The position numbers and the translations under genes were made by a program. DNA of 62,752 bases, taken from the NCBI GenBank assembly GCA_043758875.1, contig JAYVMR010000020.1, positions 1-62,752 of the forward strand. Direction: 5' to 3'. This DNA is from Candidatus Nomurabacteria bacterium (GTDB lineage: Bacteria; Patescibacteriota; Minisyncoccia; Phycocordibacterales; UBA9973). Shown one piece after another: positions 1-62,752 of this stretch (position 1 is the stretch's first letter; the number at the start of each line of letters is the position of its first letter). The notes under the pieces were generated by a model, which did no database searches, was not told the origin of the DNA, and was given only the letters and a program-made list of their open reading frames with translations.

Positions 1-33
1 CAAAATTCCTAAGGTTAAACCTTAGGAATTTTG
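1..33. repeat. Perfect palindrome at window edge (16-nt arms, 1-nt centre)
   Basis: caaaattcctaaggtt-a-aaccttaggaattttg read directly; lies 3' of the minus-strand kinase-like gene; may continue beyond the window. Confidence 0.8.
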
Positions 34-66
34 CTTTTGTGCGCCGGGCATCAAACAGCCGCATTC

Positions 67-88
67 TAGCTAGGTCAGACCTAGCTAC
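67..88. repeat. 22-nt palindromic repeat, copy 1 (tagctaggtcagacctagctac)
   Basis: Identical 22-mer recurs at 3491-3512; arms tagctaggtc/gacctagcta are self-complementary. Confidence 0.85.
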
Positions 89-99
89 GCAAATAGGTA

Positions 100-618
100 C
101 TAAAGTACCGCCTTCAAATCATCGAGTATCGCCTTAACTATTTCTTCTGACGTAAATTCTTCAGTATTAAATACTTTTCCTGCAGTAAACTTATTATTTT
201 CCCATGTCTCGAGATTCTTCATAATCCTCTCCTGAGGAACAGGGTTTCTTCCTGCTGGTACTGGGCGTGCAGCAATACGTTCGAGTAGGACCTCTCTAGA
301 AGCCTCAAGTTGATATACAAATACTTCAAGGTTATGCTCTTTTGCAAATGACATATAAGGATCCATATATTCCTTCTTCCAAAATCCTTGAGGGAGAAGT
401 ATATTGATTCCTTGTCGCACATACTCTTTACACATTTGCATCAGCACTGCCGCCGCAATTGCATTGTCCCACTCCCCGCGTTCAAAGTCAGAAATAAAGA
501 ATTTGATTGCGTCGGTACTAAGGATTGCTGTGCGGGGAAGCTCCTTGTGGAGCAATCGTCCGATAGTGGTCTTTCCTGAACCCATAGGGCCGTCAATAAG
601 AATCATAAAATGTTTCAT
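100..618 (-). CDS. P-loop NTPase / kinase-like protein (substrate unknown)
   Basis: 172-aa ORF; Walker A GPMGSGKTT near the N-terminus; size and layout of small AAA/zeta-toxin/phosphotransferase-type kinases. Confidence 0.7.
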   Translation of the reverse strand: MKHFMILIDGPMGSGKTTIGRLLHKELPRTAILSTDAIKFFISDFERGEWDNAIAAAVLMQMCKEYVRQGINILLPQGFWKKEYMDPYMSFAKEHNLEVFVYQLEASREVLLERIAARPVPAGRNPVPQERIMKNLETWENNKFTAGKVFNTEEFTSEEIVKAILDDLKAVL

Positions 619-660
619 AAATTTAGTATAGCATCTCGAATGTTCTCTAAGATTTTAGAT

Positions 661-693
661 AAAAAAATGACCAAACCCTTTCGGTTTGGTCAT
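661..693 (-). terminator. Rho-independent terminator of the 702-1292 gene
   Basis: 11-bp stem atgaccaaacc/ggtttggtcat with loop ctttc; an A7 run on the plus strand gives a U-run on the minus transcript. Confidence 0.7.
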
Positions 694-701
694 GAATCTA
701 T

Positions 702-1292
702 TTAACAGGAAGGCTCCCAGCCGTCCCATGGATCACATACATATGGATAAGCAGGATTTTTTACCTCTTTTCCTTTGTGCTGATCCAGAAATGCAATATG
801 CTGGTCAATATCCTCCTCTGTCACGGGCGGGCGATCCCACTCGTTGCAAATGAACGTTCTATTGATCATGTGGCGAATCCATTCCCTATATCTTTTCATT
901 GCACTAGGCTCGTCTGATTTTGACAAGAGTGTTATTCTGGTGGTTACTATTTGTTTTGTTAATGCAGAAGGCTCCTTTGAGGAAGTGAGAACGACATTAT
1001 CCCCCAGATAGAATACGTCTCCAAAATTAAACACCTCTCTCCCATACAAACTAAAGCCCTCACAATGGATAAAAATGTATGGCTCCAAGCCGTGTTCTGG
1101 AAAATTTTTATCAAATCCAACAGGCCTGTTTCTCTTGTAATGGAAAGATTGAAACCGAACCTTCTTACTGGTCGGCTTAATATCTCCTTGTGCCCTTTCA
1201 AACATAACAATGCCATCTGCTGTCATGTTATTCAGGTGATCTTTAATAATATTAACAGTCGTACTGCCGAGAACTAGTTTTCTATATTTCAT
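702..1292 (-). CDS. Hypothetical protein
   Basis: ORF taken from the internal ATG (MKYRKLVLG...); the longer 248-aa form overlaps the divergent PHP gene start; no recognisable motif. Confidence 0.55.
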   Translation of the reverse strand: MKYRKLVLGSTTVNIIKDHLNNMTADGIVMFERAQGDIKPTSKKVRFQSFHYKRNRPVGFDKNFPEHGLEPYIFIHCEGFSLYGREVFNFGDVFYLGDNVVLTSSKEPSALTKQIVTTRITLLSKSDEPSAMKRYREWIRHMINRTFICNEWDRPPVTEEDIDQHIAFLDQHKGKEVKNPAYPYVCDPWDGWEPSC

Positions 1293-1360
1293 TTTTCGAG
1301 TTTTCTTTATTTTACATTTAAAATGTATAAAGTCAATAGTAGAATAAGGCCTTATTACTA

Positions 1361-1366
1361 TAGAAT
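1361..1366 (+). promoter_or_regulatory. -10 box (TAGAAT) ending 6 nt before the ATG of the PHP gene
   Basis: tagaat-attggt-ATG; same spacing as 12 other genes in the window. Confidence 0.5.
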
Positions 1367-1372
1367 ATTGGT

Positions 1373-2260
1373 ATGAAAATAGACCTCCAAATGCACACAA
1401 ACTATTCAGATGGACAGAACAGTCCCGAGGAGCTTGCAAAACTTGCACACGAAGGCGGACTAAATGTTATCTCCGCCACCGAGCATGACCGAGTTGATAG
1501 CTATGAGGCAGTTTGTACTGCATGCAAACCGTACGGCATAAAAGTTATTCCTGGGGTTGAGATCAGTACAACACTGAATGGAAAAGCATTGCATGTGCTT
1601 GGGTACAACATTGATACAAAGAACGAGGAGCTTTTGGCATTTCTCCGTGCGACGAATGCATATCGTCGAGATAAGTTTGTCGAAAAGTTCCCAATACTGA
1701 ATGAGAACCTCAGAACGGCTGGAAAACAGGAGGCTGACATAGAACAATTCAAAAATCTGGATGCACGATACTATAGTTTTCCAGGACTCGCTGACTTTCT
1801 TGCTGAGCAAGGAATCACTGCGGATAAGCAGGAAGGCTTTTTATATTTTAAGGGAATGCAAGGGACAGTTCCGCCAACCGAGCCAAGGGATGCGTTTGAA
1901 ATAATCCACAAGGCAGGAGGTATTGCGATCTTCAGCCACCCCTTTGCACCAAAAATAGCTATTGCCGAAATTACCGCTGACCGAGCTGAGCAGGAAGCAA
2001 TGGTAGCACAGTTCAAGGAGCAAGGAATGGATGGTCTGGAATGCTATCAGGCAGGACACTCCGAAGAAGATGTTGCATTTTGCTTGATGTTGGCAGAAAA
2101 ATATAATCTTCTCATTACCGCAGGCAGTGACTGGCATGGTTATCATTCGCCAGATGACACTAGTATCCGGAAGTATCTCCCGTTTTATATAAATGCATTG
2201 GGAGACTTGAAGGTCCCGGCAGACAAGGCAGAACAGATTGTAAAAAAATTAGGATATTAA
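1373..2260 (+). CDS. PHP-domain metal-dependent phosphoesterase (TrpH/YciV-like)
   Basis: DLQMHTNYSDG at the N-terminus, ATEHD, and C-terminal GSDWHG, which are typical PHP His/Asp ligand motifs. Confidence 0.85.
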   Translation: MKIDLQMHTNYSDGQNSPEELAKLAHEGGLNVISATEHDRVDSYEAVCTACKPYGIKVIPGVEISTTLNGKALHVLGYNIDTKNEELLAFLRATNAYRRDKFVEKFPILNENLRTAGKQEADIEQFKNLDARYYSFPGLADFLAEQGITADKQEGFLYFKGMQGTVPPTEPRDAFEIIHKAGGIAIFSHPFAPKIAIAEITADRAEQEAMVAQFKEQGMDGLECYQAGHSEEDVAFCLMLAEKYNLLITAGSDWHGYHSPDDTSIRKYLPFYINALGDLKVPADKAEQIVKKLGY

Positions 2261-2271
2261 TTTAAAATAAT

Positions 2272-2299
2272 AAAAAGCCGCAACTACGCTGCGGCTTTT
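2272..2299. terminator. Bidirectional terminator between convergent genes
   Basis: aaaa-agccgca-actacgc-tgcggct-ttt; 7-bp GC-rich stem flanked by an A-run and a T-run. Confidence 0.65.
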
Positions 2300-2309
2300 G
2301 TTTCTTTGC

Positions 2310-2600
2310 TCATAATAATTCGATGTCATACAGGTGAGCTGTCTGGATGAAGCCTTCTTTAGTAAACCTTACAACATTAGAGAATTGCTTCTCGATTTCT
2401 TTAAAGCCTTTCCTCTCATCTTCGTTAAGAAATTTAACGTATTTTACTTTTGCTCTGACGTTGAAATCGGGTGTTTTTTTCAAGAGTTCTATTAGTTCAA
2501 CTTCAATGTCAAAGCCATAACATTCTTTTAGTAGATAGTGCCTACCCGGCACAAACTGCTCAAGGAATTCCTTGGTGTATTCTGTCTTCTTTATTGCCAT
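2310..2600 (-). CDS. Hypothetical protein
   Basis: ORF from ATG (MAIKKTEYTKEF...); a GTG 36 nt upstream is possible; no motif recognised. Confidence 0.5.
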   Translation of the reverse strand: MAIKKTEYTKEFLEQFVPGRHYLLKECYGFDIEVELIELLKKTPDFNVRAKVKYVKFLNEDERKGFKEIEKQFSNVVRFTKEGFIQTAHLYDIELL

Positions 2601-2794
2601 GGTACAGGGTAATTTGTTTCTTTTATATAATAGCACATATACATTGATAAGTCAATGATAGCGTGGTGAATTGTCACTCTAATTGCACAGACATAAAGGA
2701 CTACGATTTGTACTCAATCATTTTATTCTTGAACAAATCGAGAGGATCTTCTAGTACGCAGCACTGGATCGAAATATCACAAACAGTGTATGGA

Positions 2795-2803
2795 TGATAT
2801 AAT
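2795..2803 (+). promoter_or_regulatory. Extended -10 (TGaTATAAT) 8 nt upstream of ATG 2812
   Basis: tgatataat-caccttat-ATG. Confidence 0.5.
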
Positions 2804-2811
2804 CACCTTAT

Positions 2812-3489
2812 ATGAAAATACTGATAACTGGTTCAGAAGGAACGATTGGTAAAGTGGTAGTAGATGAGTTGGAGAAACAAGGCCATGAAGTCATAGTCAT
2901 TGATCTTCACGATTCACATCCTATCGATATTCTGAATGAAAACATTGATGAATTATTTATTGATGTGGAGACAGTAATCCACCTTGCAGCAAACCCAAGT
3001 CAGTTTATTGATAAAGAAACTGCTCATAAAAATGTCATGATGGCTGAGAAAGTGTTAGAAGCAACAAAATCTAGTGATAAGATTAAGCGCATAATCAACG
3101 CCAGTTCTATAAACGTTTATCCTTATTTTGAAATGTATAAAAACAAAGAAACAATAACAAGAGATACAACACTTTCTCCAAATTTGTTTTGGCCACCTGG
3201 TGAATATGCTAGGGCTAAAATTGAAACTGAACATGTAGTAGAAAACTATTGTAAGGAACATGATCTTGCATGTGTAAACTTGCGGTTTGGTCATGTAGCA
3301 GGAGGCGATGTTATGACTGCGTTTGAAACAGATTGGGAGCAAGATGTTGAGTACAAGACATTTTTAACTCATGTAGATTTGAGAAAGATTATTAATACAA
3401 GTCTCATCTTGCAAGGAATGCATAGCTATCTTTGTATATCAAATAAATCATGGCTTGAAGATGAAAGCATTCTTTTTCCATTGAACTAA
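2812..3489 (+). CDS. NAD(P)-dependent epimerase/dehydratase-type SDR (short form)
   Basis: Rossmann motif ITGSEGTIG at the N-terminus; catalytic YxxxK as YARAK. Confidence 0.75.
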   Translation: MKILITGSEGTIGKVVVDELEKQGHEVIVIDLHDSHPIDILNENIDELFIDVETVIHLAANPSQFIDKETAHKNVMMAEKVLEATKSSDKIKRIINASSINVYPYFEMYKNKETITRDTTLSPNLFWPPGEYARAKIETEHVVENYCKEHDLACVNLRFGHVAGGDVMTAFETDWEQDVEYKTFLTHVDLRKIINTSLILQGMHSYLCISNKSWLEDESILFPLN

Positions 3490-3490
3490 A

Positions 3491-3512
3491 TAGCTAGGTC
3501 AGACCTAGCTAC
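3491..3512. repeat. 22-nt palindromic repeat, copy 2
   Basis: Exact copy of 67-88, starting 2 nt after the epimerase stop codon. Confidence 0.85.
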
Positions 3513-3588
3513 AATCAAGGCAAATAAAAAAAGCCTTTGATATTATCTCCGGCTCCTTGTCGCGTCTTTAATTTTTTTGAAAAAGTTT

Positions 3589-3918
3589 TTATACTTCCGC
3601 GGTAGGGGATATATAAAATCTTTTCCCGTCACACAAAATGTCCATACCTTTGTCGCTGCCCACCCTTACGGGGAAATTGCTGTCTGATCCCATAATATGA
3701 GCAGTAATGACCGATCTCACTTCGCAGTGATCGGATTGTAATAATGTGGACTGCTGCACGCGGTCTATTTGAAACTCCTTGATGTTGAATGAGGTATTGA
3801 TCGGATCAATACCATTAGGTTCATTCTCACTGGGATAAGAGGGAACGCCTTTATCAAAAGATGCGGGTCCTTTGTGTGGGTGATTAACTACCCAGTCCAA
3901 TTTTATTCCTATTCTCAT
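3589..3918 (-). CDS. Hypothetical protein
   Basis: ORF; the shorter start (MRIGIKLDW...) is preferred because the long form would cover the RhuM-Fic promoter at 4010-4018. Confidence 0.4.
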   Translation of the reverse strand: MRIGIKLDWVVNHPHKGPASFDKGVPSYPSENEPNGIDPINTSFNIKEFQIDRVQQSTLLQSDHCEVRSVITAHIMGSDSNFPVRVGSDKGMDILCDGKRFYISPTAEV

Positions 3919-4009
3919 GTTGTTTTTTTTCTTCACCTTACTCCGTCGGGGGATTTTGTCAACAATACCCCCGTAAACATCTTTATTGAGAATCCCACGG
4001 TACCACATC

Positions 4010-4018
4010 TGATATACT
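4010..4018 (+). promoter_or_regulatory. Extended -10 (TGaTATACT) ending 6 nt before ATG 4025
   Basis: tgatatact-aaggtc-ATG. Confidence 0.55.
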
Positions 4019-4024
4019 AAGGTC

Positions 4025-4981
4025 ATGAAAAATACTCCGGTTATTTACCAAGCAAAAAATGGCGCAATTGAATTGCGGGGAGATTTTTCTCATGAGACTG
4101 TGTGGGCTACTCAGGCTCAAATTGCCACAGCGTTTGAAGTAAATGTCCGTACAGTCAATGACCACTTAAAAACCATCTTCAAAAATAACGAATTGAAAGA
4201 AAAATCAGTTATCCGGAAATTCCGGATAACTGCCCGGGATGGCAAGATATATGATACAAATCACTATAATTTAGACGTCATTATTGCAGTGGGGTATAGA
4301 GTAAATTCAAAAACTGCAACTCAATTTCGTATTTGGGCTACAAAAACACTTAAGGAGCATATTATGAAGGGGTACACTATTAATCGTAAACAGATTAGTA
4401 AAAATTATGACGCCTTTTTACAATCAGTATCGGATATTCAAGCATTGCTTCCAGAACGTATTGTAGTAGACCCAAAAATGGTCATTGATTTGATAAAAGA
4501 GTTTGCTACGACCTGGATATCTCTTGATGCGTATGACAAGGAGTCATTACAAAGAATCGGTGTAACGAAAAAAATAATTAAACTGACAGGAATTGAACTG
4601 TGGGCCGCTATTACAAATCTTCGTAATGAACTAATGAAGAAAGAGGAAGCTACGGAGATATTTGCTCAAGAAAGAAAAAACGGCAGCGTTGAAGGAATTG
4701 TGGGAAATGTGATGCAGTCCTTCGCAGGAAAACCGCTGTATGCAACAGTGGAAGAAAAAGCCGCCCACCTTTTGTATTTCATGGTAAAAGACCATCCTTT
4801 TGTTGATGGCAATAAACGTTCGGGCGCGTTCGCGTTTGTGTGGTTTTTGCGAAAGTCGGGGATAAAAGGACAGAAGAATATCAATCCCGCAACACTAACG
4901 ACCTTGACGCTATTAATTGCCGAAAGCGATCCAAAAAAGAAAGATCAGATGATTGCCCTTATTACCCAATTGTTGCGATAG
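4025..4981 (+). CDS. RhuM-family N-terminal domain fused to a Fic/Doc domain
   Basis: N-terminus VIYQAKNGAIELRGD...ETVWATQAQIA...NLDVIIAVGYRVNS is RhuM-like; C-terminus carries HPFVDGNKRSG (4793-4825), the Doc-type variant of the Fic motif. Confidence 0.8.
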   Translation: MKNTPVIYQAKNGAIELRGDFSHETVWATQAQIATAFEVNVRTVNDHLKTIFKNNELKEKSVIRKFRITARDGKIYDTNHYNLDVIIAVGYRVNSKTATQFRIWATKTLKEHIMKGYTINRKQISKNYDAFLQSVSDIQALLPERIVVDPKMVIDLIKEFATTWISLDAYDKESLQRIGVTKKIIKLTGIELWAAITNLRNELMKKEEATEIFAQERKNGSVEGIVGNVMQSFAGKPLYATVEEKAAHLLYFMVKDHPFVDGNKRSGAFAFVWFLRKSGIKGQKNINPATLTTLTLLIAESDPKKKDQMIALITQLLR

Positions 4982-5073
4982 GATATCTTACTTATTTGCC
5001 CTCATATTCAAGTTACAAGCATACTAAAATAGCTTCTATATATGCTATTATATAGGCAACTCTCGTCATTACT

Positions 5074-6375
5074 ATGCCGCGTCATTATCATAAAAAAATA
5101 ACGTCTCTTATGGAATCCCGGTATAAGATCGGCATATATTTTGTCGGTGGACTCATCATACTTTTTATTCTTGCTGTCGGGATTGCCCAAGCTCATTTTT
5201 TTCATAAAAAAACGGCGGCAGGAGCAGCTGTTCCCGTGGCTTCCGATGCCGTGATCTCGCCTGATTCTGCCGCGACCGATACCAGCATTGCTTCCGACAC
5301 TGCCGTGATCGGTACCGGGCAAGTTTCCGCGCTCAGCCATGTCAGCATCGCGCCGATCATCACCGGGCAAATCGCCGCAGTGTCCGTGCAGGAAGGACAA
5401 AAAGTAAAAAAAGGACAAGTGCTTTTTTCCTACGATACCGCTGATGCAAAAAAGAGCCTTCGTGATGCCGAGGTCAATGTTCAAAATGCCGCAGTAAATC
5501 TACGGGCTGTTATTGCGCAAAATCAGTCGCTCCAAGATGATCTGGCATTGGCGGTAAAAAGCAGCTATCAAGATCTATTGAACTCAACCATCGAAACGTT
5601 GCCCGTGGCTGTTCCGATTGATTTACCGGCACCGACCATTACCGGCAACTATACGTTAGGGAAGCCAGGAGATATTATTATTACCGCCTATGCTTCTATA
5701 AACGGCATCTCGTTTACTACCAGCGGATTGGTCACTGCCACTGGCACAGTGCGGGCCGGCGCTCCCGAGCCTCTGGACAGTTCCGGACTGTTTATTACCT
5801 TCGCCGCAGTTGACCCTTTATTGACTGGCACTAAATGGGTCATTCATATTCCTAACCTCAAAGCGTCCAATTATCTTGCTAACTACAATAAATACCAATC
5901 TACCCTGAGAGACGTGCAAAAAAATACTAGCACCGGCAGCGCTTCCGCAGTTGCATTGCAGGCCGCTCAAGTGACATTGCAACAAAGTCAAAACCAACTA
6001 CTGGATGCGCAAAAGACATTGAATGACACTACTATTACTGCGCCGTTTGACGGCATTGTCACGACTATGTCAGTGGCACCGGGGCAATTTTCCAGCACTG
6101 GCAGCGAATTGGCGACCATGGCAAGCAACAAACAAGATGCGATGGTATTGATCAATGAAAACGATATCGCCAAAGTCAAAGTCGGACAAAAGGCAACATT
6201 GAAATTTGATGCCATTGACGGATTGACGCTTACGGGGCAGGTCAGCGAGATCGATACTGCTGGTACTACGTCACAAGGCACTACCTCATATGGCGTAAAA
6301 ATATCTTTTCTTACTCAGGACCCTCGGGTCAAAATAGGCATGAGTACCACTGCCACTATAAGTATTGGACAATAA
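5074..6375 (+). CDS. HlyD-family membrane-fusion (periplasmic adaptor) protein
   Basis: N-terminal TM segment; lipoyl-like hairpin halves ITGQIAAVSVQEGQKVKKGQVLF and ITAPFDGIVTTMSVAPGQ; long coiled region between them. Confidence 0.75.
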   Translation: MPRHYHKKITSLMESRYKIGIYFVGGLIILFILAVGIAQAHFFHKKTAAGAAVPVASDAVISPDSAATDTSIASDTAVIGTGQVSALSHVSIAPIITGQIAAVSVQEGQKVKKGQVLFSYDTADAKKSLRDAEVNVQNAAVNLRAVIAQNQSLQDDLALAVKSSYQDLLNSTIETLPVAVPIDLPAPTITGNYTLGKPGDIIITAYASINGISFTTSGLVTATGTVRAGAPEPLDSSGLFITFAAVDPLLTGTKWVIHIPNLKASNYLANYNKYQSTLRDVQKNTSTGSASAVALQAAQVTLQQSQNQLLDAQKTLNDTTITAPFDGIVTTMSVAPGQFSSTGSELATMASNKQDAMVLINENDIAKVKVGQKATLKFDAIDGLTLTGQVSEIDTAGTTSQGTTSYGVKISFLTQDPRVKIGMSTTATISIGQ

Positions 6376-6383
6376 AAAACCAT

Positions 6384-7235
6384 ATGAAATTTTTTACACT
6401 CGTACCACTTATTATATTGATCGAAATCTTTTACGGAATGGGTATTACCGCTCGTACGACTCCGTCACCCGCGGTTGCTCATTCTGTGCAACCTGTTTCT
6501 TTTCTGGCACTGCTCTCGCAGCAATCTTCTCGGCTGTTGGCCCAAGCCATCGATGCCAGTCCTGAGCCCGACTCTGCACCAACCACTACCCCCGAAGGAG
6601 CCAATCAATCACCGGCGTCGCAGGCGATCGATCCCGCCGTAGCGGATTCCGCCACTCCCGCCAATACTCCTTCGTCTGATACACCCACTCCTCCTTCTGA
6701 CACCCCCTCAGCGGTTACTTCTACTGCCACTATCCCTACAGATACTGCTTCATCTGATACATCAGCACAGATTCCTATTGTGTCTGATGCCCCCGCTACT
6801 TCCTCGAAGGATATCTCTTTGACTATTCCTACTGTCACCGATATCGCTTCACCTGATGCAGTCATACCGGCTCTGCCGGTAAGTCAGGATGTAGTCGCTG
6901 TGGCTCAGCAAGAGACGGCAGCAGTAGAGAATGCTCCATCGACTGTTGAAAAAAGTAATCTCATCGTTGCGTTTGCTGACAATACAGTCAACGAGATCAC
7001 CACCTTGACTCAAAACAATGACTACTCAACGGCCGGCTATGCCTTGCAGCAGTTATCAGATCAGGTCACGGCCTTAGCGACCGCACAGCCCGCTGTACAA
7101 AACACAGCAGTGAGCGAAAAAATTCAAGCATTCAAACAAGAAGCTGATTCATCGTTGCGAACGGCTCAGTTGGTCCTGCCTGAAAACCAAGAACAAGAGG
7201 CAGAAATTATTCGAGGAAAGCTGCTCGGGCTATAA
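6384..7235 (+). CDS. Secreted or membrane-anchored Pro/Ser/Thr/Ala-rich protein
   Basis: Hydrophobic N-terminus, low-complexity PST-rich middle, helical C-terminal part. Confidence 0.6.
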   Translation: MKFFTLVPLIILIEIFYGMGITARTTPSPAVAHSVQPVSFLALLSQQSSRLLAQAIDASPEPDSAPTTTPEGANQSPASQAIDPAVADSATPANTPSSDTPTPPSDTPSAVTSTATIPTDTASSDTSAQIPIVSDAPATSSKDISLTIPTVTDIASPDAVIPALPVSQDVVAVAQQETAAVENAPSTVEKSNLIVAFADNTVNEITTLTQNNDYSTAGYALQQLSDQVTALATAQPAVQNTAVSEKIQAFKQEADSSLRTAQLVLPENQEQEAEIIRGKLLGL

Positions 7236-7252
7236 ATAATCGAGTATATAGA

Positions 7253-8938
7253 ATGAAATTCCATTTGCCAAAAAAAGATAGTTTTAGAAAAGCCTTTAAG
7301 AAAAGAAAGGCGATACTGATCGTTGCCAGCGCGATAATGATACTGTTTTTCATCGAAGACGCGCTCTTTACCATAAATGCTCTTTCGCACGGTCCGGCTA
7401 TCGGAATGAAGCTCAATGGTCAACGAGTGGGAGGATGGTCTCCGACCATATTAAAAGGAGAAATTTCACGCCAAGCATCACAGCCGCTGTTGCTGCAGTA
7501 CCAGGAGCATATTTACAGTATTACCAGCGGGGATGTGAATGCAAAAGTGAACACTGATGAAGTCATGAGGCAGTTGTTACGTCCGGGACATGAGGGCGGC
7601 ATCTTCTCTCGCATCATTGAACAAAACCAAGCCTTGTTGGGATATAGGAACGTCAGCCTGACGGGCTCGATGTCCGCACAAGCACTGTCACGATCGGTGG
7701 CGATGATCCAGCAGCAAGTAGCCGAGGACCCGACGGTCACTGTTTCGGATATTGCCCATCCTGCCACGGCTCAGGTCATTGAAAAAAATGGAGTGACTAT
7801 CGATACTGCCAAAACCGCCGCCATTATTTCTCATGCTATCTTGAACCCGACTAAGAAACCGATAGCGATACCGGTCGTGGCCATAGTGCCGGTATATACT
7901 GACAAAGAGCGAGAGTTAAAAAAAATAACACTCGAAGCGGCCACGTTGACCAAGGCGCCGTTATCGATCAGAAGCGGTGTCGATGTCCTGACCTTGTCGC
8001 CGAAACAATTGCAAGACATGCTGGTCATTGAATCAAAACCGGACGAAACGGATCCTACCAAATCCCGCTATGTGTTGCGTTTTAATACCATCCTGCTCAA
8101 TCAAACATTGGGAGACTTCGCGGCGATAGTGGAAGGGCACACCCAAGCGGAATTTGCCGATCATGATGCGCGTATTGCCATCTATAGTCAGTTCTTTTCC
8201 GGCCGGCGCACGCTCATCGACATTCCGACTGGCAACAACGTGGCGTTACGAAAAGAACTCGTGGCGGCAGGATTAAAAACAGCTCCGATTGTCGCTACGC
8301 TCACGGCGTCACCGGAGAGTAGTTCTTCCAGCGCTCCCTCATTCTTTGCGGCAACTGCACACGCTCAATTTTCACCGTTTGGCCAACATCAAAAAACGGT
8401 GTATCTGACGTTTGATGACGGACCAAATGCCATTTACCATCCGCTCATTCTTGATATTTTGAAAAAATACAATGTCAAAGCAACTTTTTTCCTGGTGGGC
8501 GATAATATAAAAAAATATGAGACTATAGCAAAGCGGACCGTGGCTGAAGGACACACTATTGGCAACCACACGATGACGCATGCTTTTCTCCCTAAATTAT
8601 CAAATGCCGATATCAATAAAGAAATAACCATGGCGACGATGACCATGCAATCGACATTAGGAATTTCCGGCAAATTATTCCGACCGCCGTACGGAGGGGT
8701 CAACACAGACGTAAAAAATGACAGTAAGAATTTAAACCTTGAACTCACTTTGTGGGATGTTGATCCTCGAGATTGGTCAGAACCTACCACTGATGAATTG
8801 GTAAAAAGAGTGATCAGTCATGCTTACAATGGGGCTGATATTCTTATGCACTCCAATCACCAATCCACTGTAAATGCTTTGCCGATCATTATTGAAAAAC
8901 TTCTGGCACAAGGGTATACTTTTAAAACGTTACAATAA
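7253..8938 (+). CDS. Membrane-anchored polysaccharide deacetylase (NodB/CE4 domain)
   Basis: N-terminal TM segment; C-terminal TFDDGP, HTIGNHTMTH and FRPPYGG motifs. Confidence 0.85.
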   Translation: MKFHLPKKDSFRKAFKKRKAILIVASAIMILFFIEDALFTINALSHGPAIGMKLNGQRVGGWSPTILKGEISRQASQPLLLQYQEHIYSITSGDVNAKVNTDEVMRQLLRPGHEGGIFSRIIEQNQALLGYRNVSLTGSMSAQALSRSVAMIQQQVAEDPTVTVSDIAHPATAQVIEKNGVTIDTAKTAAIISHAILNPTKKPIAIPVVAIVPVYTDKERELKKITLEAATLTKAPLSIRSGVDVLTLSPKQLQDMLVIESKPDETDPTKSRYVLRFNTILLNQTLGDFAAIVEGHTQAEFADHDARIAIYSQFFSGRRTLIDIPTGNNVALRKELVAAGLKTAPIVATLTASPESSSSSAPSFFAATAHAQFSPFGQHQKTVYLTFDDGPNAIYHPLILDILKKYNVKATFFLVGDNIKKYETIAKRTVAEGHTIGNHTMTHAFLPKLSNADINKEITMATMTMQSTLGISGKLFRPPYGGVNTDVKNDSKNLNLELTLWDVDPRDWSEPTTDELVKRVISHAYNGADILMHSNHQSTVNALPIIIEKLLAQGYTFKTLQ

Positions 8939-8974
8939 TATATCTATTTGCAATAGCGGCATTTCTTCGTTACT

Positions 8975-9775
8975 ATGCAGCTAATGGCAAAATACAAAGA
9001 TCCTTCGACTGCGCTCAGGACAGGTGACAAGGTATATCTCTATGGCAAGCACGCCTTGTGCGAAGCCGTCATGGCAAAACCGGCTTGTATTCAAAAGGTC
9101 TTTTTGGACGCGAATGCGGAGGGAGACAAGGAGATCACCTCACTGCTGAGCAGTCATAAGATCGCGTTTACGCCGATGAAGCAAAATGCCGCGGCCTCTT
9201 CGGTCGGCAATGACGCTGTCCATCAGGGAGTCATTGCGGTCATCAATACGGAAAAATTATACACACCATTGGATGAAGTGATGAAGTTGTTAGATACTTC
9301 CTCTCCTTCGCTGCGCTCAGGACCTGCGGCGTGCTTCGTCTTGCTCGACGAATTGCATGACCCGCACAATGTCGGCGCCATCATTCGTAGCGCCGCGGCA
9401 TTTGGCGCGCATGCCATCCTGATGCCCGAACACAATCAGTCGCCAATCACCGGCACCGTTATCAAGACGTCCGCCGGCATGGTCTTCCGCATTCCCATCG
9501 TCAAGATCGGCAACGTCAATCAAACTGTGCGCTTGCTCAAGGAAAAACGCATGTGGAGCTATGGCTTGGTCATGGACGGCGACACGACATTGAAAGCCGC
9601 CGAGTTCGACAGCCCGACACTGATCATTGTCGGCAACGAGTCCAATGGCATTCGCGAAAAGACATTGGAACTGTGCGATATCAAACTGACCATTCCCATG
9701 AGCCCTGATTGCGAATCATTGAACGCATCGGTCGCCGCCTCAGTGGTGCTGTACGAATGGAGCAGAGGGAAGTAA
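8975..9775 (+). CDS. rlmB: 23S rRNA 2'-O-ribose methyltransferase, SpoU/TrmH family (RlmB-like)
   Basis: LDELHDPHNVGAIIRSA, IVGNESNGI and LNASVAASVVLYE SPOUT motifs; N-terminal substrate-binding-like domain. Confidence 0.82.
   Translation: MQLMAKYKDPSTALRTGDKVYLYGKHALCEAVMAKPACIQKVFLDANAEGDKEITSLLSSHKIAFTPMKQNAAASSVGNDAVHQGVIAVINTEKLYTPLDEVMKLLDTSSPSLRSGPAACFVLLDELHDPHNVGAIIRSAAAFGAHAILMPEHNQSPITGTVIKTSAGMVFRIPIVKIGNVNQTVRLLKEKRMWSYGLVMDGDTTLKAAEFDSPTLIIVGNESNGIREKTLELCDIKLTIPMSPDCESLNASVAASVVLYEWSRGK
9001..9021 (+). repeat. Dispersed ~21-nt palindromic element, copy 1 (inside rlmB)
   Basis: tccttcgactgcgctcaggac, translated as PSTALRT in the N-terminal extension. Confidence 0.7.
9304..9323 (+). 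repeat. Dispersed palindromic element, copy 2 (inside rlmB linker)
   Basis: tccttcgctgcgctcaggac; one-base deletion relative to copy 1; translated as SPSLRSG. Confidence 0.7.
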
Positions 9776-9786
9776 TAAATAAAATA

Positions 9787-9817
9787 GCCGCTGCACCTAC
9801 GGTGCAGCGGCATTTTT
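9787..9817 (+). terminator. Rho-independent terminator after rlmB
   Basis: 11-bp stem gccgctgcacc/ggtgcagcggc, loop tac, then a T5 run. Confidence 0.8.
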
Positions 9818-9821
9818 ACTT

Positions 9822-10157
9822 TTAACAAACTTCTTTCTTCTTACCTTTTTTAATTATTTCCGCCAAATCAATGAACCAACGATTCATAATAGCCATATTG
9901 GACGGAATGGTTATAACAAGCAATACAATCATACCTGGTGAAAAGAATGTATCGCTTTGGCCCACTACAAAGAAGGATGTTTTCCAGATGACAAAGATCG
10001 TTGCGGCCAGCGCAATGATCCATGTATACACTGGGTAGACATGGTCATGAGGATTATAGGCAATGGTGCGTACCCATCTCATTAAGAGAAGGGTGAGCTG
10101 ATAAACCAATGCGGCGGCGACTATCACTGCGGCACTGAAAATGATAAGGTACTCCAT
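9822..10157 (-). CDS. Small integral membrane protein (hypothetical)
   Basis: ORF from MEYLIIFSAAV...; three or four hydrophobic segments. Confidence 0.55.
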   Translation of the reverse strand: MEYLIIFSAAVIVAAALVYQLTLLLMRWVRTIAYNPHDHVYPVYTWIIALAATIFVIWKTSFFVVGQSDTFFSPGMIVLLVITIPSNMAIMNRWFIDLAEIIKKGKKKEVC

Positions 10158-10219
10158 GATTTGATATTTTCTTTTACTATAAAACTTTATAGGCATATCG
10201 TCAAATCCTCTGCGGACTA

Positions 10220-10228
10220 TGGTATTAT
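10220..10228 (+). promoter_or_regulatory. Extended -10 (TGgTATTAT) ending 6 nt before the gltX ATG
   Basis: tggtattat-agacag-ATG. Confidence 0.6.
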
Positions 10229-10234
10229 AGACAG

Positions 10235-11584
10235 ATGGAAAAAAAGAATATCATCACTCGTTTCGCGCCCAGCCCGACCGGCAAAGCCCATGCCGGCAGT
10301 TATCGTACCGCCATGTATTCGTGGTTATTCGCGCGCAAACATGGCGGGAAATTTATTTTAAGAATTGAAGACACCGATACGGCACGCAACAGTGAAGAAG
10401 CGAAATTGGATATTTATGAAGCGTTGCAATGGCTCGGTATCGACAATGACCAGCAGTATGTTCAGTCCCAACATCTCGCGCGCCACCAAGAGCTGGTTCA
10501 CCAACTCATTGCCGAAGACAAGGCGTATGTTTCTCGCGAAACAGCCAAGGATGGGTCCGGCGTGATGAAAGAAATTATTCGTTTTCGTAATCCCAAAAAA
10601 GTAGTGACCTTTATCGATCTGATTCGCGGGCCGATTTCCACTGATACGACTGACCTTGAGGATTTTGTCATTGCGCGAAATATCAACGAACCGCTTTTCC
10701 ATCTAGCGGTCGTCATCGACGATCATGATGAAGGAGTGACACACGTCATCAGAGCCGAGGAACATATTGCCAATACGCCGCGACAGATTTTATTGCATGA
10801 GGCGCTGGGCTGGCAGATTCCCGCATATGCTCATTTGCCGCTGGTGCTTGCTGCTGATAAACAAAAACTTTCCAAGCGCAAAGGAGCGTTGCCAATGACC
10901 GAGTACTCTCAAGAAGGATATTTACCGGAAGCAGTCTTTAATTGCATTGCCATGATCGGATGGAACCCGGCTGATCCCGGCTCAGAACAGGAATTATTTT
11001 CCAAAGAAGAGCTGATACAGCGGTTTGATTTCGCGCGTATGCAAAAAGGCGGTGCGGTCTTTAATATCGATAAGCTGAACTGGTTCAATCGGGAGTACAT
11101 CAAGCAACTTTCCTCGGAAGCATTTTGGCAACATGCAACACCGTTTGTGCCCGAGCAGTATCACAGCCACCCCATGCTCAAAAAACTGGAACAGCTTTTC
11201 CGCGATCATATTGAGAAATTTTCCGACATCAAAAAAATGTTCGATGACGGGGAAGTCGGTTACTTTTTCGGCGACCCGGTCGCCGAAAAAGATATGGTAG
11301 TGTGGAAAGCATTGAAAGACGACGCGCAAGGATTGGAAAAAACTAAAAATTATTTGCGGCATGCCGTGTCGTTATTGGAAGCTGTGTCAGAAGATGATTG
11401 GAATTATCAAAATATCAAAACTGCTCTGACGGGATATGCCGAACAGGAAGGCAAGGGCAATGTCTTGTGGCCGATGCGCGTGGCATTGTCTGGCCAGGAA
11501 AAATCGCCCGATCCGTTCGAATTGGCCAGTCTTTTAGGTAAGGAAATAACAATGGCGCGCATTCAACAAGCGGTCCAACTATGA
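10235..11584 (+). CDS. gltX: Glutamate--tRNA ligase
   Basis: ITRFAPSPTGKAHAGS (HIGH region), ILRIEDTD, KLSKRKG (KMSKS). Confidence 0.95.
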   Translation: MEKKNIITRFAPSPTGKAHAGSYRTAMYSWLFARKHGGKFILRIEDTDTARNSEEAKLDIYEALQWLGIDNDQQYVQSQHLARHQELVHQLIAEDKAYVSRETAKDGSGVMKEIIRFRNPKKVVTFIDLIRGPISTDTTDLEDFVIARNINEPLFHLAVVIDDHDEGVTHVIRAEEHIANTPRQILLHEALGWQIPAYAHLPLVLAADKQKLSKRKGALPMTEYSQEGYLPEAVFNCIAMIGWNPADPGSEQELFSKEELIQRFDFARMQKGGAVFNIDKLNWFNREYIKQLSSEAFWQHATPFVPEQYHSHPMLKKLEQLFRDHIEKFSDIKKMFDDGEVGYFFGDPVAEKDMVVWKALKDDAQGLEKTKNYLRHAVSLLEAVSEDDWNYQNIKTALTGYAEQEGKGNVLWPMRVALSGQEKSPDPFELASLLGKEITMARIQQAVQL

Positions 11585-12444
11585 ATCTATCATTTAATTT
11601 CAAAACAGCCCTCATTGCGGCCATCATTGTTTGCAGCCTGACGTTCGGTCAGACGGCTTTTGCGGATACGCTTTCCGCCACCTCTTCCAATTGGGCCGGT
11701 TATGCGACGCAAAACGGCGTGTATACTGGCGTCAGCGGCACGTGGATCATTCCCGAACTTTCGTATTCCAGCACGCTGACATCGAACGCCGCATGGGTCG
11801 GCATCGGCGGTCGCAGTTCCGGTGACCTGATCCAAGCCGGCGTCTATGAGATCGCCAAGAGTGATGGTGCAGTCTATCAAGCCTGGTATGAATTGTTGCC
11901 CGACAATTCCACTCCGATCAATCTGACCGTGCACCCCGGAGATTCCATCAGCGTGGCCATCATCGAAACATCGATCGACACATGGAACGTCGTCATTACC
12001 AACAACACGTCCCATCAGCAATTTGAAAAAACCGTCAACTACCACTCGTCATTGTCTTCGGCCGAATGGATACAAGAGCGTCCGATGGTCAACAGCACTT
12101 TTGCCGAATTATCCGGATTTACGCCAGTGCAATTCAGCGGCGCCACTGCGGTGCAAAATGGACAGCGCCTTTCATTGATCGGACTCCATCCTGAAATGCT
12201 GAACATGGTGGACCTTCCCACCAATACCGCACTGGCTGTTCCTTCGCCACTCGGCCAGGATGGTGCCAGTTTTAACGTTCTTCGCACCAGCGCTAGGGCT
12301 TCATCGTTTATTCCTCCCGCCCCTATAAACATCGATAGTACCATTCCTACCATTCCTTCTTTGCTGATCCCGCATATCGATTGGAATATCGGTACCAATG
12401 ACGGCACTACCATCGTCTTTCACTTTAGAAAAAATTTACTATAA
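11581..12444 (+). CDS. Secreted G1-family (eqolisin-like) glutamic peptidase
   Basis: Signal peptide; SSNWAGY, AAWVGIGG, LIQAGV, AWYELLP and SAEWIQERP match the G1/A4 layout with catalytic Gln and Glu; ATGA overlap with the gltX stop. Confidence 0.7.
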   Translation: MNLSFNFKTALIAAIIVCSLTFGQTAFADTLSATSSNWAGYATQNGVYTGVSGTWIIPELSYSSTLTSNAAWVGIGGRSSGDLIQAGVYEIAKSDGAVYQAWYELLPDNSTPINLTVHPGDSISVAIIETSIDTWNVVITNNTSHQQFEKTVNYHSSLSSAEWIQERPMVNSTFAELSGFTPVQFSGATAVQNGQRLSLIGLHPEMLNMVDLPTNTALAVPSPLGQDGASFNVLRTSARASSFIPPAPINIDSTIPTIPSLLIPHIDWNIGTNDGTTIVFHFRKNLL

Positions 12445-12469
12445 CTTCAGCGTATCTTGATACCCAAAT

Positions 12470-12478
12470 TGCTATACC
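12470..12478 (+). promoter_or_regulatory. Extended -10 (TGcTATACC) ending 6 nt before ATG 12485
   Basis: tgctatacc-taagca-ATG. Confidence 0.5.
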
Positions 12479-12484
12479 TAAGCA

Positions 12485-15400
12485 ATGCAAGTATCAATCA
12501 AATCAAAAATAGTTCTCATTATCATTATTGTTCTCAGTGTTCGTTTCTTTACCAGTACTACTGTTGCGTTCGCGTCAATTCCATTGCCCAATATATGGAC
12601 CGATGCGACGCTTGATGCTGCGACTGTCTATACCGTCGATGGCACCAGCATCGTCCAACCATCCGCCACGCTTACTATTCCCGCCGGCACTCAGCTGATC
12701 TTCACTCCCGGATCTTCACTGGTGGTAAAAGGCGCGCTTATCGCCAACGGGACCAGTGACAGTCATATCAGTATCGTCGGCGGCCCCATTCCGCCCTTCA
12801 TCCCGGTCGCCATTCCTTTTGCCGCGCTCACTGCTTCCGCTCCGTCTGATACACAAAGTCCTGAGGTCAGCACGCTAGCACTATCACAAAGCCCGGACGT
12901 TGCGCCGCTCGTTATCAATAGCGTCATGATGGGCGCCGATACCCCGGCAGTCGGCAAGCATAGCGGTATCGTATTCGGTGCCGGTTCGACTTCCTCATTG
13001 CAGTATGTCGACATCAGTAACGGTCTCTATGGAGCAGTAGTGTCCGAAGGATCGGTCGTTACCATGGACCATGTCACTATCAGTGATTGTGACACGGGTA
13101 TTTTGGGTGTGCGCGGGTCATTGCAGCTCACCAACAGCGCTTTCAACCATATTGCCATTCCGGTCAGTTGGGATTTTCACGGACCTTTTACGCATAGCGA
13201 CACGACTTTTTCTGATACCGGCCTCAAGGGCTGGATCTATGGCGGGGAACTGCAAGCCGGTGATACCATGCGGCTCGACTCGACCGATGGAGAATATGAG
13301 ATACCGTATGTGACGGTGGGCCAGAGCGCATCCTTGGTCATCAGTCCGGGCGTGACGATAAAAATGATCGATCGCCAAGGCGTGAGTATCGATACTGGCG
13401 GCATCCTTTCCGCTATCGGCACAGCTGACCAACCGATTGTCTTTTATGGCGATGGGGTCTGTCAGTATCATTCGTCGATCATCTATCAGGCGCAAAGCAG
13501 CGCTACCTATCAGTATGTGCACTTTCATGATCTGTGCGGCGGGGTCGGCGGCACCAACCACAGTACCATTGTTCTTAGTCATGACTCCTTCGATGTCATT
13601 GCCGGCATCGTCGTGCAAATGAGTGATTATTCCACTCTCGCGATTGATGACACTGTTTTTCATGACATCTATCAAGTCGTTAAATTGACCGATATCAGCA
13701 AAGGCATCATTTCTAACAGCGCTATTACCTTGGTTAACGCTGGCGATCCGGCTCTCTACGCCCTCAATCAAAGCTCACTGACCATCACTGATAGTTCGAT
13801 TGATACTGCCACCACGTGCTTGAATGTTTCCCAAAACGGCGCCCTTGTTGCTGATCATATTACGTTGACACACTGCGGTGCGGCCGCGATTAATAGTAGT
13901 AATACTAACGGCACCACCAATCCCACCGGCATTACCTTGACCAACAGTGAGATCGCGCATAGCGGCACGGCATTGCAGTTGGGCAGCGCGTTGGTGCTCG
14001 ATGTTTCTCATAATACATTTCATGACAATATTCGCGGCGTATCGCTTGCCAACATGCCGGCGACCACACTCATTAATAATGGATGGGGGAATGATAGCGG
14101 GCCAACTATTGCCGACAACCCTACCGGCACCGGCGATATCATTTACAGTGACAATGTGCCCAGCGTCATCTATCGCCCTTGGATCGGCATGACGCCGCCA
14201 CCGGAACACAATCCGATCATCATCGTGCCCGGCATTACCGGCTCATTTCTGAGCAAAGATTATGGTGACGGCGATGAGCTCTGGCCCAATATCCCTAAAA
14301 TGATACTCAGTCCGACCGACAGTTTTTTGAACGATTTGAAACTGTTGCAAGCCGGAGTACCGAGCAGTGTGCGGCCGGTCAAAGTCGGCGATATCATTCG
14401 TTCCGTCGGATCGACCGATGTCTTTGCTGGCATGATACAAAGTCTGCAACAGACTGGCTACACCGAAGGTACCGACTTATTCGTCTTGCCGTATGATTGG
14501 CGATTGAGCAACACGCAAAACCAGGCATTGCTTGATGATGCCATTGCTAATGCCTTGGCCAAAAGCGGCAAGAGCAAAGTCAATATCATCGCGCACAGCA
14601 TGGGTGGCTTGTTGGTCAAAGACTATATCGCTCAGCATCCTGCCGCGCCGCTCGATCACTTGTTTTATATCGCCGTACCGCACCTTGGCGCTCCTAAAGC
14701 GTTCAAGACGTTGATGTACGGTGATACTATGGGATTTGATTTCTCAGTGGGACCGGTCCATATCCCGTTTTTGAGCGCCGATCGCGTGAAAACCATCGTG
14801 CAGAATATGCCATCCGCGTATGAGCTGTTGCCCAGCCAACGCTATTTGGACACAATCAGTCCCTATGTCACCGATCTGACACAAACACCCTCCGCACTGA
14901 CTCTGGATGCCATCAATACCTTGATGATCAATGACGGCAGAAATGAAAAAATGTTTCCTATGGCGCAAGCATTGCATGATGCCACCGATACGCTGACCAC
15001 TCCATCAGTCGCATCGTATGATTTTGCCGGTTGCGGTGCCACAAAAACCGTGAGCGGTTTTAGATTGACTGCCACTCTTAAGCATCGTCTCTCGTATGCG
15101 GCCGGAGATGGAGTGGTGCCGGTACAGAGTGCCACCGCCGCTTCAGACGCCACGCAGTATTATGTGACCTCGGCTTCCCACAGTACCATGCCGTCCGTTG
15201 CCGAAGTGCAAAATGCGATCGTGGATATATTGAATGCCAAAAATGTTACCGCCAGTGCTACACTGTCTGCTGATAGTCATCACTGTGCCTTGTCCGGCGA
15301 TATCGTCGAAGTGCATAGCCCCGTCACGCTCGATATTTATGATGATGTTCATCGGCACACCGGTCCGACGGCCAGCGGCGAGATAGAGCAAAATATTCCC

Positions 15401-16402
15401 AATGTCGATTATGAAATGATCGGTGATGAAAAATTCGCTTTCTTGCCCAGCGGTCCGACCTATACGATCGTCGATCACGCGCAAGCCGTCGGCAGCTATG
15501 ACATGTATATCAGTCACAGTGATGATACTGATACCATCACCAAGGAATCTTATTTTGGCAACGTTGCCATTACGGAAAAAAGCATTGGCACGGTCATGGT
15601 CGGCCCAGGCATCACTGACTACACGATCAGTATGGATGATAATGGTGACGGAGTGGAGGATCGTTCGATCGCCCCATCGTTGCCGGGCAGCGATACCGTG
15701 ACTCCGACGCCCACACCAACGCCGACACCTACTCCGGACCCTGTGCCGACACCGATTCCTCCGGTAACAATTCCGCCTTCTGACCCTATTCCTCCCATTC
15801 CCACTCCTTCGACAAACCCCATCCCGGTTGTAACTCCGACTCCTGCCCCTTCGACGGATTCGACAAGCTCACCGCAGGCTTCCGCCGGGCAAGTCATTCC
15901 TGTAGCACAATCCAGCACGCCGCAAGTGACGCCGGTCATAGTGAACAATATCAGCAACCCGGTCATGTATAGTGATACGACCACGGCTGATACGGCAGGT
16001 GATACCACGTCGCCTACACCTGAGACAACCAGTGATACTGCTATAGATAATACTATCGACACTACTGCCGATCCGGCTACGGTTGACGATTCTTCTGTTA
16101 GTAGCGTAGATAGCTCTGGCACTTCGGGTACCCCTGATCCCACTGATATTGCCGCAACTGATCCTGTTGATACGATTACTCCTTCAGCCGATACCACGAC
16201 TGCCTCTCAAGATAAGGTACTTACCAGCGTCGCCGATCGCTCGGCTCAACCGGAAGGGTCGCCACTCAGCGAACTATTGGCATTGCCATTGGCAGCCAAT
16301 GTCGGCAGTGCTTTGGTCGCCGGACAAAAAATGCTTCCTCTCATTGGTATGGTTCTTATATTCTTCATTATTGTTGCAGTATTCATCAAAAGACGCGGCT
16401 AG
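12485..16402 (+). CDS. Giant surface protein: signal peptide, beta-helix repeats, LCAT/PGAP1-like lipase domain, Pro/Thr linker, C-terminal TM anchor
   Basis: 1305 aa; repetitive Gly/Asn/Thr-rich beta-helix-like region; PIIIVPGITGS...YDWRLS...IIAHSMGG (GxSxG); TPTPTPTPTPTP; C-terminal LIGMVLIFFIIVAVFIKRRG. Confidence 0.8.
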   Translation: MQVSIKSKIVLIIIIVLSVRFFTSTTVAFASIPLPNIWTDATLDAATVYTVDGTSIVQPSATLTIPAGTQLIFTPGSSLVVKGALIANGTSDSHISIVGGPIPPFIPVAIPFAALTASAPSDTQSPEVSTLALSQSPDVAPLVINSVMMGADTPAVGKHSGIVFGAGSTSSLQYVDISNGLYGAVVSEGSVVTMDHVTISDCDTGILGVRGSLQLTNSAFNHIAIPVSWDFHGPFTHSDTTFSDTGLKGWIYGGELQAGDTMRLDSTDGEYEIPYVTVGQSASLVISPGVTIKMIDRQGVSIDTGGILSAIGTADQPIVFYGDGVCQYHSSIIYQAQSSATYQYVHFHDLCGGVGGTNHSTIVLSHDSFDVIAGIVVQMSDYSTLAIDDTVFHDIYQVVKLTDISKGIISNSAITLVNAGDPALYALNQSSLTITDSSIDTATTCLNVSQNGALVADHITLTHCGAAAINSSNTNGTTNPTGITLTNSEIAHSGTALQLGSALVLDVSHNTFHDNIRGVSLANMPATTLINNGWGNDSGPTIADNPTGTGDIIYSDNVPSVIYRPWIGMTPPPEHNPIIIVPGITGSFLSKDYGDGDELWPNIPKMILSPTDSFLNDLKLLQAGVPSSVRPVKVGDIIRSVGSTDVFAGMIQSLQQTGYTEGTDLFVLPYDWRLSNTQNQALLDDAIANALAKSGKSKVNIIAHSMGGLLVKDYIAQHPAAPLDHLFYIAVPHLGAPKAFKTLMYGDTMGFDFSVGPVHIPFLSADRVKTIVQNMPSAYELLPSQRYLDTISPYVTDLTQTPSALTLDAINTLMINDGRNEKMFPMAQALHDATDTLTTPSVASYDFAGCGATKTVSGFRLTATLKHRLSYAAGDGVVPVQSATAASDATQYYVTSASHSTMPSVAEVQNAIVDILNAKNVTASATLSADSHHCALSGDIVEVHSPVTLDIYDDVHRHTGPTASGEIEQNIPNVDYEMIGDEKFAFLPSGPTYTIVDHAQAVGSYDMYISHSDDTDTITKESYFGNVAITEKSIGTVMVGPGITDYTISMDDNGDGVEDRSIAPSLPGSDTVTPTPTPTPTPTPDPVPTPIPPVTIPPSDPIPPIPTPSTNPIPVVTPTPAPSTDSTSSPQASAGQVIPVAQSSTPQVTPVIVNNISNPVMYSDTTTADTAGDTTSPTPETTSDTAIDNTIDTTADPATVDDSSVSSVDSSGTSGTPDPTDIAATDPVDTITPSADTTTASQDKVLTSVADRSAQPEGSPLSELLALPLAANVGSALVAGQKMLPLIGMVLIFFIIVAVFIKRRG

Positions 16403-18111
16403 TGTTACAATCAATCCTGATGACGCAAAACCATGCTTTAACTATCCTGAAAACTGGCGCCAATGTCTTTTTGACCGGGGAACCGGGCGCGGGCAAAACC
16501 CATACTATCAATGAGTATGTGGAGTATTTGCGCCGCCATGGCATCGAGCCTGCCATTACCGCGTCGACCGGTATCGCGGCTACGCATATCCATGGTCAGA
16601 CCATTCATTCCTGGAGCGGTATCGGCATTCGCAAGAGCCTGTCGCCCTATGACTTGGACAAGATCGCTACCACGGAATACCTGGTGCGCCGTATCCAGAA
16701 AACGAAAGTCCTGATCATCGATGAGATCTCGATGATCGACGGCTATACGCTCGACTTGGTCGACGCGGTCTGCAAAACGATCAAGCAGCGCAGCGAACCG
16801 TTCGGTGGCTTGCAAGTCGTGCTGGTCGGCGACTTCTTTCAGCTGCCTCCGATATCTCGTAACCATGAAGCAGTACCGTTCGCATTTGAGGCGAATGTCT
16901 GGCGTGATATGAAACCGCTGGTGTGTTATCTGACCGAACAGCATCGTCAGAGCGACGAAGTATTTTTGGCATTACTGTCCGCTATTCGTCGCAATGATCG
17001 CATGGATGACCATATGATCCATCTGGAAAAGCGCCTGGTCAGTGAGGACAACAGCTTTGAACATATCGAAAACATGACACAGCTCTTCGCGCACAATGCC
17101 GACGTTGATGCCATCAATGCCGCCGCATTACGGAGTATCGAAGGACCGACCACTGCGTATACGATGCATAGCAAGGGCGGGGAAAGTATGGTCGCTAGTT
17201 TGAAAAAAGGCTGCCTGTCACCAGAGAAACTGGAATTAAAGATCGGTGCCGTGGTGATGTGCACCAAGAACAACACGCAGAAAGGATTCGTGAACGGCAC
17301 GACCGGCACGGTCGTGCGCTTCGAACCGGGCACCAAGTTTCCCATCATTCGCACCCAAGACGACCAAGAGCTGACGATCGAACCGATGGATTGGAGTATC
17401 GAAGAAGACGGTAAGATCAAGGCGAGTATCACGCAAGTGCCATTGCGCTTGGCCTGGGCCATCACCATTCACAAAAGCCAGGGTTTGTCGCTCGATACGG
17501 CCATGATGGATTTGCGGCAGGTCTTTGAATACGGACAGGGCTATGTGGCATTGTCGCGCGTGCGCAGCTTGGAAGGGTTGTACTTATCAGGATGGAATGA
17601 ACAAACCTTCCGCGTCCATCCGCGCATCTTGCAGCAAGACCAGACCTTCCAGGAATTGTCAGAGTCGGCACAGGGAGCATTTGCCAACTTGGAAACGGTG
17701 GATATTGAAACGATGCAAAAGAACTTCATTGTGGCTTCGGGCGGAGTATTGGATGGCAAGAAAGGCAAGCTGGCCAAGCCAGAAAAAAGAGACACGCTTG
17801 ATCTGACGAAGGAACTGATTGTGGTAGGGAAGTCATTGAAAGATATCGCCAAGGAACGAAAATTGGTACTGACTACCGTATTAGATCACATTGAAAAATT
17901 AATCATCGTCAAGCGCATCTCATCCGACGATATCGCATACCTGATCGATGACAAACTGCGCACCGCATTACCAGTCATCAGCGAAGCCTTCGCCACCTGC
18001 GACACGACCTTGCTCTCTCCGGTCTACAATCACCTCGGCGGCGCTTACACCTTCGACACCCTACGCCTAGCCCGCGCCATCATTTCCGCTCGCAACCAGA
18101 AGACGAAATAA
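16402..18111 (+). CDS. PIF1/RecD-type SF1 helicase with C-terminal HTH domain
   Basis: VFLTGEPGAGKTH (Walker A), LIIDEISMI, VLVGDFFQLPPI, ITIHKSQGLSLD; start is GTG 16402 or ATG 16420. Confidence 0.85.
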   Translation: MLQSILMTQNHALTILKTGANVFLTGEPGAGKTHTINEYVEYLRRHGIEPAITASTGIAATHIHGQTIHSWSGIGIRKSLSPYDLDKIATTEYLVRRIQKTKVLIIDEISMIDGYTLDLVDAVCKTIKQRSEPFGGLQVVLVGDFFQLPPISRNHEAVPFAFEANVWRDMKPLVCYLTEQHRQSDEVFLALLSAIRRNDRMDDHMIHLEKRLVSEDNSFEHIENMTQLFAHNADVDAINAAALRSIEGPTTAYTMHSKGGESMVASLKKGCLSPEKLELKIGAVVMCTKNNTQKGFVNGTTGTVVRFEPGTKFPIIRTQDDQELTIEPMDWSIEEDGKIKASITQVPLRLAWAITIHKSQGLSLDTAMMDLRQVFEYGQGYVALSRVRSLEGLYLSGWNEQTFRVHPRILQQDQTFQELSESAQGAFANLETVDIETMQKNFIVASGGVLDGKKGKLAKPEKRDTLDLTKELIVVGKSLKDIAKERKLVLTTVLDHIEKLIIVKRISSDDIAYLIDDKLRTALPVISEAFATCDTTLLSPVYNHLGGAYTFDTLRLARAIISARNQKTK

Positions 18112-18115
18112 GTCT

Positions 18116-18499
18116 ATGGAAAAAGATTTTGATCGCTGGAACAATTTAAAGAAACAACTTAATGAGGCTGAGCGTGTCGTGTATGTGCACCCGCGAGAAA
18201 TCTGGTGGTGTTCAATGGGAATAAATATTGGATCCGAGATAGACGGTAAAAATGAAAATTTTGAACGCCCTGTTATTGTGGTAAGAGTATATAACAAAGA
18301 ATCTCTTATCGTTTTACCTGTCACTACAAAAGAGAAAAACGATATATTTCATTTTAAAATTGAGACCAAAGAAAAAGTTGCATGGATAAAACTCACTCAA
18401 ACTCGCATGATCAGTAGTAAGCGATTGCTTCGAAAGGTGGATTTGTTGAACCAGGAACAATTTGATGTTCTTGTTAAAAAATGGAGAGACTTTCTTTAA
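18116..18499 (+). CDS. MazF/PemK-family toxin-like protein (no adjacent antitoxin)
   Basis: 127 aa; REIWWCSMGINIGSEIDGKNENFERPVIVV...LPVTT...KLTQTRMISSKRL resembles the PemK/MazF SH3-like barrel pattern; starts 5 nt after the helicase stop. Confidence 0.7.
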   Translation: MEKDFDRWNNLKKQLNEAERVVYVHPREIWWCSMGINIGSEIDGKNENFERPVIVVRVYNKESLIVLPVTTKEKNDIFHFKIETKEKVAWIKLTQTRMISSKRLLRKVDLLNQEQFDVLVKKWRDFL

Positions 18500-18504
18500 A
18501 AATC

Positions 18505-18529
18505 GAAACCCCCTTATAAAGGGGGTTTC
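18505..18529 (+). terminator. Terminator hairpin after the MazF-like gene
   Basis: gaaaccccc-ttataaa-gggggtttc. Confidence 0.7.
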
Positions 18530-18641
18530 TCGGAGGCCTAAGCCATAATGTTTATAGTGTAGCAGATAAGGAATTACCGTCAAGAAGATAGTAGTTCATT
18601 TTCTTTAGAAAATCTTGAAAGTGTGCGATTATTAAGGCGCG

Positions 18642-19022
18642 ATGCTCAGCAATCTCATGTACAAGAAATACCGTGAACAGGCGCGCATGCTGACGCATGC
18701 GCGCCTTGAGCATTTCAATACCTACTACAAACTCACCTACGGCCGCGTCTCCATCCGCAACCAAAAGACCCGCTGGGGCAGCTGCTCCAGCCGCGGCAAC
18801 CTCAATTTCAGCTACCGCATCCTCTTCCTCGAACCAGCCGCCCAAGACTACCTGATCATCCACGAACTCTGCCACCTCAAGCATTTCAACCACTCTCCGG
18901 CCTTCTGGTCCCTCGTGGCCGAACAATGCCCCGACTGGCAAAAATACCACCAAGAGCTGAGAACTAAGGGCAGCTGGAAGGTGTTGTGGGAGGGGTGGAG
19001 GAGGACTTTGGAGCGTGTCTAG
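18642..19022 (+). CDS. YgjP/DUF45-type (SprT/WLM-like) zinc metallopeptidase, short form
   Basis: TRWGSCSSRGNLNFSYRI and IIHELCHLKHFNHSPAFW (HExxH); visibly GC-richer than both neighbours. Confidence 0.75.
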   Translation: MLSNLMYKKYREQARMLTHARLEHFNTYYKLTYGRVSIRNQKTRWGSCSSRGNLNFSYRILFLEPAAQDYLIIHELCHLKHFNHSPAFWSLVAEQCPDWQKYHQELRTKGSWKVLWEGWRRTLERV

Positions 19023-19048
19023 GAAAGATTGAAAAAAGCCTCAAAAAA

Positions 19049-19057
19049 TGGCATTAT
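19049..19057 (+). promoter_or_regulatory. Extended -10 (TGgCATTAT) ending 6 nt before the hsdM ATG
   Basis: tggcattat-atgtaa-ATG. Confidence 0.55.
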
Positions 19058-19063
19058 ATGTAA

Positions 19064-20518
19064 ATGTTTGAACAGGCATTTAAGAATATTGATGATATTC
19101 TCCGAAAGGATGCGGGAAGTTCTAGTGAACTCGACTATATAGAACAAACTTCATGGATATTATTCTTGAAGTACTTAGATGATCTTGAAAAAGATAGAGT
19201 GATTACTGCAAAATTATCAAATAAAGGATATAAACATATTTTACCCCCAGACTTTACCTGGGAAGTATGGGCGTGTCCAAAAACTAAGGACGGTAAAATT
19301 GACTATAATAAAGCATTAACAGGAGAGGATTTAGAAGATTTTGTTAACCAAACACTTTTTCCTTTCCTTAAAAAATTTAAAGCTGAAGCTGAAAGCCCTG
19401 ATACTATAGAATATAAAATAGGTGAAATTTTTAGTGAGATAAAAAATAAGATTCAAAGCGGTTACAATCTTCGGGAGATTTTAAATATCGTTGACGGAAT
19501 GCATTTTCGTTCACAGGAAGAAAAACATGAACTCTCGCAACTCTACGAAGGCAAGATCAAAAACATGGGTAATGCTGGACGAAATGGTGGTGAATACTAT
19601 ACACCTCGACCTCTCATTAAAACGATTATAAAAGTTGTTAATCCAAAAATCGGGGACACTATCTATGATGGTGCTGTTGGCTCAGCCGGGTTCTTAGTCG
19701 AGGCATTTGAATATTTAAAACAGAGCAAAGACCTGTCTACTAAAGATCTTGAGACCCTACAAAAGAAAACATTCTGTGGCAAGGAAAAAAAGTCCCTTGC
19801 TTATATCATCGGTATTATGAACATGATTCTTCATGGTATTGATGCACCAAACATCATCCATACAAATACGCTCGCAGAAAATCTGGCTGATATACAAGAG
19901 AAAGATCGCTACGACATAGTTCTGGCCAACCCTCCGTTTGGCGGTAAAGAGCGTATTGAAGTACAACAAAACTTTCCCATCAAAACTGGGGAGACAGCAT
20001 TCCTATTTCTTCAACACTTTATAAAAATACTGAAAGCTGGTGGTAAGGCAGGTATCGTTATTAAAAATACCTTTCTTTCCAACACTGATAATGCCTCCGT
20101 GTCACTTAGAAAACTTTTACTTGAAAGTTGTAATTTGTACACGATCCTTGATTTACCTGGTGGCACTTTCACTGGAGCAGGAGTAAAAACAGTTATTCTT
20201 TTCTTTGAAAAAGGTGCTCCAACTAAAAAGATTTGGTATTACCAACTAAATCTTGATCGGAATTTAGGAAAGACTAATCCTTTGAATGAAAAAGATTTGG
20301 AAGACTTTGTAACTCTTCAAAAAACCAAGGTAGATTCAGAAAATTCTTGGTCTTTAGATGTATCTGATGTGGATCAGAAGACTTTTGATTTGTCAGTTAA
20401 AAACCTCAGCAAAGGAGCTGAAGTTGTCTTTCGTGATCCAAGGGACATTTTGAAAGAAATAAAAGCTCTGGACGGCGACACAAAAAAGGTCTTGGATGAA
20501 ATGAGTAATTTACTTTAA
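19064..20518 (+). CDS. hsdM: Type I R-M system methyltransferase subunit
   Basis: HsdM N-terminal pattern (ILRKDAG...YIEQTSWILFLKYLDD), GEYYTPRPL, DGAVGSAGFL, NPPFGG. Confidence 0.92.
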   Translation: MFEQAFKNIDDILRKDAGSSSELDYIEQTSWILFLKYLDDLEKDRVITAKLSNKGYKHILPPDFTWEVWACPKTKDGKIDYNKALTGEDLEDFVNQTLFPFLKKFKAEAESPDTIEYKIGEIFSEIKNKIQSGYNLREILNIVDGMHFRSQEEKHELSQLYEGKIKNMGNAGRNGGEYYTPRPLIKTIIKVVNPKIGDTIYDGAVGSAGFLVEAFEYLKQSKDLSTKDLETLQKKTFCGKEKKSLAYIIGIMNMILHGIDAPNIIHTNTLAENLADIQEKDRYDIVLANPPFGGKERIEVQQNFPIKTGETAFLFLQHFIKILKAGGKAGIVIKNTFLSNTDNASVSLRKLLLESCNLYTILDLPGGTFTGAGVKTVILFFEKGAPTKKIWYYQLNLDRNLGKTNPLNEKDLEDFVTLQKTKVDSENSWSLDVSDVDQKTFDLSVKNLSKGAEVVFRDPRDILKEIKALDGDTKKVLDEMSNLL

Positions 20519-20522
20519 ATTT

Positions 20523-21971
20523 ATGAAATTAGAATCTGTTACAATAAAAAATTATAGAAGCATTGAGACAATATCATTCGACATTTCTCAATTGGATGAT
20601 AATACATTTACGTATGGATTAATTGGGGTAAATGAGGCAGGTAAATCTACAATACTCAAAGCCTTAGCTTTAAAAGATGGGTTGAGGAACGAAAAAGGTG
20701 AAAAGCTGCCTCTTGCAAAGGATTTTAAAGATAAGACACAAGACATAGAAATTGACTATCTTTACATGCTAGATAAAAAAGAACAGAAGGAGGCAATGGA
20801 GAGTCTTGCAATAACTTCACCAGGTGTTGATTTTGGTGGCGTAGATCTGAGTAAAATTAATTACACTATATCGTTTGCCTTTAGCTCACCCAGTGAGACC
20901 TTAGAGGCAATTGAGGTAAAAACTGTAGATAGTGCCAACGAACACAAGGTAACTCTTGAGGATCATTTAAGGACTTTTGTTTCTGGAAAGACGCACGATT
21001 CAATTTTTTGGACAGCCGAAGATCGTTACTTAATATCACAACCTATAAATTTGGCTGAGTTTGCCGCAAACCCAGAGAACATATCTATACCATTAAAAAA
21101 TTGCTTCGCATTAGCGGGTATAGTGGGGCAAAGTGCAATTCAAGCAAAAATAGCTTTAATTACAGATTCTACTGAGCGTGAACAACTAAAGACTGAATTA
21201 AGTGAAAAAGTGAGTGAGCATATAAATAAAGCATGGCCTAAACATCCCATAAAGATAACCTTTGATATCTCTGACGGTCTTATTAATTTTCACGTACATG
21301 ATGAGGGTGCAAAAGGAAAGGCAAAGACTGCCGATCAGCGTAGTGACGGATTCAAACAGTTTGTATCTTTCTTATTAACTGTTTCTGCACAAAGTAGGAA
21401 TGATGAACTCGCTAATTCAATTTTATTACTCGATGAACCTGAGACACATCTTCACCCACAAGCTCAGGAAGATTTATTAAAGGAACTAATAAAGATAACT
21501 GATAATCAAAGAAACAACGTGGTATTTTTTGCTACCCATTCGAATTATATGATCGATAAGAATGACTTAAGCAGAAACTACAAGATATTTAAGAATCCAA
21601 ATAAGAAGACTGAGAAAGAGAAAACAGAAAAAGAACAATTTGATAAAAAAGCTTCAACATACGCTAGTGTAACCTATCAGGTTTTCGATATTGCTAGCAC
21701 TGACTATCATAATGAGCTTTATTCAAAGCTCCATGAAAAATATCAAGATACTGATTCATCAGATGAGAAAAGATGTGGAATTTTAAATTTCGACTCGAAC
21801 TTCTTTGCGGCTGAAAAGGGTTTGAAGAAAGATAAGCCCTGGAAAGGAAATGTAAATAAAGCAACATTACCTACCTATATTAGAAACTGTATTCATCATT
21901 CTGATAATGGTGATACTTATAAAGATGAGGATTTAAGAAAATCTATTGAATTACTCTTTTCGTACTTATGA
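20523..21971 (+). CDS. ABC/OLD-type (AAA_15/21-like) ATPase with C-terminal putative HEPN (RNxxxH) domain; restriction-linked gene
   Basis: Walker A GVNEAGKST, signature-like RSDGFKQF, Walker B ILLLDEPETHLHPQAQ, FFATHS; C-terminal LPTYIRNCIHHSDNG (R454-H459, nt 21882-21899); the ATPase call is firm, the HEPN call is inference. Confidence 0.7.
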   Translation: MKLESVTIKNYRSIETISFDISQLDDNTFTYGLIGVNEAGKSTILKALALKDGLRNEKGEKLPLAKDFKDKTQDIEIDYLYMLDKKEQKEAMESLAITSPGVDFGGVDLSKINYTISFAFSSPSETLEAIEVKTVDSANEHKVTLEDHLRTFVSGKTHDSIFWTAEDRYLISQPINLAEFAANPENISIPLKNCFALAGIVGQSAIQAKIALITDSTEREQLKTELSEKVSEHINKAWPKHPIKITFDISDGLINFHVHDEGAKGKAKTADQRSDGFKQFVSFLLTVSAQSRNDELANSILLLDEPETHLHPQAQEDLLKELIKITDNQRNNVVFFATHSNYMIDKNDLSRNYKIFKNPNKKTEKEKTEKEQFDKKASTYASVTYQVFDIASTDYHNELYSKLHEKYQDTDSSDEKRCGILNFDSNFFAAEKGLKKDKPWKGNVNKATLPTYIRNCIHHSDNGDTYKDEDLRKSIELLFSYL

Positions 21972-23191
21972 GACATAACTGGCAAACAAAAAAACTAGGC
22001 GAGGTTTGTAATATAGAAATTGGTAAAACCCCGTCCCGATCAAACAAGAAGTTCTGGGATACTGAAAAAATGACCAACAATATTTGGTTATCTATAAGAG
22101 ATCTTTCAAATACGAAGGATCAGTTTATTTCTGATAGCAGAGAGTATATATCTGATAAAGGCGCTTCTTTACTCAAGATAGTGAAAAAGGATACATTGCT
22201 GGTCAGCTTTAAATTAACCATTGGAAGACTTGCATTTACAGCTACAGATTTGTATACAAATGAGGCCATTGCCGCACTAAATATTATTGACCATAAAGAA
22301 ATAAGTAAAGAATATTTGTATCAATACCTTAATAATTTTGACTGGGACAGTGCTTCAAAAAATGATGTAAAGGTGAAAGGAAGAACCCTCAATAAGGCAA
22401 AGTTAAAAGAGATTGAAATAAAATACCCCTCCTCTTCCGAACAAAAACGAATTATAAAAATTCTCGATGAAGCTTTTGAGAAATTAGAAAAGATAAAACA
22501 AAACACAGAAAAGAATTTACAAAATTCAAAAGAGCTTTTTGAGTCTTATTTACAAAGTGTATTTACCAAAAATGATAAACACAGAACTCTTGGTGATAAG
22601 GAATTAGTTCAAATTATCGATGGTGATCGAGGTAAAAATTACCCTAAAAAATCTGATTTTCTTGATGAAGGATATTGTTTATTTTTAAATACAAAGAATG
22701 TCAGACCTTATGGTTTTGATTTTAAGGTCGTTATGTTTATTACACAAAAGAAGGATACTCAACTTGGTAATGGAAAAATAAAAAGGAGCGATGTGTTACT
22801 CACAACACGAGGAACAATTGGTAATATTGCTGTATATGATAAAAATGTTTCCTATGACAACATAAGAATAAATTCCGGGATGTTAATTTTTCGGCCGAAT
22901 ATAAATTTGATTATTCCAGAATATCTGTTTGCAATATTTCAGTCAGGAATCATGAAATCACAAATTAAAAAACATGTCTCAGGTGCAGCTCAACCTCAAT
23001 TACCTATAAAAACTCTAGTTAATTTTTCCATCCCAGTTCCACCTGTGTCAGACCAAAAAACTATCGTCAAAAAACTCGATCAGCTTTCTGAGCAAACAAA
23101 AAAGCTCGAATCTATTTATCAAAAGAAGCTTTTAGCCATTGAAGAGCTTAAGAAGTCTATTTTGAATAAAGCCTTCACAGGAGAGCTATAA
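21968..23191 (+). CDS. hsdS: Type I R-M specificity subunit
   Basis: Two TRD-like halves separated by a coiled conserved region (SEQKRIIKILDEAFEKLEKIK / SDQKTIVKKLDQLSEQTKKLE); ATGA overlap with the upstream gene. Confidence 0.88.
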   Translation: MRHNWQTKKLGEVCNIEIGKTPSRSNKKFWDTEKMTNNIWLSIRDLSNTKDQFISDSREYISDKGASLLKIVKKDTLLVSFKLTIGRLAFTATDLYTNEAIAALNIIDHKEISKEYLYQYLNNFDWDSASKNDVKVKGRTLNKAKLKEIEIKYPSSSEQKRIIKILDEAFEKLEKIKQNTEKNLQNSKELFESYLQSVFTKNDKHRTLGDKELVQIIDGDRGKNYPKKSDFLDEGYCLFLNTKNVRPYGFDFKVVMFITQKKDTQLGNGKIKRSDVLLTTRGTIGNIAVYDKNVSYDNIRINSGMLIFRPNINLIIPEYLFAIFQSGIMKSQIKKHVSGAAQPQLPIKTLVNFSIPVPPVSDQKTIVKKLDQLSEQTKKLESIYQKKLLAIEELKKSILNKAFTGEL

Positions 23192-23210
23192 TATTGTATA
23201 AATTAGGCAT

Positions 23211-24038
23211 ATGAAGAAGATCAAAATCAAAAACCAGATAATCTCAGTCAAGCTCTCAGAGAATGAGAATGACTACATTTCCCTCACAGATATTGCTAAA
23301 TTCAAGGACGTTGAGGCTACCGGTATTGTCATTGCAAACTGGCTTTCTACCAAGTACACCATTCAATTTATAGGGGCATGGGAGCAGCTTCATAATCCTG
23401 ATTTTAATGTTATGGAATTCCATAACATTAAAAATAACGCTGGTTCTAATGGGTTTATCCTTTCTTCGTCTCGTTGGATCAAAAGTACCAATGCAATAGG
23501 TGTGCGATCGTCTCCTGGACGGTACGGAGGAGGAACTTTTGCTCACAAGGACATTGCATTCGAGTTTGCAACATGGATTTCACCTGAATTTAAGCTCTAT
23601 CTCATAAAGGAGTTTCAGCGTCTTAAAGTAGAAGAGAATCAACGAATATTGCTTGGATGGGATGCAAAGCGAATGCTTACAAAGATTAATTATAGAATTC
23701 ACACAGATTCGATAAAAGAAAATATCGTATTGCCACAAAAACTATCTAGTAAAGATGCGACTATGGTGTATGCAAACGAGGCAGATGTTTTAAATATGGC
23801 ACAGTTTGGAATGACAGCTCAACAATGGCGAACAAAAAATAAAGCAAAAGCTGGTAACATTCGTGATTATGCAGATGTGTACCAGCTGGTATGTTTGGCA
23901 AATATGGAAAGCCTCAATGCTGAATTTATTAAAATGGGGATGAGCCAGAAAGATAGATTGTTAAAACTTAATGAAACAGCTATCACGCAAATGAAATCAC
24001 TTTTGGCAAATAGTAGTGTTAAGAAACTTTTGAAATAA
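23211..24038 (+). CDS. KilA-N domain protein embedded in the R-M operon
   Basis: DYISLTDIAKF...GTFAHKDIAFEFATWISPEFKLYLIKEF is a KilA-N pattern; helical C-terminal half. Confidence 0.8.
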   Translation: MKKIKIKNQIISVKLSENENDYISLTDIAKFKDVEATGIVIANWLSTKYTIQFIGAWEQLHNPDFNVMEFHNIKNNAGSNGFILSSSRWIKSTNAIGVRSSPGRYGGGTFAHKDIAFEFATWISPEFKLYLIKEFQRLKVEENQRILLGWDAKRMLTKINYRIHTDSIKENIVLPQKLSSKDATMVYANEADVLNMAQFGMTAQQWRTKNKAKAGNIRDYADVYQLVCLANMESLNAEFIKMGMSQKDRLLKLNETAITQMKSLLANSSVKKLLK

Positions 24039-24042
24039 AATT

Positions 24043-26376
24043 ATGAACGAAGCAGAAACACGAGCAGAATACATTGATCCAAAGTTAAAGGAATCTGGCT
24101 GGGGTGTTGTCGATGGGTCTAAAATCTTACGCGAATTTATTATCGCTCCTGGAAAAATTGAAATTGGTGGGATAAAAAGTAAGCAGCAAATTGCTGATTA
24201 TATTTTGGTGTATAACAACCGTAAACTTGCTGTTGTCGAAGCCAAGAAAGAATCCCTTGAACCAACTGAGGGTGTAGCACAAGCAAAAACTTATGCAGGA
24301 AAATTGCAGATCGCATACACCTACTCAACAAATGGGCATGAAATCTATGAAATAGGAATGGAATCTGGTATTGAAGGTACTGTTGCAAAGTTTCCAACTC
24401 CGGATGAGCTTTGGAATAAAACATATCTCAAAGAGATTGAACAGAATAATGAATGGAAAGAAAAGTTCACTAGTGTGCCATTTGAAGATGTGAACGGTAG
24501 TAAGAATGCACGGTACTACCAAGAAATTGCCGTCAATCGAGTCATGGATGCTATCGCAGAAGAAAAGAAACGAATATTACTTACTCTTGCTACGGGTACA
24601 GGTAAGACATTTATTGCGTTTCAAATTGCATGGAAACTATTTCAAAGCAGATGGAATGTATCAAAAGAGGGATCTCGACGACCTCGCATATTATTTCTTG
24701 CAGATAGAAACATACTGGCTGATCAGGCTTTTAATGCCTTCGGTGTGTTCTCTGAAGATGCTCTGGTCCGTATAACTCCAAATGATATAAAGAAAAAAGG
24801 TGCTGTTCCGATGAACGGTAGTGTTTTCTTTGCAATCTTTCAGACTTTTATGAGTGGTCCAAATGATACTCCATACTATGGAGACTATCCCACGGATTAT
24901 TTTGACTTCATCATTATTGATGAATGTCACCGAGGTGGTGCAAACGACGAATCTAACTGGCGAGGTATTCTTGAATACTTCTCTCCAGCGGTTCAACTAG
25001 GTCTTACAGCTACTCCAAAACGAAAAGACAATACAGATACATATAAGTATTTTGGTGAACCTGTTTACATTTACTCGCTAAAAGAAGGTATTAATGACGG
25101 TTTCCTCACACCGTTCAAAGTCAAAAGAATTAAGACCACGCTTGATGAATATATCTATACGAGAGACGACGATGTTGTTGAAGGTGAAGTGGAAGAAGGA
25201 AAAATCTATACAGAAGATGATTTTGCTCGAGGGAATATAAGTATTATTGAACGCGAGGAAGTTCGGGTAAAAATCTTCCTGAGTGAAATTAATCAACATG
25301 AAAAAACGATTGTATTTTGTGCTACACAAGGTCATGCACTGCTTGTTAGAGATTTAATAAATAAATATAAAGAAAGTAAAGACCCTAACTATTGCCAACG
25401 TGTGACTGCCAACGATGGATTCCTTGGTGAACAATATTTGAGAGAGTTTCAGGACAACGAAAAATCAATACCGACGATTCTAACTACTTCACAAAAACTT
25501 TCTACTGGTGTAGATGCTCGAAACATTCGAAATATTGTGCTTATGCGTCCCGTCAATTCAATGATTGAATTCAAGCAAATAGTAGGTCGAGGCACGCGAC
25601 TTTTTGATGGTAAGGAGTATTTCACTATTCTTGATTTCGTAGACGCATATCATCACTTTCTGGATCCAGAATGGGATGGTGAGCCTATTGCTGAAACTGC
25701 CAGTGAAGATTCTGAAAAAGATATTCATGATGGTGACACAAAGCATGCTTCTAATATAAGTGACCTACTTACTGTTGGTGAACCTTTAGGGCAGAGTACT
25801 AAACTTAAAATCAAGCTTCGAGACGGAAAAGAGCGCGAAATACAACACATGGTGTCTACATTTTTTATAGATGCTGATGGCCGCCCAATGTCTGCAGAAG
25901 AGTTTTTAAATAAGCTATATGGAACTTTTCCAGCATTCTTTAAAAACGAGGAAGAGCTTAGGGTTATTTGGTATAGCCCTGTAACACGTAAGGTATTTTT
26001 AGAAAAAATCTCAGAGTTGGGTTTTGGTAAAGATCAACTTGAAGGTGTTCAAAGAGTGATTAACGCTGAAAATAGTGATTTGTTTGATGTACTCGGATAC
26101 ATTGCTTTTGCTCTACAGCCTATTACGCGCGTTGAAAGAATTCAAAATACTAAATATGATATTTTAGATGGTCTAGATGAAAAACATCGAGAGTTTATTG
26201 AGTTTGTCCTTGCGAAATATCAAGAACGTGGCGTTGAAGAATTAGACGAAGAAAAATTGCCCCAATTACTCAATCTCAAATATCATGCCATATCTGATGC
26301 AGAACGAATTTTAGGTGGAGTGGAAAAAATAAGATCTTTATTTTTTGATTTTCAGAGAAATCTTTATACAAAATAA
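24043..26376 (+). CDS. hsdR: Type I restriction endonuclease/translocase subunit
   Basis: N-terminal PD-(D/E)xK-type region (AETRAEYIDPKL...ADYILVY...VVEAKK), LATGTGKT, IIDECHRG, SQKLSTGVDA, C-terminal EcoEI_R_C-like tail. Confidence 0.92.
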   Translation: MNEAETRAEYIDPKLKESGWGVVDGSKILREFIIAPGKIEIGGIKSKQQIADYILVYNNRKLAVVEAKKESLEPTEGVAQAKTYAGKLQIAYTYSTNGHEIYEIGMESGIEGTVAKFPTPDELWNKTYLKEIEQNNEWKEKFTSVPFEDVNGSKNARYYQEIAVNRVMDAIAEEKKRILLTLATGTGKTFIAFQIAWKLFQSRWNVSKEGSRRPRILFLADRNILADQAFNAFGVFSEDALVRITPNDIKKKGAVPMNGSVFFAIFQTFMSGPNDTPYYGDYPTDYFDFIIIDECHRGGANDESNWRGILEYFSPAVQLGLTATPKRKDNTDTYKYFGEPVYIYSLKEGINDGFLTPFKVKRIKTTLDEYIYTRDDDVVEGEVEEGKIYTEDDFARGNISIIEREEVRVKIFLSEINQHEKTIVFCATQGHALLVRDLINKYKESKDPNYCQRVTANDGFLGEQYLREFQDNEKSIPTILTTSQKLSTGVDARNIRNIVLMRPVNSMIEFKQIVGRGTRLFDGKEYFTILDFVDAYHHFLDPEWDGEPIAETASEDSEKDIHDGDTKHASNISDLLTVGEPLGQSTKLKIKLRDGKEREIQHMVSTFFIDADGRPMSAEEFLNKLYGTFPAFFKNEEELRVIWYSPVTRKVFLEKISELGFGKDQLEGVQRVINAENSDLFDVLGYIAFALQPITRVERIQNTKYDILDGLDEKHREFIEFVLAKYQERGVEELDEEKLPQLLNLKYHAISDAERILGGVEKIRSLFFDFQRNLYTK

Positions 26377-26397
26377 ATCTTTATCTTCTCTTTAATC

Positions 26398-26420
26398 TTT
26401 CTTCAGATATTCTTGATCAC
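26398..26420 (+). promoter_or_regulatory. 23-nt promoter-proximal motif, copy 1 (tttcttcagatattcttgaTcac)
   Basis: 22/23 identity (19 consecutive) to 33627-33649; a TATACT box follows after 8 nt. Confidence 0.5.
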
Positions 26421-26441
26421 TCATTGTATATACTGGCTCAC

Positions 26442-26693
26442 ATGCCACCACCAATATATATCACTGTTAAATACAATCAGACATTACAAGTAATTACAGG
26501 AGTAGGGGAGGATCCGATGATCATGAGCGAGGGATCGACGTTTTCATGGCTGTTGCAATGCATTTTTACCTCGTATCCGGAGATTCCCAAGACCTATGCG
26601 CCTGGCGTATTGCGCTTCTTGGTCAATGGCGTGGCGCCCAAGACGTACAGTCCGTTATTAGATGGGGATGAAGTCTGCTTTTGGACGGAGTGA
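26442..26693 (+). CDS. MoaD/ThiS-like beta-grasp (ubiquitin-like) protein lacking a C-terminal GG
   Basis: 83 aa from ATG; YITVKY...TFSWLLQCIFTSYPEI...FLVNGV...LLDGDEVCFW follows the MoaD/ThiS pattern but ends ...FWTE. Confidence 0.5.
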   Translation: MPPPIYITVKYNQTLQVITGVGEDPMIMSEGSTFSWLLQCIFTSYPEIPKTYAPGVLRFLVNGVAPKTYSPLLDGDEVCFWTE

Positions 26694-26699
26694 AGAAAT

Positions 26700-27536
26700 A
26701 TGAAGAAAGAAATTATTCAAACTTTAACGAGTAGTTTTGAAGCCCATGCTCATAAAACAACTGAGGATGTAGAATTTTGGCTCGCAAGAGATGTACAGCA
26801 TTTACTGGGGTATAATCAATGGCGTAATTTTTTAAGCGTTATTTTAAAGGCCAAAATAGCGTGTGAGGGCAGTGGTTATAATCCTGGCGATCATTTTGCT
26901 GACGTCAGCAAAATGATCGCTTTAGGCAAAGACGGTCAACGCAAAATTGAAGATATTATGCTTACTCGGTATGCCTGCTATCTTATAGCCCAAAACGGCG
27001 ATCCGCGTAAAGAAGAAATTGCTTTTGCTCAAAATTATTTCGCCGTACAAACCAGAAAGCTTGAATTAATTGAAAAAAGAATACAAAAGTTTGAACGTTT
27101 AATGGCGCGGCAAAAGTTAACTGAAACCGAAAAAGAACTCTCTGGCATTATCTTCCAACAAACGGGGAGTGACAAGGACTTTGGAATTATTCGCAGCAAG
27201 GGAGACAAGGCGCTGTTTGGATATACCACTCAAGAAATGAAACGACGACTCAATATTCCCGAAAGTCGCGCATTGGCAGATTTTCAGCCTACTATTATTT
27301 TAAAGGCGAAAGATTTTGCGACAGAAATTACTATTTTTAATTCAAAAGCAAAAATGCTGACTTCGGAACAATTTATTTCTGCAGAACATGTTATTAATAA
27401 TAAAAGCGTGAGAAAAACATTATTAAATCGAGGTATTATCCCCGAGCAATTGCCTGTTGAAGAAGATATTAAAAAAGTAGAAAGAAAATTAAAATCAGAA
27501 GACAGTAAAAATATCAAAAAAACAGAAAAGCTGTAA
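26700..27536 (+). CDS. DinD-like (DNA-damage-inducible protein D / Bro-N-related) protein
   Basis: [20 protein letters not shown]...[32 protein letters not shown] matches the DinD pattern. Confidence 0.72.
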
Positions 27537-27594
27537 GGAATTATATTTACAAAATAATCATTAATCAAGTCAATTTGTAAATAATCCGTCAAAT

Positions 27595-27603
27595 TGCTAT
27601 AGT
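27595..27603 (+). promoter_or_regulatory. Extended -10 (TGcTATAGT) ending 6 nt before ATG 27610
   Basis: tgctatagt-aatact-ATG. Confidence 0.6.
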
Positions 27604-27609
27604 AATACT

Positions 27610-28347
27610 ATGTCTACCTGGATACAACACAAGCGCAAGGCAGCGGGGCTTTCTCAAACCGAAGTGGCAAAAAGTCTGGGTATTTCCCGCCCAACGTATC
27701 TGAAGCTGGAGCAAGGCGCACTGAAAGCCAGCGAGCAACAAAAGGCCTTGCTGGCAAGTATTTTCGGCGTATCGCATCATACGCTTGAAAAAAATAGTGT
27801 GGAAAAAAAGCCTCAGACCAAGGATATACACATCAGGGAAATTCCTCGGGAACATACCGAGAAATTCAAGCAAGTATTGCTGTATATTGTCAGCAAGGTC
27901 GGCGGTCGTCCCAATATCGGACAAACGGCATTGTACAAACTGCTGTATTTCATCGATTTTGACTATTATGAAAAATACCAACAGTATTTGATCGGGGCCA
28001 CGTATATTAAGAATACCCACGGGCCGAGTCCGGTCTCTTTTGCCAAGATCGTTCGTGATTTGGAGGAGCAAGGCAAGCTGGTGGAAGTGCGTAGTAAGTT
28101 CTTTCAGTATGATCAGAAAAAATACGTGGCCACCGGTGAGTCAGAAGTGTCATTGCTCAGCGCATCCGAACTGAAACATATCAATGACGAGCTCGAACGA
28201 TTGGCGTCAAAAACAACCAAGGAATTGTCCGACCTGTCGCATATTGACACGCCATGGCGCGTGGCCGAGGACAAGGCCGTGCTGAACTACCGCCATGTAT
28301 TTTATCGGCCGGACGAAACATCAGTAGGCGACTATGAGCCACTTTGA
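27610..28347 (+). CDS. XRE-HTH plus DUF4065 (Panacea/SocA-like) antitoxin
   Basis: N-terminal KRKAAGLSQTEVAKSLGISRPTYLKLEQG; then TALYKLLYFIDFDYYEKY...THGPSP, typical of DUF4065. Confidence 0.78.
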   Translation: MSTWIQHKRKAAGLSQTEVAKSLGISRPTYLKLEQGALKASEQQKALLASIFGVSHHTLEKNSVEKKPQTKDIHIREIPREHTEKFKQVLLYIVSKVGGRPNIGQTALYKLLYFIDFDYYEKYQQYLIGATYIKNTHGPSPVSFAKIVRDLEEQGKLVEVRSKFFQYDQKKYVATGESEVSLLSASELKHINDELERLASKTTKELSDLSHIDTPWRVAEDKAVLNYRHVFYRPDETSVGDYEPL

Positions 28348-28672
28348 TCAATTGCCTGAATTCGAAAAAGAATTCAAAAAGCTTTCAAAAAAATATTCCA
28401 GTCTTGGGCGCGATATTGAAGATATCAAGGCAGTCCTTTCACAGTCACCGACCGGCATCGGTAAGAATTTTACCATTATTAAAATAGTGAATGACGTAAA
28501 AATAGTGAAAGTCCGCATTCACTGCGAATCCCTCAGGGCCAGAACGATCAGGCTGATATACGCGTATCATGCCGACCGTGTCACGTTTATGTATATTCAG
28601 TTGTACGCAAAGGGTGACAAAGAAAATGAAGACAAAGCCCGTATCGATGACTATATCAACAAGATAGTGTAG
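28334..28672 (+). CDS. RelE/ParE-superfamily-like toxin (putative)
   Basis: 112 aa; FEKEFKKLSKKY...VKVRI...IRLIYAYHADRVTFMYIQLYAKGDKEN follows the RelE/HigB-type pattern; 14-nt overlap with the antitoxin 3' end. Confidence 0.62.
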   Translation: MSHFDQLPEFEKEFKKLSKKYSSLGRDIEDIKAVLSQSPTGIGKNFTIIKIVNDVKIVKVRIHCESLRARTIRLIYAYHADRVTFMYIQLYAKGDKENEDKARIDDYINKIV

Positions 28673-28681
28673 GATAGTGCT

Positions 28682-29245
28682 ATGAACATAACCTCCGCGC
28701 AATTTATTAAGGGAGTCACGGATGGCAGGGAAGTCGAGGATTTGGCGTTTCCGCAGGTGGCCTTTATAGGCCGATCGAATGTCGGGAAGTCGAGTACTAT
28801 CAATACATTGACCAGGGTCAAAGGCTTGGCCAAGACCAGTTCGTTTCCCGGGCGCACACGGCAGATCAATGTCTTTTTGATCAATAACAAGTTTTATCTC
28901 ATTGACTTGCCGGGCTACGGCTATGCCAAGGTTTCCAAAGTCGATCGCGCGGCCATCGAGGAAGTCATCAACAGCTATCTGTTCAATCCCGCCATCATGC
29001 AAAAGAAAGTCGTGCTGATCATCGACGCATTCGTCGGTCCGACCGAGTCTGACTTGGAAATGCTCGACGCGCTGTTAGAGCGCACAAAAGACGTCGTGAT
29101 ACTGGCCAATAAGATCGACAAGGTCAAAAAATCCCATCAAAAGGCGACTCTGGATAAGATCAAGGAAACATTGCACGGGCAAACAGTCATTCCTTTTTCT
29201 GCAGAGGAAAAGATCGGAGTGAGTGAAATTTTATCCCTTTTTTAA
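28682..29245 (+). CDS. engB: Ribosome-biogenesis GTPase YihA/EngB
   Basis: FIGRSNVGKSSTIN (G1), DLPGYGY (G3), ANKIDK (G4). Confidence 0.9.
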   Translation: MNITSAQFIKGVTDGREVEDLAFPQVAFIGRSNVGKSSTINTLTRVKGLAKTSSFPGRTRQINVFLINNKFYLIDLPGYGYAKVSKVDRAAIEEVINSYLFNPAIMQKKVVLIIDAFVGPTESDLEMLDALLERTKDVVILANKIDKVKKSHQKATLDKIKETLHGQTVIPFSAEEKIGVSEILSLF

Positions 29246-29983
29246 TTTTGCCACATCCTCTTCATTGAGTCGGCGGACGGCGCCGGGCTTCATGGTGCCG
29301 ATCTTCATAAAGCCGATGTCGGTGCGGATCAATGACTCAACGTTGAGATGACACACGTCGCACATGCGGCGGATCTGGTGCTTGCGTCCTTCATGCAGCA
29401 CGATGGTAAAGCTCTTGCGAGAGAGACGCTTTGTCTTTGCGGGCTTCGTCTTTACTTTACTTCGTCCCGCCGTAGCTTTAGCGAAGGAGGATCCATCTAA
29501 TAGAATGCCGCTCGCCATTTTCCGCAATGCTTCATCGGTCACATTTTCGCGTACCGTCACTTCATACGTTTTGCCGACAGTGGAATTTTCTTGCGTCAAC
29601 GCCCGCGCCAATGAGCCGTCATTGGACATGATGATCAAACCCTCGGAATCCTTATCGAGACGACCGATTGGCGCCAGGTGCTTGAATCTAGGAAAATAAT
29701 CATGGAGATCTTTGGATGAAGCGCCTGTAGCATTGGTTTCAATATCCCGGGGCTTGTACACCAAAATGGATTCCTTGCCGGCTTGGATGTCGCCTTTGAT
29801 GTCGATCGTGTCTTTACCGACAATGATGCCAAAGCCGGGTTCTTTGATGACCTTGCCGTTGACTTTTACCAGTCCGGCCACAATCAATGCCTTGGCTTCG
29901 CGACGAGAGGCTAACCCTTGGTGGGCCAATGCGCGCTCGAGGCGTTCAAGGCCCGGCGCCAGTGTTTTTTTGGAGATAGTCAT
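29231..29983 (-). CDS. rRNA pseudouridine synthase, RsuA/RluB family (S4 domain plus catalytic domain)
   Basis: LERALAHQGLASRREAKALIVAGLVKVNG (S4), PIGRLDKDSEGLIIMSNDG (catalytic Asp); start taken at MTISKK. Confidence 0.88.
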   Translation of the reverse strand: MTISKKTLAPGLERLERALAHQGLASRREAKALIVAGLVKVNGKVIKEPGFGIIVGKDTIDIKGDIQAGKESILVYKPRDIETNATGASSKDLHDYFPRFKHLAPIGRLDKDSEGLIIMSNDGSLARALTQENSTVGKTYEVTVRENVTDEALRKMASGILLDGSSFAKATAGRSKVKTKPAKTKRLSRKSFTIVLHEGRKHQIRRMCDVCHLNVESLIRTDIGFMKIGTMKPGAVRRLNEEDVAKLKKG

Positions 29984-30023
29984 GATTTTGCGAGTATAGC
30001 ACGCATAGTATAAAATACCGTGC

Positions 30024-30419
30024 ATGCATTCCGTGGAAGACATAATAGAAGTGGCGCAAAGCCTGCAAGACAAAGGGCAAAATGAGCAAGCATTGGAAGC
30101 GTTCAGCCGGGCCTTTGACCTATTGATCGACCAGGCCGGGCAGTATGCTCGCGCTCAGGAAGCCGACACGACCGACGACGAATTACGCACGATCGCGCCG
30201 CGGCTGTTCGAGCACTCCACCGTATTTTTGAAAAAGAATATCATGGCGGCGTACTTGCTCAATGCCATGGGCGTGCTCTTCGGGCAAATGAAAGACTATG
30301 ACAATGCGCAACAAAAGTTCCTCGAAGCTATTGCTTATATTCCCGACAACATCGAGTATAGCGATCCGGCTGACAATCTCGAGCGCATTGCCGGCGAAGC
30401 TGCCGCCTTCGAAGAATAA
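30024..30419 (+). CDS. Hypothetical helical (TPR-like) protein
   Basis: 131-aa ORF; the QNEQALEAFSRAF and DYDNAQQKFLEAIAYIPDN repeats look TPR-like. Confidence 0.5.
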   Translation: MHSVEDIIEVAQSLQDKGQNEQALEAFSRAFDLLIDQAGQYARAQEADTTDDELRTIAPRLFEHSTVFLKKNIMAAYLLNAMGVLFGQMKDYDNAQQKFLEAIAYIPDNIEYSDPADNLERIAGEAAAFEE

Positions 30420-30464
30420 CGTATTACTTTTTATTATTGTAGGCTATACTTCTCTCATACATTC

Positions 30465-31598
30465 ATGGGAAAACTGCGGAACATACATGTTGGAGTGTTG
30501 GCGATCACGATCGTGATTTTTAGTGTCGGAGGATACGCATTACATTTTTATACAACCAAAACAGCGTACTCGGCGACCGTTCCCGCTGCTCCTATTATCA
30601 CTCCTGTTGCCGCTACTTTACATATCCGTACTCCGGCTCATGTCACGGGTATTTATATTTCCGGATGGAGCGCCGGCACCGCGTCGAGCATGCGACACAT
30701 CGATACGTTGTTGGCCGGCGGCAAGCTGACCGCCGTAGTCATCGATATCAAAGACGCGACCGGGCGATTGTCCTACATGCCACAAGACCCTGCATTACGA
30801 GCCAGCAGGGTCGGTACCAATCGCATCGCGCACTTGGCGGCACTGATCCAGTCATTGCATGACAAGCATATCTATGTCATCGGTCGTATTTCAGTCTTTC
30901 AAGATCAGTACTATCCGACGCTTCATCCTGAGGATGCATTACAAGACAAGACCGGCGGTCCTTGGAAAGACCCCAAAGGATTGGAATATTTACAGGCCAA
31001 CAATACCGATATCTGGCACTACACCGAACGCATCGCCGAAGACGCCTATGCCCAAGGCTTTGACGAGATCAATCTCGACTACGTGCGTTTTCCTTCCGAC
31101 GGCCGGTTGCGGGATATTGATGTGAGTACCTTCGCCAAAAACAAACAAGACACTATTGTCGATTTCTTCACTGATATTGATGCAACATTGCGCCAGCAAG
31201 ATCACATTCCGGTGTCAGCCGATATTTTCGGACTGACACTGAGCGCCAATGACGATATGGGTATCGGTCAGAAATTGGAATTGATCGCGCCGCATGTCGA
31301 CTATGTCTGTCCGATGATCTACCCTTCGCATTTCTGGCCGGGCAGTTACGGATTTCAAAATCCGGCCAATCATCCGTACGAGATCATCCATGCCGCATTG
31401 GACCATGGCAAGGATAAATTACGAGCGGCCGGCATCACGACCAGCAAGCTGCGTCCTTGGCTGCAGGATTTCAGTTTGGGGACATTCTATACGCCGACTA
31501 TGGTCCAAGCCCAGATCACTGCTACCAACGATGTCGGATTGTCATCTTGGCTGATGTGGGATGCGGGCAACATATACACTTCATCTGTGTACAAATAG
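30465..31598 (+). CDS. Putative TIM-barrel glycoside hydrolase (DUF4015/GHL-like), membrane-anchored
   Basis: N-terminal TM segment; FDEINLDYVRFPSDG and PMIYPSHF motifs. Confidence 0.6.
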   Translation: MGKLRNIHVGVLAITIVIFSVGGYALHFYTTKTAYSATVPAAPIITPVAATLHIRTPAHVTGIYISGWSAGTASSMRHIDTLLAGGKLTAVVIDIKDATGRLSYMPQDPALRASRVGTNRIAHLAALIQSLHDKHIYVIGRISVFQDQYYPTLHPEDALQDKTGGPWKDPKGLEYLQANNTDIWHYTERIAEDAYAQGFDEINLDYVRFPSDGRLRDIDVSTFAKNKQDTIVDFFTDIDATLRQQDHIPVSADIFGLTLSANDDMGIGQKLELIAPHVDYVCPMIYPSHFWPGSYGFQNPANHPYEIIHAALDHGKDKLRAAGITTSKLRPWLQDFSLGTFYTPTMVQAQITATNDVGLSSWLMWDAGNIYTSSVYK

Positions 31599-31625
31599 TT
31601 GCTATACTATATCCATTACTCGTAA

Positions 31626-31631
31626 TATAAT
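31626..31631 (+). promoter_or_regulatory. -10 box (TATAAT) ending 6 nt before ATG 31638
   Basis: tataat-tgtcat-ATG. Confidence 0.45.
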
Positions 31632-31637
31632 TGTCAT

Positions 31638-31700
31638 ATGGCCAAAGGCGTACGCTCTCAAAAAGAAGCGAAAAAACCAAAAAAAGATAAGAAGAAATAA
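31638..31700 (+). CDS. Candidate 20-aa lysine-rich micro-ORF (MAKGVRSQKEAKKPKKDKKK)
   Basis: Not in the ORF track; flanked by a leaderless-type -10 box and a strong terminator at 31715-31746. Confidence 0.35.
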   Translation: MAKGVRSQKEAKKPKKDKKK

Positions 31701-31714
31701 GCTCTTTTATTCAT

Positions 31715-31746
31715 GAAAAAAGACTGGGTACTGCCAGTCTTTTTTC
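31715..31746 (+). terminator. Rho-independent terminator
   Basis: aaaaaa-agactgg-gtactg-ccagtct-tttttt. Confidence 0.75.
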
Positions 31747-31818
31747 TTATTCGTGTGCCATAGCTTTAGCGGCGGCGGATGCTATAATAAGAGTATTACT
31801 TATTAATAAAACGTTTAT

Positions 31819-32199
31819 ATGGTTGCATTATTTATTATCGGGCACGTGGTATTGGGATTGTACTTTTTACAAAGCGGCATCACTCACTTTTTCAAGGCTA
31901 ATTACTTGGCCGGCTATGCCGCTTCAAAAGGCGTGCCGTTCGCCAAGGTTGCCGTCATTGCTTCCGGCGCATTGTTCGCCTTGGGCGGTATTTCGCTTAT
32001 CGGCTGGACCGGCTTCCGTCCCGACATCGGCATCGGCTTGATCATTTTGGCATTGTTGCCGATCACCACCATGATGCATAATTTCTGGACGATCAAAGAT
32101 CCGATGCAGCGCGCCAATGAAGAAATAGGCTTCATGAAAAATATCGCGCTTATCGCGGCATTGATGCTGATCTTGGCCTACGTATTGGCCATCGGCTAA
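31819..32199 (+). CDS. DoxX-family membrane protein
   Basis: 126 aa, 4 TM segments; FLQSGITHF...VIASGALFALGGISLI pattern. Confidence 0.78.
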   Translation: MVALFIIGHVVLGLYFLQSGITHFFKANYLAGYAASKGVPFAKVAVIASGALFALGGISLIGWTGFRPDIGIGLIILALLPITTMMHNFWTIKDPMQRANEEIGFMKNIALIAALMLILAYVLAIG

Positions 32200-32200
32200 C

Positions 32201-32653
32201 ATGCGGTACTGGCTCTTGAAAAGCGAAGGCGATTGCTACTCAATCGATGATTTGCAACGCGACCAGCAAACGGCCTGGACCGGCATTCGCAACTACCAAG
32301 CGCGCAATTTCATGCGCGATGACATGAAGTCGGGGGACAAGGCATTGTTCTATCATTCCAATAGCAAGCCGACGGGCATTTATGGTGTGGCAAAGATCGT
32401 CAGCAACGCCAAACCCGACGCAACGCAATTCGACAAAAAGGACGGTCATTATGATGCTACCAGCACAAAGGCCGATCCGCGATGGTATTGCGTGGACGTG
32501 TTATTCGTCAAAAAGTTTCCCGAACCGATTTCTCTGCAAGAAATAAAGAATGATCCCCACCTCGAAGGCATGATGGTGCGCCAACCCGGCAGCCGCCTGT
32601 CCGTGCAGCCCGTGTCAGAAAAACACTTTAATTACATCACCAAGGAATTGTAA
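32201..32653 (+). CDS. EVE (PUA-like) domain protein
   Basis: MRYWLLKSEGDCYSIDDL...WTGIRNYQARNFMRDDMKSGDKALFYHS. Confidence 0.85.
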   Translation: MRYWLLKSEGDCYSIDDLQRDQQTAWTGIRNYQARNFMRDDMKSGDKALFYHSNSKPTGIYGVAKIVSNAKPDATQFDKKDGHYDATSTKADPRWYCVDVLFVKKFPEPISLQEIKNDPHLEGMMVRQPGSRLSVQPVSEKHFNYITKEL

Positions 32654-32674
32654 GAAAATTTCACTTAGGAGCTG

Positions 32675-32725
32675 AGCTGCTAAGTGTTAGGTACTCGGTA
32701 CCTAACACAATGGCAGCTGCTAAGT
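32675..32725. repeat. 11-bp-stem palindrome bracketed by an 11-nt direct repeat
   Basis: agctgctaagt at 32675-32685 and 32715-32725; palindrome gtgttaggtac-tcg-gtacctaacac at 32684-32708. Confidence 0.75.
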
Positions 32726-32794
32726 AGTCACCATCTGTACTTTTATGGGTTGTATGGTAAGGTAAATAAAAAGCACATAAAAAAAGGAGGAAAA

Positions 32795-33574
32795 GTGAAG
32801 AATACAGTTTTTAAGGTTGAGGAAACAACCTATCTTTCCACGGCGCGATTCATGGAAGCGTTTAAAAAGTTAGTGGTGATGAAATGCACACCGCAAGACT
32901 GGTCGGTCACATTGGCCAGTTTGATCGAGAACAAAGCACTGCATCGCTATCTGAGAAGAAGTAAAAGAACAAAAGGCATTCAAATCATTTTTCGTTATGA
33001 AAATAACAAAAATGGCAAGATGGTGATTATTCTTACAACGTATGATGCGCGAACCGGTACGGCCAAACGGGTCGGTTCGGGGTGGGTGATGATCATTGAT
33101 CGTCGAAATAAAAAGCCGTTCTTTTGGTTTCAATTGCGACGCACCAGGTATTTCTTGAAGCGATTGCTGGAAGTCACTGAACTGATGATAGCGATTGTGG
33201 ATAATTGGCCGACCTGTCCTGAATGTGGGCAAGACCTGCTCATGGTGCAAGTTCCCAACATCATGCACATGCGAGCATTTACCTGCCACAACAGTACTTT
33301 TAAACATCGTAAGCTCAAACCTTATTTCTTGATTACCACCATGGTATTGCCAGAAAAATATCTGACCATGATGAGGAATCGTTTTGACGAGTTTTACATG
33401 TATCGTCGCGCTGAGGCAGAACAGGGAAATGATCGCCAATATGCTCGTATCATTCGTAGCCGGAGAAATCAAGACACTGATCAAGCAGCTGTTTCTGAAG
33501 ATTGGTACGGAGACCTACGATACGAACCTAAAAACGGCGAAACAATTTATTATGATGAAGCCCATCCTGAATAA
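32795..33574 (+). CDS. Hypothetical protein with a CPxC...CH zinc-ribbon-like motif
   Basis: GTG start 4 nt after aaaggagg, the only strong SD seen in the window; WPTCPECGQDL...FTCHNSTFKH. Confidence 0.5.
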   Translation: MKNTVFKVEETTYLSTARFMEAFKKLVVMKCTPQDWSVTLASLIENKALHRYLRRSKRTKGIQIIFRYENNKNGKMVIILTTYDARTGTAKRVGSGWVMIIDRRNKKPFFWFQLRRTRYFLKRLLEVTELMIAIVDNWPTCPECGQDLLMVQVPNIMHMRAFTCHNSTFKHRKLKPYFLITTMVLPEKYLTMMRNRFDEFYMYRRAEAEQGNDRQYARIIRSRRNQDTDQAAVSEDWYGDLRYEPKNGETIYYDEAHPE

Positions 33575-33626
33575 TATCAGGGGGGGGCTTTTTTTATTAT
33601 CTTTATGATAAAGTTTTGCTTTACTA

Positions 33627-33649
33627 TTTCTTCAGATATTCTTGAACAC
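33627..33649 (+). promoter_or_regulatory. 23-nt promoter-proximal motif, copy 2 (tttcttcagatattcttgaAcac)
   Basis: Matches 26398-26420; a TATGAT box follows after 8 nt. Confidence 0.5.
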
Positions 33650-33683
33650 CAATGTTCTATGATGGTATGGTGGACAGGACATC

Positions 33684-33692
33684 TGCTATACT
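33684..33692 (+). promoter_or_regulatory. Extended -10 (TGcTATACT) ending 6 nt before ATG 33699
   Basis: tgctatact-tatcgt-ATG. Confidence 0.6.
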
Positions 33693-33698
33693 TATCGT

Positions 33699-35606
33699 AT
33701 GACCATCCCTTATGATCCCGAATACATCACGTACTTCGCGGAGACTGATTACCGCAATCAGCGCACGCGCTTCGGCATCAAAAGCCGTGATCGTACGCGC
33801 CACATGTATGTCATCGGTAAGTCCGGTGTCGGTAAGTCCACACTCTTGGAAAACATGGCCATTCAGGATATTGCTCGTGGCGAAGGCTTGGCAGTGCTGG
33901 ATCCTCACGGCAGTTTCGCGGAAAAAATGCTCGATTATATCCCTGAGCATCGTATCAAGGACGTGATCTATTTCGCGCCGTTCGATACCGAATACCCGAT
34001 CTCTTTCAATGTCATGGAAGATGTCGGTGCCGACAAGCGCCACTTCGTCGCGTCTGGTCTGATGAGCACGTTCAAGAAGATCTGGGTGGATGCCTGGAGT
34101 GCCCGCATGGAATACATTCTGAATAATATCCTGTTGGCATTGCTTGAATACCCCGATGCGACGTTGTTGGGCGTCAACCGCATGCTTTCCGACAAGGCCT
34201 TTCGCGACAAAGTAGTATCCAAAATCACCGACCCGGGCGTCAAGGCCTTTTGGAGCGAAGAGTTTGCCAAATATGGCGACCGCTACATGCAAGAAGCCGG
34301 TGCCGCCATTCAGAACAAGATCGGTCAGTTCACCGCCAATCCGCTCATCCGCAATATCATCGGCCAGCCCAAGTCCAGTTTCGATATTCGCGAAGCCATG
34401 GACAACCAAAAGATCTTGATCGTGAACCTGTCCAAGGGGCGTATCGGCGAACAGAATACCGCATTGCTGGGCAGTATGATCATTACCAAGATTTATCTGG
34501 CGGCCATGAGTCGCGCCGATGCCAGTCCCGCTCGTTTGGCCGAATTGCCCAACTTCTATTTCTACGTCGACGAATTCCAATCCTTCGCCAATGAATCTTT
34601 CGCCAATATTTTGTCCGAGGCCCGAAAATATAAGTTAGGACTCATCATTGCCCACCAGTACGTGGCGCAAATGGAAGAATCGGTGCGTGACGCCGTCTTT
34701 GGTAACGTCGGTACCAGTATCAGTTTCCGTGTCGGTCCGCTGGACGGGGAATTGATGGAAAAAGTCTTCGCGCCGCAATTTACGGCCAATGACCTGATCA
34801 ATCTCGGCATGGCACAGATTTATCTGTCACTGCTCATCAACGATATGGGCTCATCGCCGTTCTCCGCCCGCACTTTGCCTCCTTTGCCGCATCCGACTCT
34901 TACGTATCGCAACGATGTCATCGAGATTTCCCGTACCGTTCATGCCGCGCCCAAAGAGCAAGTTGAAAAAAGCATTCTGGAATGGTTCGGCAAGGATACT
35001 GCGCCGACCGACGGGGGAGAAAGGCCGCAACGCAAATTTGAACCTCGCCCGGCCGTGCAACGCTCTGTGCAATCTTATCCTCAATCTCAAACCCAGCCTC
35101 AGTCATTCGCAAAACCGGCTCCTACCAGTCATACGCCCTTTAAGAAAGCCTTTACCGCCACTCCGCCGGCCGTGCAATTGCCGGAACTATCCGCCGGCCC
35201 GGCGCGAGTATTTCGCCCTATCAGCAAAGACGTTGCCCAGGTCAAAAAACCTACCCCGACCATTGTCATTCAAAACAATACCCAGCAAAATACCGTCATA
35301 CAAAATACCACTGTCTCTCCCTCACTCACGGAGTTATTGGCTTCCATCGATGGAACAAAACCCGCGGCCTCTTCATCTCCCGCTGTCGGCACCCCTTTTA
35401 CCGGAGAAAAGCCTTTACGAGAAAATATCCCTCCAGTGAAATTGACCGAGCGCGGTCCGACAGAAAAAAACCGTGACCTTTTGAAAGCGGCTTTGCAAGG
35501 TGCCGTGAGTGCTGTGCCCGCTCCTACTCCTGCACCTGTTACTACTGCAGTAACTACTCAGCCAGAAGAAATTCCGTACCAAACGTTACAAAAAATATTA
35601 GAATAA
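33699..35606 (+). CDS. VirD4/TraG/HerA-like P-loop NTPase (T4SS coupling-protein-like) with disordered Pro/Gln-rich tail
   Basis: MYVIGKSGVGKSTLL (Walker A), FYFYVDEFQSF (Walker B), LGLIIAHQYVAQ; no N-terminal TM segment. Confidence 0.72.
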   Translation: MTIPYDPEYITYFAETDYRNQRTRFGIKSRDRTRHMYVIGKSGVGKSTLLENMAIQDIARGEGLAVLDPHGSFAEKMLDYIPEHRIKDVIYFAPFDTEYPISFNVMEDVGADKRHFVASGLMSTFKKIWVDAWSARMEYILNNILLALLEYPDATLLGVNRMLSDKAFRDKVVSKITDPGVKAFWSEEFAKYGDRYMQEAGAAIQNKIGQFTANPLIRNIIGQPKSSFDIREAMDNQKILIVNLSKGRIGEQNTALLGSMIITKIYLAAMSRADASPARLAELPNFYFYVDEFQSFANESFANILSEARKYKLGLIIAHQYVAQMEESVRDAVFGNVGTSISFRVGPLDGELMEKVFAPQFTANDLINLGMAQIYLSLLINDMGSSPFSARTLPPLPHPTLTYRNDVIEISRTVHAAPKEQVEKSILEWFGKDTAPTDGGERPQRKFEPRPAVQRSVQSYPQSQTQPQSFAKPAPTSHTPFKKAFTATPPAVQLPELSAGPARVFRPISKDVAQVKKPTPTIVIQNNTQQNTVIQNTTVSPSLTELLASIDGTKPAASSSPAVGTPFTGEKPLRENIPPVKLTERGPTEKNRDLLKAALQGAVSAVPAPTPAPVTTAVTTQPEEIPYQTLQKILE

Positions 35607-35623
35607 AATAACTAGAGTAAAAT

Positions 35624-36877
35624 ATGAAATACTTTTTACCGCTCTTTTTTGGCGTCTTGTTTTTGCCATTGATCGCTTTTGCCGATGTGAAAATCAATGA
35701 AGTGGCTTGGATGGGAACCACTACGAGCAAATACAGCGAATGGATCGAACTTTATAATGACAGCGACACCGCAGTATCGCTGGCCGGATGGAAATTATAT
35801 AAGACCGGGGACAAGACGCTCTTCACGCTCAGTAAAAGCATTGCCGCCAAGGGGTATTTGCTGGTACAGCGCACTACCGCCAAAACGGCCGGCGCTTTTC
35901 CCGATATCAACGATGAGGCCGGCAAGTTTGGATCGGGGGGATTGAACAATGCCGGTGAAGACCTGACCTTAAAAGATGATCATGACACCGTCATCGACAC
36001 GCTGGCATTTGCCAGTGGGTGGCCGGCCGGAAATGCCCACAGCAAAGACACTATGCAATGGAACGGGCAACAGTGGATCACTGCCCCTGGTACTCCCGAT
36101 GCCGCAAACGCGACCGTGGACCAAGGCATACCAAGCGCTCGACAATCTGCGTCTGTCGCCGCCGTTGTAACTAAAAAAACCGTTACTAAAAAAGCTGCCA
36201 CCGCCAAAGCAACAAAAACTGCTGCCAAAATAAAATCGGCGCTCACTGTCACGGCCGCTAAAGATGTTTTTCAAGGAGTGCGCAATGAATACAGCGCATC
36301 GGTTACATTGCCTGATGAATTAAAAACAGCGCAAGGATATTTCTATTGGAATATGGGAGACGGCACGACGTATACCCAGAGCACCCTGTCGCCACTGAGT
36401 TACACCTATCGGTATGCCGGTACGTACACGGCCAGCCTTTCTTATTTTTCTGCTCCCGCTGCTTCTCAGCCGGCTTTGCAAGATACTGCCACCGTGACGG
36501 TACGAGTTCCGGCAGTGACCCTGGAAACCATATCCAATGGTGCGGCGCTGCAAATGACTAACGATACTTCCACTGCCATGGATATCGGTCAATGGCCCAT
36601 TGTCACCACGCAGGGGATCCGCGCTATGCCGTTATTGACTATTATTTCTCCCGAATCTCACATCACGGTTACCGCGCAATCATTGGGGTTGCTAGCGATA
36701 CAACATCCGGTGTTGAGTACTCCGGATGGAACGATCGTGCCCTCATCGCCCATTAAGAAAACCACCGTTAAGGCTAAGAAAAAAACTAAAGCCAAAGCCA
36801 AGACCAAGACTGCTAAAAAGAAGAAGTCTAAAACAAAGAAGAAACAGGCCCTTCGACAAGCTCAGGGCCAAAAATAA
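35624..36877 (+). CDS. Secreted lamin-tail-domain (LTD) protein with PKD-like domain and Lys-rich tail
   Basis: Signal peptide; VKINEVAWMG...SEWIELYNDSDTAVSLAGWKLY (LTD); YFYWNMGDGTTY (PKD-like); C-terminal KKTTVKAKKKTKAKAKTKTAKKKKSKTKKK. Confidence 0.8.
   Translation: MKYFLPLFFGVLFLPLIAFADVKINEVAWMGTTTSKYSEWIELYNDSDTAVSLAGWKLYKTGDKTLFTLSKSIAAKGYLLVQRTTAKTAGAFPDINDEAGKFGSGGLNNAGEDLTLKDDHDTVIDTLAFASGWPAGNAHSKDTMQWNGQQWITAPGTPDAANATVDQGIPSARQSASVAAVVTKKTVTKKAATAKATKTAAKIKSALTVTAAKDVFQGVRNEYSASVTLPDELKTAQGYFYWNMGDGTTYTQSTLSPLSYTYRYAGTYTASLSYFSAPAASQPALQDTATVTVRVPAVTLETISNGAALQMTNDTSTAMDIGQWPIVTTQGIRAMPLLTIISPESHITVTAQSLGLLAIQHPVLSTPDGTIVPSSPIKKTTVKAKKKTKAKAKTKTAKKKKSKTKKKQALRQAQGQK
36848..36868 (+). 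repeat. Dispersed palindromic element, copy 3 (last codons of the LTD gene)
   Basis: gcccttcgacaagctcagggc, translated ALRQAQG in a different frame from copies 1 and 2. Confidence 0.65.
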
Positions 36878-36916
36878 AACGTCACCCGTTATACGGGTGA
36901 CGTTTTATTTTTGGCC
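36866..36916. terminator. Long bidirectional terminator (23-bp stem)
   Basis: ggccaaaaataaaacgtcacccg-ttata-cgggtgacgttttatttttggcc; covers the LTD stop codon. Confidence 0.8.
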
Positions 36917-36937
36917 TTGTCTTACTCCTCGTGCTTT

Positions 36938-37720
36938 TTATGGCACAGAAGGAGTAACAGGTTTTACAGATAGAGTTTGAGTGCTTGCGATAGGAGGGGA
37001 CTGCAAGGCGGCAGTGGCACTGTCGGGAACGGTACTCACGGCTTTATTGATGCTTTCGATCTCATTGGAAATGATTTTGATCTCTTGATCGGAGACTTTT
37101 AACAACGTCGCATTCACTGTTTCAAGCGCGCTGGCCTTGCTGCTGGTGGCTTCAGGAGTGGTAGCGGGCGTGTTTTCCAGCGTGGCCTTGTTAGCCTTCA
37201 ATGTCTGTGTCAGAGAAGCGGTGACCGTCAAGGCGGTGGAGGGTGACTGGTTACTGAGAGTATTTAAATTGGCTGAGAGATCTGCTACTTGATTGCTCAG
37301 GGCCTTGGCGGCGATTTCTTGTTTGGCTGGAGTGAGCGAGTTGGAGCTTGCCAAGGTTTGGATTTCGCCGACACGATCCTTGATACGGGTTTCTTTAAAC
37401 GCCAGTTGTGTTGCCGGATCAGTACCAACGATCAACCCTTTGACTTTTTCATTGACATTGAGTTTGAATGAATAGAGCGGGTCGCCAGGCAGCGCGTTGC
37501 TTGCCACTGCAGAGACACTGCCGGCGATAAAGACAATGAACATCATGCTGGAAAGGGCGATGCGAAGGCCGTGCTGCACGCCGCGCTTGAAAAATGAATC
37601 GGTCACCAATACGGGAGTCGCCATCACGATACGTGCGGCATGCGCGCGTATCAAATTGCGCTCCTCATCGGTGAGAGTGACAGCCTTCAGTTCTTTTAAT
37701 GTGTTTAATTGGTTTTCCAT
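36938..37720 (-). CDS. Membrane protein, DUF5667-like putative anti-sigma partner
   Basis: One TM segment; LPGDPLYSFKLNVNEKVKG pattern; 16-nt overlap with the upstream sigma gene. Confidence 0.62.
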   Translation of the reverse strand: MENQLNTLKELKAVTLTDEERNLIRAHAARIVMATPVLVTDSFFKRGVQHGLRIALSSMMFIVFIAGSVSAVASNALPGDPLYSFKLNVNEKVKGLIVGTDPATQLAFKETRIKDRVGEIQTLASSNSLTPAKQEIAAKALSNQVADLSANLNTLSNQSPSTALTVTASLTQTLKANKATLENTPATTPEATSSKASALETVNATLLKVSDQEIKIISNEIESINKAVSTVPDSATAALQSPPIASTQTLSVKPVTPSVP

Positions 37721-38262
37721 TTGTTTTCTCCTTGTTGCATCTTTTCTTTTTCATCAAAATGATTGCGTAATTTTTTGACAATGCGATGAATGCGCACAGT
37801 CATGGCATTGACGCTTTTGCCGTAGAGCGCAGCGATTTCCTCGATCGGTTTTTCCTCGGTAAAGCGCAAAAAGATGATCTGCTTGCTTTCCTCGTCCAAC
37901 AGCTCAAGCAGTGCACGCACTGTTTCTCTATCGTCTCCGCGGAAGACCTCGTCGACCGTTTTATTGCTGCCGGGATCAAATCCGGCTTCCATTAACGTGT
38001 CCAGAGAAGCGGACTTTGATTTTTTAAAATAATCGATGACCGCATTGCGGGCGATACGATATAGAAACGCCTCATTGTGTTCGATTGTTTTTCCTGAGGC
38101 CAGGTACAGCCAGGTCTTGGTAAAGGTGTCTTGGGTGATATCAAGCGCCACCGCCCGGTTCGTTACCCGAAAGTAAATAAATCGGAAAATAGCGTCTTGA
38201 TGAGCCTCTACCAGGTCAAAAAAGTGCTGTTCCTTATCTTTAGACGAGTCATTACGCTCCAT
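37705..38262 (-). CDS. ECF-type sigma-70 family RNA polymerase sigma factor
   Basis: Region 2 (FRFIYFRVTNRAVALDITQDTFTKTW) and region 4 (IIFLRFTEEKPIEEIAALYGKSVNAMTVRIHR); start at MERNDSS. Confidence 0.85.
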   Translation of the reverse strand: MERNDSSKDKEQHFFDLVEAHQDAIFRFIYFRVTNRAVALDITQDTFTKTWLYLASGKTIEHNEAFLYRIARNAVIDYFKKSKSASLDTLMEAGFDPGSNKTVDEVFRGDDRETVRALLELLDEESKQIIFLRFTEEKPIEEIAALYGKSVNAMTVRIHRIVKKLRNHFDEKEKMQQGENKWKTN

Positions 38263-38268
38263 ATTACA

Positions 38269-38274
38269 AGTATA
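38269..38274 (-). promoter_or_regulatory. -10 box (TATACT) ending 6 nt before the sigma-factor ATG
   Basis: The minus strand reads tatact-tgtaat-ATG. Confidence 0.5.
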
Positions 38275-38301
38275 CACACAATAGGGCTTTGGGGCACTTT
38301 T

Positions 38302-38310
38302 TGTTATACT
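38302..38310 (+). promoter_or_regulatory. Extended -10 (TGtTATACT) ending 6 nt before ATG 38317
   Basis: tgttatact-ggcggc-ATG. Confidence 0.6.
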
Positions 38311-38316
38311 GGCGGC

Positions 38317-39522
38317 ATGAATACCGCTCCAGAACGTCAAAAAATCGTCATTGTCGGGGGAGGATTTGCCGGCATCGAAACTGCCCGACTATTGGCAAAA
38401 AAGCACCTGGCGATTGATATCACCCTGGTCTCCAATAATTCGGATTTTCACTATTATCCCAACCTCTATCGTTTGGTAGTGGGGGCATCGGTCCATCAAG
38501 CCGCGGTCGCGGTCAATGAGATTTTGCCATCGAGTGTGACCGTTATTATTGATACCTACACCGGCATTGATCAGGCGGCCCATACGATCACATTGCAAAG
38601 CGACAAGACAGTACCGTATGATTTTTTAGTCATGGCATTGGGCAGCGAGCCGAATTATTTCGGCATCGATGGCTTGGCGGCACATTCAAAAAGCTTTCTG
38701 TCAGTTGAAAAAGCATTGGCATTGAAAAATTATTATTCCGACTTGATCACAGCATGCAGAACAATACCTGAGGAAGAAGCGCGCATGTCTCTCCATACTA
38801 TTATTGTCGGCGCCGGTCCGGCCGGAGTAGAACTTGCCGGTGTCTTGCGGCCTTATTTGGTACAACAAGCAAAAGTGAACGGTATTAACGCTGACATGGT
38901 CACCGTAGACTTGCTTGATTCTTCTCCTCGCCTGTTGCCAATGCTGCCGGCTCGAGCATCGGCCAAGGTGCAAAAACAATTACAGAAAAAAGGAGTAACC
39001 TTTTATGCCAATCACGGAGTCAGTGCTTGTGACGAACATTGCGTGACCGTCGTTGATAAAAATATCACCCCTGAAGTAAAGAAAGAATTGCATGCCGGCA
39101 CCGTCATTTGGACGGCCGGCACGAAGATCAGCAGTGCGTTTGCCACTATTCCCGGTGTGGAAATGACCGAACGCAAACGAGTGACGGTCACTCCCAACCT
39201 TACCTTGCCTCAGGATGACAAAATATATATTGCCGGAGATGGCTCCGGCACGCCCTTTAGCGGCTTGGCACAGACTGCCATTGATCAAGGCGCCTACATT
39301 GCGCAAGCCATCGCCTATCGCGTGCAAAACAAATTGATCGCGCCGTACGAACCGAAACAAGGCGTGTTTGTTATTCCTGTTGGGAAGTATTGGGCTATTT
39401 TCAATTATAAAGATTTTGTGATGAGTGGACATGCGGCCTACTTCCTGCGCATTATGATCGATGTGCGGTATTTCCTGCGCACCGCTTCCATTGCGCACGT
39501 ATTTAAAATGCTTAGAAAATAA
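38317..39522 (+). CDS. ndh: Type II NADH dehydrogenase-like FAD/NAD(P)-dependent oxidoreductase
   Basis: KIVIVGGGFAGIE and IIVGAGPAGVELAG dinucleotide folds; IYIAGDG; start at MNTAPERQ. Confidence 0.82.
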   Translation: MNTAPERQKIVIVGGGFAGIETARLLAKKHLAIDITLVSNNSDFHYYPNLYRLVVGASVHQAAVAVNEILPSSVTVIIDTYTGIDQAAHTITLQSDKTVPYDFLVMALGSEPNYFGIDGLAAHSKSFLSVEKALALKNYYSDLITACRTIPEEEARMSLHTIIVGAGPAGVELAGVLRPYLVQQAKVNGINADMVTVDLLDSSPRLLPMLPARASAKVQKQLQKKGVTFYANHGVSACDEHCVTVVDKNITPEVKKELHAGTVIWTAGTKISSAFATIPGVEMTERKRVTVTPNLTLPQDDKIYIAGDGSGTPFSGLAQTAIDQGAYIAQAIAYRVQNKLIAPYEPKQGVFVIPVGKYWAIFNYKDFVMSGHAAYFLRIMIDVRYFLRTASIAHVFKMLRK

Positions 39523-39524
39523 TA

Positions 39525-40295
39525 ATGAAATCAGAAACACACACAGACTGGGACAACGTGGCGCATTGGTACGATAATTACCTGATAGGAGAAGACACCT
39601 ATCAATCGGTTGTTATTGCTCCCAATGTATTGCGATTGATCGCTCCGCAAAAAGGCCAGCGTATCCTTGATGTGGCCTGCGGACAAGGATACTTCGCGCA
39701 TCTCTGTGCCGAAAAAGGCGCTGAAGTGGTTGGTATCGATCAATCCTCGGTCTTGATTGAAAAAGCTAAAAAAGCCGCTAAAGGAAATGAATTGTACATT
39801 GTGGGAAATGCGGAAACATTGGACGCATACAAGCTTGAAATATTCGATACTGTTTTTTCTGTATTGGCATTGGAAAATATTAAGAACATCTCGGCGGTTA
39901 TGGAGGGGATAGGGCAGGTGGTGAAAAAGGACGGCACGGTGGTGTTGGTATTGCTTCATCCGGCCTTTCGCATCCCGCAACATGCCGACTGGGGGTACGA
40001 TAGCAAGAAAACAGTGCAGTATCGCAAGGTAGAAAAATATCTATCTGAAATTACTATTCCGATAGAGTTTGCGCCATTCAAGGGTACAGGGGCCAGCAAG
40101 AAGATCAGCACCGTGACTTTTCACCGCTCATTGCAATGGTACATGAAGATGTTCCGTAATAACGGCTTTGTTATTTCCAATATAGAAGAATGGATTTCTC
40201 ATAAAAAATCCGAAGCCGGCCCGCGTCAGCACGCCGAAGACACCGCACGGAAAGAAATACCCATGTTTCTTTGTTTGGAATTGCGAAAACTATAA
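39525..40295 (+). CDS. Class I SAM-dependent methyltransferase
   Basis: RILDVACGQGYF motif I; Rossmann-like layout. Confidence 0.82.
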   Translation: MKSETHTDWDNVAHWYDNYLIGEDTYQSVVIAPNVLRLIAPQKGQRILDVACGQGYFAHLCAEKGAEVVGIDQSSVLIEKAKKAAKGNELYIVGNAETLDAYKLEIFDTVFSVLALENIKNISAVMEGIGQVVKKDGTVVLVLLHPAFRIPQHADWGYDSKKTVQYRKVEKYLSEITIPIEFAPFKGTGASKKISTVTFHRSLQWYMKMFRNNGFVISNIEEWISHKKSEAGPRQHAEDTARKEIPMFLCLELRKL

Positions 40296-40345
40296 AGACT
40301 GACTTCAAGCGCAGAATAAGAGGTTTGTCGTAGTGTTTGTTTTCA

Positions 40346-40408
40346 GGAAAGTGCCAAAAAATTTTTTCCAACCCGGCGGGCTTGTTCAAAAACTTTTTGG
40401 CACTTTCC
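40346..40408 (+). terminator. Twin hairpin A (15-bp stem, 33-nt loop carrying the ccaacccggcgggcttgttca core)
   Basis: ggaaagtgccaaaaa / tttttggcactttcc; 3' of the methyltransferase gene; terminator function not established. Confidence 0.55.
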
Positions 40409-40445
40409 CTTCATCAAACTATCTGTTAAAAATTTTCTGACGAAA

Positions 40446-40509
40446 AGCGCAGAGCGAAATGCTGACTGAACAAGCCCGCCGGGTTGGAAGAAGCATTTCG
40501 CTCTGCGCT
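40446..40509 (-). terminator. Twin hairpin B (17-bp stem, 30-nt loop with the same 21-nt core on the minus strand)
   Basis: agcgcagagcgaaatgc / gcatttcgctctgcgct; 3' of the UDG gene; the loop tgaacaagcccgccgggttgg is the exact reverse complement of the hairpin A core. Confidence 0.55.
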
Positions 40510-40525
40510 GGAAGTCAGCCGAATA

Positions 40526-41092
40526 CTAATCTATTTTTTTTAAAACTTCTGGAATTTTTTGAAAATCATTCAATAAATCTTGACGCAGTCCGCCATTATA
40601 CAAAGCTGCTGCCGGGTGATAGAGGGGTAAAAAATATTCAGTCGGCATGCCCGTAATATGTTTCTTCAAAAGTTTTCCGTGCACAGCAGAAATCTTTTCA
40701 TCCGGGAAGAAATTACTCATAGCATGACGTCCCAGAAAGACGATCAGTTTCGGTTTTATAGCGAGCAGTTCTTCCGTTAACCATGACCGACAAGTTTCTT
40801 TTTCTGCGGGCAAGGGATCGCGATTGTCGGGAGGGCGATACTTCACGACGTTGGTGATGTAAATATCCTCGCGCTTCATATTGATAGACGCCAGCATTTC
40901 GGCCAGGAATTTCCCGGCGGCACCGATAAAAGGACGGCCTTCACTATCTTCTTTTTTTCCTGGAGCTTCGCCAATAAAAACAATATCGGCATCAGGATTA
41001 CCATCACCAGGGACGGCTTGCGTGGCTGTGGCCTTGAGGTCGCAAGTGCAATGATCTCGCCAATATTCATTTATTTCAGCCAATGTTTTCAT
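40526..41092 (-). CDS. Family 4 uracil-DNA glycosylase
   Basis: VFIGEAPGKKEDSEGRPFIGAAGKFL and LYHPAAALY motifs. Confidence 0.9.
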   Translation of the reverse strand: MKTLAEINEYWRDHCTCDLKATATQAVPGDGNPDADIVFIGEAPGKKEDSEGRPFIGAAGKFLAEMLASINMKREDIYITNVVKYRPPDNRDPLPAEKETCRSWLTEELLAIKPKLIVFLGRHAMSNFFPDEKISAVHGKLLKKHITGMPTEYFLPLYHPAAALYNGGLRQDLLNDFQKIPEVLKKID

Positions 41093-41122
41093 GTTCCTTC
41101 CAGTATGGTACCATGACTCTAT

Positions 41123-41440
41123 ATGGGATTTAAATCATTTTTACTAAAAAAGACCTTGCAGATGAAAGGGGTTTCCAGCGACCAAGCGGAACAAATTGCC
41201 AAAGCCATCGAAGACAATCCGGAAATGGCACAGAGCTTGAAGAAACTGGAAGACAATAAGGAAGTCAAAGGCTTGCTGGAAAAGATCCAAAAGGAAATCG
41301 AAGAAAAGAAAAAAGCCGGCATGCCCGAGCAATACGCCGCCGTGCAAGTCATGGGCAAATACAAAAGCGAATTAGCCAAGCACCGCGAAGAACTGGCACC
41401 GTTGATGCAGCTGATGGGCATGGGCGGCATGGGGAGATAA
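41123..41440 (+). CDS. Hypothetical helical protein
   Basis: 105-aa ORF immediately upstream of ychF; Lys/Glu-rich helices and a Met/Gly-rich end. Confidence 0.5.
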   Translation: MGFKSFLLKKTLQMKGVSSDQAEQIAKAIEDNPEMAQSLKKLEDNKEVKGLLEKIQKEIEEKKKAGMPEQYAAVQVMGKYKSELAKHREELAPLMQLMGMGGMGR

Positions 41441-41441
41441 T

Positions 41442-42584
41442 ATGGGATTAAGTATCGGAATTGTCGGGTTGCCGAATGTAGGCAAGTCGACATTGTTTAA
41501 TGCATTAACGAAGAAAGGGGTTCCGGCTGAGAACTATCCTTTTTGCACGATTGATCCGTCGGTCGGTATTGTTGCGGTGCCGGATGAGCGCTTGCATATG
41601 CTGAGCGCGTTTTCAAAGTCGGCCAAGACCATTCCCGGCGCGATAGAGTTTGTCGACATTGCCGGCTTGGTGGAAGGCGCTTCGAAAGGCGAAGGGTTGG
41701 GCAATAAATTTTTGGCCAATATCAGAGAGACTGATGCTATTTTGGAAATGGTGCGATTGTTCCCGATAATAGGTGGAGGAAAGGAGATCGCCCATGTCTA
41801 CGGCACTGTCGATCCGCTACGCGATATTTCCGTCATCAATCTGGAATTGATATTGGCCGATTTTGAAACGGTGACCAAACGTCGCGGCAATCTAGCGCGT
41901 GACGTCAAGCGCGGCGACAAGATCGCCGTGGTAGAGGATGGCCTGCTGGCACAGATAGAAGCGGCATTGGAAGCGGGGCAGCTGGCCAATACTATCTCAT
42001 TCAATGAAGAGGAACAAAAGATCGTGAAGCAATTGAACTTGCTGACAACCAAGAAATTTTTATACGGACTCAACAAAAGAAGCGGCGCCAGTAACTTGGA
42101 TGAAAGTGATCCGGAAAAATTTAAGGAATTGACTGATATGATCGTGGAAAGTGGCGCGCAGTATGTGGTGCTCGATGCCAAGATTGAAGATGATCTCAAG
42201 GATTTTGAGGGCACTGAGCGTCAAGAAATGCGTGAAGCGCTTCTTGGCAGCGAGGTGTCACGAGCAGAGTCGAGGGATGTTGAGACGGACGGTATCAACC
42301 GGCTCATTTCAAAAGCTTATGAACTCCTTGGCCTGGAAACATTCTTCACCACCGGCGAAGACGAGACCCGCGCTTGGACGATCAAGAAGGGCAGTACCGC
42401 ACCTATTGCCGGCACCGCCATTCACACCGACTTCAAGGATAAATTTATCCGGGCCGAAGTGGTGTTCTGGAAAGATCTGCTTGATAATGGTTCGTATGCC
42501 ATTGCCCGCTCCAAAGGATTAGTAAGAACAGAAGGCAAGGAATACATCGTGAAGGACGGGGATGTCATAGAATTTAAAATATAG
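41442..42584 (+). CDS. ychF: Ribosome-binding ATPase YchF
   Basis: IGIVGLPNVGKSTLFNALT, DIAGLVEGASKGEGLGN, C-terminal TGS-like IRAEV...EGKEYIVKDGDVIEFK. Confidence 0.93.
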   Translation: MGLSIGIVGLPNVGKSTLFNALTKKGVPAENYPFCTIDPSVGIVAVPDERLHMLSAFSKSAKTIPGAIEFVDIAGLVEGASKGEGLGNKFLANIRETDAILEMVRLFPIIGGGKEIAHVYGTVDPLRDISVINLELILADFETVTKRRGNLARDVKRGDKIAVVEDGLLAQIEAALEAGQLANTISFNEEEQKIVKQLNLLTTKKFLYGLNKRSGASNLDESDPEKFKELTDMIVESGAQYVVLDAKIEDDLKDFEGTERQEMREALLGSEVSRAESRDVETDGINRLISKAYELLGLETFFTTGEDETRAWTIKKGSTAPIAGTAIHTDFKDKFIRAEVVFWKDLLDNGSYAIARSKGLVRTEGKEYIVKDGDVIEFKI

Positions 42585-42604
42585 TATATATTTTAAATTC
42601 TATG

Positions 42605-42626
42605 ACCCTGAGCGTAGTCGAAGGGT
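42605..42626 (-). repeat. Dispersed palindromic element, copy 4 (intergenic, inverted orientation)
   Basis: The reverse complement acccttcgactacgctcagggt matches copy 1 at 19 of 20 core positions. Confidence 0.7.
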
Positions 42627-42652
42627 GTGTCGGGTAAATTGAATTCAACAGT

Positions 42653-43243
42653 ATGGAACAAAATGTAGTAACTATTCTAAAATCAAACGGCATTGCCGTC
42701 GTCGCCACCGACACCTTGTATGGCATACTCGGTGCCGCATATAACGAAGCAGTGGTGCGACGTATCTATGAGCTGAAAGGACGAGATGAAAATAAACCGT
42801 TCATTATTCTTATTCCCACCATTGAAACCTTAACGCAATTCGGCATTGTACTTTCCGATAGTGAAAAAGAAAAAATGTCCCAATGGTGGCCCGCGCCACT
42901 GACGGTGATATTACCGATCCCAGAAGACAGACAAGAACAATTTTCATATTTGCATCGGGGCACCAATGAGATCGCGTTTCGCATGCCGGACAAGGGATCC
43001 CTCAGAGCATTGTTACAAGAAACCGGCCCACTGGTGGCACCGAGCGCCAATCCGCAAGGGCAAGCACCGGCGCAAACCATCGAAATGGCGAAAGAATATT
43101 TCGGCGACAATGTCGACTACTATGCCGATGAAGGGGAAGTGCAGGGCCAGCCATCGACCATCATTCGCCTGCATAATGGCGCTATTACCCTTATTCGACA
43201 AGGCGTATACAGCATTGACTTATTCATAATAATGTTGTTATAA
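42653..43243 (+). CDS. tsaC: L-threonylcarbamoyladenylate synthase (YrdC/TsaC type)
   Basis: VATDTLYGILGAAYNE...RIYELKGRDENKPFIILI...APSANPQG. Confidence 0.85.
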   Translation: MEQNVVTILKSNGIAVVATDTLYGILGAAYNEAVVRRIYELKGRDENKPFIILIPTIETLTQFGIVLSDSEKEKMSQWWPAPLTVILPIPEDRQEQFSYLHRGTNEIAFRMPDKGSLRALLQETGPLVAPSANPQGQAPAQTIEMAKEYFGDNVDYYADEGEVQGQPSTIIRLHNGAITLIRQGVYSIDLFIIMLL

Positions 43244-43283
43244 TTAAAAAAATAATCTTTTGTTACACCAAACTTAAAACTCA

Positions 43284-43604
43284 ATGGAAAAAGTAGCCTC
43301 TACTATCATTGCCCCCCGACTGATCAAGCAACAAATAGAATGCATTATTTCAATCATTAAAACTTTTAGTTTCCTTGATTGGCTTAGTCTGCTAAATTTT
43401 TTGACCATATTCGGATCTTTCTTTACAATGTATTTTGTATCAGAAACTATATTTACCGGAATGGTGAATATGGGTATCGTGCTTTCTGTACTACCTTACG
43501 CTCTTTCGTTGATAATCAAGAAAGAAAGAAATAGCTTTAAACTAGCCTCGCTAGTAGCAGGAATCCTCGCATGGGGGGCATGGTTTATCATCATTAGGGC
43601 ATAA
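43284..43604 (+). CDS. Small membrane protein (hypothetical)
   Basis: 106-aa ORF with three hydrophobic segments. Confidence 0.5.
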   Translation: MEKVASTIIAPRLIKQQIECIISIIKTFSFLDWLSLLNFLTIFGSFFTMYFVSETIFTGMVNMGIVLSVLPYALSLIIKKERNSFKLASLVAGILAWGAWFIIIRA

Positions 43605-43611
43605 CCTTAAT

Positions 43612-43645
43612 AACACCTGTTACTTACATATAAGTAACAGGTGTT
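43612..43645 (+). terminator. Terminator hairpin (15-bp stem)
   Basis: aacacctgttactta-cata-taagtaacaggtgtt followed by a T-rich tract. Confidence 0.75.
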
Positions 43646-43728
43646 TCTTTATTTCCTTTTTAACAATTCAATCTCTTGCACGTCGTCTTTTTGTACCGCA
43701 CTTTCATGGTAATAAGCAAACCACGCAT

Positions 43729-43757
43729 AAAAAAAACGGAAGCATTACTGCTTCCGT
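43729..43757 (-). terminator. Rho-independent terminator of the 491-aa ORF
   Basis: acggaagca-ttac-tgcttccgt; an A8 run on the plus strand gives a U-run on the minus transcript. Confidence 0.75.
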
Positions 43758-43769
43758 CCATACCTATTA

Positions 43770-45245
43770 CTAGGCGACCTGTTTTTCTCTAAATTCTTTA
43801 AGCCCCTGGGTCATAGGGTTGTTGGTATTTCTTATATCGAAACACCGTTGTAATCCAAAACCATAAAACGGACACCTTCCTTTTTCACACATGCCGGCAT
43901 TGCAGCCATTTTTAAAGCGTTGCGGAAAATAATTAAGTTCAAGTCCGATTTCCACTGCATCCATGACGTCTTGTACTGAAAGGTAGGTACCAATCAGTCC
44001 AGGAACGTTCGGGTCGGTTTTTGAGCCATTCGAAATAATACCGGTTACTTCTGCGAAGTGAATTTCCGGAACCTCATCGATGATTTCAGGCAGTTTTAAA
44101 TCTTTGAATTTAATTTCTCCCTGGTTTCGCTTATGAGCAACCATTTGACGGAGCACTCCTACCACTTCCTTCATGATCGATTTGTTCAGATAACTATTAG
44201 GCATCAGAACGAATTGGCCGTTACTTTTGTGTAAAAATAAAACACCAATTTTCTGCTTTGGATTGGAAGACCATCTTTTCTGAATGGCCTTAGCGGCTTT
44301 TGGTTTGTCATTCTGCGTTTCAAGCAGTATAAAACTGGCCGGCTCACTGGGAATGGTGATAGAAAGAGGAAGGATGGTTACTTGGGATTTGTTGTAGCTT
44401 TCCTCTAAATCAATAAATTGCTTAACGCTATTTATTCGTCTAAGGAAAAATTTGTATGCGTCACGCATCAAATCAAGCTTCTCGTCCATGTCGTCGCCAG
44501 CAGCTTCAAAGTCTTCTTTGAGGTTACGGGCGAATGATCCCATCTTCAAGGCTAGCATTGCCTCAGTTTTTTCTTTCGGCAATCGATAGTCGTGCGGATT
44601 GGTCCCATTTGCTTTGCACCGTTCTTTTATTCCCTCATTAAACAACTTAAGCATATCATCGCTATTGTTATCTTCGGTTTCGATGTAGGTTACCAGCGGG
44701 CCGTATATCTTGCGGTTATACTTATCAGCGAATAAGTTAAGTTTGCGCACCACAAGGGTAATGCAAGAGATTCTTTTTTCACGATCACGATGTTCATCAA
44801 AGAGTCCGCCGCCAGTGCCAAATAAAAGGCAGCCGCGCTGTAATGCTTTAAAGAATCCATCGTTTCCCAGGTATCCATTGGTACGGAGGTCAGTACCACT
44901 TATCATGGCTAATGTCGCATCTTCAATGCCAGGAAATAATACTCTTCCTTCGACAGTGTGTTGAACAAGGTAATTTGAACCGAGCTCATCTGGATGCGGA
45001 TCGTAATGATCCAAGAGGGTTGTAACTCCTGAAATCGGTTGGTTGTTGTACCAGGCCTGTTTTAGTTGGTAAATAGTCGCATTCTTACAATTCAAGGATT
45101 GGTTTTCAAGTTCCATTTTTATTGGTTTTATGTGATTGTCAATTCTGTCGCTTAGGCTGGACAGATTCAGCTTCTTTGTTTCTATTATAGCACTATTTAT
45201 ACTATAAGTCAATGGCAGGGGGATTTGCTCAAAAAGGGTGCCCAT
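43770..45245 (-). CDS. Hypothetical 491-aa protein (possible metal-dependent hydrolase motifs; Cys-rich C-terminus)
   Basis: Long clean ORF with its own terminator; DHYDPHPDE and GTGGGLFDEHRD faintly recall MYG1/DHH-type motifs; C-terminal CNAGMCEKGRCPFYGFGLQRC; start uncertain. Confidence 0.6.
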   Translation of the reverse strand: MGTLFEQIPLPLTYSINSAIIETKKLNLSSLSDRIDNHIKPIKMELENQSLNCKNATIYQLKQAWYNNQPISGVTTLLDHYDPHPDELGSNYLVQHTVEGRVLFPGIEDATLAMISGTDLRTNGYLGNDGFFKALQRGCLLFGTGGGLFDEHRDREKRISCITLVVRKLNLFADKYNRKIYGPLVTYIETEDNNSDDMLKLFNEGIKERCKANGTNPHDYRLPKEKTEAMLALKMGSFARNLKEDFEAAGDDMDEKLDLMRDAYKFFLRRINSVKQFIDLEESYNKSQVTILPLSITIPSEPASFILLETQNDKPKAAKAIQKRWSSNPKQKIGVLFLHKSNGQFVLMPNSYLNKSIMKEVVGVLRQMVAHKRNQGEIKFKDLKLPEIIDEVPEIHFAEVTGIISNGSKTDPNVPGLIGTYLSVQDVMDAVEIGLELNYFPQRFKNGCNAGMCEKGRCPFYGFGLQRCFDIRNTNNPMTQGLKEFREKQVA

Positions 45246-45253
45246 GCTATAGT
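45245..45253 (+). promoter_or_regulatory. Extended -10 (TGcTATAGT) 9 nt upstream of the rpmG ATG
   Basis: tgctatagt-tttgccact-ATG; abuts the divergent ORF start codon. Confidence 0.5.
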
Positions 45254-45262
45254 TTTGCCACT

Positions 45263-45421
45263 ATGGCGCAACAAAACCTCGTAAAATTGACCAATAAGGA
45301 AACCGGCGAAACATACTGGAGTAGCAAAAACAAGAAGAAGCTTGCCGGTATTAAGCTTGAATTCAAGAAATACAGCAAGAAGCTTCGCAAGGTCATCACC
45401 TTTAAGGAAAGTAAAAAATAA
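45263..45421 (+). CDS. rpmG: 50S ribosomal protein L33 (Cys-less form)
   Basis: MAQQNLVKLTNKETGETYWSSKNKKK...KLEFKKYSKKLRKVITFKESK matches the L33 pattern; no CxxC pairs. Confidence 0.85.
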   Translation: MAQQNLVKLTNKETGETYWSSKNKKKLAGIKLEFKKYSKKLRKVITFKESKK

Positions 45422-45422
45422 T

Positions 45423-45451
45423 AAAAAAAGTGGCTCTAGGCCGCTTTTTTT
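45423..45451 (+). terminator. Terminator after rpmG
   Basis: aaaaaaa-gtggc-tctag-gccgc-ttttttt. Confidence 0.65.
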
Positions 45452-45474
45452 GTTATAGTTTCGAAGTTATATAC

Positions 45475-45546
45475 GGGCTTATAGTTTCAATGGTAAAACA
45501 TCGGTCTCCAAAACCGCAGTTCCAGGTTCGAGTCCTGGTGGGCCCG
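45475..45546 (+). tRNA. tRNA-Trp (anticodon CCA)
   Basis: Cloverleaf folded by hand: acceptor GGGCTTA/TGGGCCC, T-arm CCAGG-TTCGAGT-CCTGG, anticodon loop CTCCAAA; one T:C mismatch at the top of the anticodon stem; no encoded CCA. Confidence 0.85.
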
Positions 45547-45555
45547 CAAATAAAA

Positions 45556-45578
45556 ATCCCGCCGATATTGGGCGGGAT
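45556..45578. terminator. Hairpin between tRNA-Trp and the convergent lipoprotein gene
   Basis: atcccgcc-gatattg-ggcgggat. Confidence 0.6.
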
Positions 45579-45597
45579 AAGGATGCAGTGTACGGCA

Positions 45598-45897
45598 TCA
45601 GTCAAAAGAAATGACACGGGCTTTTTTGATAGTGACTTCTCCCATGGCTGTTGCCAGGGTGGTGTCGGCGCGCGGGTACCTTCTTTTATTGGTTAATAGA
45701 AGATGCCAATGTTCTTCAGAAAATATTTTCATAATGTACACGACCGGCTCGGTCGGCAGCTGTTGGATCTTCACATCAACCGTATCGGTCAGGGCAGGGT
45801 CATTGGGATCATCATTGGCGATCTCTACCTTCATGGAACGATTGGCACAAGAAGCGAATAGCATCGCTCCCAGACATATGGTAATTATCTTTTTCAT
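45598..45897 (-). CDS. Putative lipoprotein (hypothetical)
   Basis: MKKIITICLGAMLFASC signal peptide with a lipobox-like FASC. Confidence 0.6.
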   Translation of the reverse strand: MKKIITICLGAMLFASCANRSMKVEIANDDPNDPALTDTVDVKIQQLPTEPVVYIMKIFSEEHWHLLLTNKRRYPRADTTLATAMGEVTIKKARVISFD

Positions 45898-46004
45898 TTA
45901 TTAGGGAATTATGTGAACTTTTTCTTTACCTTACTCGGCTTAACTTTTTTGTCAATACCGTCCATACTGGCCGATTAAAAAAAGACAAGGGAATCTTGGC
46001 CATG

Positions 46005-46175
46005 TTACATGTTGCGCGTTATTTTATACCCGATATATATGCCCGCCAGGCCACCCAATGCCGTTAACACAACTGACCACAATGACAACACGCTGTCGCC
46101 CCACAGTAAAGGGATCAAGCTACCAACGGTCGTCCCGATCAGCGTGGCCGTTAAAATGACTTGTTTGGTATTCAT
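46005..46175 (-). CDS. Unlisted 56-aa two-TM membrane protein
   Basis: Hand-translated: MNTKQVILTATLIGTTVGSLIPLLWGDSVLSLWSVVLTALGGLAGIYIGYKITRNM; begins 14 nt after the miaA stop on the same strand; below the ORF-track cutoff. Confidence 0.45.
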   Translation of the reverse strand: MNTKQVILTATLIGTTVGSLIPLLWGDSVLSLWSVVLTALGGLAGIYIGYKITRNM

Positions 46176-46189
46176 GGTTCTATTGTACC

Positions 46190-47014
46190 TTATTTATTTG
46201 CGTATTTCTTAAACCAGGTGCGTTGACGCTTGGCGTAGTGCCAGCTGGCGGTCTCGAGTTGGCTGAGCATGCTTGCCATCGACAATTTTTTTTGCAAATA
46301 CAATGCGATAAAACGATACTCCAATCCCAACGCTTCCAAACGGCTCCAGGTCACGCCTTCATGATGCAACCGTTGCACTTCCTTGACCATACCTTTCCGC
46401 ATGCGCTTCAGCAAGCGCTCATGGATGCGCTGTTTCAATACTTCATCGGGGAAATCAAGATATATCCACTGTACGTCGTATTGTGCAAATTTCTGAGTTT
46501 TGGGTACTTTGCCCAACGCGGTCGCGACTTCAATAGCTCGAATAAGCCGCACTTTATTTTTTGTATCGATATCCGCATATCGTTCCGCGTCCAAGGCTTG
46601 CAGTTGTATTTGCAATTCGTCCAGGGGTTTTTTCTCTAGTTTTTTTCTCAATGCCGGGTTGGCTTTGACGGCCGGCAGCTGCTGGTCGAATACCACCGCA
46701 TCAATATAAAAACCAGTGCCACCGACCATGATCGGTGTCTTACCTTTTTTTAATATTGTCTGGATAGCTTTGTCGGCCATTTTTTTGTAGCGCGCGACTG
46801 AAAAGACACGCTTGGCATTGGCGACATCGAGCAAGTGGTGGGGGATGCCACGCATTTCTTTTTTGGTAATCTTGCCGCTGCCAATATCCAAGCCTTTATA
46901 GACTTGGCGTGAGTCGGCGGAGATAACCTCACCGTTGATGTCCTTGGCGAGCGCTACCGCATAGTCCGATTTACCGGTTGCTGTAGGACCGCAGATAACG
47001 ATTAGTCTCTGCAT
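46190..47014 (-). CDS. miaA: tRNA dimethylallyltransferase
   Basis: LIVICGPTATGKS, ISADSRQVYKGLDIGSGKIT, IPHHLLD. Confidence 0.92.
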   Translation of the reverse strand: MQRLIVICGPTATGKSDYAVALAKDINGEVISADSRQVYKGLDIGSGKITKKEMRGIPHHLLDVANAKRVFSVARYKKMADKAIQTILKKGKTPIMVGGTGFYIDAVVFDQQLPAVKANPALRKKLEKKPLDELQIQLQALDAERYADIDTKNKVRLIRAIEVATALGKVPKTQKFAQYDVQWIYLDFPDEVLKQRIHERLLKRMRKGMVKEVQRLHHEGVTWSRLEALGLEYRFIALYLQKKLSMASMLSQLETASWHYAKRQRTWFKKYANK

Positions 47015-47020
47015 ACAGCG

Positions 47021-47029
47021 AGTTTAGCA
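47021..47029 (-). promoter_or_regulatory. Extended -10 (TGcTAAACT) ending 6 nt before the miaA ATG
   Basis: The minus strand reads tgctaaact-cgctgt-ATG. Confidence 0.5.
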
Positions 47030-47074
47030 CAGAGAGCCAGCCACAACTAAAACTAGTTGTGGCTATTGAATATT

Positions 47075-47127
47075 CGGCACAAACAAAAACACCTCTTATA
47101 AAAAGAGGCGTGTTTTTGTTTGTGCCG
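47075..47127 (-). terminator. 23-bp-stem hairpin overlapping the last 5 nt of tRNA-Leu
   Basis: cggcacaaacaaaaacacctctt / aagaggcgtgtttttgtttgtgccg with a one-base bulge. Confidence 0.6.
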
Positions 47128-47205
47128 AAGAGAGGACTCGAACCTCCACACCCTTGCGAGTAATCGATTTTGAGTCGATCGCGTCTACCATTCCGCCACA
47201 TCGGC
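47123..47205 (-). tRNA. tRNA-Leu (anticodon CAA), long variable arm
   Basis: The reverse complement reads GCCGATGTGGCGGAATGGTAGACGCGATCGACTCAAAATCGATT...GGTTCGAGTCC...CTTCGGCA; class II layout; T:T mismatch at acceptor pair 6:67. Confidence 0.85.
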
Positions 47206-47284
47206 ATAGGTCGCCATCTATCAGGAGATCAATGGCGACCTGGCCCTATCATTACATTTTTTCAACATTTTTTCAAATGCCAAA

Positions 47285-47290
47285 TATGAT
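47285..47290 (+). promoter_or_regulatory. -10 box (TATGAT) 5 nt upstream of the parB ATG
   Basis: tatgat-acact-ATG. Confidence 0.45.
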
Positions 47291-47295
47291 ACACT

Positions 47296-48324
47296 ATGGC
47301 CATGTCCAACCTGTATAGCAACTCCATCTTTTTTATCGAGGTCGAAAAAATCGTTCCCAACCCGTATCAGCCACGACGGGAATTCGAAGAAGGCCCGCTG
47401 AAAGACCTCTCCGACTCCATTCGCCAGTACGGTATCCTGCAACCGTTGACCGTTTCTCGTGTCGAGCGCGAGACTCCCGAAGGCGGGTTGATCACCGAGT
47501 ATGAATTGATCGCCGGCGAGCGTCGTTTGCGCGCTTCCAAGCTGGCCGGATTGCGCGAAGTGCCCGCTATCATCCGTATCGGCGACGACTCGATGATGAA
47601 ATTGGAACTGGCTATCATCGAAAACTTGCAGCGCGAGGACTTGAATGCCGTCGAACGCGCCCGCGCCTTTGCCCGCTTTGTCGATGAATTTAAATTCACT
47701 CACACTCAGATCGGACACAAAGTCGGCAAGAGCCGCGAATATGTTTCCAACACCGTGCGCTTGCTTTCATTGCCGCAGGAGATCCTCGACGCGCTTTCCG
47801 CCGGCAAGATTAACGAAGGACACACTCGTCCATTGCTGATGCTGGGCAGCCGCCCCGAAGAACAAGCCACTCTTTTTAAGGAGATTCAATTTCGCAAGAT
47901 CACCGTGCGTGAAGCGGAGCGTATCGCTCGTCGCATCGCCGTAGACAAGGTGCGCAAGAAAGAGTTGATCCCCAATGCCGAACTGATGCAGATCGAACAC
48001 CAGCTGCAAGAAAGCTTGGGCACACGCGTGCATATCGAACCGAAAGAAGCCGGTGGCAAGATTACTATCGACTATTTCTCCAATGAGGACCTGGATATCA
48101 TTTTGGCGGTATTGAGCAAGCAAAAGGATATCACTGCCGTCGCGGATACACTGGTGGCTGAAGCCAATGCTGTTATTCCGGCCGAGGAAGTAATTGTTGA
48201 AACGACCTATCCCGAAGAAGAAAAGGAAATCGTGCAGTCATTGGACGACCGCGATCCGCAGGAAGCCAAACAGAGTGAGGAAGAATTGGATGAACTGTAC
48301 AATCTCAAGAATTTCTCTTTGTAA
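47296..48324 (+). CDS. parB: ParB/Spo0J partition protein with acidic C-terminal extension
   Basis: IVPNPYQPRREF, GILQPLTV, LIAGERRLRASKLAG, HTH region TQIGHKVGKSREYVSNTVRLL. Confidence 0.9.
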   Translation: MAMSNLYSNSIFFIEVEKIVPNPYQPRREFEEGPLKDLSDSIRQYGILQPLTVSRVERETPEGGLITEYELIAGERRLRASKLAGLREVPAIIRIGDDSMMKLELAIIENLQREDLNAVERARAFARFVDEFKFTHTQIGHKVGKSREYVSNTVRLLSLPQEILDALSAGKINEGHTRPLLMLGSRPEEQATLFKEIQFRKITVREAERIARRIAVDKVRKKELIPNAELMQIEHQLQESLGTRVHIEPKEAGGKITIDYFSNEDLDIILAVLSKQKDITAVADTLVAEANAVIPAEEVIVETTYPEEEKEIVQSLDDRDPQEAKQSEEELDELYNLKNFSL

Positions 48325-48349
48325 AAATATTCTCTCTAAGAAATACTGA

Positions 48350-48457
48350 CGAAAAGAAAACATGCCTAACGGAGACTTGCGCAGCGTGACTGACGCGAGC
48401 ACAGCAATTTTTCAGCAGAAAAATATGCGTGTCTCTGGGAGGCATGTTTTCTTTTCG
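48350..48457. terminator. 108-nt extended hairpin between convergent parB and relA/spoT
   Basis: Perfect 18-bp outer stem cgaaaagaaaacatgcct/aggcatgttttcttttcg, plus inner gagac/gtctc pairing. Confidence 0.55.
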
Positions 48458-48466
48458 GAGGTATTA

Positions 48467-49930
48467 CTACTCCTTTACAAGGAATTTCTGCAACAGTCCG
48501 CCGTGTTCGGCGATGTAGGCGCGGATCTTGCGGCGGGCCATAGTGGTTTTGGCATAGTCCAGCCATTTATTGGAAGGCTTGGATTTTTTACTGGTGATGA
48601 TCTGTACAATGTCACCGTTGCGTAGTTTTGCACCGAGCGGCACCATCTTGCCGTTGACGCGAGCCGAGCTGGTATTTTCACCGATACGGGAATGGATGGC
48701 ATACGCAAAATCGATTGGGCTGGCATCTTCCGGCAAATCGATAACATCTCCTTTGGGAGTGAAGACGAAGATGCGGTTTTTGAACAAGTCGTGATTGAGC
48801 TGTTCCAGGAAGCGGCTAGGGTTGCTCACCACACCTTGCAGCTCGCGTAGCTCATCAAGCCAATCAAGGCTTTTATTGGTCGGTACCGCGCCTTTGCTAA
48901 ATTTATTCTCTTTGTATAAAAAGTGCGAAGCGACACCCATTTCTGCTTCTTGGTTCATGGTAAACGTGCGGATCTGGATCTCGATAATGCCGTGTTCCGT
49001 CACGACGGTGGTATGGATGGATTGATAGCCGTTGGGCTTGGGCAACGCGATATAGTCCTTGATACGGCCAGGAATCGGCTTCCAGAGCATATGCACCAGT
49101 CCCAGCACTTGATAACAATCTGCCACTGTGTTGACTTGCACGCGCAATGCCACGATGTCATAGATGCGCTCGACATCCATTTGGTATTTGGTCAGCTTGC
49201 GATAGAGGCTGTACAGATGCTTGACGCGCGAATCAAGTCTGGCTTCCGATAGTGAAAACTCTGTCAGTGTTTTTTGCAGCGTAGTATGGATCTCCTGAAT
49301 GGTTTGTTGGCTTTCCGGCATGCGGGCATCAAACAGGGTTTTGGTCTCGGTATATTCTTTGGGGTAGGCGTAAGGAAACGCACCGTCTTCGAGCAAGCCT
49401 TTGAGCTTGCCCATACCGAGACGTCCGGCTAATGCCGCATGGACGGCGATTGTTTCGACCGCGATACGCACTTGCTTGTCAGGTCGGACATGTTGCAGCG
49501 TTTGGATATTGTGCAGACGGTCGGCCAGCTTGATGATCAGGACGCGCAAGTCCTCGGCCATGGCGATGAAGAATTTGCGCATGCTCTCGACATGACGCTC
49601 TTGGCCGCGGTATTTCAGCTTACCGAGCTTGGTCACCCCTTTGACCAAGAATAAGATATTCTCGCCAAACTGATCTCTTATTTCCTCTTCGGTCGCGTCA
49701 GTGTCTTCCAAGGTGTCATGCAGCAATCCGCCGATGATAGTTTCAATATCCATGCCCAGCATGGCACAGTTTTTTCCTACCGCGAAGACGTGGATGAAAT
49801 ATGGCTCACCGCTGTTACGCTTCTGCGTCTCGTGTTTCGACTTGGCGAAATCATACGCGTGCTGTATCAACGCGCGATCTTCGGTCGTCAACGGATATTG
49901 AATTAAAGAATATAATTCTTCGATTTCCAT
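48467..49930 (-). CDS. relA: RelA/SpoT-family (p)ppGpp synthetase/hydrolase (HD, synthetase and TGS domains; no ACT domain)
   Basis: HDTLEDT (HD), RIKDYIALPKPNGYQSIHTTV (synthetase), VFTPKGDVIDLPEDASPIDFAYAIHSRIG (TGS). Confidence 0.92.
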   Translation of the reverse strand: MEIEELYSLIQYPLTTEDRALIQHAYDFAKSKHETQKRNSGEPYFIHVFAVGKNCAMLGMDIETIIGGLLHDTLEDTDATEEEIRDQFGENILFLVKGVTKLGKLKYRGQERHVESMRKFFIAMAEDLRVLIIKLADRLHNIQTLQHVRPDKQVRIAVETIAVHAALAGRLGMGKLKGLLEDGAFPYAYPKEYTETKTLFDARMPESQQTIQEIHTTLQKTLTEFSLSEARLDSRVKHLYSLYRKLTKYQMDVERIYDIVALRVQVNTVADCYQVLGLVHMLWKPIPGRIKDYIALPKPNGYQSIHTTVVTEHGIIEIQIRTFTMNQEAEMGVASHFLYKENKFSKGAVPTNKSLDWLDELRELQGVVSNPSRFLEQLNHDLFKNRIFVFTPKGDVIDLPEDASPIDFAYAIHSRIGENTSSARVNGKMVPLGAKLRNGDIVQIITSKKSKPSNKWLDYAKTTMARRKIRAYIAEHGGLLQKFLVKE

Positions 49931-49936
49931 CCTCTT

Positions 49937-49945
49937 ACTATAGCA
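49937..49945 (-). promoter_or_regulatory. Extended -10 (TGcTATAGT) ending 6 nt before the relA/spoT ATG
   Basis: The minus strand reads tgctatagt-aagagg-ATG; sits in the 15-nt gap after the topA stop. Confidence 0.55.
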
Positions 49946-52141
49946 CTATTTCTTTTTCTGAAAACCGCGGGGCTTTTTTTCTTGTGCCAGCAAAGTAAGG
50001 GCTTCTTCCAAAGTTATGTCGAAAACATTCAAAGGTGGTTTGATGGAACGGAAATTGCCATCGCAAGCGACGTAAGGGCCGAAGCGGCCATTGTTGGCAG
50101 TGATACCGGCACCGGTTTTTTCATCCTGGCCCAAAGTGCGCGGCACGGACAGATATTTCAATGCCATCGGCACGGTGACCGTGGTCGGATCGACATCTTT
50201 TGGGATACTGCCCATTTTTGGCTTGGCTTGTTTCTTGCCTTTGACTTTTGGTGGCATTTCGCCGAGCTGCACGTATGGGCCAAAGCGTCCGATCATGGTG
50301 AATATCGGCAAGTTGGTTTCCGGATCAATGCCGATTGGCTCGTCCTTTTTGATTTCCAATCCTTCAATGGTCAATGCGCCGTCACAATCAGGGTAGCGGT
50401 CACAGGACAAGAATTTGCCACCGCGACCGAGCTTGACGATCATAGTGCTGGCGCATTTCGGACAGCGATATTTGTCATCAGCTTTTTCCAAGGTCGTGGC
50501 TTTGTCGAGCTTTTGTTTTTCCTTCACTTCTTTCAAGAACGGCGTGTAAAATTCTGAAAGCACTTTTTTGTACTGTAACTTCCCATTGGCGATCTCATCG
50601 AGTTTGTCTTCCATCTCGGCGGTGAAGGTGTCACTGATGTAATTCATAAAATTTTGTTCCAAGAAACTCGACACTACGTCGCCGGTGTCGGTCGGCTTCA
50701 ATGAGCGACCGACTTTTTCGACATAGCCGCGATCCTCGATGGTTTTCATGATGCTTGCGTAGGTGGAAGGACGGCCGATGCCGCGCGCTTCAAGCTCTTT
50801 GACCAGCCCGGCTTCGGAGTAACGGTTGGGTGGTTCGGTTTGCTTGGCGATGTCTTCGAGCGACACGAGCGTGAGTGGTTCGCCTTTGACCAGCGGCGGC
50901 AATTCAGTGTCCTCACCGCGTGCGGTCACGTCGGCGATCAGCCATCCGGGAAAGAGCACCTGGCTGCCGACGACCGTGAAGTCAGGAATGGTGTCAGAGG
51001 TGACATTTCCCACCACGCGCGTCTTCAATACTTTAGCGTCAGCCATCTGCGATGTGACGGTGCGTTCCCAGATCAAACGATAGAGCTTCTTTTGCTCTTC
51101 GGTCATGCCCAGGGATTCTTTTTCAAAATGAGTCGGACGAATGGCTTCGTGCGCCTCTTGGGCGTTTTTGGCTTTGGTTTTGTACGCGCGCGTTTCCAAG
51201 TATTCCTTGCCGAATTTTTTGATCACTAAGGTGCTGATGCCGGCAATGGCAATGTCGGAAAGGGTAGTGGAGTCGGTACGCATGTAGGTGATGTGACCTG
51301 CCTCATAGAGCTTCTGGGCGACTTGCATGGTGCGAGCCGGAGAAAAGGCCAAACGAGAGCTGGCGGCTTGCTGCAAGGTCGATGTCGTGAAGGGCGCTTT
51401 GGGAGAACGTTTCTGTTCTGTTTCTTTAATATCCTTGACGACCCAATCTTCCTTGTTGGCGATAGCGACGATGCGGTCCACTTCTTTTTTGTCGCGCGGC
51501 TCTTCGACGCAGGTCAGAAGTAGCTTTGCTTTGGACTTAGTGGTAACAGCGGCTTGCAATACCCAATAATCCTCGGGAATGAAAGCGCGGATTTCTCGTT
51601 CGCGTTCGACAATTATGCGCAATGCCGGAGACTGCACGCGGCCGGCGGAAAGCCCGTAGCGCACTTTTTGCCAAATGATGCCGGACAAATCGTACCCGAC
51701 CAGGCGATCGAGCACGCGACGGGCCTCTTGGGCCTGACGCAAGTCGGTATCGATATCGCGGGGATGATGCAAGGCGGCGGTTACGGCTTCCTTGGTGATC
51801 TCATTGAAGGTCACGCGCTTGATCGGCGCTTTGACTTTTTTGTCTTCTTTCAACAGAGACTCGATGTGCCAGGCAATGGCTTCGCCTTCGCGGTCCGGGT
51901 CGGTCGCCAGGATGATTTCTTTGGCGTCTTCAGCCAAGACCTGCAATTCATGCACGACTTTTTCCTTGCCCTTGCTGATCTCGTAATGCGGCACGAAGCC
52001 GCCTTCGATGTCGATGGCTTTCTTGTTGGACTTGGGCAAGTCGCGCACATGTCCGACTGAAGCGCGCACCGTGTACGCGCCTTCAAGGTATTTTTCTATG
52101 GTTTTGGCTTTGGAAGGGGATTCAACGATCAATAATTTCAT
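49946..52141 (-). CDS. topA: DNA topoisomerase I
   Basis: Toprim LLIVESPSKAKTIEKYL, ATDPDREGE, active-site region ITYMRTDS, C-terminal Zn ribbon CPKC...CDRYPDC; start at MKLLIVES. Confidence 0.95.
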   Translation of the reverse strand: MKLLIVESPSKAKTIEKYLEGAYTVRASVGHVRDLPKSNKKAIDIEGGFVPHYEISKGKEKVVHELQVLAEDAKEIILATDPDREGEAIAWHIESLLKEDKKVKAPIKRVTFNEITKEAVTAALHHPRDIDTDLRQAQEARRVLDRLVGYDLSGIIWQKVRYGLSAGRVQSPALRIIVEREREIRAFIPEDYWVLQAAVTTKSKAKLLLTCVEEPRDKKEVDRIVAIANKEDWVVKDIKETEQKRSPKAPFTTSTLQQAASSRLAFSPARTMQVAQKLYEAGHITYMRTDSTTLSDIAIAGISTLVIKKFGKEYLETRAYKTKAKNAQEAHEAIRPTHFEKESLGMTEEQKKLYRLIWERTVTSQMADAKVLKTRVVGNVTSDTIPDFTVVGSQVLFPGWLIADVTARGEDTELPPLVKGEPLTLVSLEDIAKQTEPPNRYSEAGLVKELEARGIGRPSTYASIMKTIEDRGYVEKVGRSLKPTDTGDVVSSFLEQNFMNYISDTFTAEMEDKLDEIANGKLQYKKVLSEFYTPFLKEVKEKQKLDKATTLEKADDKYRCPKCASTMIVKLGRGGKFLSCDRYPDCDGALTIEGLEIKKDEPIGIDPETNLPIFTMIGRFGPYVQLGEMPPKVKGKKQAKPKMGSIPKDVDPTTVTVPMALKYLSVPRTLGQDEKTGAGITANNGRFGPYVACDGNFRSIKPPLNVFDITLEEALTLLAQEKKPRGFQKKK

Positions 52142-52203
52142 ATGAGTGACTGCAGTAGTACCATGCAGGGATTTTTTTGGCAAATAATCTGAGGGCGTGT
52201 CTA

Positions 52204-53070
52204 TTATATAGTACGTTGTATCAAACCGTATGTTTCTTTGATAACACCTTTTATTTCCAGCGTGGAAAAGGCGATACTGGCGGTGATCGGATCAAGACCG
52301 GTCGCTTCGATGATGGATTCTTTGGATAACGGTGCACGCAGGGCATTGATGATGGTCTGTTCGACTTCGTTGAGAATAATGTTTGGAAAAGGCAGCATGC
52401 CGGCTTCGGTCAAGCCTAATTCGCGCACGATATCGGCGCTTTCAGTGATCGGCACCGCGCCAAGCTTCAACAGCCAATTGGCGCCGACGGAAGTAGGAGA
52501 ATTGATCGGGCCGGGCACCGCGCCGACTATCTTGTTGTATTCGGTAGCCAAGCGGCTGGTGATGAGCGTGCCGGACTTGGGCGCGGCCTCGATGACGATC
52601 GTCATCGAGGCAATGCCGGCTTCCAAGCGATTGCGCGTCGGGAACGTCCAATGCGCGCCGATGGTGCCGTGATCGAATTCGCTCAGCAATGCGCCGCCGG
52701 ACTCCAAGATTCGTTGCGCCAATTTTTTATTTTGTGATGGATACAACACGTCCCAATGCAGCCCCGATCCAGGAAAAGCCAAGGTCGGCAATCCGGCATC
52801 GATGGCGGCTTGATGGGCAATGGCATCGATGCCGATCGCCAACCCCGAAACGATCGTCACCGGTTGATCGCGCAATCCTTTGATCAGCATCTCGCAGGCG
52901 TATTTGCCGTAGCTGGAATAGTTGCGCGAGCCGACAATGGTGATGAACGTCGTGCCGATGATGCGTTCCAGCGACCCGCGCATATGGAGTGTTTTGGGCG
53001 GCTGCGGTATTTCCTTGAGCTGCGGAAAATACTGCTCCGGAATAATGGTGTGAATGGGAAATTGTTCCAT
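52204..53070 (-). CDS. dprA: DNA-processing protein DprA
   Basis: IVGSRNYSSYG, IVSGLAIGIDAIAHQAA, LAFPGSGL; start chosen at MEQFPIH for its leaderless-type -10; ATG 53094 and TTG 53097 are alternatives. Confidence 0.88.
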   Translation of the reverse strand: MEQFPIHTIIPEQYFPQLKEIPQPPKTLHMRGSLERIIGTTFITIVGSRNYSSYGKYACEMLIKGLRDQPVTIVSGLAIGIDAIAHQAAIDAGLPTLAFPGSGLHWDVLYPSQNKKLAQRILESGGALLSEFDHGTIGAHWTFPTRNRLEAGIASMTIVIEAAPKSGTLITSRLATEYNKIVGAVPGPINSPTSVGANWLLKLGAVPITESADIVRELGLTEAGMLPFPNIILNEVEQTIINALRAPLSKESIIEATGLDPITASIAFSTLEIKGVIKETYGLIQRTI

Positions 53071-53076
53071 CCCTTC

Positions 53077-53082
53077 ATTATG
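53077..53082 (-). promoter_or_regulatory. -10 box (CATAAT) ending 6 nt before ATG 53070
   Basis: The minus strand reads gtgcataat-gaaggg-ATG. Confidence 0.4.
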
Positions 53083-53152
53083 CACATTACCCATCAAGAA
53101 AAACTCAAGAATAGTTTAAAAAATCCTCAAAATACGCTATAGTAGAGCTACT

Positions 53153-54421
53153 ATGCTGGATATTAAATTCATCAAGGAAAACCCGGATATTATCAAGGAA
53201 GCGGTCCAGAAGAAAAACCTGGCATTTGATGTCGACGAATTGCTGGCCGTCGATGAGAAGCGCCGTGCCGCCTTGGCATCATTCGAATCATTGCGCACCG
53301 AACAAAACACTCTTTCTGATGCCATTCCGCAAACGAATGATCCTACGGCGCGCGCTGAACTGATAGAAAATTTAAAGCCGCTCAAGGAAAAAGTGCAAGA
53401 AGCCGAAGAAGCTGTGCGTGTCGTCATGAAAGAATGGCAAGCCTTGATGCTGCAAGTGCCCAACATTCCCGACATGTCCGCGCCAATCGGTCCCGATGAA
53501 TCGGCCAACGTGGTGCACAAGACCTGGGGGGATAAGCCGAATTTTGATTTCGCGCCGAAAGACCACATCGATATCATGCTGGCATTGGACATGGTGGATT
53601 TTGAACGCGGGGTGAAAGTCCACGGCTTCCGCGGCTATTTCTTGAAAGGTGAAGGAGTGCGATTGTGTTTTGCTATTTGGAATTACGCGTTGGACTTCTG
53701 GAGCGCGCGGGGATTCAACCCCGTCATGCCTCCGGCCATTACCAAACGTGAGCCATTGATGGGGTGCGGCTTCATTCCGCAAGGCGAAGAAGATATTTAT
53801 CGCGCCCAAGACGGCTCATATTTCGTCGGTACTTCGGAAGTGCCGTTGATGGGCATGTATATGGACGAAGTCCTGGGCGAAGAGCAATTGCCGATCAAGA
53901 TGCTGGGCTTCTCGCCCTGCTATCGTTTGGAAGCGGGAAGTTATACCAAGGATATCAAAGGGCTCATTCGCGTCCATGAATTCTATAAAATGGAACAAGT
54001 GGTATTGTGCGTGGCATCACATGAAGAGAGTGTGCGACAGCATGAAGCGGTCAACGTCAACACTGAACAGTTCATCGAATCATTCGGCATTCCGTATCAG
54101 ACCATCATGAACTCCACCGGCGATATGGGGCTTTCAAAAGTGAAAATGTATGACATCGAATTGTGGGTGCCGAAAGAGGAAACCTATCGCGAGATTTCTT
54201 CCGCTTCTTATTTCCATGATTTTCAAACTCGTCGCTTGGGTATTCGTTACAAAGACAGCGAAGGCAAGCTGCGCTACGCTCACTCGCTGAACTGTACCGC
54301 CATTCCCACGCCGCGCATCCTGGTGTCATTGATAGAAAATTTCCAAGAAGCCGATGGCACTATCCGCATTCCTGAGGTCTTGCGACCCTATATGAACAAT
54401 AAGCAATTCATTGGCAAATAA
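53153..54421 (+). CDS. serS: Serine--tRNA ligase
   Basis: MLDIKFIKENPD coiled-coil N-arm; class II motifs GFSPCYRLEAGS and the C-terminal NCTAIPTPR region. Confidence 0.95.
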   Translation: MLDIKFIKENPDIIKEAVQKKNLAFDVDELLAVDEKRRAALASFESLRTEQNTLSDAIPQTNDPTARAELIENLKPLKEKVQEAEEAVRVVMKEWQALMLQVPNIPDMSAPIGPDESANVVHKTWGDKPNFDFAPKDHIDIMLALDMVDFERGVKVHGFRGYFLKGEGVRLCFAIWNYALDFWSARGFNPVMPPAITKREPLMGCGFIPQGEEDIYRAQDGSYFVGTSEVPLMGMYMDEVLGEEQLPIKMLGFSPCYRLEAGSYTKDIKGLIRVHEFYKMEQVVLCVASHEESVRQHEAVNVNTEQFIESFGIPYQTIMNSTGDMGLSKVKMYDIELWVPKEETYREISSASYFHDFQTRRLGIRYKDSEGKLRYAHSLNCTAIPTPRILVSLIENFQEADGTIRIPEVLRPYMNNKQFIGK

Positions 54422-54435
54422 CATAGGCAAGCACC

Positions 54436-55266
54436 ATGTATGAGCGTAGCTATAACAAAACGGTTTTAAAAACGGAATCCGTGCCGGCTAAGAAAAAAGG
54501 CCGTATTAATTGGAATATTGTACTACGGATTTTTATCACTCTAGCGGTGATAGCAGCAGTAATTATTTTAATACGCTGGCCGCGATTACAGGTCAAGAAT
54601 ATCGAAGTAGTTGGGGCGAATGTGGTGGACCCGGGAGATGTGACGGAATTCATTCACAATGATTTACAAGGCAAGCGATTGCTTATTTTGCCGCGCACCA
54701 GTATCTTCTTGGTATCGACACGCAGGCTTCAGCAAAAACTCAAGACGCAATTTCCGCGCTTTCAAACCGTGACGGTCAATCGCGAAAACTTCTCCACACT
54801 GAAAGTCAATGTAACCGAATACCAAGGGATGTATCTGTGGTGTGCCGATACTGCTACCTGTTATTCGATGGATCAAAATGGCGTGGCCTTCGCGCCGGCG
54901 CCGTATTTTTCCGGTAGTGCCTACCCGAAAATCTTTGGCGGTACCGCGCAGCCACTGCCGTTTCAAGCGGTCAGTGCCGATCAGCTCAAGATCATTGCCA
55001 TGTTGCTGGATAAGCTGCCCGCGCTTTCGATCATTCCTTCCGAATTTCATTTCGTGGACGGCCATGAGCTTGATGTCTATTTCAATCATGGTGGCCATCA
55101 AGCGATATTGTTATTTGATCAGACTGCCGATGTCGACCAAGCCATCACCGCATTATTCACCGGCTTGCGTACTAATCCATTGGCGGGGAAATTTCATGAC
55201 AGCGCTCAGGTCTTGCAGTATATCGATCTGCGCTTTTCTAATCGCGTAGTCTATAAGTTCCAATAG
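54436..55266 (+). CDS. ftsQ: FtsQ/DivIB-like cell-division protein (TM segment plus POTRA)
   Basis: One TM segment followed by LQVKNIEVVGANVVDPGDV (POTRA-type start). Confidence 0.65.
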   Translation: MYERSYNKTVLKTESVPAKKKGRINWNIVLRIFITLAVIAAVIILIRWPRLQVKNIEVVGANVVDPGDVTEFIHNDLQGKRLLILPRTSIFLVSTRRLQQKLKTQFPRFQTVTVNRENFSTLKVNVTEYQGMYLWCADTATCYSMDQNGVAFAPAPYFSGSAYPKIFGGTAQPLPFQAVSADQLKIIAMLLDKLPALSIIPSEFHFVDGHELDVYFNHGGHQAILLFDQTADVDQAITALFTGLRTNPLAGKFHDSAQVLQYIDLRFSNRVVYKFQ

Positions 55267-55267
55267 T

Positions 55268-56368
55268 ATGAATTTCTGGCAAGAGTTAAAAAAGAAGGAG
55301 GGTCCATTTTTTTGCGTGGCACCGATGGCCGATGTCACGGATCCGGCATTCCGACGATTGATCGCGAAGTATGGGAAACCTGATGTGATGTGGACTGAAT
55401 TCGTTTCGGCTAATGGCTTGATGAGCGCCGGTCGCGCGATATTGCAGAGGGATTTAGCTTATGATGCATCCGAACGTCCAATCGTGGCGCAACTTTTTTC
55501 TTCCGATGTCGACAAGATGGAACAGGCGGCGCGATTGTGTGCCGAGCTGGGATTTGATGGCATTGATATCAATATGGGTTGTCCGGACAAGACCATTGAA
55601 AAGCAGGGGGCTGGTGCGGGTATGATCAAGACACCCGAGGTGGCAGTCGCGATCATTGCGGCTGCCAAACGCGGTGCGGGCACGGTGCCGGTATCGGTCA
55701 AGACTCGCGTGGGATATAACGCGGTGCAAATCCCGGAATGGATCGCGCTGTTATTGCAGCAAGACATTGCGGCACTGACGGTGCACGCGCGCACGCGCAA
55801 GGAACTGTCGAAAGTACCGGCGCACTGGGAATATTTGAAAGAAGTAGTGGCCTTGCGCGACCGGCTCGCTCCACAAACGGTCGTTATCGGCAATGGGGAC
55901 GTGACGAGTCTGAGTGACGGAAGACTAAAGGCTCAGGCCAGTGGCGTCGATGGCGTGATGGTCGGCCGTGCATTGTTCGGCAACCCGTGGTTTTTTGATG
56001 CGCACAGGGAGATGGTGGCCAGTATTCCTCGCAAATCCATATGGCAAAAAATTCCTTTTTTGGGGAAGTACATACAGACACGGCGGACTGCTGCGCAGTC
56101 CGCCGTGCAGCCCATTACGGTCCCTGAACGACTGAACGTGATGGTGGAACACACGAAATTGTTTGAAGAGTTGGTAGGCACTCCTGAATTCCCAGTTCTA
56201 CCTGGCGGTAGAACTGGGAAAAGCTTTTCCATTATGAAAAAACACTACAAAGCTTATTGTACGGGCTTTACCGGCGCCAAGGAGTTGCGCATGCGTCTGA
56301 TGGAAGAAGCCAAGAACGCGGCCGATGTCGAAAAAATAGCCCAAGATTTTTTAGCAAACAATTTCTGA
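55268..56368 (+). CDS. tRNA-dihydrouridine synthase
   Basis: VAPMADVTDPAFRRL, DINMGCP, TVHARTR. Confidence 0.9.
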   Translation: MNFWQELKKKEGPFFCVAPMADVTDPAFRRLIAKYGKPDVMWTEFVSANGLMSAGRAILQRDLAYDASERPIVAQLFSSDVDKMEQAARLCAELGFDGIDINMGCPDKTIEKQGAGAGMIKTPEVAVAIIAAAKRGAGTVPVSVKTRVGYNAVQIPEWIALLLQQDIAALTVHARTRKELSKVPAHWEYLKEVVALRDRLAPQTVVIGNGDVTSLSDGRLKAQASGVDGVMVGRALFGNPWFFDAHREMVASIPRKSIWQKIPFLGKYIQTRRTAAQSAVQPITVPERLNVMVEHTKLFEELVGTPEFPVLPGGRTGKSFSIMKKHYKAYCTGFTGAKELRMRLMEEAKNAADVEKIAQDFLANNF

Positions 56369-56382
56369 TACAATAGACTCAT

Positions 56383-57429
56383 ATGCATGACCAAGTCTTA
56401 TATCGCAAATACCGTCCCAGTAACTGGCAAGAGGTGGTCGGCCAGGAACATATTGTTTCCGTGTTGTCACAATCCATCGAAAGCGGCAATTTCTCCCATG
56501 CCTACCTTTTCACCGGCAGTCGCGGCACCGGCAAGACTTCCGTGGCCCGTATCTTTGCCAAAGCATTGGGCACTAATCCTGAGGATATCGCGGAAATAGA
56601 CGCAGCCTCCAACAGGGGGATTGATGACATCAGGGCATTGCGTGAAGCGGTGCGCGTGCTGCCATTCTCCTCGCACTACAAGGTGTACATCATCGATGAG
56701 GTACACATGCTGTCACGCGATGCATTCAATGCATTGTTGAAGACATTGGAAGAACCGCCGGCACACTGTATCTTTATTCTGGCGACCACCGAGCTTGATA
56801 AGGTACCGGAGACGATACTGTCACGCTGCCAAGTCTTTTCATTCCGTAAGCCGACCGAGCGCACACTGGTCAAAGAAGTCGAGCGCATTGCCGAGTCGGA
56901 ACGAGTGATTATCGATAGTGATAGTGCTTCCTTGATCGCATTTTTGGGTGACGGTTCATTCCGCGACACGCTCAGCATCTTGCAAAAAGTCTTTTCGGCC
57001 ACCAAGGACCGCATCATCACACGCGAGATGACTGAGGCGGTGACCGGGGCACCCTCTCTGACAGTGATCCATGAGCTCTATAGCGCGTTGATCACCAAGG
57101 ATATTGATGCCTTGTATATGACGCTGGAACGAGCGGAGGCTCATCATACTGACATGATGCTCCTGGCACAGCTCTTGCTCGATACCATGCGTCTGTCATT
57201 ACAGTACCGCTACTCGCCAAGTAGTCGCGAAGAGATCGAAGCTGATCATTCCCAGCAGTATACCGAGGTCATAAAAAGGGGAGCGGTGGAAAGCACTGAT
57301 GCCATTTCCTCTCGCGGCATCGTGGCACTGATCACCGCCATCGAACGCATCGCCTATGCTTCCATCCCGACCTTGCCGCTTGAACTGGCATTCATCGAAA
57401 TGACCGGCGCTGAAACACTGAAGGTATAA
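56383..57429 (+). CDS. dnaX: DNA polymerase III gamma/tau subunit (short form)
   Basis: YRKYRPSNWQEVVGQEH, YLFTGSRGTGKTS, VYIIDEVHML, SRCQVF. Confidence 0.9.
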   Translation: MHDQVLYRKYRPSNWQEVVGQEHIVSVLSQSIESGNFSHAYLFTGSRGTGKTSVARIFAKALGTNPEDIAEIDAASNRGIDDIRALREAVRVLPFSSHYKVYIIDEVHMLSRDAFNALLKTLEEPPAHCIFILATTELDKVPETILSRCQVFSFRKPTERTLVKEVERIAESERVIIDSDSASLIAFLGDGSFRDTLSILQKVFSATKDRIITREMTEAVTGAPSLTVIHELYSALITKDIDALYMTLERAEAHHTDMMLLAQLLLDTMRLSLQYRYSPSSREEIEADHSQQYTEVIKRGAVESTDAISSRGIVALITAIERIAYASIPTLPLELAFIEMTGAETLKV

Positions 57430-57443
57430 GGAAATGTAAAAGG

Positions 57444-57463
57444 GTGTTCGCTTACGCGAACAC
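57444..57463. terminator. Hairpin between convergent dnaX and the 57452-57793 gene
   Basis: gtgttcgc-ttac-gcgaacac; overlaps the minus-gene stop codon. Confidence 0.55.
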
Positions 57464-57793
57464 TCTTAATTCCGGCGGGAGGACATGTCTTACTTTCCAT
57501 CTCGAAACATGCTCTTGTTTTGCATCTTCAAAAAATTGTTTTATCAGAGCCTGAAGAGAATCGGGACAAAATATCTGTTGATCATTTTTGTAATTCGTCC
57601 ATTTCTTTGTGATTTTTCGCAAGCAAAAACGTTTTCGCCGAGTAGTTAATCTCCATACCAATGTGTTCTTGATAGGAAAAATAACTGTATGAATGAGCGT
57701 GGCAATTAATATAACGATGCCTGCCGCAATCACTATTCCTTCAATGAACACTGCCAGTATGCCAATAGCTACATATTCAGGTACTTTTTTCAT
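57452..57793 (-). CDS. Membrane protein (hypothetical)
   Basis: 113-aa ORF; two N-terminal TM segments and a basic cytoplasmic tail. Confidence 0.5.
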   Translation of the reverse strand: MKKVPEYVAIGILAVFIEGIVIAAGIVILIATLIHTVIFPIKNTLVWRLTTRRKRFCLRKITKKWTNYKNDQQIFCPDSLQALIKQFFEDAKQEHVSRWKVRHVLPPELRVFA

Positions 57794-57863
57794 TTCATTA
57801 GGGTTTTTCTCACTATAGCACCCCTTGAAACCGGGTCAACCATTTTTCTTTGCTGGCTTGCTT

Positions 57864-58154
57864 ATGGAAACTCCAAACCATATCCTCTTCAAAGTCATTT
57901 ACAACCAAGAAAAAGTGCTGGAAATTGAAAACGAAATACTTACCTATCTGGCCGACTTTTCCAAAGACAAATACTTGGAACAAGAAAAGCTCCCTCGCTA
58001 CAAAGAAAAACGGCTTCACTTTACAGAGCAGATAAACCAAATAGCAACTCTTAATTCCATGACAATAATTAACAGTCAAAAAATCTACAGGCATTTCTGT
58101 TACAGCATCAAGGATTTTTTGAGAAAAAAGCTGCAAAGAAGAAAGTTACCCTAA
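57864..58154 (+). CDS. Hypothetical protein, possibly the 5' part of a frameshifted gene
   Basis: The plus-strand ORF (METPNHILFKV...) reads as more protein-like than the antisense ORF; a CxxC...CxxC tail continues in another frame to 58285. Confidence 0.3.
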   Translation: METPNHILFKVIYNQEKVLEIENEILTYLADFSKDKYLEQEKLPRYKEKRLHFTEQINQIATLNSMTIINSQKIYRHFCYSIKDFLRKKLQRRKLP

Positions 58155-58350
58155 CTCGTAGCCAATGCTACTGCTTCACTTGCAAAGCCCCTCGGCACGC
58201 AAAGCGAGGCTCAATCAAGAAGTCGGGAGATAGAAAATCAGGCACATGCAGTGTCTGCAGCGGGAAAATGTGTAGGACAATATAACCCTACCAAGTCTGG
58301 CGCATACGTGTGATGAACATAACATAGGTAAACATGTTCAACTTTTTAAA

Positions 58351-58690
58351 TTAATAAGGAATTTTGCATTCTTCAAAGCAATGAGCTTTGCGATTAAGGG
58401 AAAAGTGCTTTTCTCTCCCTTTTGTTTCTGCTTGCACCGCCTTAACCGATGATAAGACCTGTAGGTGATAGGTGATCGTCGGCTGCTTCAATCCCATTTT
58501 TTTTGGTTATTTCAGTGACAGTCATGCCGTTTTTTGTTTTGCCAAGCATGCACACGAGGTTGTAGCGGCTTCGTTCTCCCACGACCTTAAAGCAGTCGGG
58601 GCATAGTTCTTCTTCTCCCGTGACTGTCTGGGGTACCCAATCCGGCCGGGAATACACGCGTTGTTTCTTTTTTGAATTATTGTCTTTCAT
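58351..58690 (-). pseudogene. ArsR/SmtB-type HTH regulator, apparently disrupted by a stop and a frameshift
   Basis: 82-aa ORF (58442-58690) has the ArsR-like FKVVGERSRYNLVCML...VTEITKK...HLSPTGLI; the wing motif ETKGREKHFSLN continues in the +1 frame after the stop down to 58351. Confidence 0.45.
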
Positions 58691-58735
58691 ATAGATATGT
58701 ATCTATGTTATTATATATTGATCATTATCAATATA
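58691..58735. promoter_or_regulatory. Two AT-rich palindromic operators in a divergent promoter region
   Basis: atagata-tg-tatctat (58691-58706) and tatattgat-catt-atcaatata (58714-58735), between the ArsR-like gene and the PNPOx-like gene. Confidence 0.55.
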
Positions 58736-58751
58736 TCATTTTAAAAAGCAT

Positions 58752-59183
58752 ATGAAAATAGACGAACATGTTGAAGCGCTCATTGTATCAGCCGAATCAA
58801 AGGCTTTGGCAACCTATGGCACACATCTGAATGTGGTGCCCGTATCCTCAATCAAAGTTGTTGACGGAAATATCTGGCTTATAAATTATTTCATGGATAA
58901 GACCCTGGCCAATATTCTGACTAACCAATCTGTCGCTCTGGTTTGTTGGAAAAAAATGATCGGGTATCAAATAAAGGGTACTGTTCAGTATAAGACAGAG
59001 GGTAAAGATTTTGATCATGCTGTGGCATGGATCAAGGAGGTATTGCCAAAAAGGATTGTTAAGGGCTTGATCATACTAACCCCTGAGGAAATACACGATA
59101 TTGCGCCAGCTAAAAATACTAAAGAACTTTTTAAACGCATAAGAATAATACCTAACGCTATTTTAAATTTCTGGTTTAAATAG
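58752..59183 (+). CDS. Pyridoxamine 5'-phosphate oxidase-like FMN-binding split-barrel protein
   Basis: ALATYGTHLNVVPVSSIKVVDGNIWLINYFMDKTLANI...VALVCW...GYQIKG pattern. Confidence 0.75.
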   Translation: MKIDEHVEALIVSAESKALATYGTHLNVVPVSSIKVVDGNIWLINYFMDKTLANILTNQSVALVCWKKMIGYQIKGTVQYKTEGKDFDHAVAWIKEVLPKRIVKGLIILTPEEIHDIAPAKNTKELFKRIRIIPNAILNFWFK

Positions 59184-59201
59184 ATAGCAAATTGGGATGG
59201 T

Positions 59202-59233
59202 AGCAAAAATCACTACTATCCGTGATTTTTGCT
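59202..59233 (+). terminator. Hairpin after the PNPOx-like gene
   Basis: agcaaaaatcac-tactatcc-gtgatttttgct; no U-run after it. Confidence 0.5.
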
Positions 59234-59441
59234 CTGATTACTGCGCTCAGCAGGTATGCAGTGGTTGGGTAGATCATGTGCTTTAGGGTAATATTCTTCA
59301 TTGCAGTTGGCGTATTTATCGTATTACCAAGACTACCTTTTGTTATTCATCTAAGTAACCTACTTATAGAATTTATTGGACAGTTGTGTCTGCAGATGCT
59401 GAAGTAGCAGTTGAAGCATCAATGTCGAGGCTTTTAAGACT

Positions 59442-62360
59442 TTAAAACCGAGTTAATATCGTCATCAAGTGCCTTGTCCGTGGACCGACAAATCCTGAAG
59501 TAGGAAGATAATTCTTTTTCTGGAATGTCTGTACCGCTTGCTTAGTGTAGATATCAAATATACCAGTGGTCTGTTTGCTTTGGTAGCTTCCTTCTCTCAT
59601 CAGAAATTCCTGTAGATTATTCACATTTTCACCCTTTGTGCCGTATTTCAGATCAGTATTGAACACAGCTATGTCTGCAGGAAGGTGCAGCGTGACTTGC
59701 GCAAGAGCCGATCGGTTTAATGCATCTTGCGTTGCAGTGTCAGTGATGCCTGTCTGAGGAAGATTGTGCTGTAATTGGTAAGCCATCAGACCTTTCTGTG
59801 TTAGTGAACCGAAGACGCTATCAATTTTTGTTGTTGGATACAGATTGCCTTCGTTTACTAAGATACGTTGTAAATGTTCCACTTCAAGATCAGTGCTTCC
59901 TTTTTGCAGTACTTCTACGAAATGTTGTTGCGGTTGTGAAGCTTCAATGACTGGAGTAACTTGCACGACTGTTTGTCCCACAAATGATCCTCTACTAGCG
60001 CCGCCAGTACTACTGGTTCCTGTATTGGTAACAGATGCTATCGGGGCAAGCGATGCATTTACCGCGCCTGAGTAATTTCTATCATGATCGTATGAGTAGA
60101 TTGCGTAGTAGTACATCTGTCCGTTCATTAATCCGATGTCAGTAAATGTCTTACCGTCTCCTTCATAAAGTGTTTGTCCGTCAGTTGGGCTGCTTGGATA
60201 GCCGCCAAGTTTTCGTACCACAACAGTACGGACATAATTTGTTTCCTCGGGATTGTCCCAATTGAATACGATTTGTGCATTGCCAGCGGTAGCATTAATA
60301 AGTAACGGATTAGAGAGTGTTACAGATGAAGTTGTTGATTGAGAAGAAGGAACAGTGATAGCAGTAGTTGTTGTAGCAGCAAGCATTACGGAAACAACAT
60401 TAGAAGTTACTGACCAGTCGCTAATCATATATTTCGCTTTCAGGGCGAAGTAGTAAGTTGTGTTAGCAGTTAATCCAACAACAACATACTGACGGCTTGT
60501 ACCAATGGCTTGCAGATCAGCATAGAAAATCGGCAGACTCTGAGAACTTGTTGCATTGGCAAAGTTCTGTTCAGTGATTGGGGTCGTACTGTATCGAATG
60601 TCATATTCCTGGGCAGTGTCGGTATCTGGAGTCGCAACGTTCCACGATAGCGTTGCAGAAGTCTGGTCAGATGAGGAAGCTGTGAGCGTGCTGATGGCAG
60701 TTGCAGCACTAGCTCTTGGAGTCACTACAGCAGATGCTGACGTGGTGAAAGTATAGTCAGTAGAGATGGTACTATCTCCTGCACTATTTTTTGATACAAC
60801 TTGATAGTGATAGACAGTGTCAGGAGTTAAGTTTGAAAGCGCGACGGAATGATTTGCCCTAAAGGTTGTATCAAGCGTGGCTGACTGTCCATAACCAGTG
60901 AAAATGCCGTAGTGAACTTGGGAGGTTGCTCCGATGTCGGTATTCCATGTCACAGTCGCGGAAGTCTCAGTCACATTTGAAGACGCGATGTTTGAAAGCG
61001 TTGCAGGAGTGGTGACAAATACTGGCATTGAAAGCGTAGTGAACTCATGCTCGATTGAAACGGTTTCAATAGTTGCACCGGCTGGCTTTGACTGTACTTT
61101 GAACATGTAGTTTGTATTTTCAGAAAGGCCAGTAATGGTCACTGAGTGTGATGTAGTCAATGCCGTATCAAGAAGAGTAGTTGAGCCAAGTCTTGAGTCA
61201 CGCCCGTAGAGCATCTGCGTGTCTGACGGAATGTCAGTGTTCCAAGAAACGGTGACAGCACTTGTACTGATGGAAGGAGTATCGATGGCGGAAATAATCG
61301 CTTGCGGCGGAGTGACTGTAGTGGTTGTTTGGGGAACAGTAACTGGCGGAGTCGCTGGCGTGGTTGGAGTTGTTATGGTTGACGTAGTAAGGGTTGCAGG
61401 AATTGTGGTATTGGGAACAATTACCGTTGGCGCGATAGCAACAGGGATTGTATTGGTGGTGAAGGTATTGTCCGGAGTGACGGCAATATTGCCGGATTGG
61501 TCAGTGGAACGAACACGGTAATGATACAACGTGTTAGGTGTCAGGTCTGAAAGTGTGACTGAATGGTCAAGCGTCAACGCTGTCTGGGTGGCAGACTGAT
61601 TGCCGTAGCTTGCCGTTGTGCCGTATTCAACTTCACCGCTGGCAACCTTGTCAGTGATCCAGTTGATAGTAGCGGAAGTGGTAGTAATGGGAGTTGTGGT
61701 GACAAGATCAACGACAGGTGGAGTAGTATTGATGATGACAGGAGCAACCGCCGTGGTAAATGAATGGTTGCAGGAAGTCGAAGCATACCCATCAACATCA
61801 GTCGCATCGATACAGTAGTGATAGGTAGTATTCGCATCTAAGTTTAAGAGTGTGACCGTATGAGTAAGCGCAGCACTGACACTGAGTGCCGCGGTCAAGC
61901 CATAGTTTGTTGTCGTTCCGTAACGAAATTGCGAAGTCGCCAGTTCATCAGTCGTCCACAGAATGGTCGCCTCAGTCGGCAACACTGAGGCTTCAGTCAC
62001 CCCTGAGATGATGGGGGGATTTGTCTCATGCGGAATAACAGGAGTGACGGTCTGGTCGACAACTGTTTGCACGACTGGTGGTGTCGGGATAGGTGGTGTT
62101 GTTGGATCGGTAGCAACAATCGTTGTAGTGGTCCCTGTTGAAACGGTTGTTTGGGAAGAAGTCGTATCAGTTTGGGTGGAAACGGTTGGTGTTGTAGTCG
62201 GTACAACTGGAGTTGTTGTCACAGGAGCTGTCACTGTTACTGGAGCGGAAGATACATCTGTCGTAATAGAAAGCGCGTCAGCGAAAGCAGGCAGCGTGGG
62301 CCCGAGTATTAAAATGGCAATAAGCACTGCACTTAGCGAGGTGCGCAAAAGATTTTTCAT
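59442..62360 (-). CDS. Secreted multi-Fn3 protein with two C-terminal peptidoglycan-binding (PG_binding_1-like) domains
   Basis: Signal peptide MKNLLRTSLSAVLIAILILGPTLPAFA; four W.TD...YG...H.V.L..L...T.Y.Y repeats plus two further Fn3-like units; LQRILVNEGNLY... and LQEFLMREGSY... PG-binding repeats. Confidence 0.8.
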   Translation of the reverse strand: MKNLLRTSLSAVLIAILILGPTLPAFADALSITTDVSSAPVTVTAPVTTTPVVPTTTPTVSTQTDTTSSQTTVSTGTTTTIVATDPTTPPIPTPPVVQTVVDQTVTPVIPHETNPPIISGVTEASVLPTEATILWTTDELATSQFRYGTTTNYGLTAALSVSAALTHTVTLLNLDANTTYHYCIDATDVDGYASTSCNHSFTTAVAPVIINTTPPVVDLVTTTPITTTSATINWITDKVASGEVEYGTTASYGNQSATQTALTLDHSVTLSDLTPNTLYHYRVRSTDQSGNIAVTPDNTFTTNTIPVAIAPTVIVPNTTIPATLTTSTITTPTTPATPPVTVPQTTTTVTPPQAIISAIDTPSISTSAVTVSWNTDIPSDTQMLYGRDSRLGSTTLLDTALTTSHSVTITGLSENTNYMFKVQSKPAGATIETVSIEHEFTTLSMPVFVTTPATLSNIASSNVTETSATVTWNTDIGATSQVHYGIFTGYGQSATLDTTFRANHSVALSNLTPDTVYHYQVVSKNSAGDSTISTDYTFTTSASAVVTPRASAATAISTLTASSSDQTSATLSWNVATPDTDTAQEYDIRYSTTPITEQNFANATSSQSLPIFYADLQAIGTSRQYVVVGLTANTTYYFALKAKYMISDWSVTSNVVSVMLAATTTTAITVPSSQSTTSSVTLSNPLLINATAGNAQIVFNWDNPEETNYVRTVVVRKLGGYPSSPTDGQTLYEGDGKTFTDIGLMNGQMYYYAIYSYDHDRNYSGAVNASLAPIASVTNTGTSSTGGASRGSFVGQTVVQVTPVIEASQPQQHFVEVLQKGSTDLEVEHLQRILVNEGNLYPTTKIDSVFGSLTQKGLMAYQLQHNLPQTGITDTATQDALNRSALAQVTLHLPADIAVFNTDLKYGTKGENVNNLQEFLMREGSYQSKQTTGIFDIYTKQAVQTFQKKNYLPTSGFVGPRTRHLMTILTRF

Positions 62361-62616
62361 GGTAAAAAAGTTAAGGGAATAAATTAATGATAAATGACAG
62401 TACTCCACCAACAATGGACTCATTGAAGTATAGCAGTATCAGGTTTGCAAAAATATATACTTATCTCAAATTATGTTAATAACAGTAGTCGATTTAGTGA
62501 AATGACTTATGTGAGTGCCCATATGGGGCTTACCTGACAGGGGTGAAGATTTTGTCTATACTGTAAAACACTACCTTGCTATAGGGGTCAAAGAAGAAGA
62601 CACACCTTTCTAATTT

Positions 62617-62742
62617 ATGGATGAAGAAGTATTTGAAACAGCTAAAGAAAATGATTTGAGTTTAGATGAAGCAGAACAGCTTCAAGAACTTGTTGATGAG
62701 ACTGGGCTAGATCCAGACGAAGCGATTGAGCTTTTAGATTAA
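62617..62742 (+). CDS. Candidate 41-aa acidic micro-ORF
   Basis: MDEEVFETAKENDLSLDEAEQLQELVDETGLDPDEAIELLD; not in the ORF track; near the window end; no supporting signals. Confidence 0.2.
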   Translation: MDEEVFETAKENDLSLDEAEQLQELVDETGLDPDEAIELLD

Positions 62743-62752
62743 AATATGGTCC

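Follow-up and report, generated by a model that had tools for sequence, protein, structure and literature searches.

Two in-frame insertions in rlmB

The rlmB gene of a small Patescibacteria genome (G000) raises the question of how two short segments that its orthologues lack came to lie in frame within the gene, and what might have moved them. The gene occupies 8984..9775 on the plus strand of the 62,752-nt window, which is the whole stretch of DNA analysed here. Pfam assigns SpoU_sub_bind to residues 21–92 of the product and SpoU_methylase to residues 121–260, with scores of 137.5 and 33.3 bits. The ATG at 8984, 7 nt downstream of a TACTAT −10-like box at 8971-8976, is the probable start, as it fits the N-termini of the orthologues, which align to MAKYKD..DKVY. 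The first segment, CCTTCGACTGCGCTCAGGACAGGT, is a 24-nt insertion delimited by DNA alignment at 9002..9025 (equivalently 9001-9024) on the plus strand and encodes PSTALRTG as codons 7–14. The second, the 24-nt unit CCTTCGCTGCGCTCAGGACCTGCG at 9305..9328 on the plus strand, encodes PSLRSGPA in the linker between the two Pfam domains (residue 92 to 121). A preliminary description of this DNA held that both segments had entered rlmB in frame and at places where extra residues are tolerable. Both statements hold: one segment lies N-terminal to SpoU_sub_bind and the other in the interdomain linker.

If the residues were native to RlmB, orthologues would be expected to share them, but 23 of 23 same-genus orthologues lack both segments. 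A search of a large protein collection returned further relatives, P0002 to P0007, and all of them have the 8-residue gap at the N-terminal site. In P0002 (L350; 93% identity) this gap is exact and the linker copy is present (PSLRSG), while P0003 (L351; 88% identity) is empty at both sites. P0004 and P0007 (84–86% identity) are likewise empty at both, and P0005 and P0006 (84% identity) carry PSTSSGQ-type copies in the linker only. Judged from these alignments, both segments are insertions and were gained stepwise, with neither in P0003, the linker copy alone in P0002 and both in G000. The empty and filled alleles thus date the linker copy to before the split from the 93%-identical relative, and the N-terminal copy to a later time.

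The DNA alignment with that relative (A2) reads AAAGA[TCCTTCGACTGCGCTCAGGACAGG]TGACAAG, with 24 nt extra in G000. Placement of the junction is ambiguous by at most 1 nt (one T), and there is no target-site duplication. We considered the linker copy as a damaged version of the TTCGAC type found elsewhere and rejected this, since it belongs to a TTCGCT-N-CGCTCA subfamily that recurs in other genomes of the genus. A few codons around the linker copy have been gained and lost since the insertion.

Further copies in the window

The preliminary description had treated the rlmB segments as two of four copies of a dispersed element of about 21 nt. All four strings that it quoted were read directly from the window at the positions given for them, and the element is indeed dispersed; the inserted unit, however, is 24 nt, and the window additionally contains a nested 48-nt double copy. 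The third copy, GGCCC-TTCGACAAGCTCA-GGGCC at 36847..36869 on the plus strand, lies in the Lys-rich C-terminal extension of an LTD-like gene, where it encodes ALRQAQG nine codons upstream of the stop. It is therefore read in another frame than the rlmB copies, as had been proposed. Orthologues of this gene stop about 40 residues earlier, and G005, a relative in the genus, has a decayed copy directly after the stop codon where G000 carries its copy. The fourth, ACCC-TTCGACTACGCTCA-GGGT at 42605..42626 on the minus strand, is intergenic and is the top match of the covariance model R1 (39.7 bits).

The double copy at 15846..15893 on the plus strand lies inside a Pro/Thr-rich coding region. Here a decayed outer copy is interrupted immediately behind its TTCGAC by an inner 24-nt unit, GGATTCGACAAGCTCACCGCAGGC at 15856-15879. 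C4:10526 and C15:10641 show the same arrangement, so that at three loci in all a 24-nt unit sits within another copy right after TTCGAC, giving a 48-nt composite. The region of the window copy at 15859 has no DNA-level alignment to relatives, and no empty site can be demonstrated there. With at most one mismatch, CCTTCG-N5-GCTCAGG has 2 matches in the window against 0.08 expected.

Anatomy of the 24-nt unit

The 24-nt unit consists of a free-sequence stem of 2–3 bp, a constant loop, the complementary arm and a tail of 5–6 nt. The loop of 13–14 nt reads TTCGAC-N2-3-GCTCA, and its first T and last A prolong the stem; the tails are CAAGC, CAGGT or TAAA. The register is identical in the two cleanest insertions, NN-TTCGAC-NNN-GCTCA-N'N'-N-CAGGT (24 nt), and becomes NNN-loop-N'N'N'-CAAGC where the loop has 13 nt. 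Five of the six reading frames of the unit are free of stops and the sixth holds TGA, as read directly.

The stem is small but real. Among 56 TTCG-N2-8-GCTCA loops, 25 have three or more Watson-Crick pairs in the flanks that close them; in 2000 trials with shuffled right flanks this number averaged 6 and never exceeded 15, and sliding the stem partners by 1–3 nt leaves no such loop. In an alignment of 24 copies (A3), stem positions 1 and 2 are C:G in 20–21 copies and G:C in 3–4, with both sides swapping together; position 3 is C:G in 15 and T:A in 9; the T of TTCGAC pairs with the A of GCTCA in every copy; and pairing from position 4 onward is inconsistent. The hairpin thus comprises only 3–4 bp around a loop of 11–12 nt. 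The self-complementary, covarying ends noted in the preliminary description are borne out to this extent, but the rlmB copies themselves have no significant fold: as free DNA they reach −1.2 and −1.4 kcal/mol (z +0.8), no better than shuffled sequence. The copy at 36847 does fold as DNA (−5.7 kcal/mol, z −2.3).

Copy number and host genes in the genome

G000 is a 590-kb genome with 46% G+C, assembled in 33 contigs and about 90% coding. Its intact copies number about 25. With a covariance model trained on 24 copies, the count is 34 at E ≤ 0.01 and rises to 45 at E ≤ 1, including copies with mutations in the "constant" blocks. Pattern searches give 21 matches to CCTTCG-N2-7-GCTCAGG and 29 to TTCGAC-N1-5-GCTCA genome-wide, compared with 2 matches to the reversed pattern over 51 genomes. 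A search of the whole genome, which had been suggested along with the first sighting of the repeat, thus finds far more copies than chance.

About 20 of 25 good copies lie within ORFs (~80% coding). Eleven of the 25 are read as P-S-T-x-S-G-Q, two or three as F-D-x-x-Q-G, one as L-R-Q-A-Q-G and five antisense as PELVEG or LSVVEG; none is read in the frame that contains a stop. The hosts include LeuRS, a second class I tRNA synthetase, TsaD (twice), LepA, FolD and PriA, as well as a Xer-type recombinase, G6PD and a PfkB kinase. Most copies in coding sequence encode the small polar peptide P-S-T-x-S-G-Q and fall in loops, linkers and termini of housekeeping proteins.

Host genes were compared with their counterparts in five relatives to find empty sites. 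The class I tRNA synthetase (C11) is longer by exactly 8 codons in G000, with CGTTCGACTTCGCTCACGGCAGGT inserted between TAC and AAA. FolD has also gained 8 codons, its N-terminus being 37 residues instead of 29. The gain is 7 codons at the first TsaD site, 10 at the second, 7 in the Xer-type recombinase and 14 in LepA. PriA shows no net change in length in G000 versus G005 and G017, a point against the explanation favoured below. The clean junctions have no flanking microhomology, and three of them together with the nested copies yield no target-site consensus (left flanks GAT, TAC, GAC and AAG).

Distribution across the genus, the phylum and beyond

Among 51 genomes of the genus, the subtype with CC/GG stems ranges from 0 copies, in 25 genomes, to 21, the maximum, in G000. 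The covariance model counts 34 in G000, 17 in G005, 11 in G022, 10 in G007 and only 1 in the sister species G017, where 12 of 12 tested coding-sequence sites are empty; 24 of the 51 genomes have no match. Site occupancy departs from the species tree, which also counts against the explanation favoured below: the LeuRS site is filled in G007 as well and holds a decayed copy in G005, and the LepA insert is common to G000 and G005 only. Hot-spot targeting, seamless excision or allele exchange could each explain this pattern.

Occupancy also bears on an explanation that needs no dedicated enzyme. Copies might spread by templated repair or by replication template switching between existing copies, and the nuclease genes described below would merely attract or tolerate repeats. 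The PriA copy replaces a loop instead of lengthening it, intact copies in G000 stand where relatives hold decayed ones (in LeuRS, in LepA and at the 3' end of the LTD gene), and identical sites are filled in non-sister species; all of this would be expected if copies were exchanged in such a way. The clean junctions without flanking microhomology point in the other direction, as do the layout and copy numbers discussed in the next section, and we regard this explanation as unlikely.

The repeat is not confined to this clade. CC/GG copies turn up in 113 of 250 sampled genomes of the phylum and reach 46 in a single genome. An exact 18-mer of the repeat occurs in at least 120 stretches of species-representative genomes, with more than 20 phyla among the matches listed. 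Among those listed, the preceding base is C in 85 of 89, and the tails CGAACGG, TGAC, ACCG and CAGGC recur; both features mark these matches as family members and not chance hits. High counts are found in cultured strains: Microbacterium mangrovi MUSC 115 (109 copies), Microlunatus endophyticus (59), Sphingobium indicum (53), Sphingopyxis sp. HIX (32) and Henriciella marina (27). At least 120 viral contigs also contain the repeat, some as tandem arrays with periods of 21 or 23 nt. We found no Rfam family that matches the repeat, and a literature search with the DNA strings and six peptide scars found no paper giving this sequence.

A loop sequence that is unchanged across phyla, and the position of some copies between a stop codon and a terminator, could indicate a selected cis-element, such as an RNA or DNA hairpin acting in translation or termination, or a protein motif, rather than selfish DNA. 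We consider this highly improbable. The copies face either way, use five reading frames and lie in proteins that have nothing in common. Close relatives manage without them, and where relatives have copies at corresponding sites, the "conserved" blocks themselves have decayed. The poor folding of the rlmB copies and the absence of an Rfam match also argue against such a role.

A GIY-YIG nuclease gene bracketed by the repeat

In its full-length form, found in Microbacterium, Sphingobium and Patescibacteria (three phyla), the repeat consists of hairpins inverted around a single-domain GIY-YIG gene of about 100 residues. The repeat arrays themselves led to the Microbacterium gene, which encodes 124 residues and lies between inverted arrays. 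Close homologues (E ≤ 1e-35) occur in seven of the sampled genomes, all repeat-rich with 17–109 copies. In 7 of 7 cases minus-strand copies lie to the left and plus-strand copies to the right, within 13–200 nt, and this arrangement is independent of the strand of the GIY-YIG gene itself. Homologues at E ≤ 1e-30 are present in 8 of 17 Microbacterium genomes with at least 10 copies compared with 0 of 44 with fewer. Copy number in the genus is bimodal and tracks the GIY-YIG gene. In 5 of 11 repeat-rich Microbacterium genomes no GIY-YIG homologue was detected; the gene between the arrays may simply be missing from the assembly.

In Sphingobium, the repeat flanks 13 of 30 fetched GIY-YIG loci on both sides and a further 4 on one. 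Stem sequences vary by locus (GGC, CAT, TCC, CGC, CCC and CAC) and the loop is constant. A typical unit has a 28-nt end, 9 nt, an ATG, 100 codons and a stop adjoining the other 28-nt end. In the 250-genome sample of Patescibacteria, the three best GIY-YIG homologues are flanked. Copies lie on both sides in G233 and G136, on one side in G290 and, by coordinates, on both sides in G143. Copies are present in 77 of 128 genomes with a homologue versus 36 of 122 without (odds ratio 3.6, uncorrected for phylogeny), and of the 18 genomes in which 10 or more copies occur, 17 have a homologue (odds ratio 18.5, likewise uncorrected). In Pfam the flanked nucleases match PF01541 alone, and their nearest solved structures are the UPF0213 proteins 1zg2 and 1ywl; NCBIfam has no match to them. 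So strict an inverted layout around one gene family in three phyla would be hard to reach by passive accumulation, and this, together with the bimodal copy numbers in Microbacterium, counts against spread by repair or template switching alone.

The only homologue of the nuclease in G000 is encoded at C24:2623-2868 (82 residues, 41% identical to the Microbacterium protein). We examined this gene as a possible repeat-flanked unit and rejected it, as no copies flank it. Its orthologue occurs in 44 of 51 genomes of the genus, irrespective of repeat load. Because the sole homologue is unflanked and its orthologue is present regardless of load, a nuclease of this family is no more than a putative agent for the 34 copies in G000. 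We also drew 160 copies at random from genomes and viral contigs and searched the 1.3 Mb surrounding them; the positive controls worked, but no GIY-YIG gene turned up. This implies that most copies are solo and that any action on them would have to be in trans. Four candidate inverted pairs in Patescibacteria do not enclose a GIY-YIG gene; one of them flanks a tRNA.

Short hairpins of this kind could also be REP-like elements mobilised by HUH/Y1 (RAYT or IS200-type) transposases. G000 encodes two Y1_Tnp genes, copies are found in 16 of 21 Y1-positive genomes of the genus versus 10 of 30 Y1-negative ones, and the Y1 odds ratio in the phylum sample is about 3 for genomes with at least three copies. 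Insertion without target duplication, as observed for these copies, is also typical of single-stranded DNA transposition by HUH enzymes (IS200/IS605). The co-occurrence of Y1 with the TTCGAC..GCTCA repeat is nevertheless weak, and each Y1 gene examined in the genus lies between perfect palindromes of its own, which belong to a different family (such as TTTGGGAGCT-N-AGCTCCCAAA, with 17 solo copies in G000), and never between copies of TTCGAC..GCTCA. Half of the most repeat-rich Patescibacteria (9 of 18) have no Y1 homologue, and PF01797 is present in 0 of 61 Microbacterium genomes, though 11 of them hold 33–109 copies. A Y1 enzyme is therefore rejected as the mover, and we give this alternative hardly any weight.

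A probable nuclease-linked mobile repeat

The observations taken together make it probable that a miniature non-autonomous DNA repeat gave rise to both rlmB segments as solo copies, and that its hairpin would be recognised as single-stranded DNA by the nuclease and copied in trans. Each of the two segments came in as exactly one unit, without target-site duplication. By analogy with the published Ssn nucleases, the GIY-YIG nuclease or a relative would recognise the hairpin on single-stranded DNA, and it would drive the copying of solo units in trans. The GIY-YIG gene is thus the best candidate mover of the repeat, but a nuclease alone does not account for a seamless 24-nt insertion.

The repeat belongs to a family that is spread across the bacteria and tied to a gene for a small GIY-YIG nuclease. 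More tentatively, and with somewhat less than even confidence, we propose that the TTCGAC..GCTCA hairpin and the UPF0213-like GIY-YIG nuclease form an undescribed pan-bacterial single-stranded DNA mobile-element system that is also present on viral contigs, in which the 24-nt non-autonomous unit would be among the smallest known mobile DNA. Since 24 nt is an exact multiple of three and the unit is nearly stop-free, it would keep adding eight-residue loops to essential proteins of these reduced-genome bacteria. In this way core enzymes (tRNA synthetases, LepA, TsaD and RlmB) can have their loops and linkers lengthened eight residues at a time.

The repeat writes the same short peptides (PSTSSGQA, FDKLRxxG, LRQAQG and PELVEG) into thousands of predicted proteins and makes alignments of essential genes show "conserved" segments that are spurious. 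Once it is recognised, annotation, alignment and phylogeny should improve, chiefly in Patescibacteria. The link to the GIY-YIG gene makes a repeat that has long been observed without explanation testable in cultured Microbacterium and Sphingobium. If the nucleases cut the hairpin as Ssn enzymes do, they would represent a new specificity class of site-specific single-stranded DNA nucleases.

Comparison with known repeat systems

The general kind of element is already known, both as nuclease-associated hairpin repeats and as in-frame palindromic insertions (Rickettsia palindromic elements, RPEs) and intragenic REPs. New here are the repeat as inverted ends of a GIY-YIG gene in three groups and the dispensability of HUH/Y1 transposases. 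The closest parallel to the first of these is SsnA of Neisseria: such small GIY-YIG nucleases are flanked by cognate hairpins (NTS/SRM) that are cut only as single-stranded DNA, and the authors remark on an IS-like layout (PMC11893778, Nat Commun 2025). The main text of that paper does not mention Actinomycetes or Patescibacteria (PMC11893778). In both systems a single-domain GIY-YIG gene is bracketed by its own hairpin repeat of 20–50 nt (known here from sequence, and not at the gene of G000 itself), solo copies of the repeat number in the tens to hundreds, differing gene copies carry differing repeat variants, and a non-palindromic part orients the repeat. The two nevertheless differ in design, as the repeat described here has a conserved loop of 13–14 nt and a free 3-bp stem, whereas NTS has a long conserved stem, a free loop and a CGTC tag. 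Of 37 genes, flanked or candidate, none has a match to the published SRM pattern HGTCWY..YYVSBRH..WNVSBRG..RNCYNB at a distance of up to about 300 nt. The location of about 80% of the G000 copies in coding sequence is a further difference from Ssn.

The analogy with RPEs drawn in the preliminary description stands at the functional level: palindromic repeats are inserted in frame in unrelated housekeeping genes and read through at tolerated positions. RPEs are about 150 bp long and form ten families in Rickettsia (PMC10969869), whereas the present unit is 24 nt, adds eight residues, uses five reading frames and has hosts in more than 20 phyla. Like REP/REPIN-RAYT elements, it forms short dispersed hairpins, solo and in inverted pairs, flanks the gene of a putative mobiliser and is in part intragenic; intragenic REPs with GTAG and CGTC tags have been described (PMC3116915, PMC3733652). 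The stem is 3–4 bp here compared with 5–13 bp in REPs, and the associated gene is a GIY-YIG nuclease and not a Y1 transposase, which is not required. No constant GTAG or CGTC tag is present in the alignment of 24 copies, and only some Sphingobium stems start with CGTC. We also considered a MITE, with terminal inverted repeats, target-site duplication and a length of 50–500 bp; the unit does not fit, being 24 nt long with no duplication beyond one ambiguous base at the rlmB junction. The orientation of copies relative to GC skew in G000 is 18 versus 7, with tiny skews and non-independent copies.

Very small elements of similar build have reportedly been described by Elhai et al. in 2008 as SDR1-8 of Nostoc and heterocyst-forming cyanobacteria. 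These are said to be imperfect palindromes of 21–27 nt with conserved and variable parts, inserted inside genes and inside one another, and we know of no enzyme for them. The repeat in rlmB resembles SDR1-8 in its very small size, its nesting and its intragenic insertion; the likeness is one of description, and the sequences may even coincide.

Repeat copies within genes of the window

The preliminary description of the window listed four copies of the hairpin repeat, and a fifth, nested copy lies at 15846-15893. Here an older copy is interrupted behind its TTCGAC by an inserted 24-nt unit, in a stretch rich in Pro and Thr within a large beta-helix/LCAT-like protein. The resulting 48-nt composite recurs at two other places in the genome, C4:10526 and C15:10641.

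In the window gene at 35624-36877, an intact copy lies within a Lys-rich C-terminal extension of 40 residues that is missing in five relatives. The orthologue from a genome of the same genus (L228, G005:C13) carries a decayed copy, CCCTTCAACTACATTCAGGGT, directly after the stop codon, between it and the terminator.

The rlmB gene likely starts at 8984 and not at 8975, because the ATG at 8984 follows a TACTAT -10-like box at a distance of 7 nt (window 8971-8986). This start agrees with the short-leader pattern at other places in the genome. In a 93%-identical relative, the place upstream of rlmB that a polysaccharide-deacetylase-like gene holds in the window is taken by several cargo-like genes and a large serine recombinase (L350:2395-4134); synteny is therefore broken immediately upstream of rlmB.

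Loops of TsaD and a class I tRNA synthetase

The loops of TsaD and of the class I tRNA synthetase that hold the repeat are recurrent sites of length change. At these loops the proteins of another genome of the genus, G007, have other extra segments, SSSAEATADEAGPR in TsaD (L196) and VKS-DDHAT in the synthetase (L200). The TsaD gene of the genome under study, which lies outside the window and holds two copies of the repeat, also contains a copy of a second palindrome family, GGGAGCTAAGCTCCC (C11:936-950), read through in frame as ..HLGAKLPN...

Y1/HUH transposase genes and their own palindromes

Two paralogous Y1/HUH (PF01797) genes of ~215 codons each are found outside the window, at C7:17717-18491 and C29:18937-19676 (loci L032:1214-1996 and L031). 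Each carries its own perfect palindrome at four equivalent places: ~60 nt upstream, at the start codon, within the coding sequence at 'APKL' and at the stop codon. The palindrome is TTTGGGAGCT-N-AGCTCCCAAA in the C7 gene, with 17 perfect solo copies genome-wide, and TAGGAGCC-N-GGCTCCTA in the C29 gene. In the genus, 17 further Y1 genes were inspected, and all of them are bracketed by their own, differing palindromes, a layout that resembles that of REPtrons.

Arrangement and unit length in other lineages

The repeat unit measures 21, 23 or 24 nt depending on the lineage, and 30-36 nt in Actinomycetota. In two viral contigs it forms tandem arrays with periods of 23 nt (L298:4019-4130, where an inverted copy follows the array) and 21 nt (L289:7865-7903), which implies that unit length differs among lineages. 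In another Patescibacteria genome (L434:1247-1546, G140:C87), an inverted pair of copies 283 nt apart surrounds a tRNA-like sequence and not a nuclease gene.

Follow-up and report, generated by a model that had tools for sequence, protein, structure and literature searches.

A type IB restriction-modification operon carrying two independently exchangeable accessory genes in a Candidatus Nomurabacteria bacterium

The window that we analyzed, a 62,752-nt stretch of contig JAYVMR010000020.1 from a Candidatus Nomurabacteria bacterium, contains five codirectional genes on the forward strand: hsdM (19064-20518), an ABC-type ATPase gene (20523-21971), hsdS (21968-23191), a gene for a KilA-N-domain protein (23211-24038), and hsdR (24043-26376), with successive gaps of 4, -4, 19, and 4 nt. 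Type I enzymes methylate the bipartite site that HsdS reads when assembled as M2S1 and, as R2M2S1, translocate DNA and cleave it when it is unmodified; for classical enzymes of the EcoAI family, R, M, and S suffice. HsdM, the N6-adenine DNA methyltransferase subunit (484 aa), carries Pfam domains N6_Mtase (1.1e-60) and HsdM_N and matches the PADLOC model MTase_I over its full length (6e-156). The specificity subunit, HsdS (407 aa), has two target-recognition domains, recovered as two stretches of Pfam Methylase_S (7.1e-36), and also has a full-length PADLOC match (Specificity_I). Its identity to the HsdS of relatives is only 23-38%, which is expected because recognition domains are variable. 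Finally, the restriction and translocase subunit HsdR (777 aa; Pfam ResIII, Helicase_C, EcoEI_R_C, and HSDR_N) scored 812.8 bits against NCBIfam NF046051, the EcoAI/FtnUII equivalog with a cutoff of 550, across residues 1-775. This typing, which the initial annotation had recommended, assigns the system to type IB. The reading frames and gaps listed in that annotation were reproduced exactly, as was its description of an intact type I restriction-modification (R-M) system with two extra genes placed between subunits.

Base composition supports a foreign origin for the operon. The five-gene block has a GC content of 35.4%, compared with 50.5% in the left flank and 48.9% in the right flank, and GC3 is 0.27-0.36 across its genes vs 0.51-0.66 in flanking housekeeping genes. 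No other 7.3-kb stretch of the window is as poor in GC: nonoverlapping windows have a mean of 0.477 +/- 0.023 and a minimum of 0.419. Synonymous codon usage in the block departs strongly from that of the flanks (chi2 746, df 41, p = 2.5e-130). The proposal that the block is far richer in AT than its surroundings was thus upheld by both of the measures suggested for it, windowed GC and codon usage. We conclude that the locus is an intact, horizontally acquired type I R-M operon belonging to the EcoAI family, or type IB.

The AT-rich DNA forms a mosaic that is wider than the operon and takes in genes on either side, such that the operon sits within a mosaic defense island adjoining engB. Upstream is a MazF/PemK-like toxin gene (18116-18499, forward strand; Pfam PemK_toxin 2.4e-14, PHROG MazF-like 1.8e-16; GC 35%, GC3 0.34) with no antitoxin open reading frame adjacent to it and a strong hairpin on its 3' side (18505-18529). 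It is a neighbor within the same island, outside the operon. Between this gene and hsdM lies a YgjP-like metallopeptidase sequence (18642-19022, forward strand; Pfam YgjP-like 3.6e-36), which had been described as a GC-rich gene. It is GC-rich (GC3 0.80) but spans only positions 102-206 of the 207 in the profile, making it a C-terminal fragment. In a related locus (L004), intact YgjP genes lie between the type I locus and engB, and the fragment is probably what is left of a type I locus that resided here before. On the right, a small forward-strand open reading frame (26424/26441-26693) is GC-richer, as reported, with a host-like GC3 of 0.54. Designated MoaD-like in the initial annotation, the 26441-26693 frame has no match in Pfam, PADLOC, NCBIfam, or PHROG and is absent from the gene calls of the source. 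Farther downstream on the same strand, an antitoxin-like gene with HTH_3 (7.3e-9) and SocA/Panacea (SocA_Panacea, 7.8e-15) Pfam domains (27610-28347) overlaps a 112-aa open reading frame with no family match (28334-28672); the two may form a toxin-antitoxin pair at the edge of the island nearest engB. Neither an integrase nor a transposase domain occurs in the open reading frames searched on both sides from 8975 to 31598, and a search for flanking direct repeats gave none that were meaningful, in agreement with the initial annotation.

With respect to expression, all five genes probably share one transcript from a promoter immediately 5' of hsdM. A consensus scan found a promoter-like site, TTGAAA-17-(TG)CATTAT, at 19029-19057 on the forward strand, with its end 6 nt before the hsdM ATG. 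On sequence grounds it is a candidate operon promoter that may produce a leaderless or near-leaderless mRNA. A second box, TGTATAAAT, which the initial annotation proposed as an internal promoter, lies at 23195-23203, 7 nt 5' of the KilA-N ATG. Such boxes carry little weight because promoter-like matches are not enriched (37 vs 31.5 +/- 5.9 expected from shuffles) and the block contains 70 copies of TATAAT with at most one mismatch.

Comparison with related loci shows that the operon acts as a scaffold for two embedded accessory genes, each of which can be exchanged independently. One relative (L165) has the order HsdM-ATPase-HsdS-HsdR, with an ATPase that is 81% identical and without the KilA-N gene. 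Another (L162) retains a KilA-N protein that is 87% identical between HsdS and HsdR and has two other genes, of 210 and 220 aa, between HsdM and HsdS. In a third (L008), the slot between hsdS and hsdR is occupied by an HTH-Panacea gene, and KilA-N genes are absent from all 80 loci with the ATPase. The two slots therefore vary independently among relatives. Acquisition as a single unit, as had been suggested, is plausible for the last transfer, but the inserts have been exchanged independently in close relatives. The exact five-gene order was found in the source contig alone, while each half of it recurs elsewhere. M-ATPase-S-R is found in different phyla, and the M-ATPase-S order recurs in metagenome-assembled genomes of Saccharibacteria, Paceibacterota, Adlerbacteria, Alphaproteobacteria, Flavobacteriia, and Leptospirae. 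Among 25 full-length relatives of the ATPase, N6_Mtase was upstream in 8 and Methylase_S downstream in 9. The unusualness that the initial annotation implied was overstated: type I operons with embedded accessory defense genes belong to a previously described class, long known from PrrC in EcoprrI and the rlo genes of Campylobacter (PMC1484252, PMC2610378).

The gene embedded between hsdM and hsdS encodes a 482-aa ATPase (Pfam AAA_15/AAA_21) with an intact Walker A motif (G35-x4-G40-K41), a Walker B motif (D304-E305), a signature-like motif (Q272-R-S-D-G), and H339. It follows hsdM after 4 nt and overlaps hsdS by 4 nt. There is no dedicated PADLOC model for this protein; its PADLOC matches include Old (5.4e-27) and AriA (9.9e-24). 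The AlphaFold model (pLDDT 90.7) has its best Foldseek matches in PtuA, GajA, OLD, and the heads of SMC/Rad50 proteins. Behind the ATPase head, residues 369-482 (nt 21627-21968) make up a C-terminal domain of some 110 aa that is specific to the family; in each of 10 clusters sampled from 875, it lay C-terminal to AAA_15/AAA_21. This domain had no Pfam, PADLOC, or PDB-sequence match even at E <= 10. Its model (pLDDT 87.7) had no fold match in the PDB or BFVD, the best PDB match having an E of 4.5 and a TM score of 0.22. To label it an effector is a guess because it resembles no known nuclease or effector.

The initial annotation applied the label HEPN to the ATPase gene; on this reading, the C-terminal domain would be a HEPN RNase and the protein an anticodon nuclease of the PrrC type. 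The basis for this is a string, R454-N-C-I-H-H, akin to the HEPN motif R-[NHD]-x3-H and located 28 residues from the C terminus in a mostly helical domain; moreover, the combination of an N-terminal ABC ATPase domain with type I linkage parallels PrrC (PMC1484252). Yet both histidines of the motif vary among homologs (RNCIDH, RNAIHY, and RTCIAH), and neither the sequence searches nor the search with the model recovered a HEPN or any other domain. The PrrC triad R-x3-E-x36-52-H (PMC2610378) is missing as well, and the gene occupies the M-S slot of a type IB operon, not the S-R slot of a type IC operon as PrrC does. We consequently regard the HEPN assignment as unsupported and improbable.

A different possibility is that this type I lineage uses the ATPase as an integral accessory subunit or regulator rather than as a separate defense module, and that the ATPase might control assembly, complex turnover, or the alleviation of restriction upon DNA damage or entry into a new host. 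Close relatives always have the ATPase right after hsdM and overlapping hsdS, with short gaps on both sides (-14 to +10 nt), and this fixed position, together with translational coupling, would suit a cofactor of the R-M enzyme equally well. The ATPase is also coinherited across phyla with EcoAI-type Hsd genes. In addition, no effector domain is recognizable in the protein, and MADS similarly places an ABC ATPase by methylase and S-like genes (PADLOC mad3 match, 4.4e-18). Against such a role, equally close EcoAI-type operons lack the ATPase or have other genes in the slot (L162), and the classical enzymes of this family require R, M, and S only. The ATPase has also joined unrelated type I lineages (L004, L012, and L035), as can be seen from L004, where identity is 63% for the ATPase but only 37% for HsdM and 34% for HsdR. 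No recurrent partner gene was found for the ATPase. Relatives at 37-42% identity, and those more distant, never adjoin hsd genes, and distant ones occur alone on plasmids or next to insertion sequence elements or an integrase. On balance, we consider it unlikely that the ATPase is an integral subunit or regulator of the R-M enzyme. No close relatives were found in viral contigs, which is consistent with a host-side role while being no proof of defense.

The second embedded gene encodes a 275-aa protein (Pfam KilA-N, 6.5e-19) that matches the PADLOC candidate family PDC-S22 over its full length (9.7e-121) as well as PHROG 2657 (7.6e-58). It has at least 8000 homologs. Of 80 relatives, roughly 15-25% adjoin an R-M gene; others are found in varied contexts, including after tail genes, in an integrative and conjugative element (ICE), and between the repressor and integrase of Streptococcus satellite phages. 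It is a promiscuous single gene that is common to the lysogeny modules of prophages and satellites and to integrative elements. Directly 3' of the operon is another gene of the AT-rich mosaic, coding for a DinD-like Bro-N protein of 278 aa (26700-27536, forward strand; GC3 0.30) that exceeds the NCBIfam cutoff for the DinD equivalog (351.9 vs 242 bits) and matches the PADLOC candidate family PDC-S13 over its full length (1.3e-111) and PHROG 8036 (1.3e-89).

Both of these genes contain a perfect palindrome, or hairpin, within the coding sequence. The KilA-N palindrome is 32 nt long (23402-23433, codons 64-75), with TTTTAATGTTATGGAA and TTCCATAACATTAAAA as its two halves. In 83 of 83 distinct homologs, 13-16 of the 16 positions are Watson-Crick paired despite 45 distinct arms, so that pairing reaches 95.4% vs 77.7 +/- 0.7 in shuffles and at most 61% in slid controls (folding z = -4.5). 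The DinD-like gene has a 34-nt palindrome (26887-26920, codons 63-74). At the same position, 41 distinct homologs are 91.4% paired vs 78.6 +/- 1.0 in shuffles, with compensatory changes at 10 of 13 pairs vs 5.2 +/- 0.9 (0 of 500 shuffles), and an imperfect form of the palindrome is present in E. coli K-12 dinD. Both palindromes are thus kept across homologs by compensatory changes. Such strongly conserved DNA or RNA hairpins inside coding sequences were unexpected; a full-text literature search returned nothing relevant, and no mention of them was found in the accessible portion of Payne et al. 2024.

The palindromes bear on whether one or both embedded genes are simply phage-derived passengers without a defense role. 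The KilA-N protein, for example, may be a transcription regulator, the label that its family bears in phages, and could bind the palindrome that its gene contains, gating read-through to hsdR in the manner of type II C-proteins. The frequency of the family in phages, satellites, and ICEs would suit this, as would the majority of relatives that are not beside R-M genes and the location of a conserved dyad within the gene immediately 5' of hsdR. Furthermore, G.U and A.C mismatches are about equally common outside one site, and the lack of a tolerance specific to sense RNA suits a dyad that acts at the DNA level. However, the palindrome is intrinsic to the gene because all of its genomic contexts have it, not only those upstream of hsdR. 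Its variable arms are expected of a hairpin stem but do not sit easily with an operator recognized by sequence. According to the systematic survey of such embedded genes by Payne et al. 2024 (bioRxiv 10.1101/2024.01.29.577857), those in the same orientation are overwhelmingly related to defense rather than mobility. We therefore give the passenger scenario only a modest chance.

Taken together, the explanation that we favor, with some confidence, is an acquired type IB R-M operon carrying two exchangeable accessory genes, with a guardian in the first slot and an autonomous KilA-N protein in the second. As a precedent, the same survey took embedding as a predictor of defense, and 7 of the 9 candidates tested were active. 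The ATPase may be a second-line "R-M guardian" resembling PrrC or AriA of PARIS, both systems having been given that name (PMC12707154), although we hold this part tentatively, at somewhat less than even chances. The ATPase would be made alongside the methylase core and stay latent until its nucleotide state was switched, either by a phage product or by interference with the R-M complex. The C-terminal domain would then serve as an effector or partner-binding module, with conserved residues H396, R454, N455, and S474 making up its active or binding site. The KilA-N protein would bind nucleic acid and most likely work alone in defense, exclusion, or regulation, not as an R-M subunit.

As a type IB system, the locus resembles EcoAI and EcoEI in its HsdR, which passes the family cutoff and carries EcoEI_R_C, and in the canonical architectures of HsdM and HsdS. 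It differs from these three-gene prototypes in its embedded genes, its base composition, and its uncultured host. The rlo genes and RloC of Campylobacter jejuni likewise place extra open reading frames, several of them ATPases, between hsd genes in M-x-S-y-R-like operons. They belong to other protein families, with no sequence relation detected to the genes embedded here, and in RloC a zinc-hook/coiled-coil insert accompanies the anticodon-nuclease triad. Among ATPase-based defense systems, AriA, PtuA of Septu and retrons, GajA of Gabija, and OLD share the ABC ATPase head fold and motifs and are the top Foldseek matches (E about 1e-15), and the AriA model aligned in full (residues 1-344 to positions 1-373 of 373). 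Unlike them, the present ATPase has its own C-terminal domain. It lacks the Toprim domain of OLD and GajA, there is no AriB or PtuB partner gene or retron at the locus, and NCBIfam scores for PtuA and retron Eco8 fall far under the cutoffs (48 vs 500 and 49 vs 250). PARIS is a known sensor of anti-restriction proteins. The candidates that Payne et al. 2024 obtained through "guilt-by-embedding" include the families matched in full by the KilA-N and DinD-like proteins, and the KilA-N gene here has the position within a type I operon and the shared orientation that their study reports. The ATPase has no such dedicated model, and their pipeline would bin it as known defense associated because it scores at least 50 bits against the OLD and AriA models. 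A parallel in organization is PrrC of E. coli, in which one polypeptide combines a regulatory ATPase head with a small C-terminal domain. Its gene lies within a type I hsd operon, is oriented like those of the subunits, and is coexpressed with them, as is predicted here. PrrC is shorter (341-416 aa vs 482 aa), lies between hsdS and hsdR of the type IC EcoprrI locus, and has a catalytic triad that is absent from the present ATPase, whose C-terminal domain is without a match among PADLOC and Pfam models. EcoprrI silences PrrC, and Stp of phage T4 activates it (PMC1484252); PrrC is the model of a latent second-line defense that is kept in check by the R-M enzyme itself.

The five plus-strand genes at 19064-26376 form a type I restriction-modification (R-M) operon in which both spaces between the Hsd subunit genes are occupied. 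The open reading frames (ORFs) are hsdM (19064-20518), an ATPase gene (20523-21971), hsdS (21968-23191), a KilA-N gene (23211-24038), and hsdR (24043-26376), with gaps of 4, -4, 19, and 4 nt. This is the layout given in the initial annotation, and its reading of the block as a type I operon with two extra genes was also correct. Among the subunits, HsdM is a separate protein (Pfam N6_Mtase, 1.1e-60; HsdM_N, 2.7e-8; PADLOC MTase_I, 6e-156), as is HsdS, which matches PADLOC Specificity_I and has two Methylase_S stretches representing two target-recognition domains. HsdR is full length, with Pfam ResIII, Helicase_C, and EcoEI_R_C (3.4e-22) domains. Its score against the EcoAI/FtnUII equivalog (NCBIfam NF046051; 812.8 bits versus a cutoff of 550, residues 1 to 775 of 777) lies above the cutoff and therefore assigns the system to type IB. 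The R-M gene set is intact. In type I enzymes, the M2S1 complex methylates the target site, while R2M2S1 translocates on and cuts unmodified DNA. Patescibacteria, the probable source lineage of the operon, are thought to depend heavily on restriction-modification.

The operon is of foreign composition. Its G+C content is 35.4%, compared to 50.5% on the left and 48.9% on the right, which bears out the contrast that had been seen by eye, and no other 7.3-kb stretch of the window is as poor in G+C. GC3 ranges from 0.27 to 0.36 in the five genes versus 0.51 to 0.66 in nearby housekeeping genes, and synonymous codon usage differs between block and flanks (chi2 = 746, df 41, p = 2.5e-130). As first reported, there are no mobility genes at the edges: integrase and transposase domains were absent from the ORFs searched on both sides (8975-31598), and a search for direct or inverted island-border repeats returned only short, chance-level matches.

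Low-GC DNA reaches past the five genes in a mosaic, so the block as originally drawn needs correction. A PIF1-like helicase gene of about 50% GC (16402-18111) is followed by an AT-rich MazF/PemK-like toxin gene (18116-18499; GC3, 0.34) that begins 4 nt past it and lacks an antitoxin ORF; 3' of the toxin gene is a GC-rich hairpin of 11 bp (18505-18529). Next comes YgjP (18642-19022), which had been taken as the GC-richer left neighbor. It is indeed GC-rich (GC3, 0.80), but it is only a C-terminal fragment (profile positions 102 to 206 of 207) lying between AT-rich segments. To the right of hsdR, a small ORF (26441-26693; GC3, 0.54) precedes an AT-rich DinD/Bro-N gene (26700-27536; GC3, 0.30), after which composition moves nearer to that of the host in an HTH-Panacea antitoxin-like gene and a 112-amino-acid ORF (27610-28672; GC3, 0.55 and 0.50) and is host-like in engB (28682-29245). 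In related metagenome-assembled genomes (MAGs), a type I locus with YgjP adjoins engB in one contig (L004, 18456-19703), and engB sits beside hsdM in another (L008, 6539-9974). These neighborhoods suggest an engB-adjacent hotspot for type I loci, and the window's GC-rich piece of YgjP is probably what is left of an older resident R-M locus that has since been overwritten.

Several smaller features of the region deserve mention. The 83-amino-acid ORF at 26441-26693, which had been called MoaD-like, adjoins the DinD-like gene and ends in ...LLDGDEVCFWTE, with a superficial likeness to a ThiS/MoaD beta-grasp protein; it had no profile matches, is absent from the gene calls of the source, and is host-like in GC3. 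At 27610-28672, the HTH_3 and SocA/Panacea antitoxin-like gene overlaps the 112-amino-acid ORF, itself without a family match, by 14 nt, and the two may be a toxin-antitoxin pair of the PanA type in which the toxin is new. In L008, the hsdS-hsdR slot is filled by a related HTH-Panacea gene. Elsewhere in the window, where G+C content is otherwise about 50%, further low-GC stretches (37.6 to 42.5%) occur at 1-5000, 43000-46000, and 58000-60000, one of them adjoining a tRNA-Trp gene (45475); these may be additional acquired islands. A few kilobases past the island, an EVE-domain gene and a TrwB/T4SS coupling-protein-like gene (32201-35606; gene calls of contig L001) may be part of a conjugative or DNA-uptake apparatus.

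For expression of the operon, a putative promoter, TTGAAA-17-(TG)CATTAT, is plausible at 19029-19057, although promoter-like matches are not enriched. An internal promoter had also been proposed for the KilA-N gene. The motif is present, but strings of this kind abound in AT-rich DNA, and it is uninformative. In the window at large, -10-like boxes stand 6 to 9 nt before the start codons of GluRS (10210-10234), hsdM (19049-19063), and HTH-Panacea (27585-27609), and a Shine-Dalgarno sequence is missing from most genes examined. Transcripts with no leader or a very short one may be common in this organism.

The gene between hsdM and hsdS encodes an ABC-type ATPase (Pfam AAA_15/AAA_21). Its Walker A (G35..G40-K41), Walker B (D304-E305), signature-like (Q272-R-S-D-G), and H-loop (H339) residues are invariant in 60 homologues, with the exception of G276. 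Its AlphaFold model (pLDDT, 90.7) has as top Foldseek matches PtuA from Septu and retron complexes, GajA, OLD, and SMC/Rad50 heads, and the whole-protein search returned ABC heads alone. The family has at least 955 members of approximately 470 to 480 amino acids across many phyla in a full-length search. Against every named NCBIfam family, the protein scores well under the family cutoff.

Genomic context ties this ATPase to type I systems. We identified neighbors with Pfam scans of nearby ORFs, which replaced a tblastn search with the Hsd proteins of the window that had missed divergent R-M genes. Among 12 relatives at least 44% identical and with usable flanks, 10 lie within a type I locus and 8 directly follow hsdM, with gaps of -14 to +10 nt; the ATPases that follow hsdM usually overlap the next gene, most often hsdS. 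The order M-ATPase-S-R occurs in four loci (L003, L010, L014, and L165), including the nearest relative with long flanks (L165, 81% identical), and takes a variant form in three others (L005, L008, and L029). The nearest named relatives of the cassette belong to Saccharibacteria, Paceibacterota, and Parcubacteria MAGs, which makes a patescibacterial origin probable for the window, itself part of a metagenome scaffold. A megablast of 15 kb against all complete E. coli genomes gave no match, which excludes E. coli as the source. Unrelated type I lineages carry the ATPase as well: identity in L004 is 63% for the ATPase, compared to 37% for HsdM and 34% for HsdR. Relatives at 37 to 42% identity, along with distant plasmid-borne ones, stand alone, and no recurrent partner was found for them. 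Viral contigs held no close relative, only distant partial ABC matches.

Beyond the head, residues 369 to 482 form a conserved domain in which F388, H396, R454, and S474 do not vary among 41 sequences. R454 is likewise invariant in a 17-sequence alignment and at least 90% conserved among 60, and N455 is nearly invariant. The initial annotation had called this region HEPN, and R454-N-C-I-H-H does resemble the HEPN motif (R-x4-6-H). Neither histidine is invariant, although at least one is always kept: the one at +4 from R454 is swapped for D, N, R, or A and the one at +5 for Y, in different members. Searches of Pfam and PADLOC (none at E <= 10) and a PDB-sequence profile search found nothing for the domain. 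Its model (pLDDT, 87.7) had a best PDB match at E 4.5 (TM, 0.22) and none in BFVD, in searches with Foldseek, which is weak on small helical domains. PrrC identity was likewise rejected. The PrrC triad, R-x3-E-x36-52-H (PMC2610378, PMC1484252), is missing, given that R454 is followed by N-C-I-H rather than x3-E and that 28 residues remain to the C terminus. Because profile and fold matches are lacking, the histidines vary, and the PrrC triad is missing, the HEPN call is not supported and seems unlikely for this small helical domain. A profile of the domain found 875 clusters at 50% identity among 1.84 billion representatives, and in all 10 proteins sampled, it lay C-terminal to an AAA_15/AAA_21 ATPase. 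On this distribution, it is a dedicated appendage of this ATPase clade. The domain thus matches nothing known, in a family without a model in defense catalogues.

In the slot between hsdS and hsdR, the KilA-N protein belongs to the PADLOC candidate family PDC-S22 (PDLC04962; 9.7e-121, residues 2 to 273 against profile positions 5 to 273 of 281) and to PHROG 2657. There are at least 8,000 matches to this family, the best 120 of which are 70 to 88% identical and come from several phyla, and no solved structure matched it significantly. An R-M gene is adjacent in approximately 15 to 25% of 80 relatives (upstream N6_Mtase, 7/62; downstream Methylase_S, 5/61; few HsdR or Eco57I/MmeI-type genes). 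The KilA-N gene also occurs after the tail genes of prophage-like regions, in a Streptococcus ICE, in phage EW, and, in Streptococcus satellite phages, between repressor and integrase. It is most likely autonomous, a nucleic-acid-binding defense/exclusion or regulatory protein of a candidate family. Its nearest relative among the matches listed (L162, 87% identical) sits in the order HsdM-[210 aa]-[220 aa]-HsdS-KilA-N-HsdR. In that contig, two overlapping ORFs without a Pfam family, 210 and 220 amino acids long, take up the hsdM-hsdS slot (7535-8826) as another uncharacterized embedded cassette. None of 80 ATPase loci contained a KilA-N gene; together with the different slot contents of L162, L165, and L008, this indicates that the two slots are filled independently. 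The exact five-gene order was found only in its own source contig, but each of its halves recurs.

The neighboring DinD-like protein matches DinD (NCBIfam NF008573, PRK11525; 351.9 bits versus a cutoff of 242) and the candidate family PDC-S13 (1.3e-111), and no LexA box was found near its gene within 18000-29000. The supplement of Payne et al. (bioRxiv 10.1101/2024.01.29.577857) holds no descriptions under the names PDC-S22 or PDC-S13, and the literature search on PDC-S22 returned one further paper, which lists it merely as a PADLOC detection.

These two genes share a feature at the nucleotide level. Only three perfect palindromes in the window have arms of 11 nt or more. One, of 32 nt, is in the KilA-N gene (23402-23433) and another, of 34 nt, is in the DinD-like gene (26887-26920); both are about 190 nt from the start codon of their gene. 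The third is at 52586-52611, with 13-nt arms, GCCTCGATGACGA and TCGTCATCGAGGC. In the KilA-N family, 13 to 16 of 16 Watson-Crick positions are kept in all 83 distinct homologous sequences (L082-L172) despite 45 different arms, and the central GAATTC is nearly invariant. Facing codons are exact reverse complements (ATG/CAT, GTT/AAC, ATC/GAT, CCC/GGG, CTG/CAG, GGC/GCC, TAT/ATA, and ACG/CGT), such that the amino acids of both sides covary as the palindrome dictates. For the 14-pair hairpin, 95.4% of cells were paired, compared to 77.7 +/- 0.7 in shuffles (0/500) and 28 to 61% in slid controls, and double-sided changes occurred in 215 cells versus 62 +/- 8 in shuffles; counts of pairs and of pair types in this alignment were no higher than in shuffles. 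Among 41 distinct DinD-family sequences (L173-L256), mostly from prophage-like viral contigs, all five pairing measures exceeded every shuffle, with compensatory change in 10 of 13 pairs versus 5.2 +/- 0.9 in shuffles. Folding z-scores for the hairpins were -4.2 to -5.0. In E. coli K-12 dinD (L257, 3761-4585), an imperfect hairpin, GACCAT-T-TCGAGG-AGAT-CCTCGA-T-ATGGTC, stands at the same peptide, DDHFEEILDMVK, which makes the element directly testable in a standard organism.

The two proteins are not detectably homologous (BLASTP, negative; hhalign probability, 0.7%), so a shared origin of their hairpins is not supported. An Rfam search of the whole window returned two tRNAs and nothing at the hairpins, and a literature search on intragenic palindromes found nothing. 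Outside one Lys/Arg site, G.U and A.C mismatches occur at about the same frequency, and hence nothing points to selection acting on the sense RNA in particular. The element could be a DNA-level dyad, a cruciform or single-stranded DNA hairpin, or a strictly selected RNA hairpin, or it could be kept neutrally by quasipalindrome correction, that is, by template switching. If the hairpins are functional, each would be a nucleic acid structure to which the local amino acid sequence is subordinate, and it would be the actual switch of the PDC-S22 and PDC-S13 defense candidates. Candidate roles include an RNase or translational control point, a cruciform or single-stranded DNA sensor of phage structure-specific nucleases, and a self-bound dyad. 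Within this operon, the KilA-N hairpin would act as a gate on hsdR expression downstream as well. Such an element could explain the control of two common, uncharacterized candidate defense families.

For the ATPase, a model is available in PrrC, an ABC-NTPase protein whose gene lies in the EcoprrI operon. The R-M enzyme keeps PrrC silent, and Stp, an anti-restriction peptide of T4, activates it (PMC1484252). A review groups PrrC with PARIS as "R-M guardians" (PMC12707154). The close translational coupling of the ATPase gene to hsdM and hsdS is consistent with an ATPase made in stoichiometric amounts with the methylase core, and an effector or binding site would be built from the H, R, N, and S residues conserved in the C-terminal domain. 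We consider a PrrC- or PARIS-like guardian possible, at somewhat less than an even chance. The main rival, an ATPase that serves the R-M enzyme itself as a cofactor, seems improbable. If the ATPase does guard the R-M enzyme in the manner of PrrC and PARIS, that logic gains a new effector or sensor module. A joint reading, in which the hairpins are functional cis-elements of an undescribed kind, hsdR is gated, and the ATPase founds a new guardian family, is doubtful.

Comparison with known systems sets the ATPase apart from each of them. The NCBIfam scores against Septu PtuA (48.2 bits versus 500) and retron Eco8 (49.2 versus 250) are low, and whereas PtuA has an HNH partner, PtuB, no HNH neighbor was found beside the ATPase here. 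In OLD, GajA, and PARIS, a Toprim domain is fused or adjacent; here, Toprim or DUF4435 was not found in the ATPase or its neighbors, and PADLOC matches to Old, GajA, and AriA are confined to the head, which aligns over the full length of the AriA model. Scores against MAD2 (77 versus 720), MAD3 (33 versus 420), and MAD5 (52 versus 400) are below equivalog level, and the locus does not carry the eight-gene set of MADS. With PrrC, the ATPase shares an N-terminal ABC-type NTPase domain, seen in its invariant motifs and ABC-head fold, but PrrC is linked to an EcoprrI-like type IC locus, while the system here is type IB with the ATPase gene between hsdM and hsdS.

Knowledge of embedded genes in type I loci goes back to PrrC and the Campylobacter rlo genes (PMC2610378). 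A recent survey counts 17,432 genes embedded in BREX, DISARM, and type I systems, 96.7% of them co-oriented with the host system, and proposes 145 candidates (bioRxiv 10.1101/2024.01.29.577857). Its pipeline set aside any embedded protein with a score of 50 bits or more to known defense HMMs, which explains why the ATPase, at 92.8 bits to Old, lacks a model of its own. The locus belongs to a known class, and it is less unusual than first thought, embedded type I genes having already been catalogued. Type I operons are docking sites for other immune genes, and here two independently exchangeable slots lie in one EcoAI-type operon. New in this locus are its two filled slots, the ATPase family linked to hsdM, and the orphan domain at the C terminus of that family, and the main interest lies in the uncharacterized ATPase family and the conserved intragenic hairpins.
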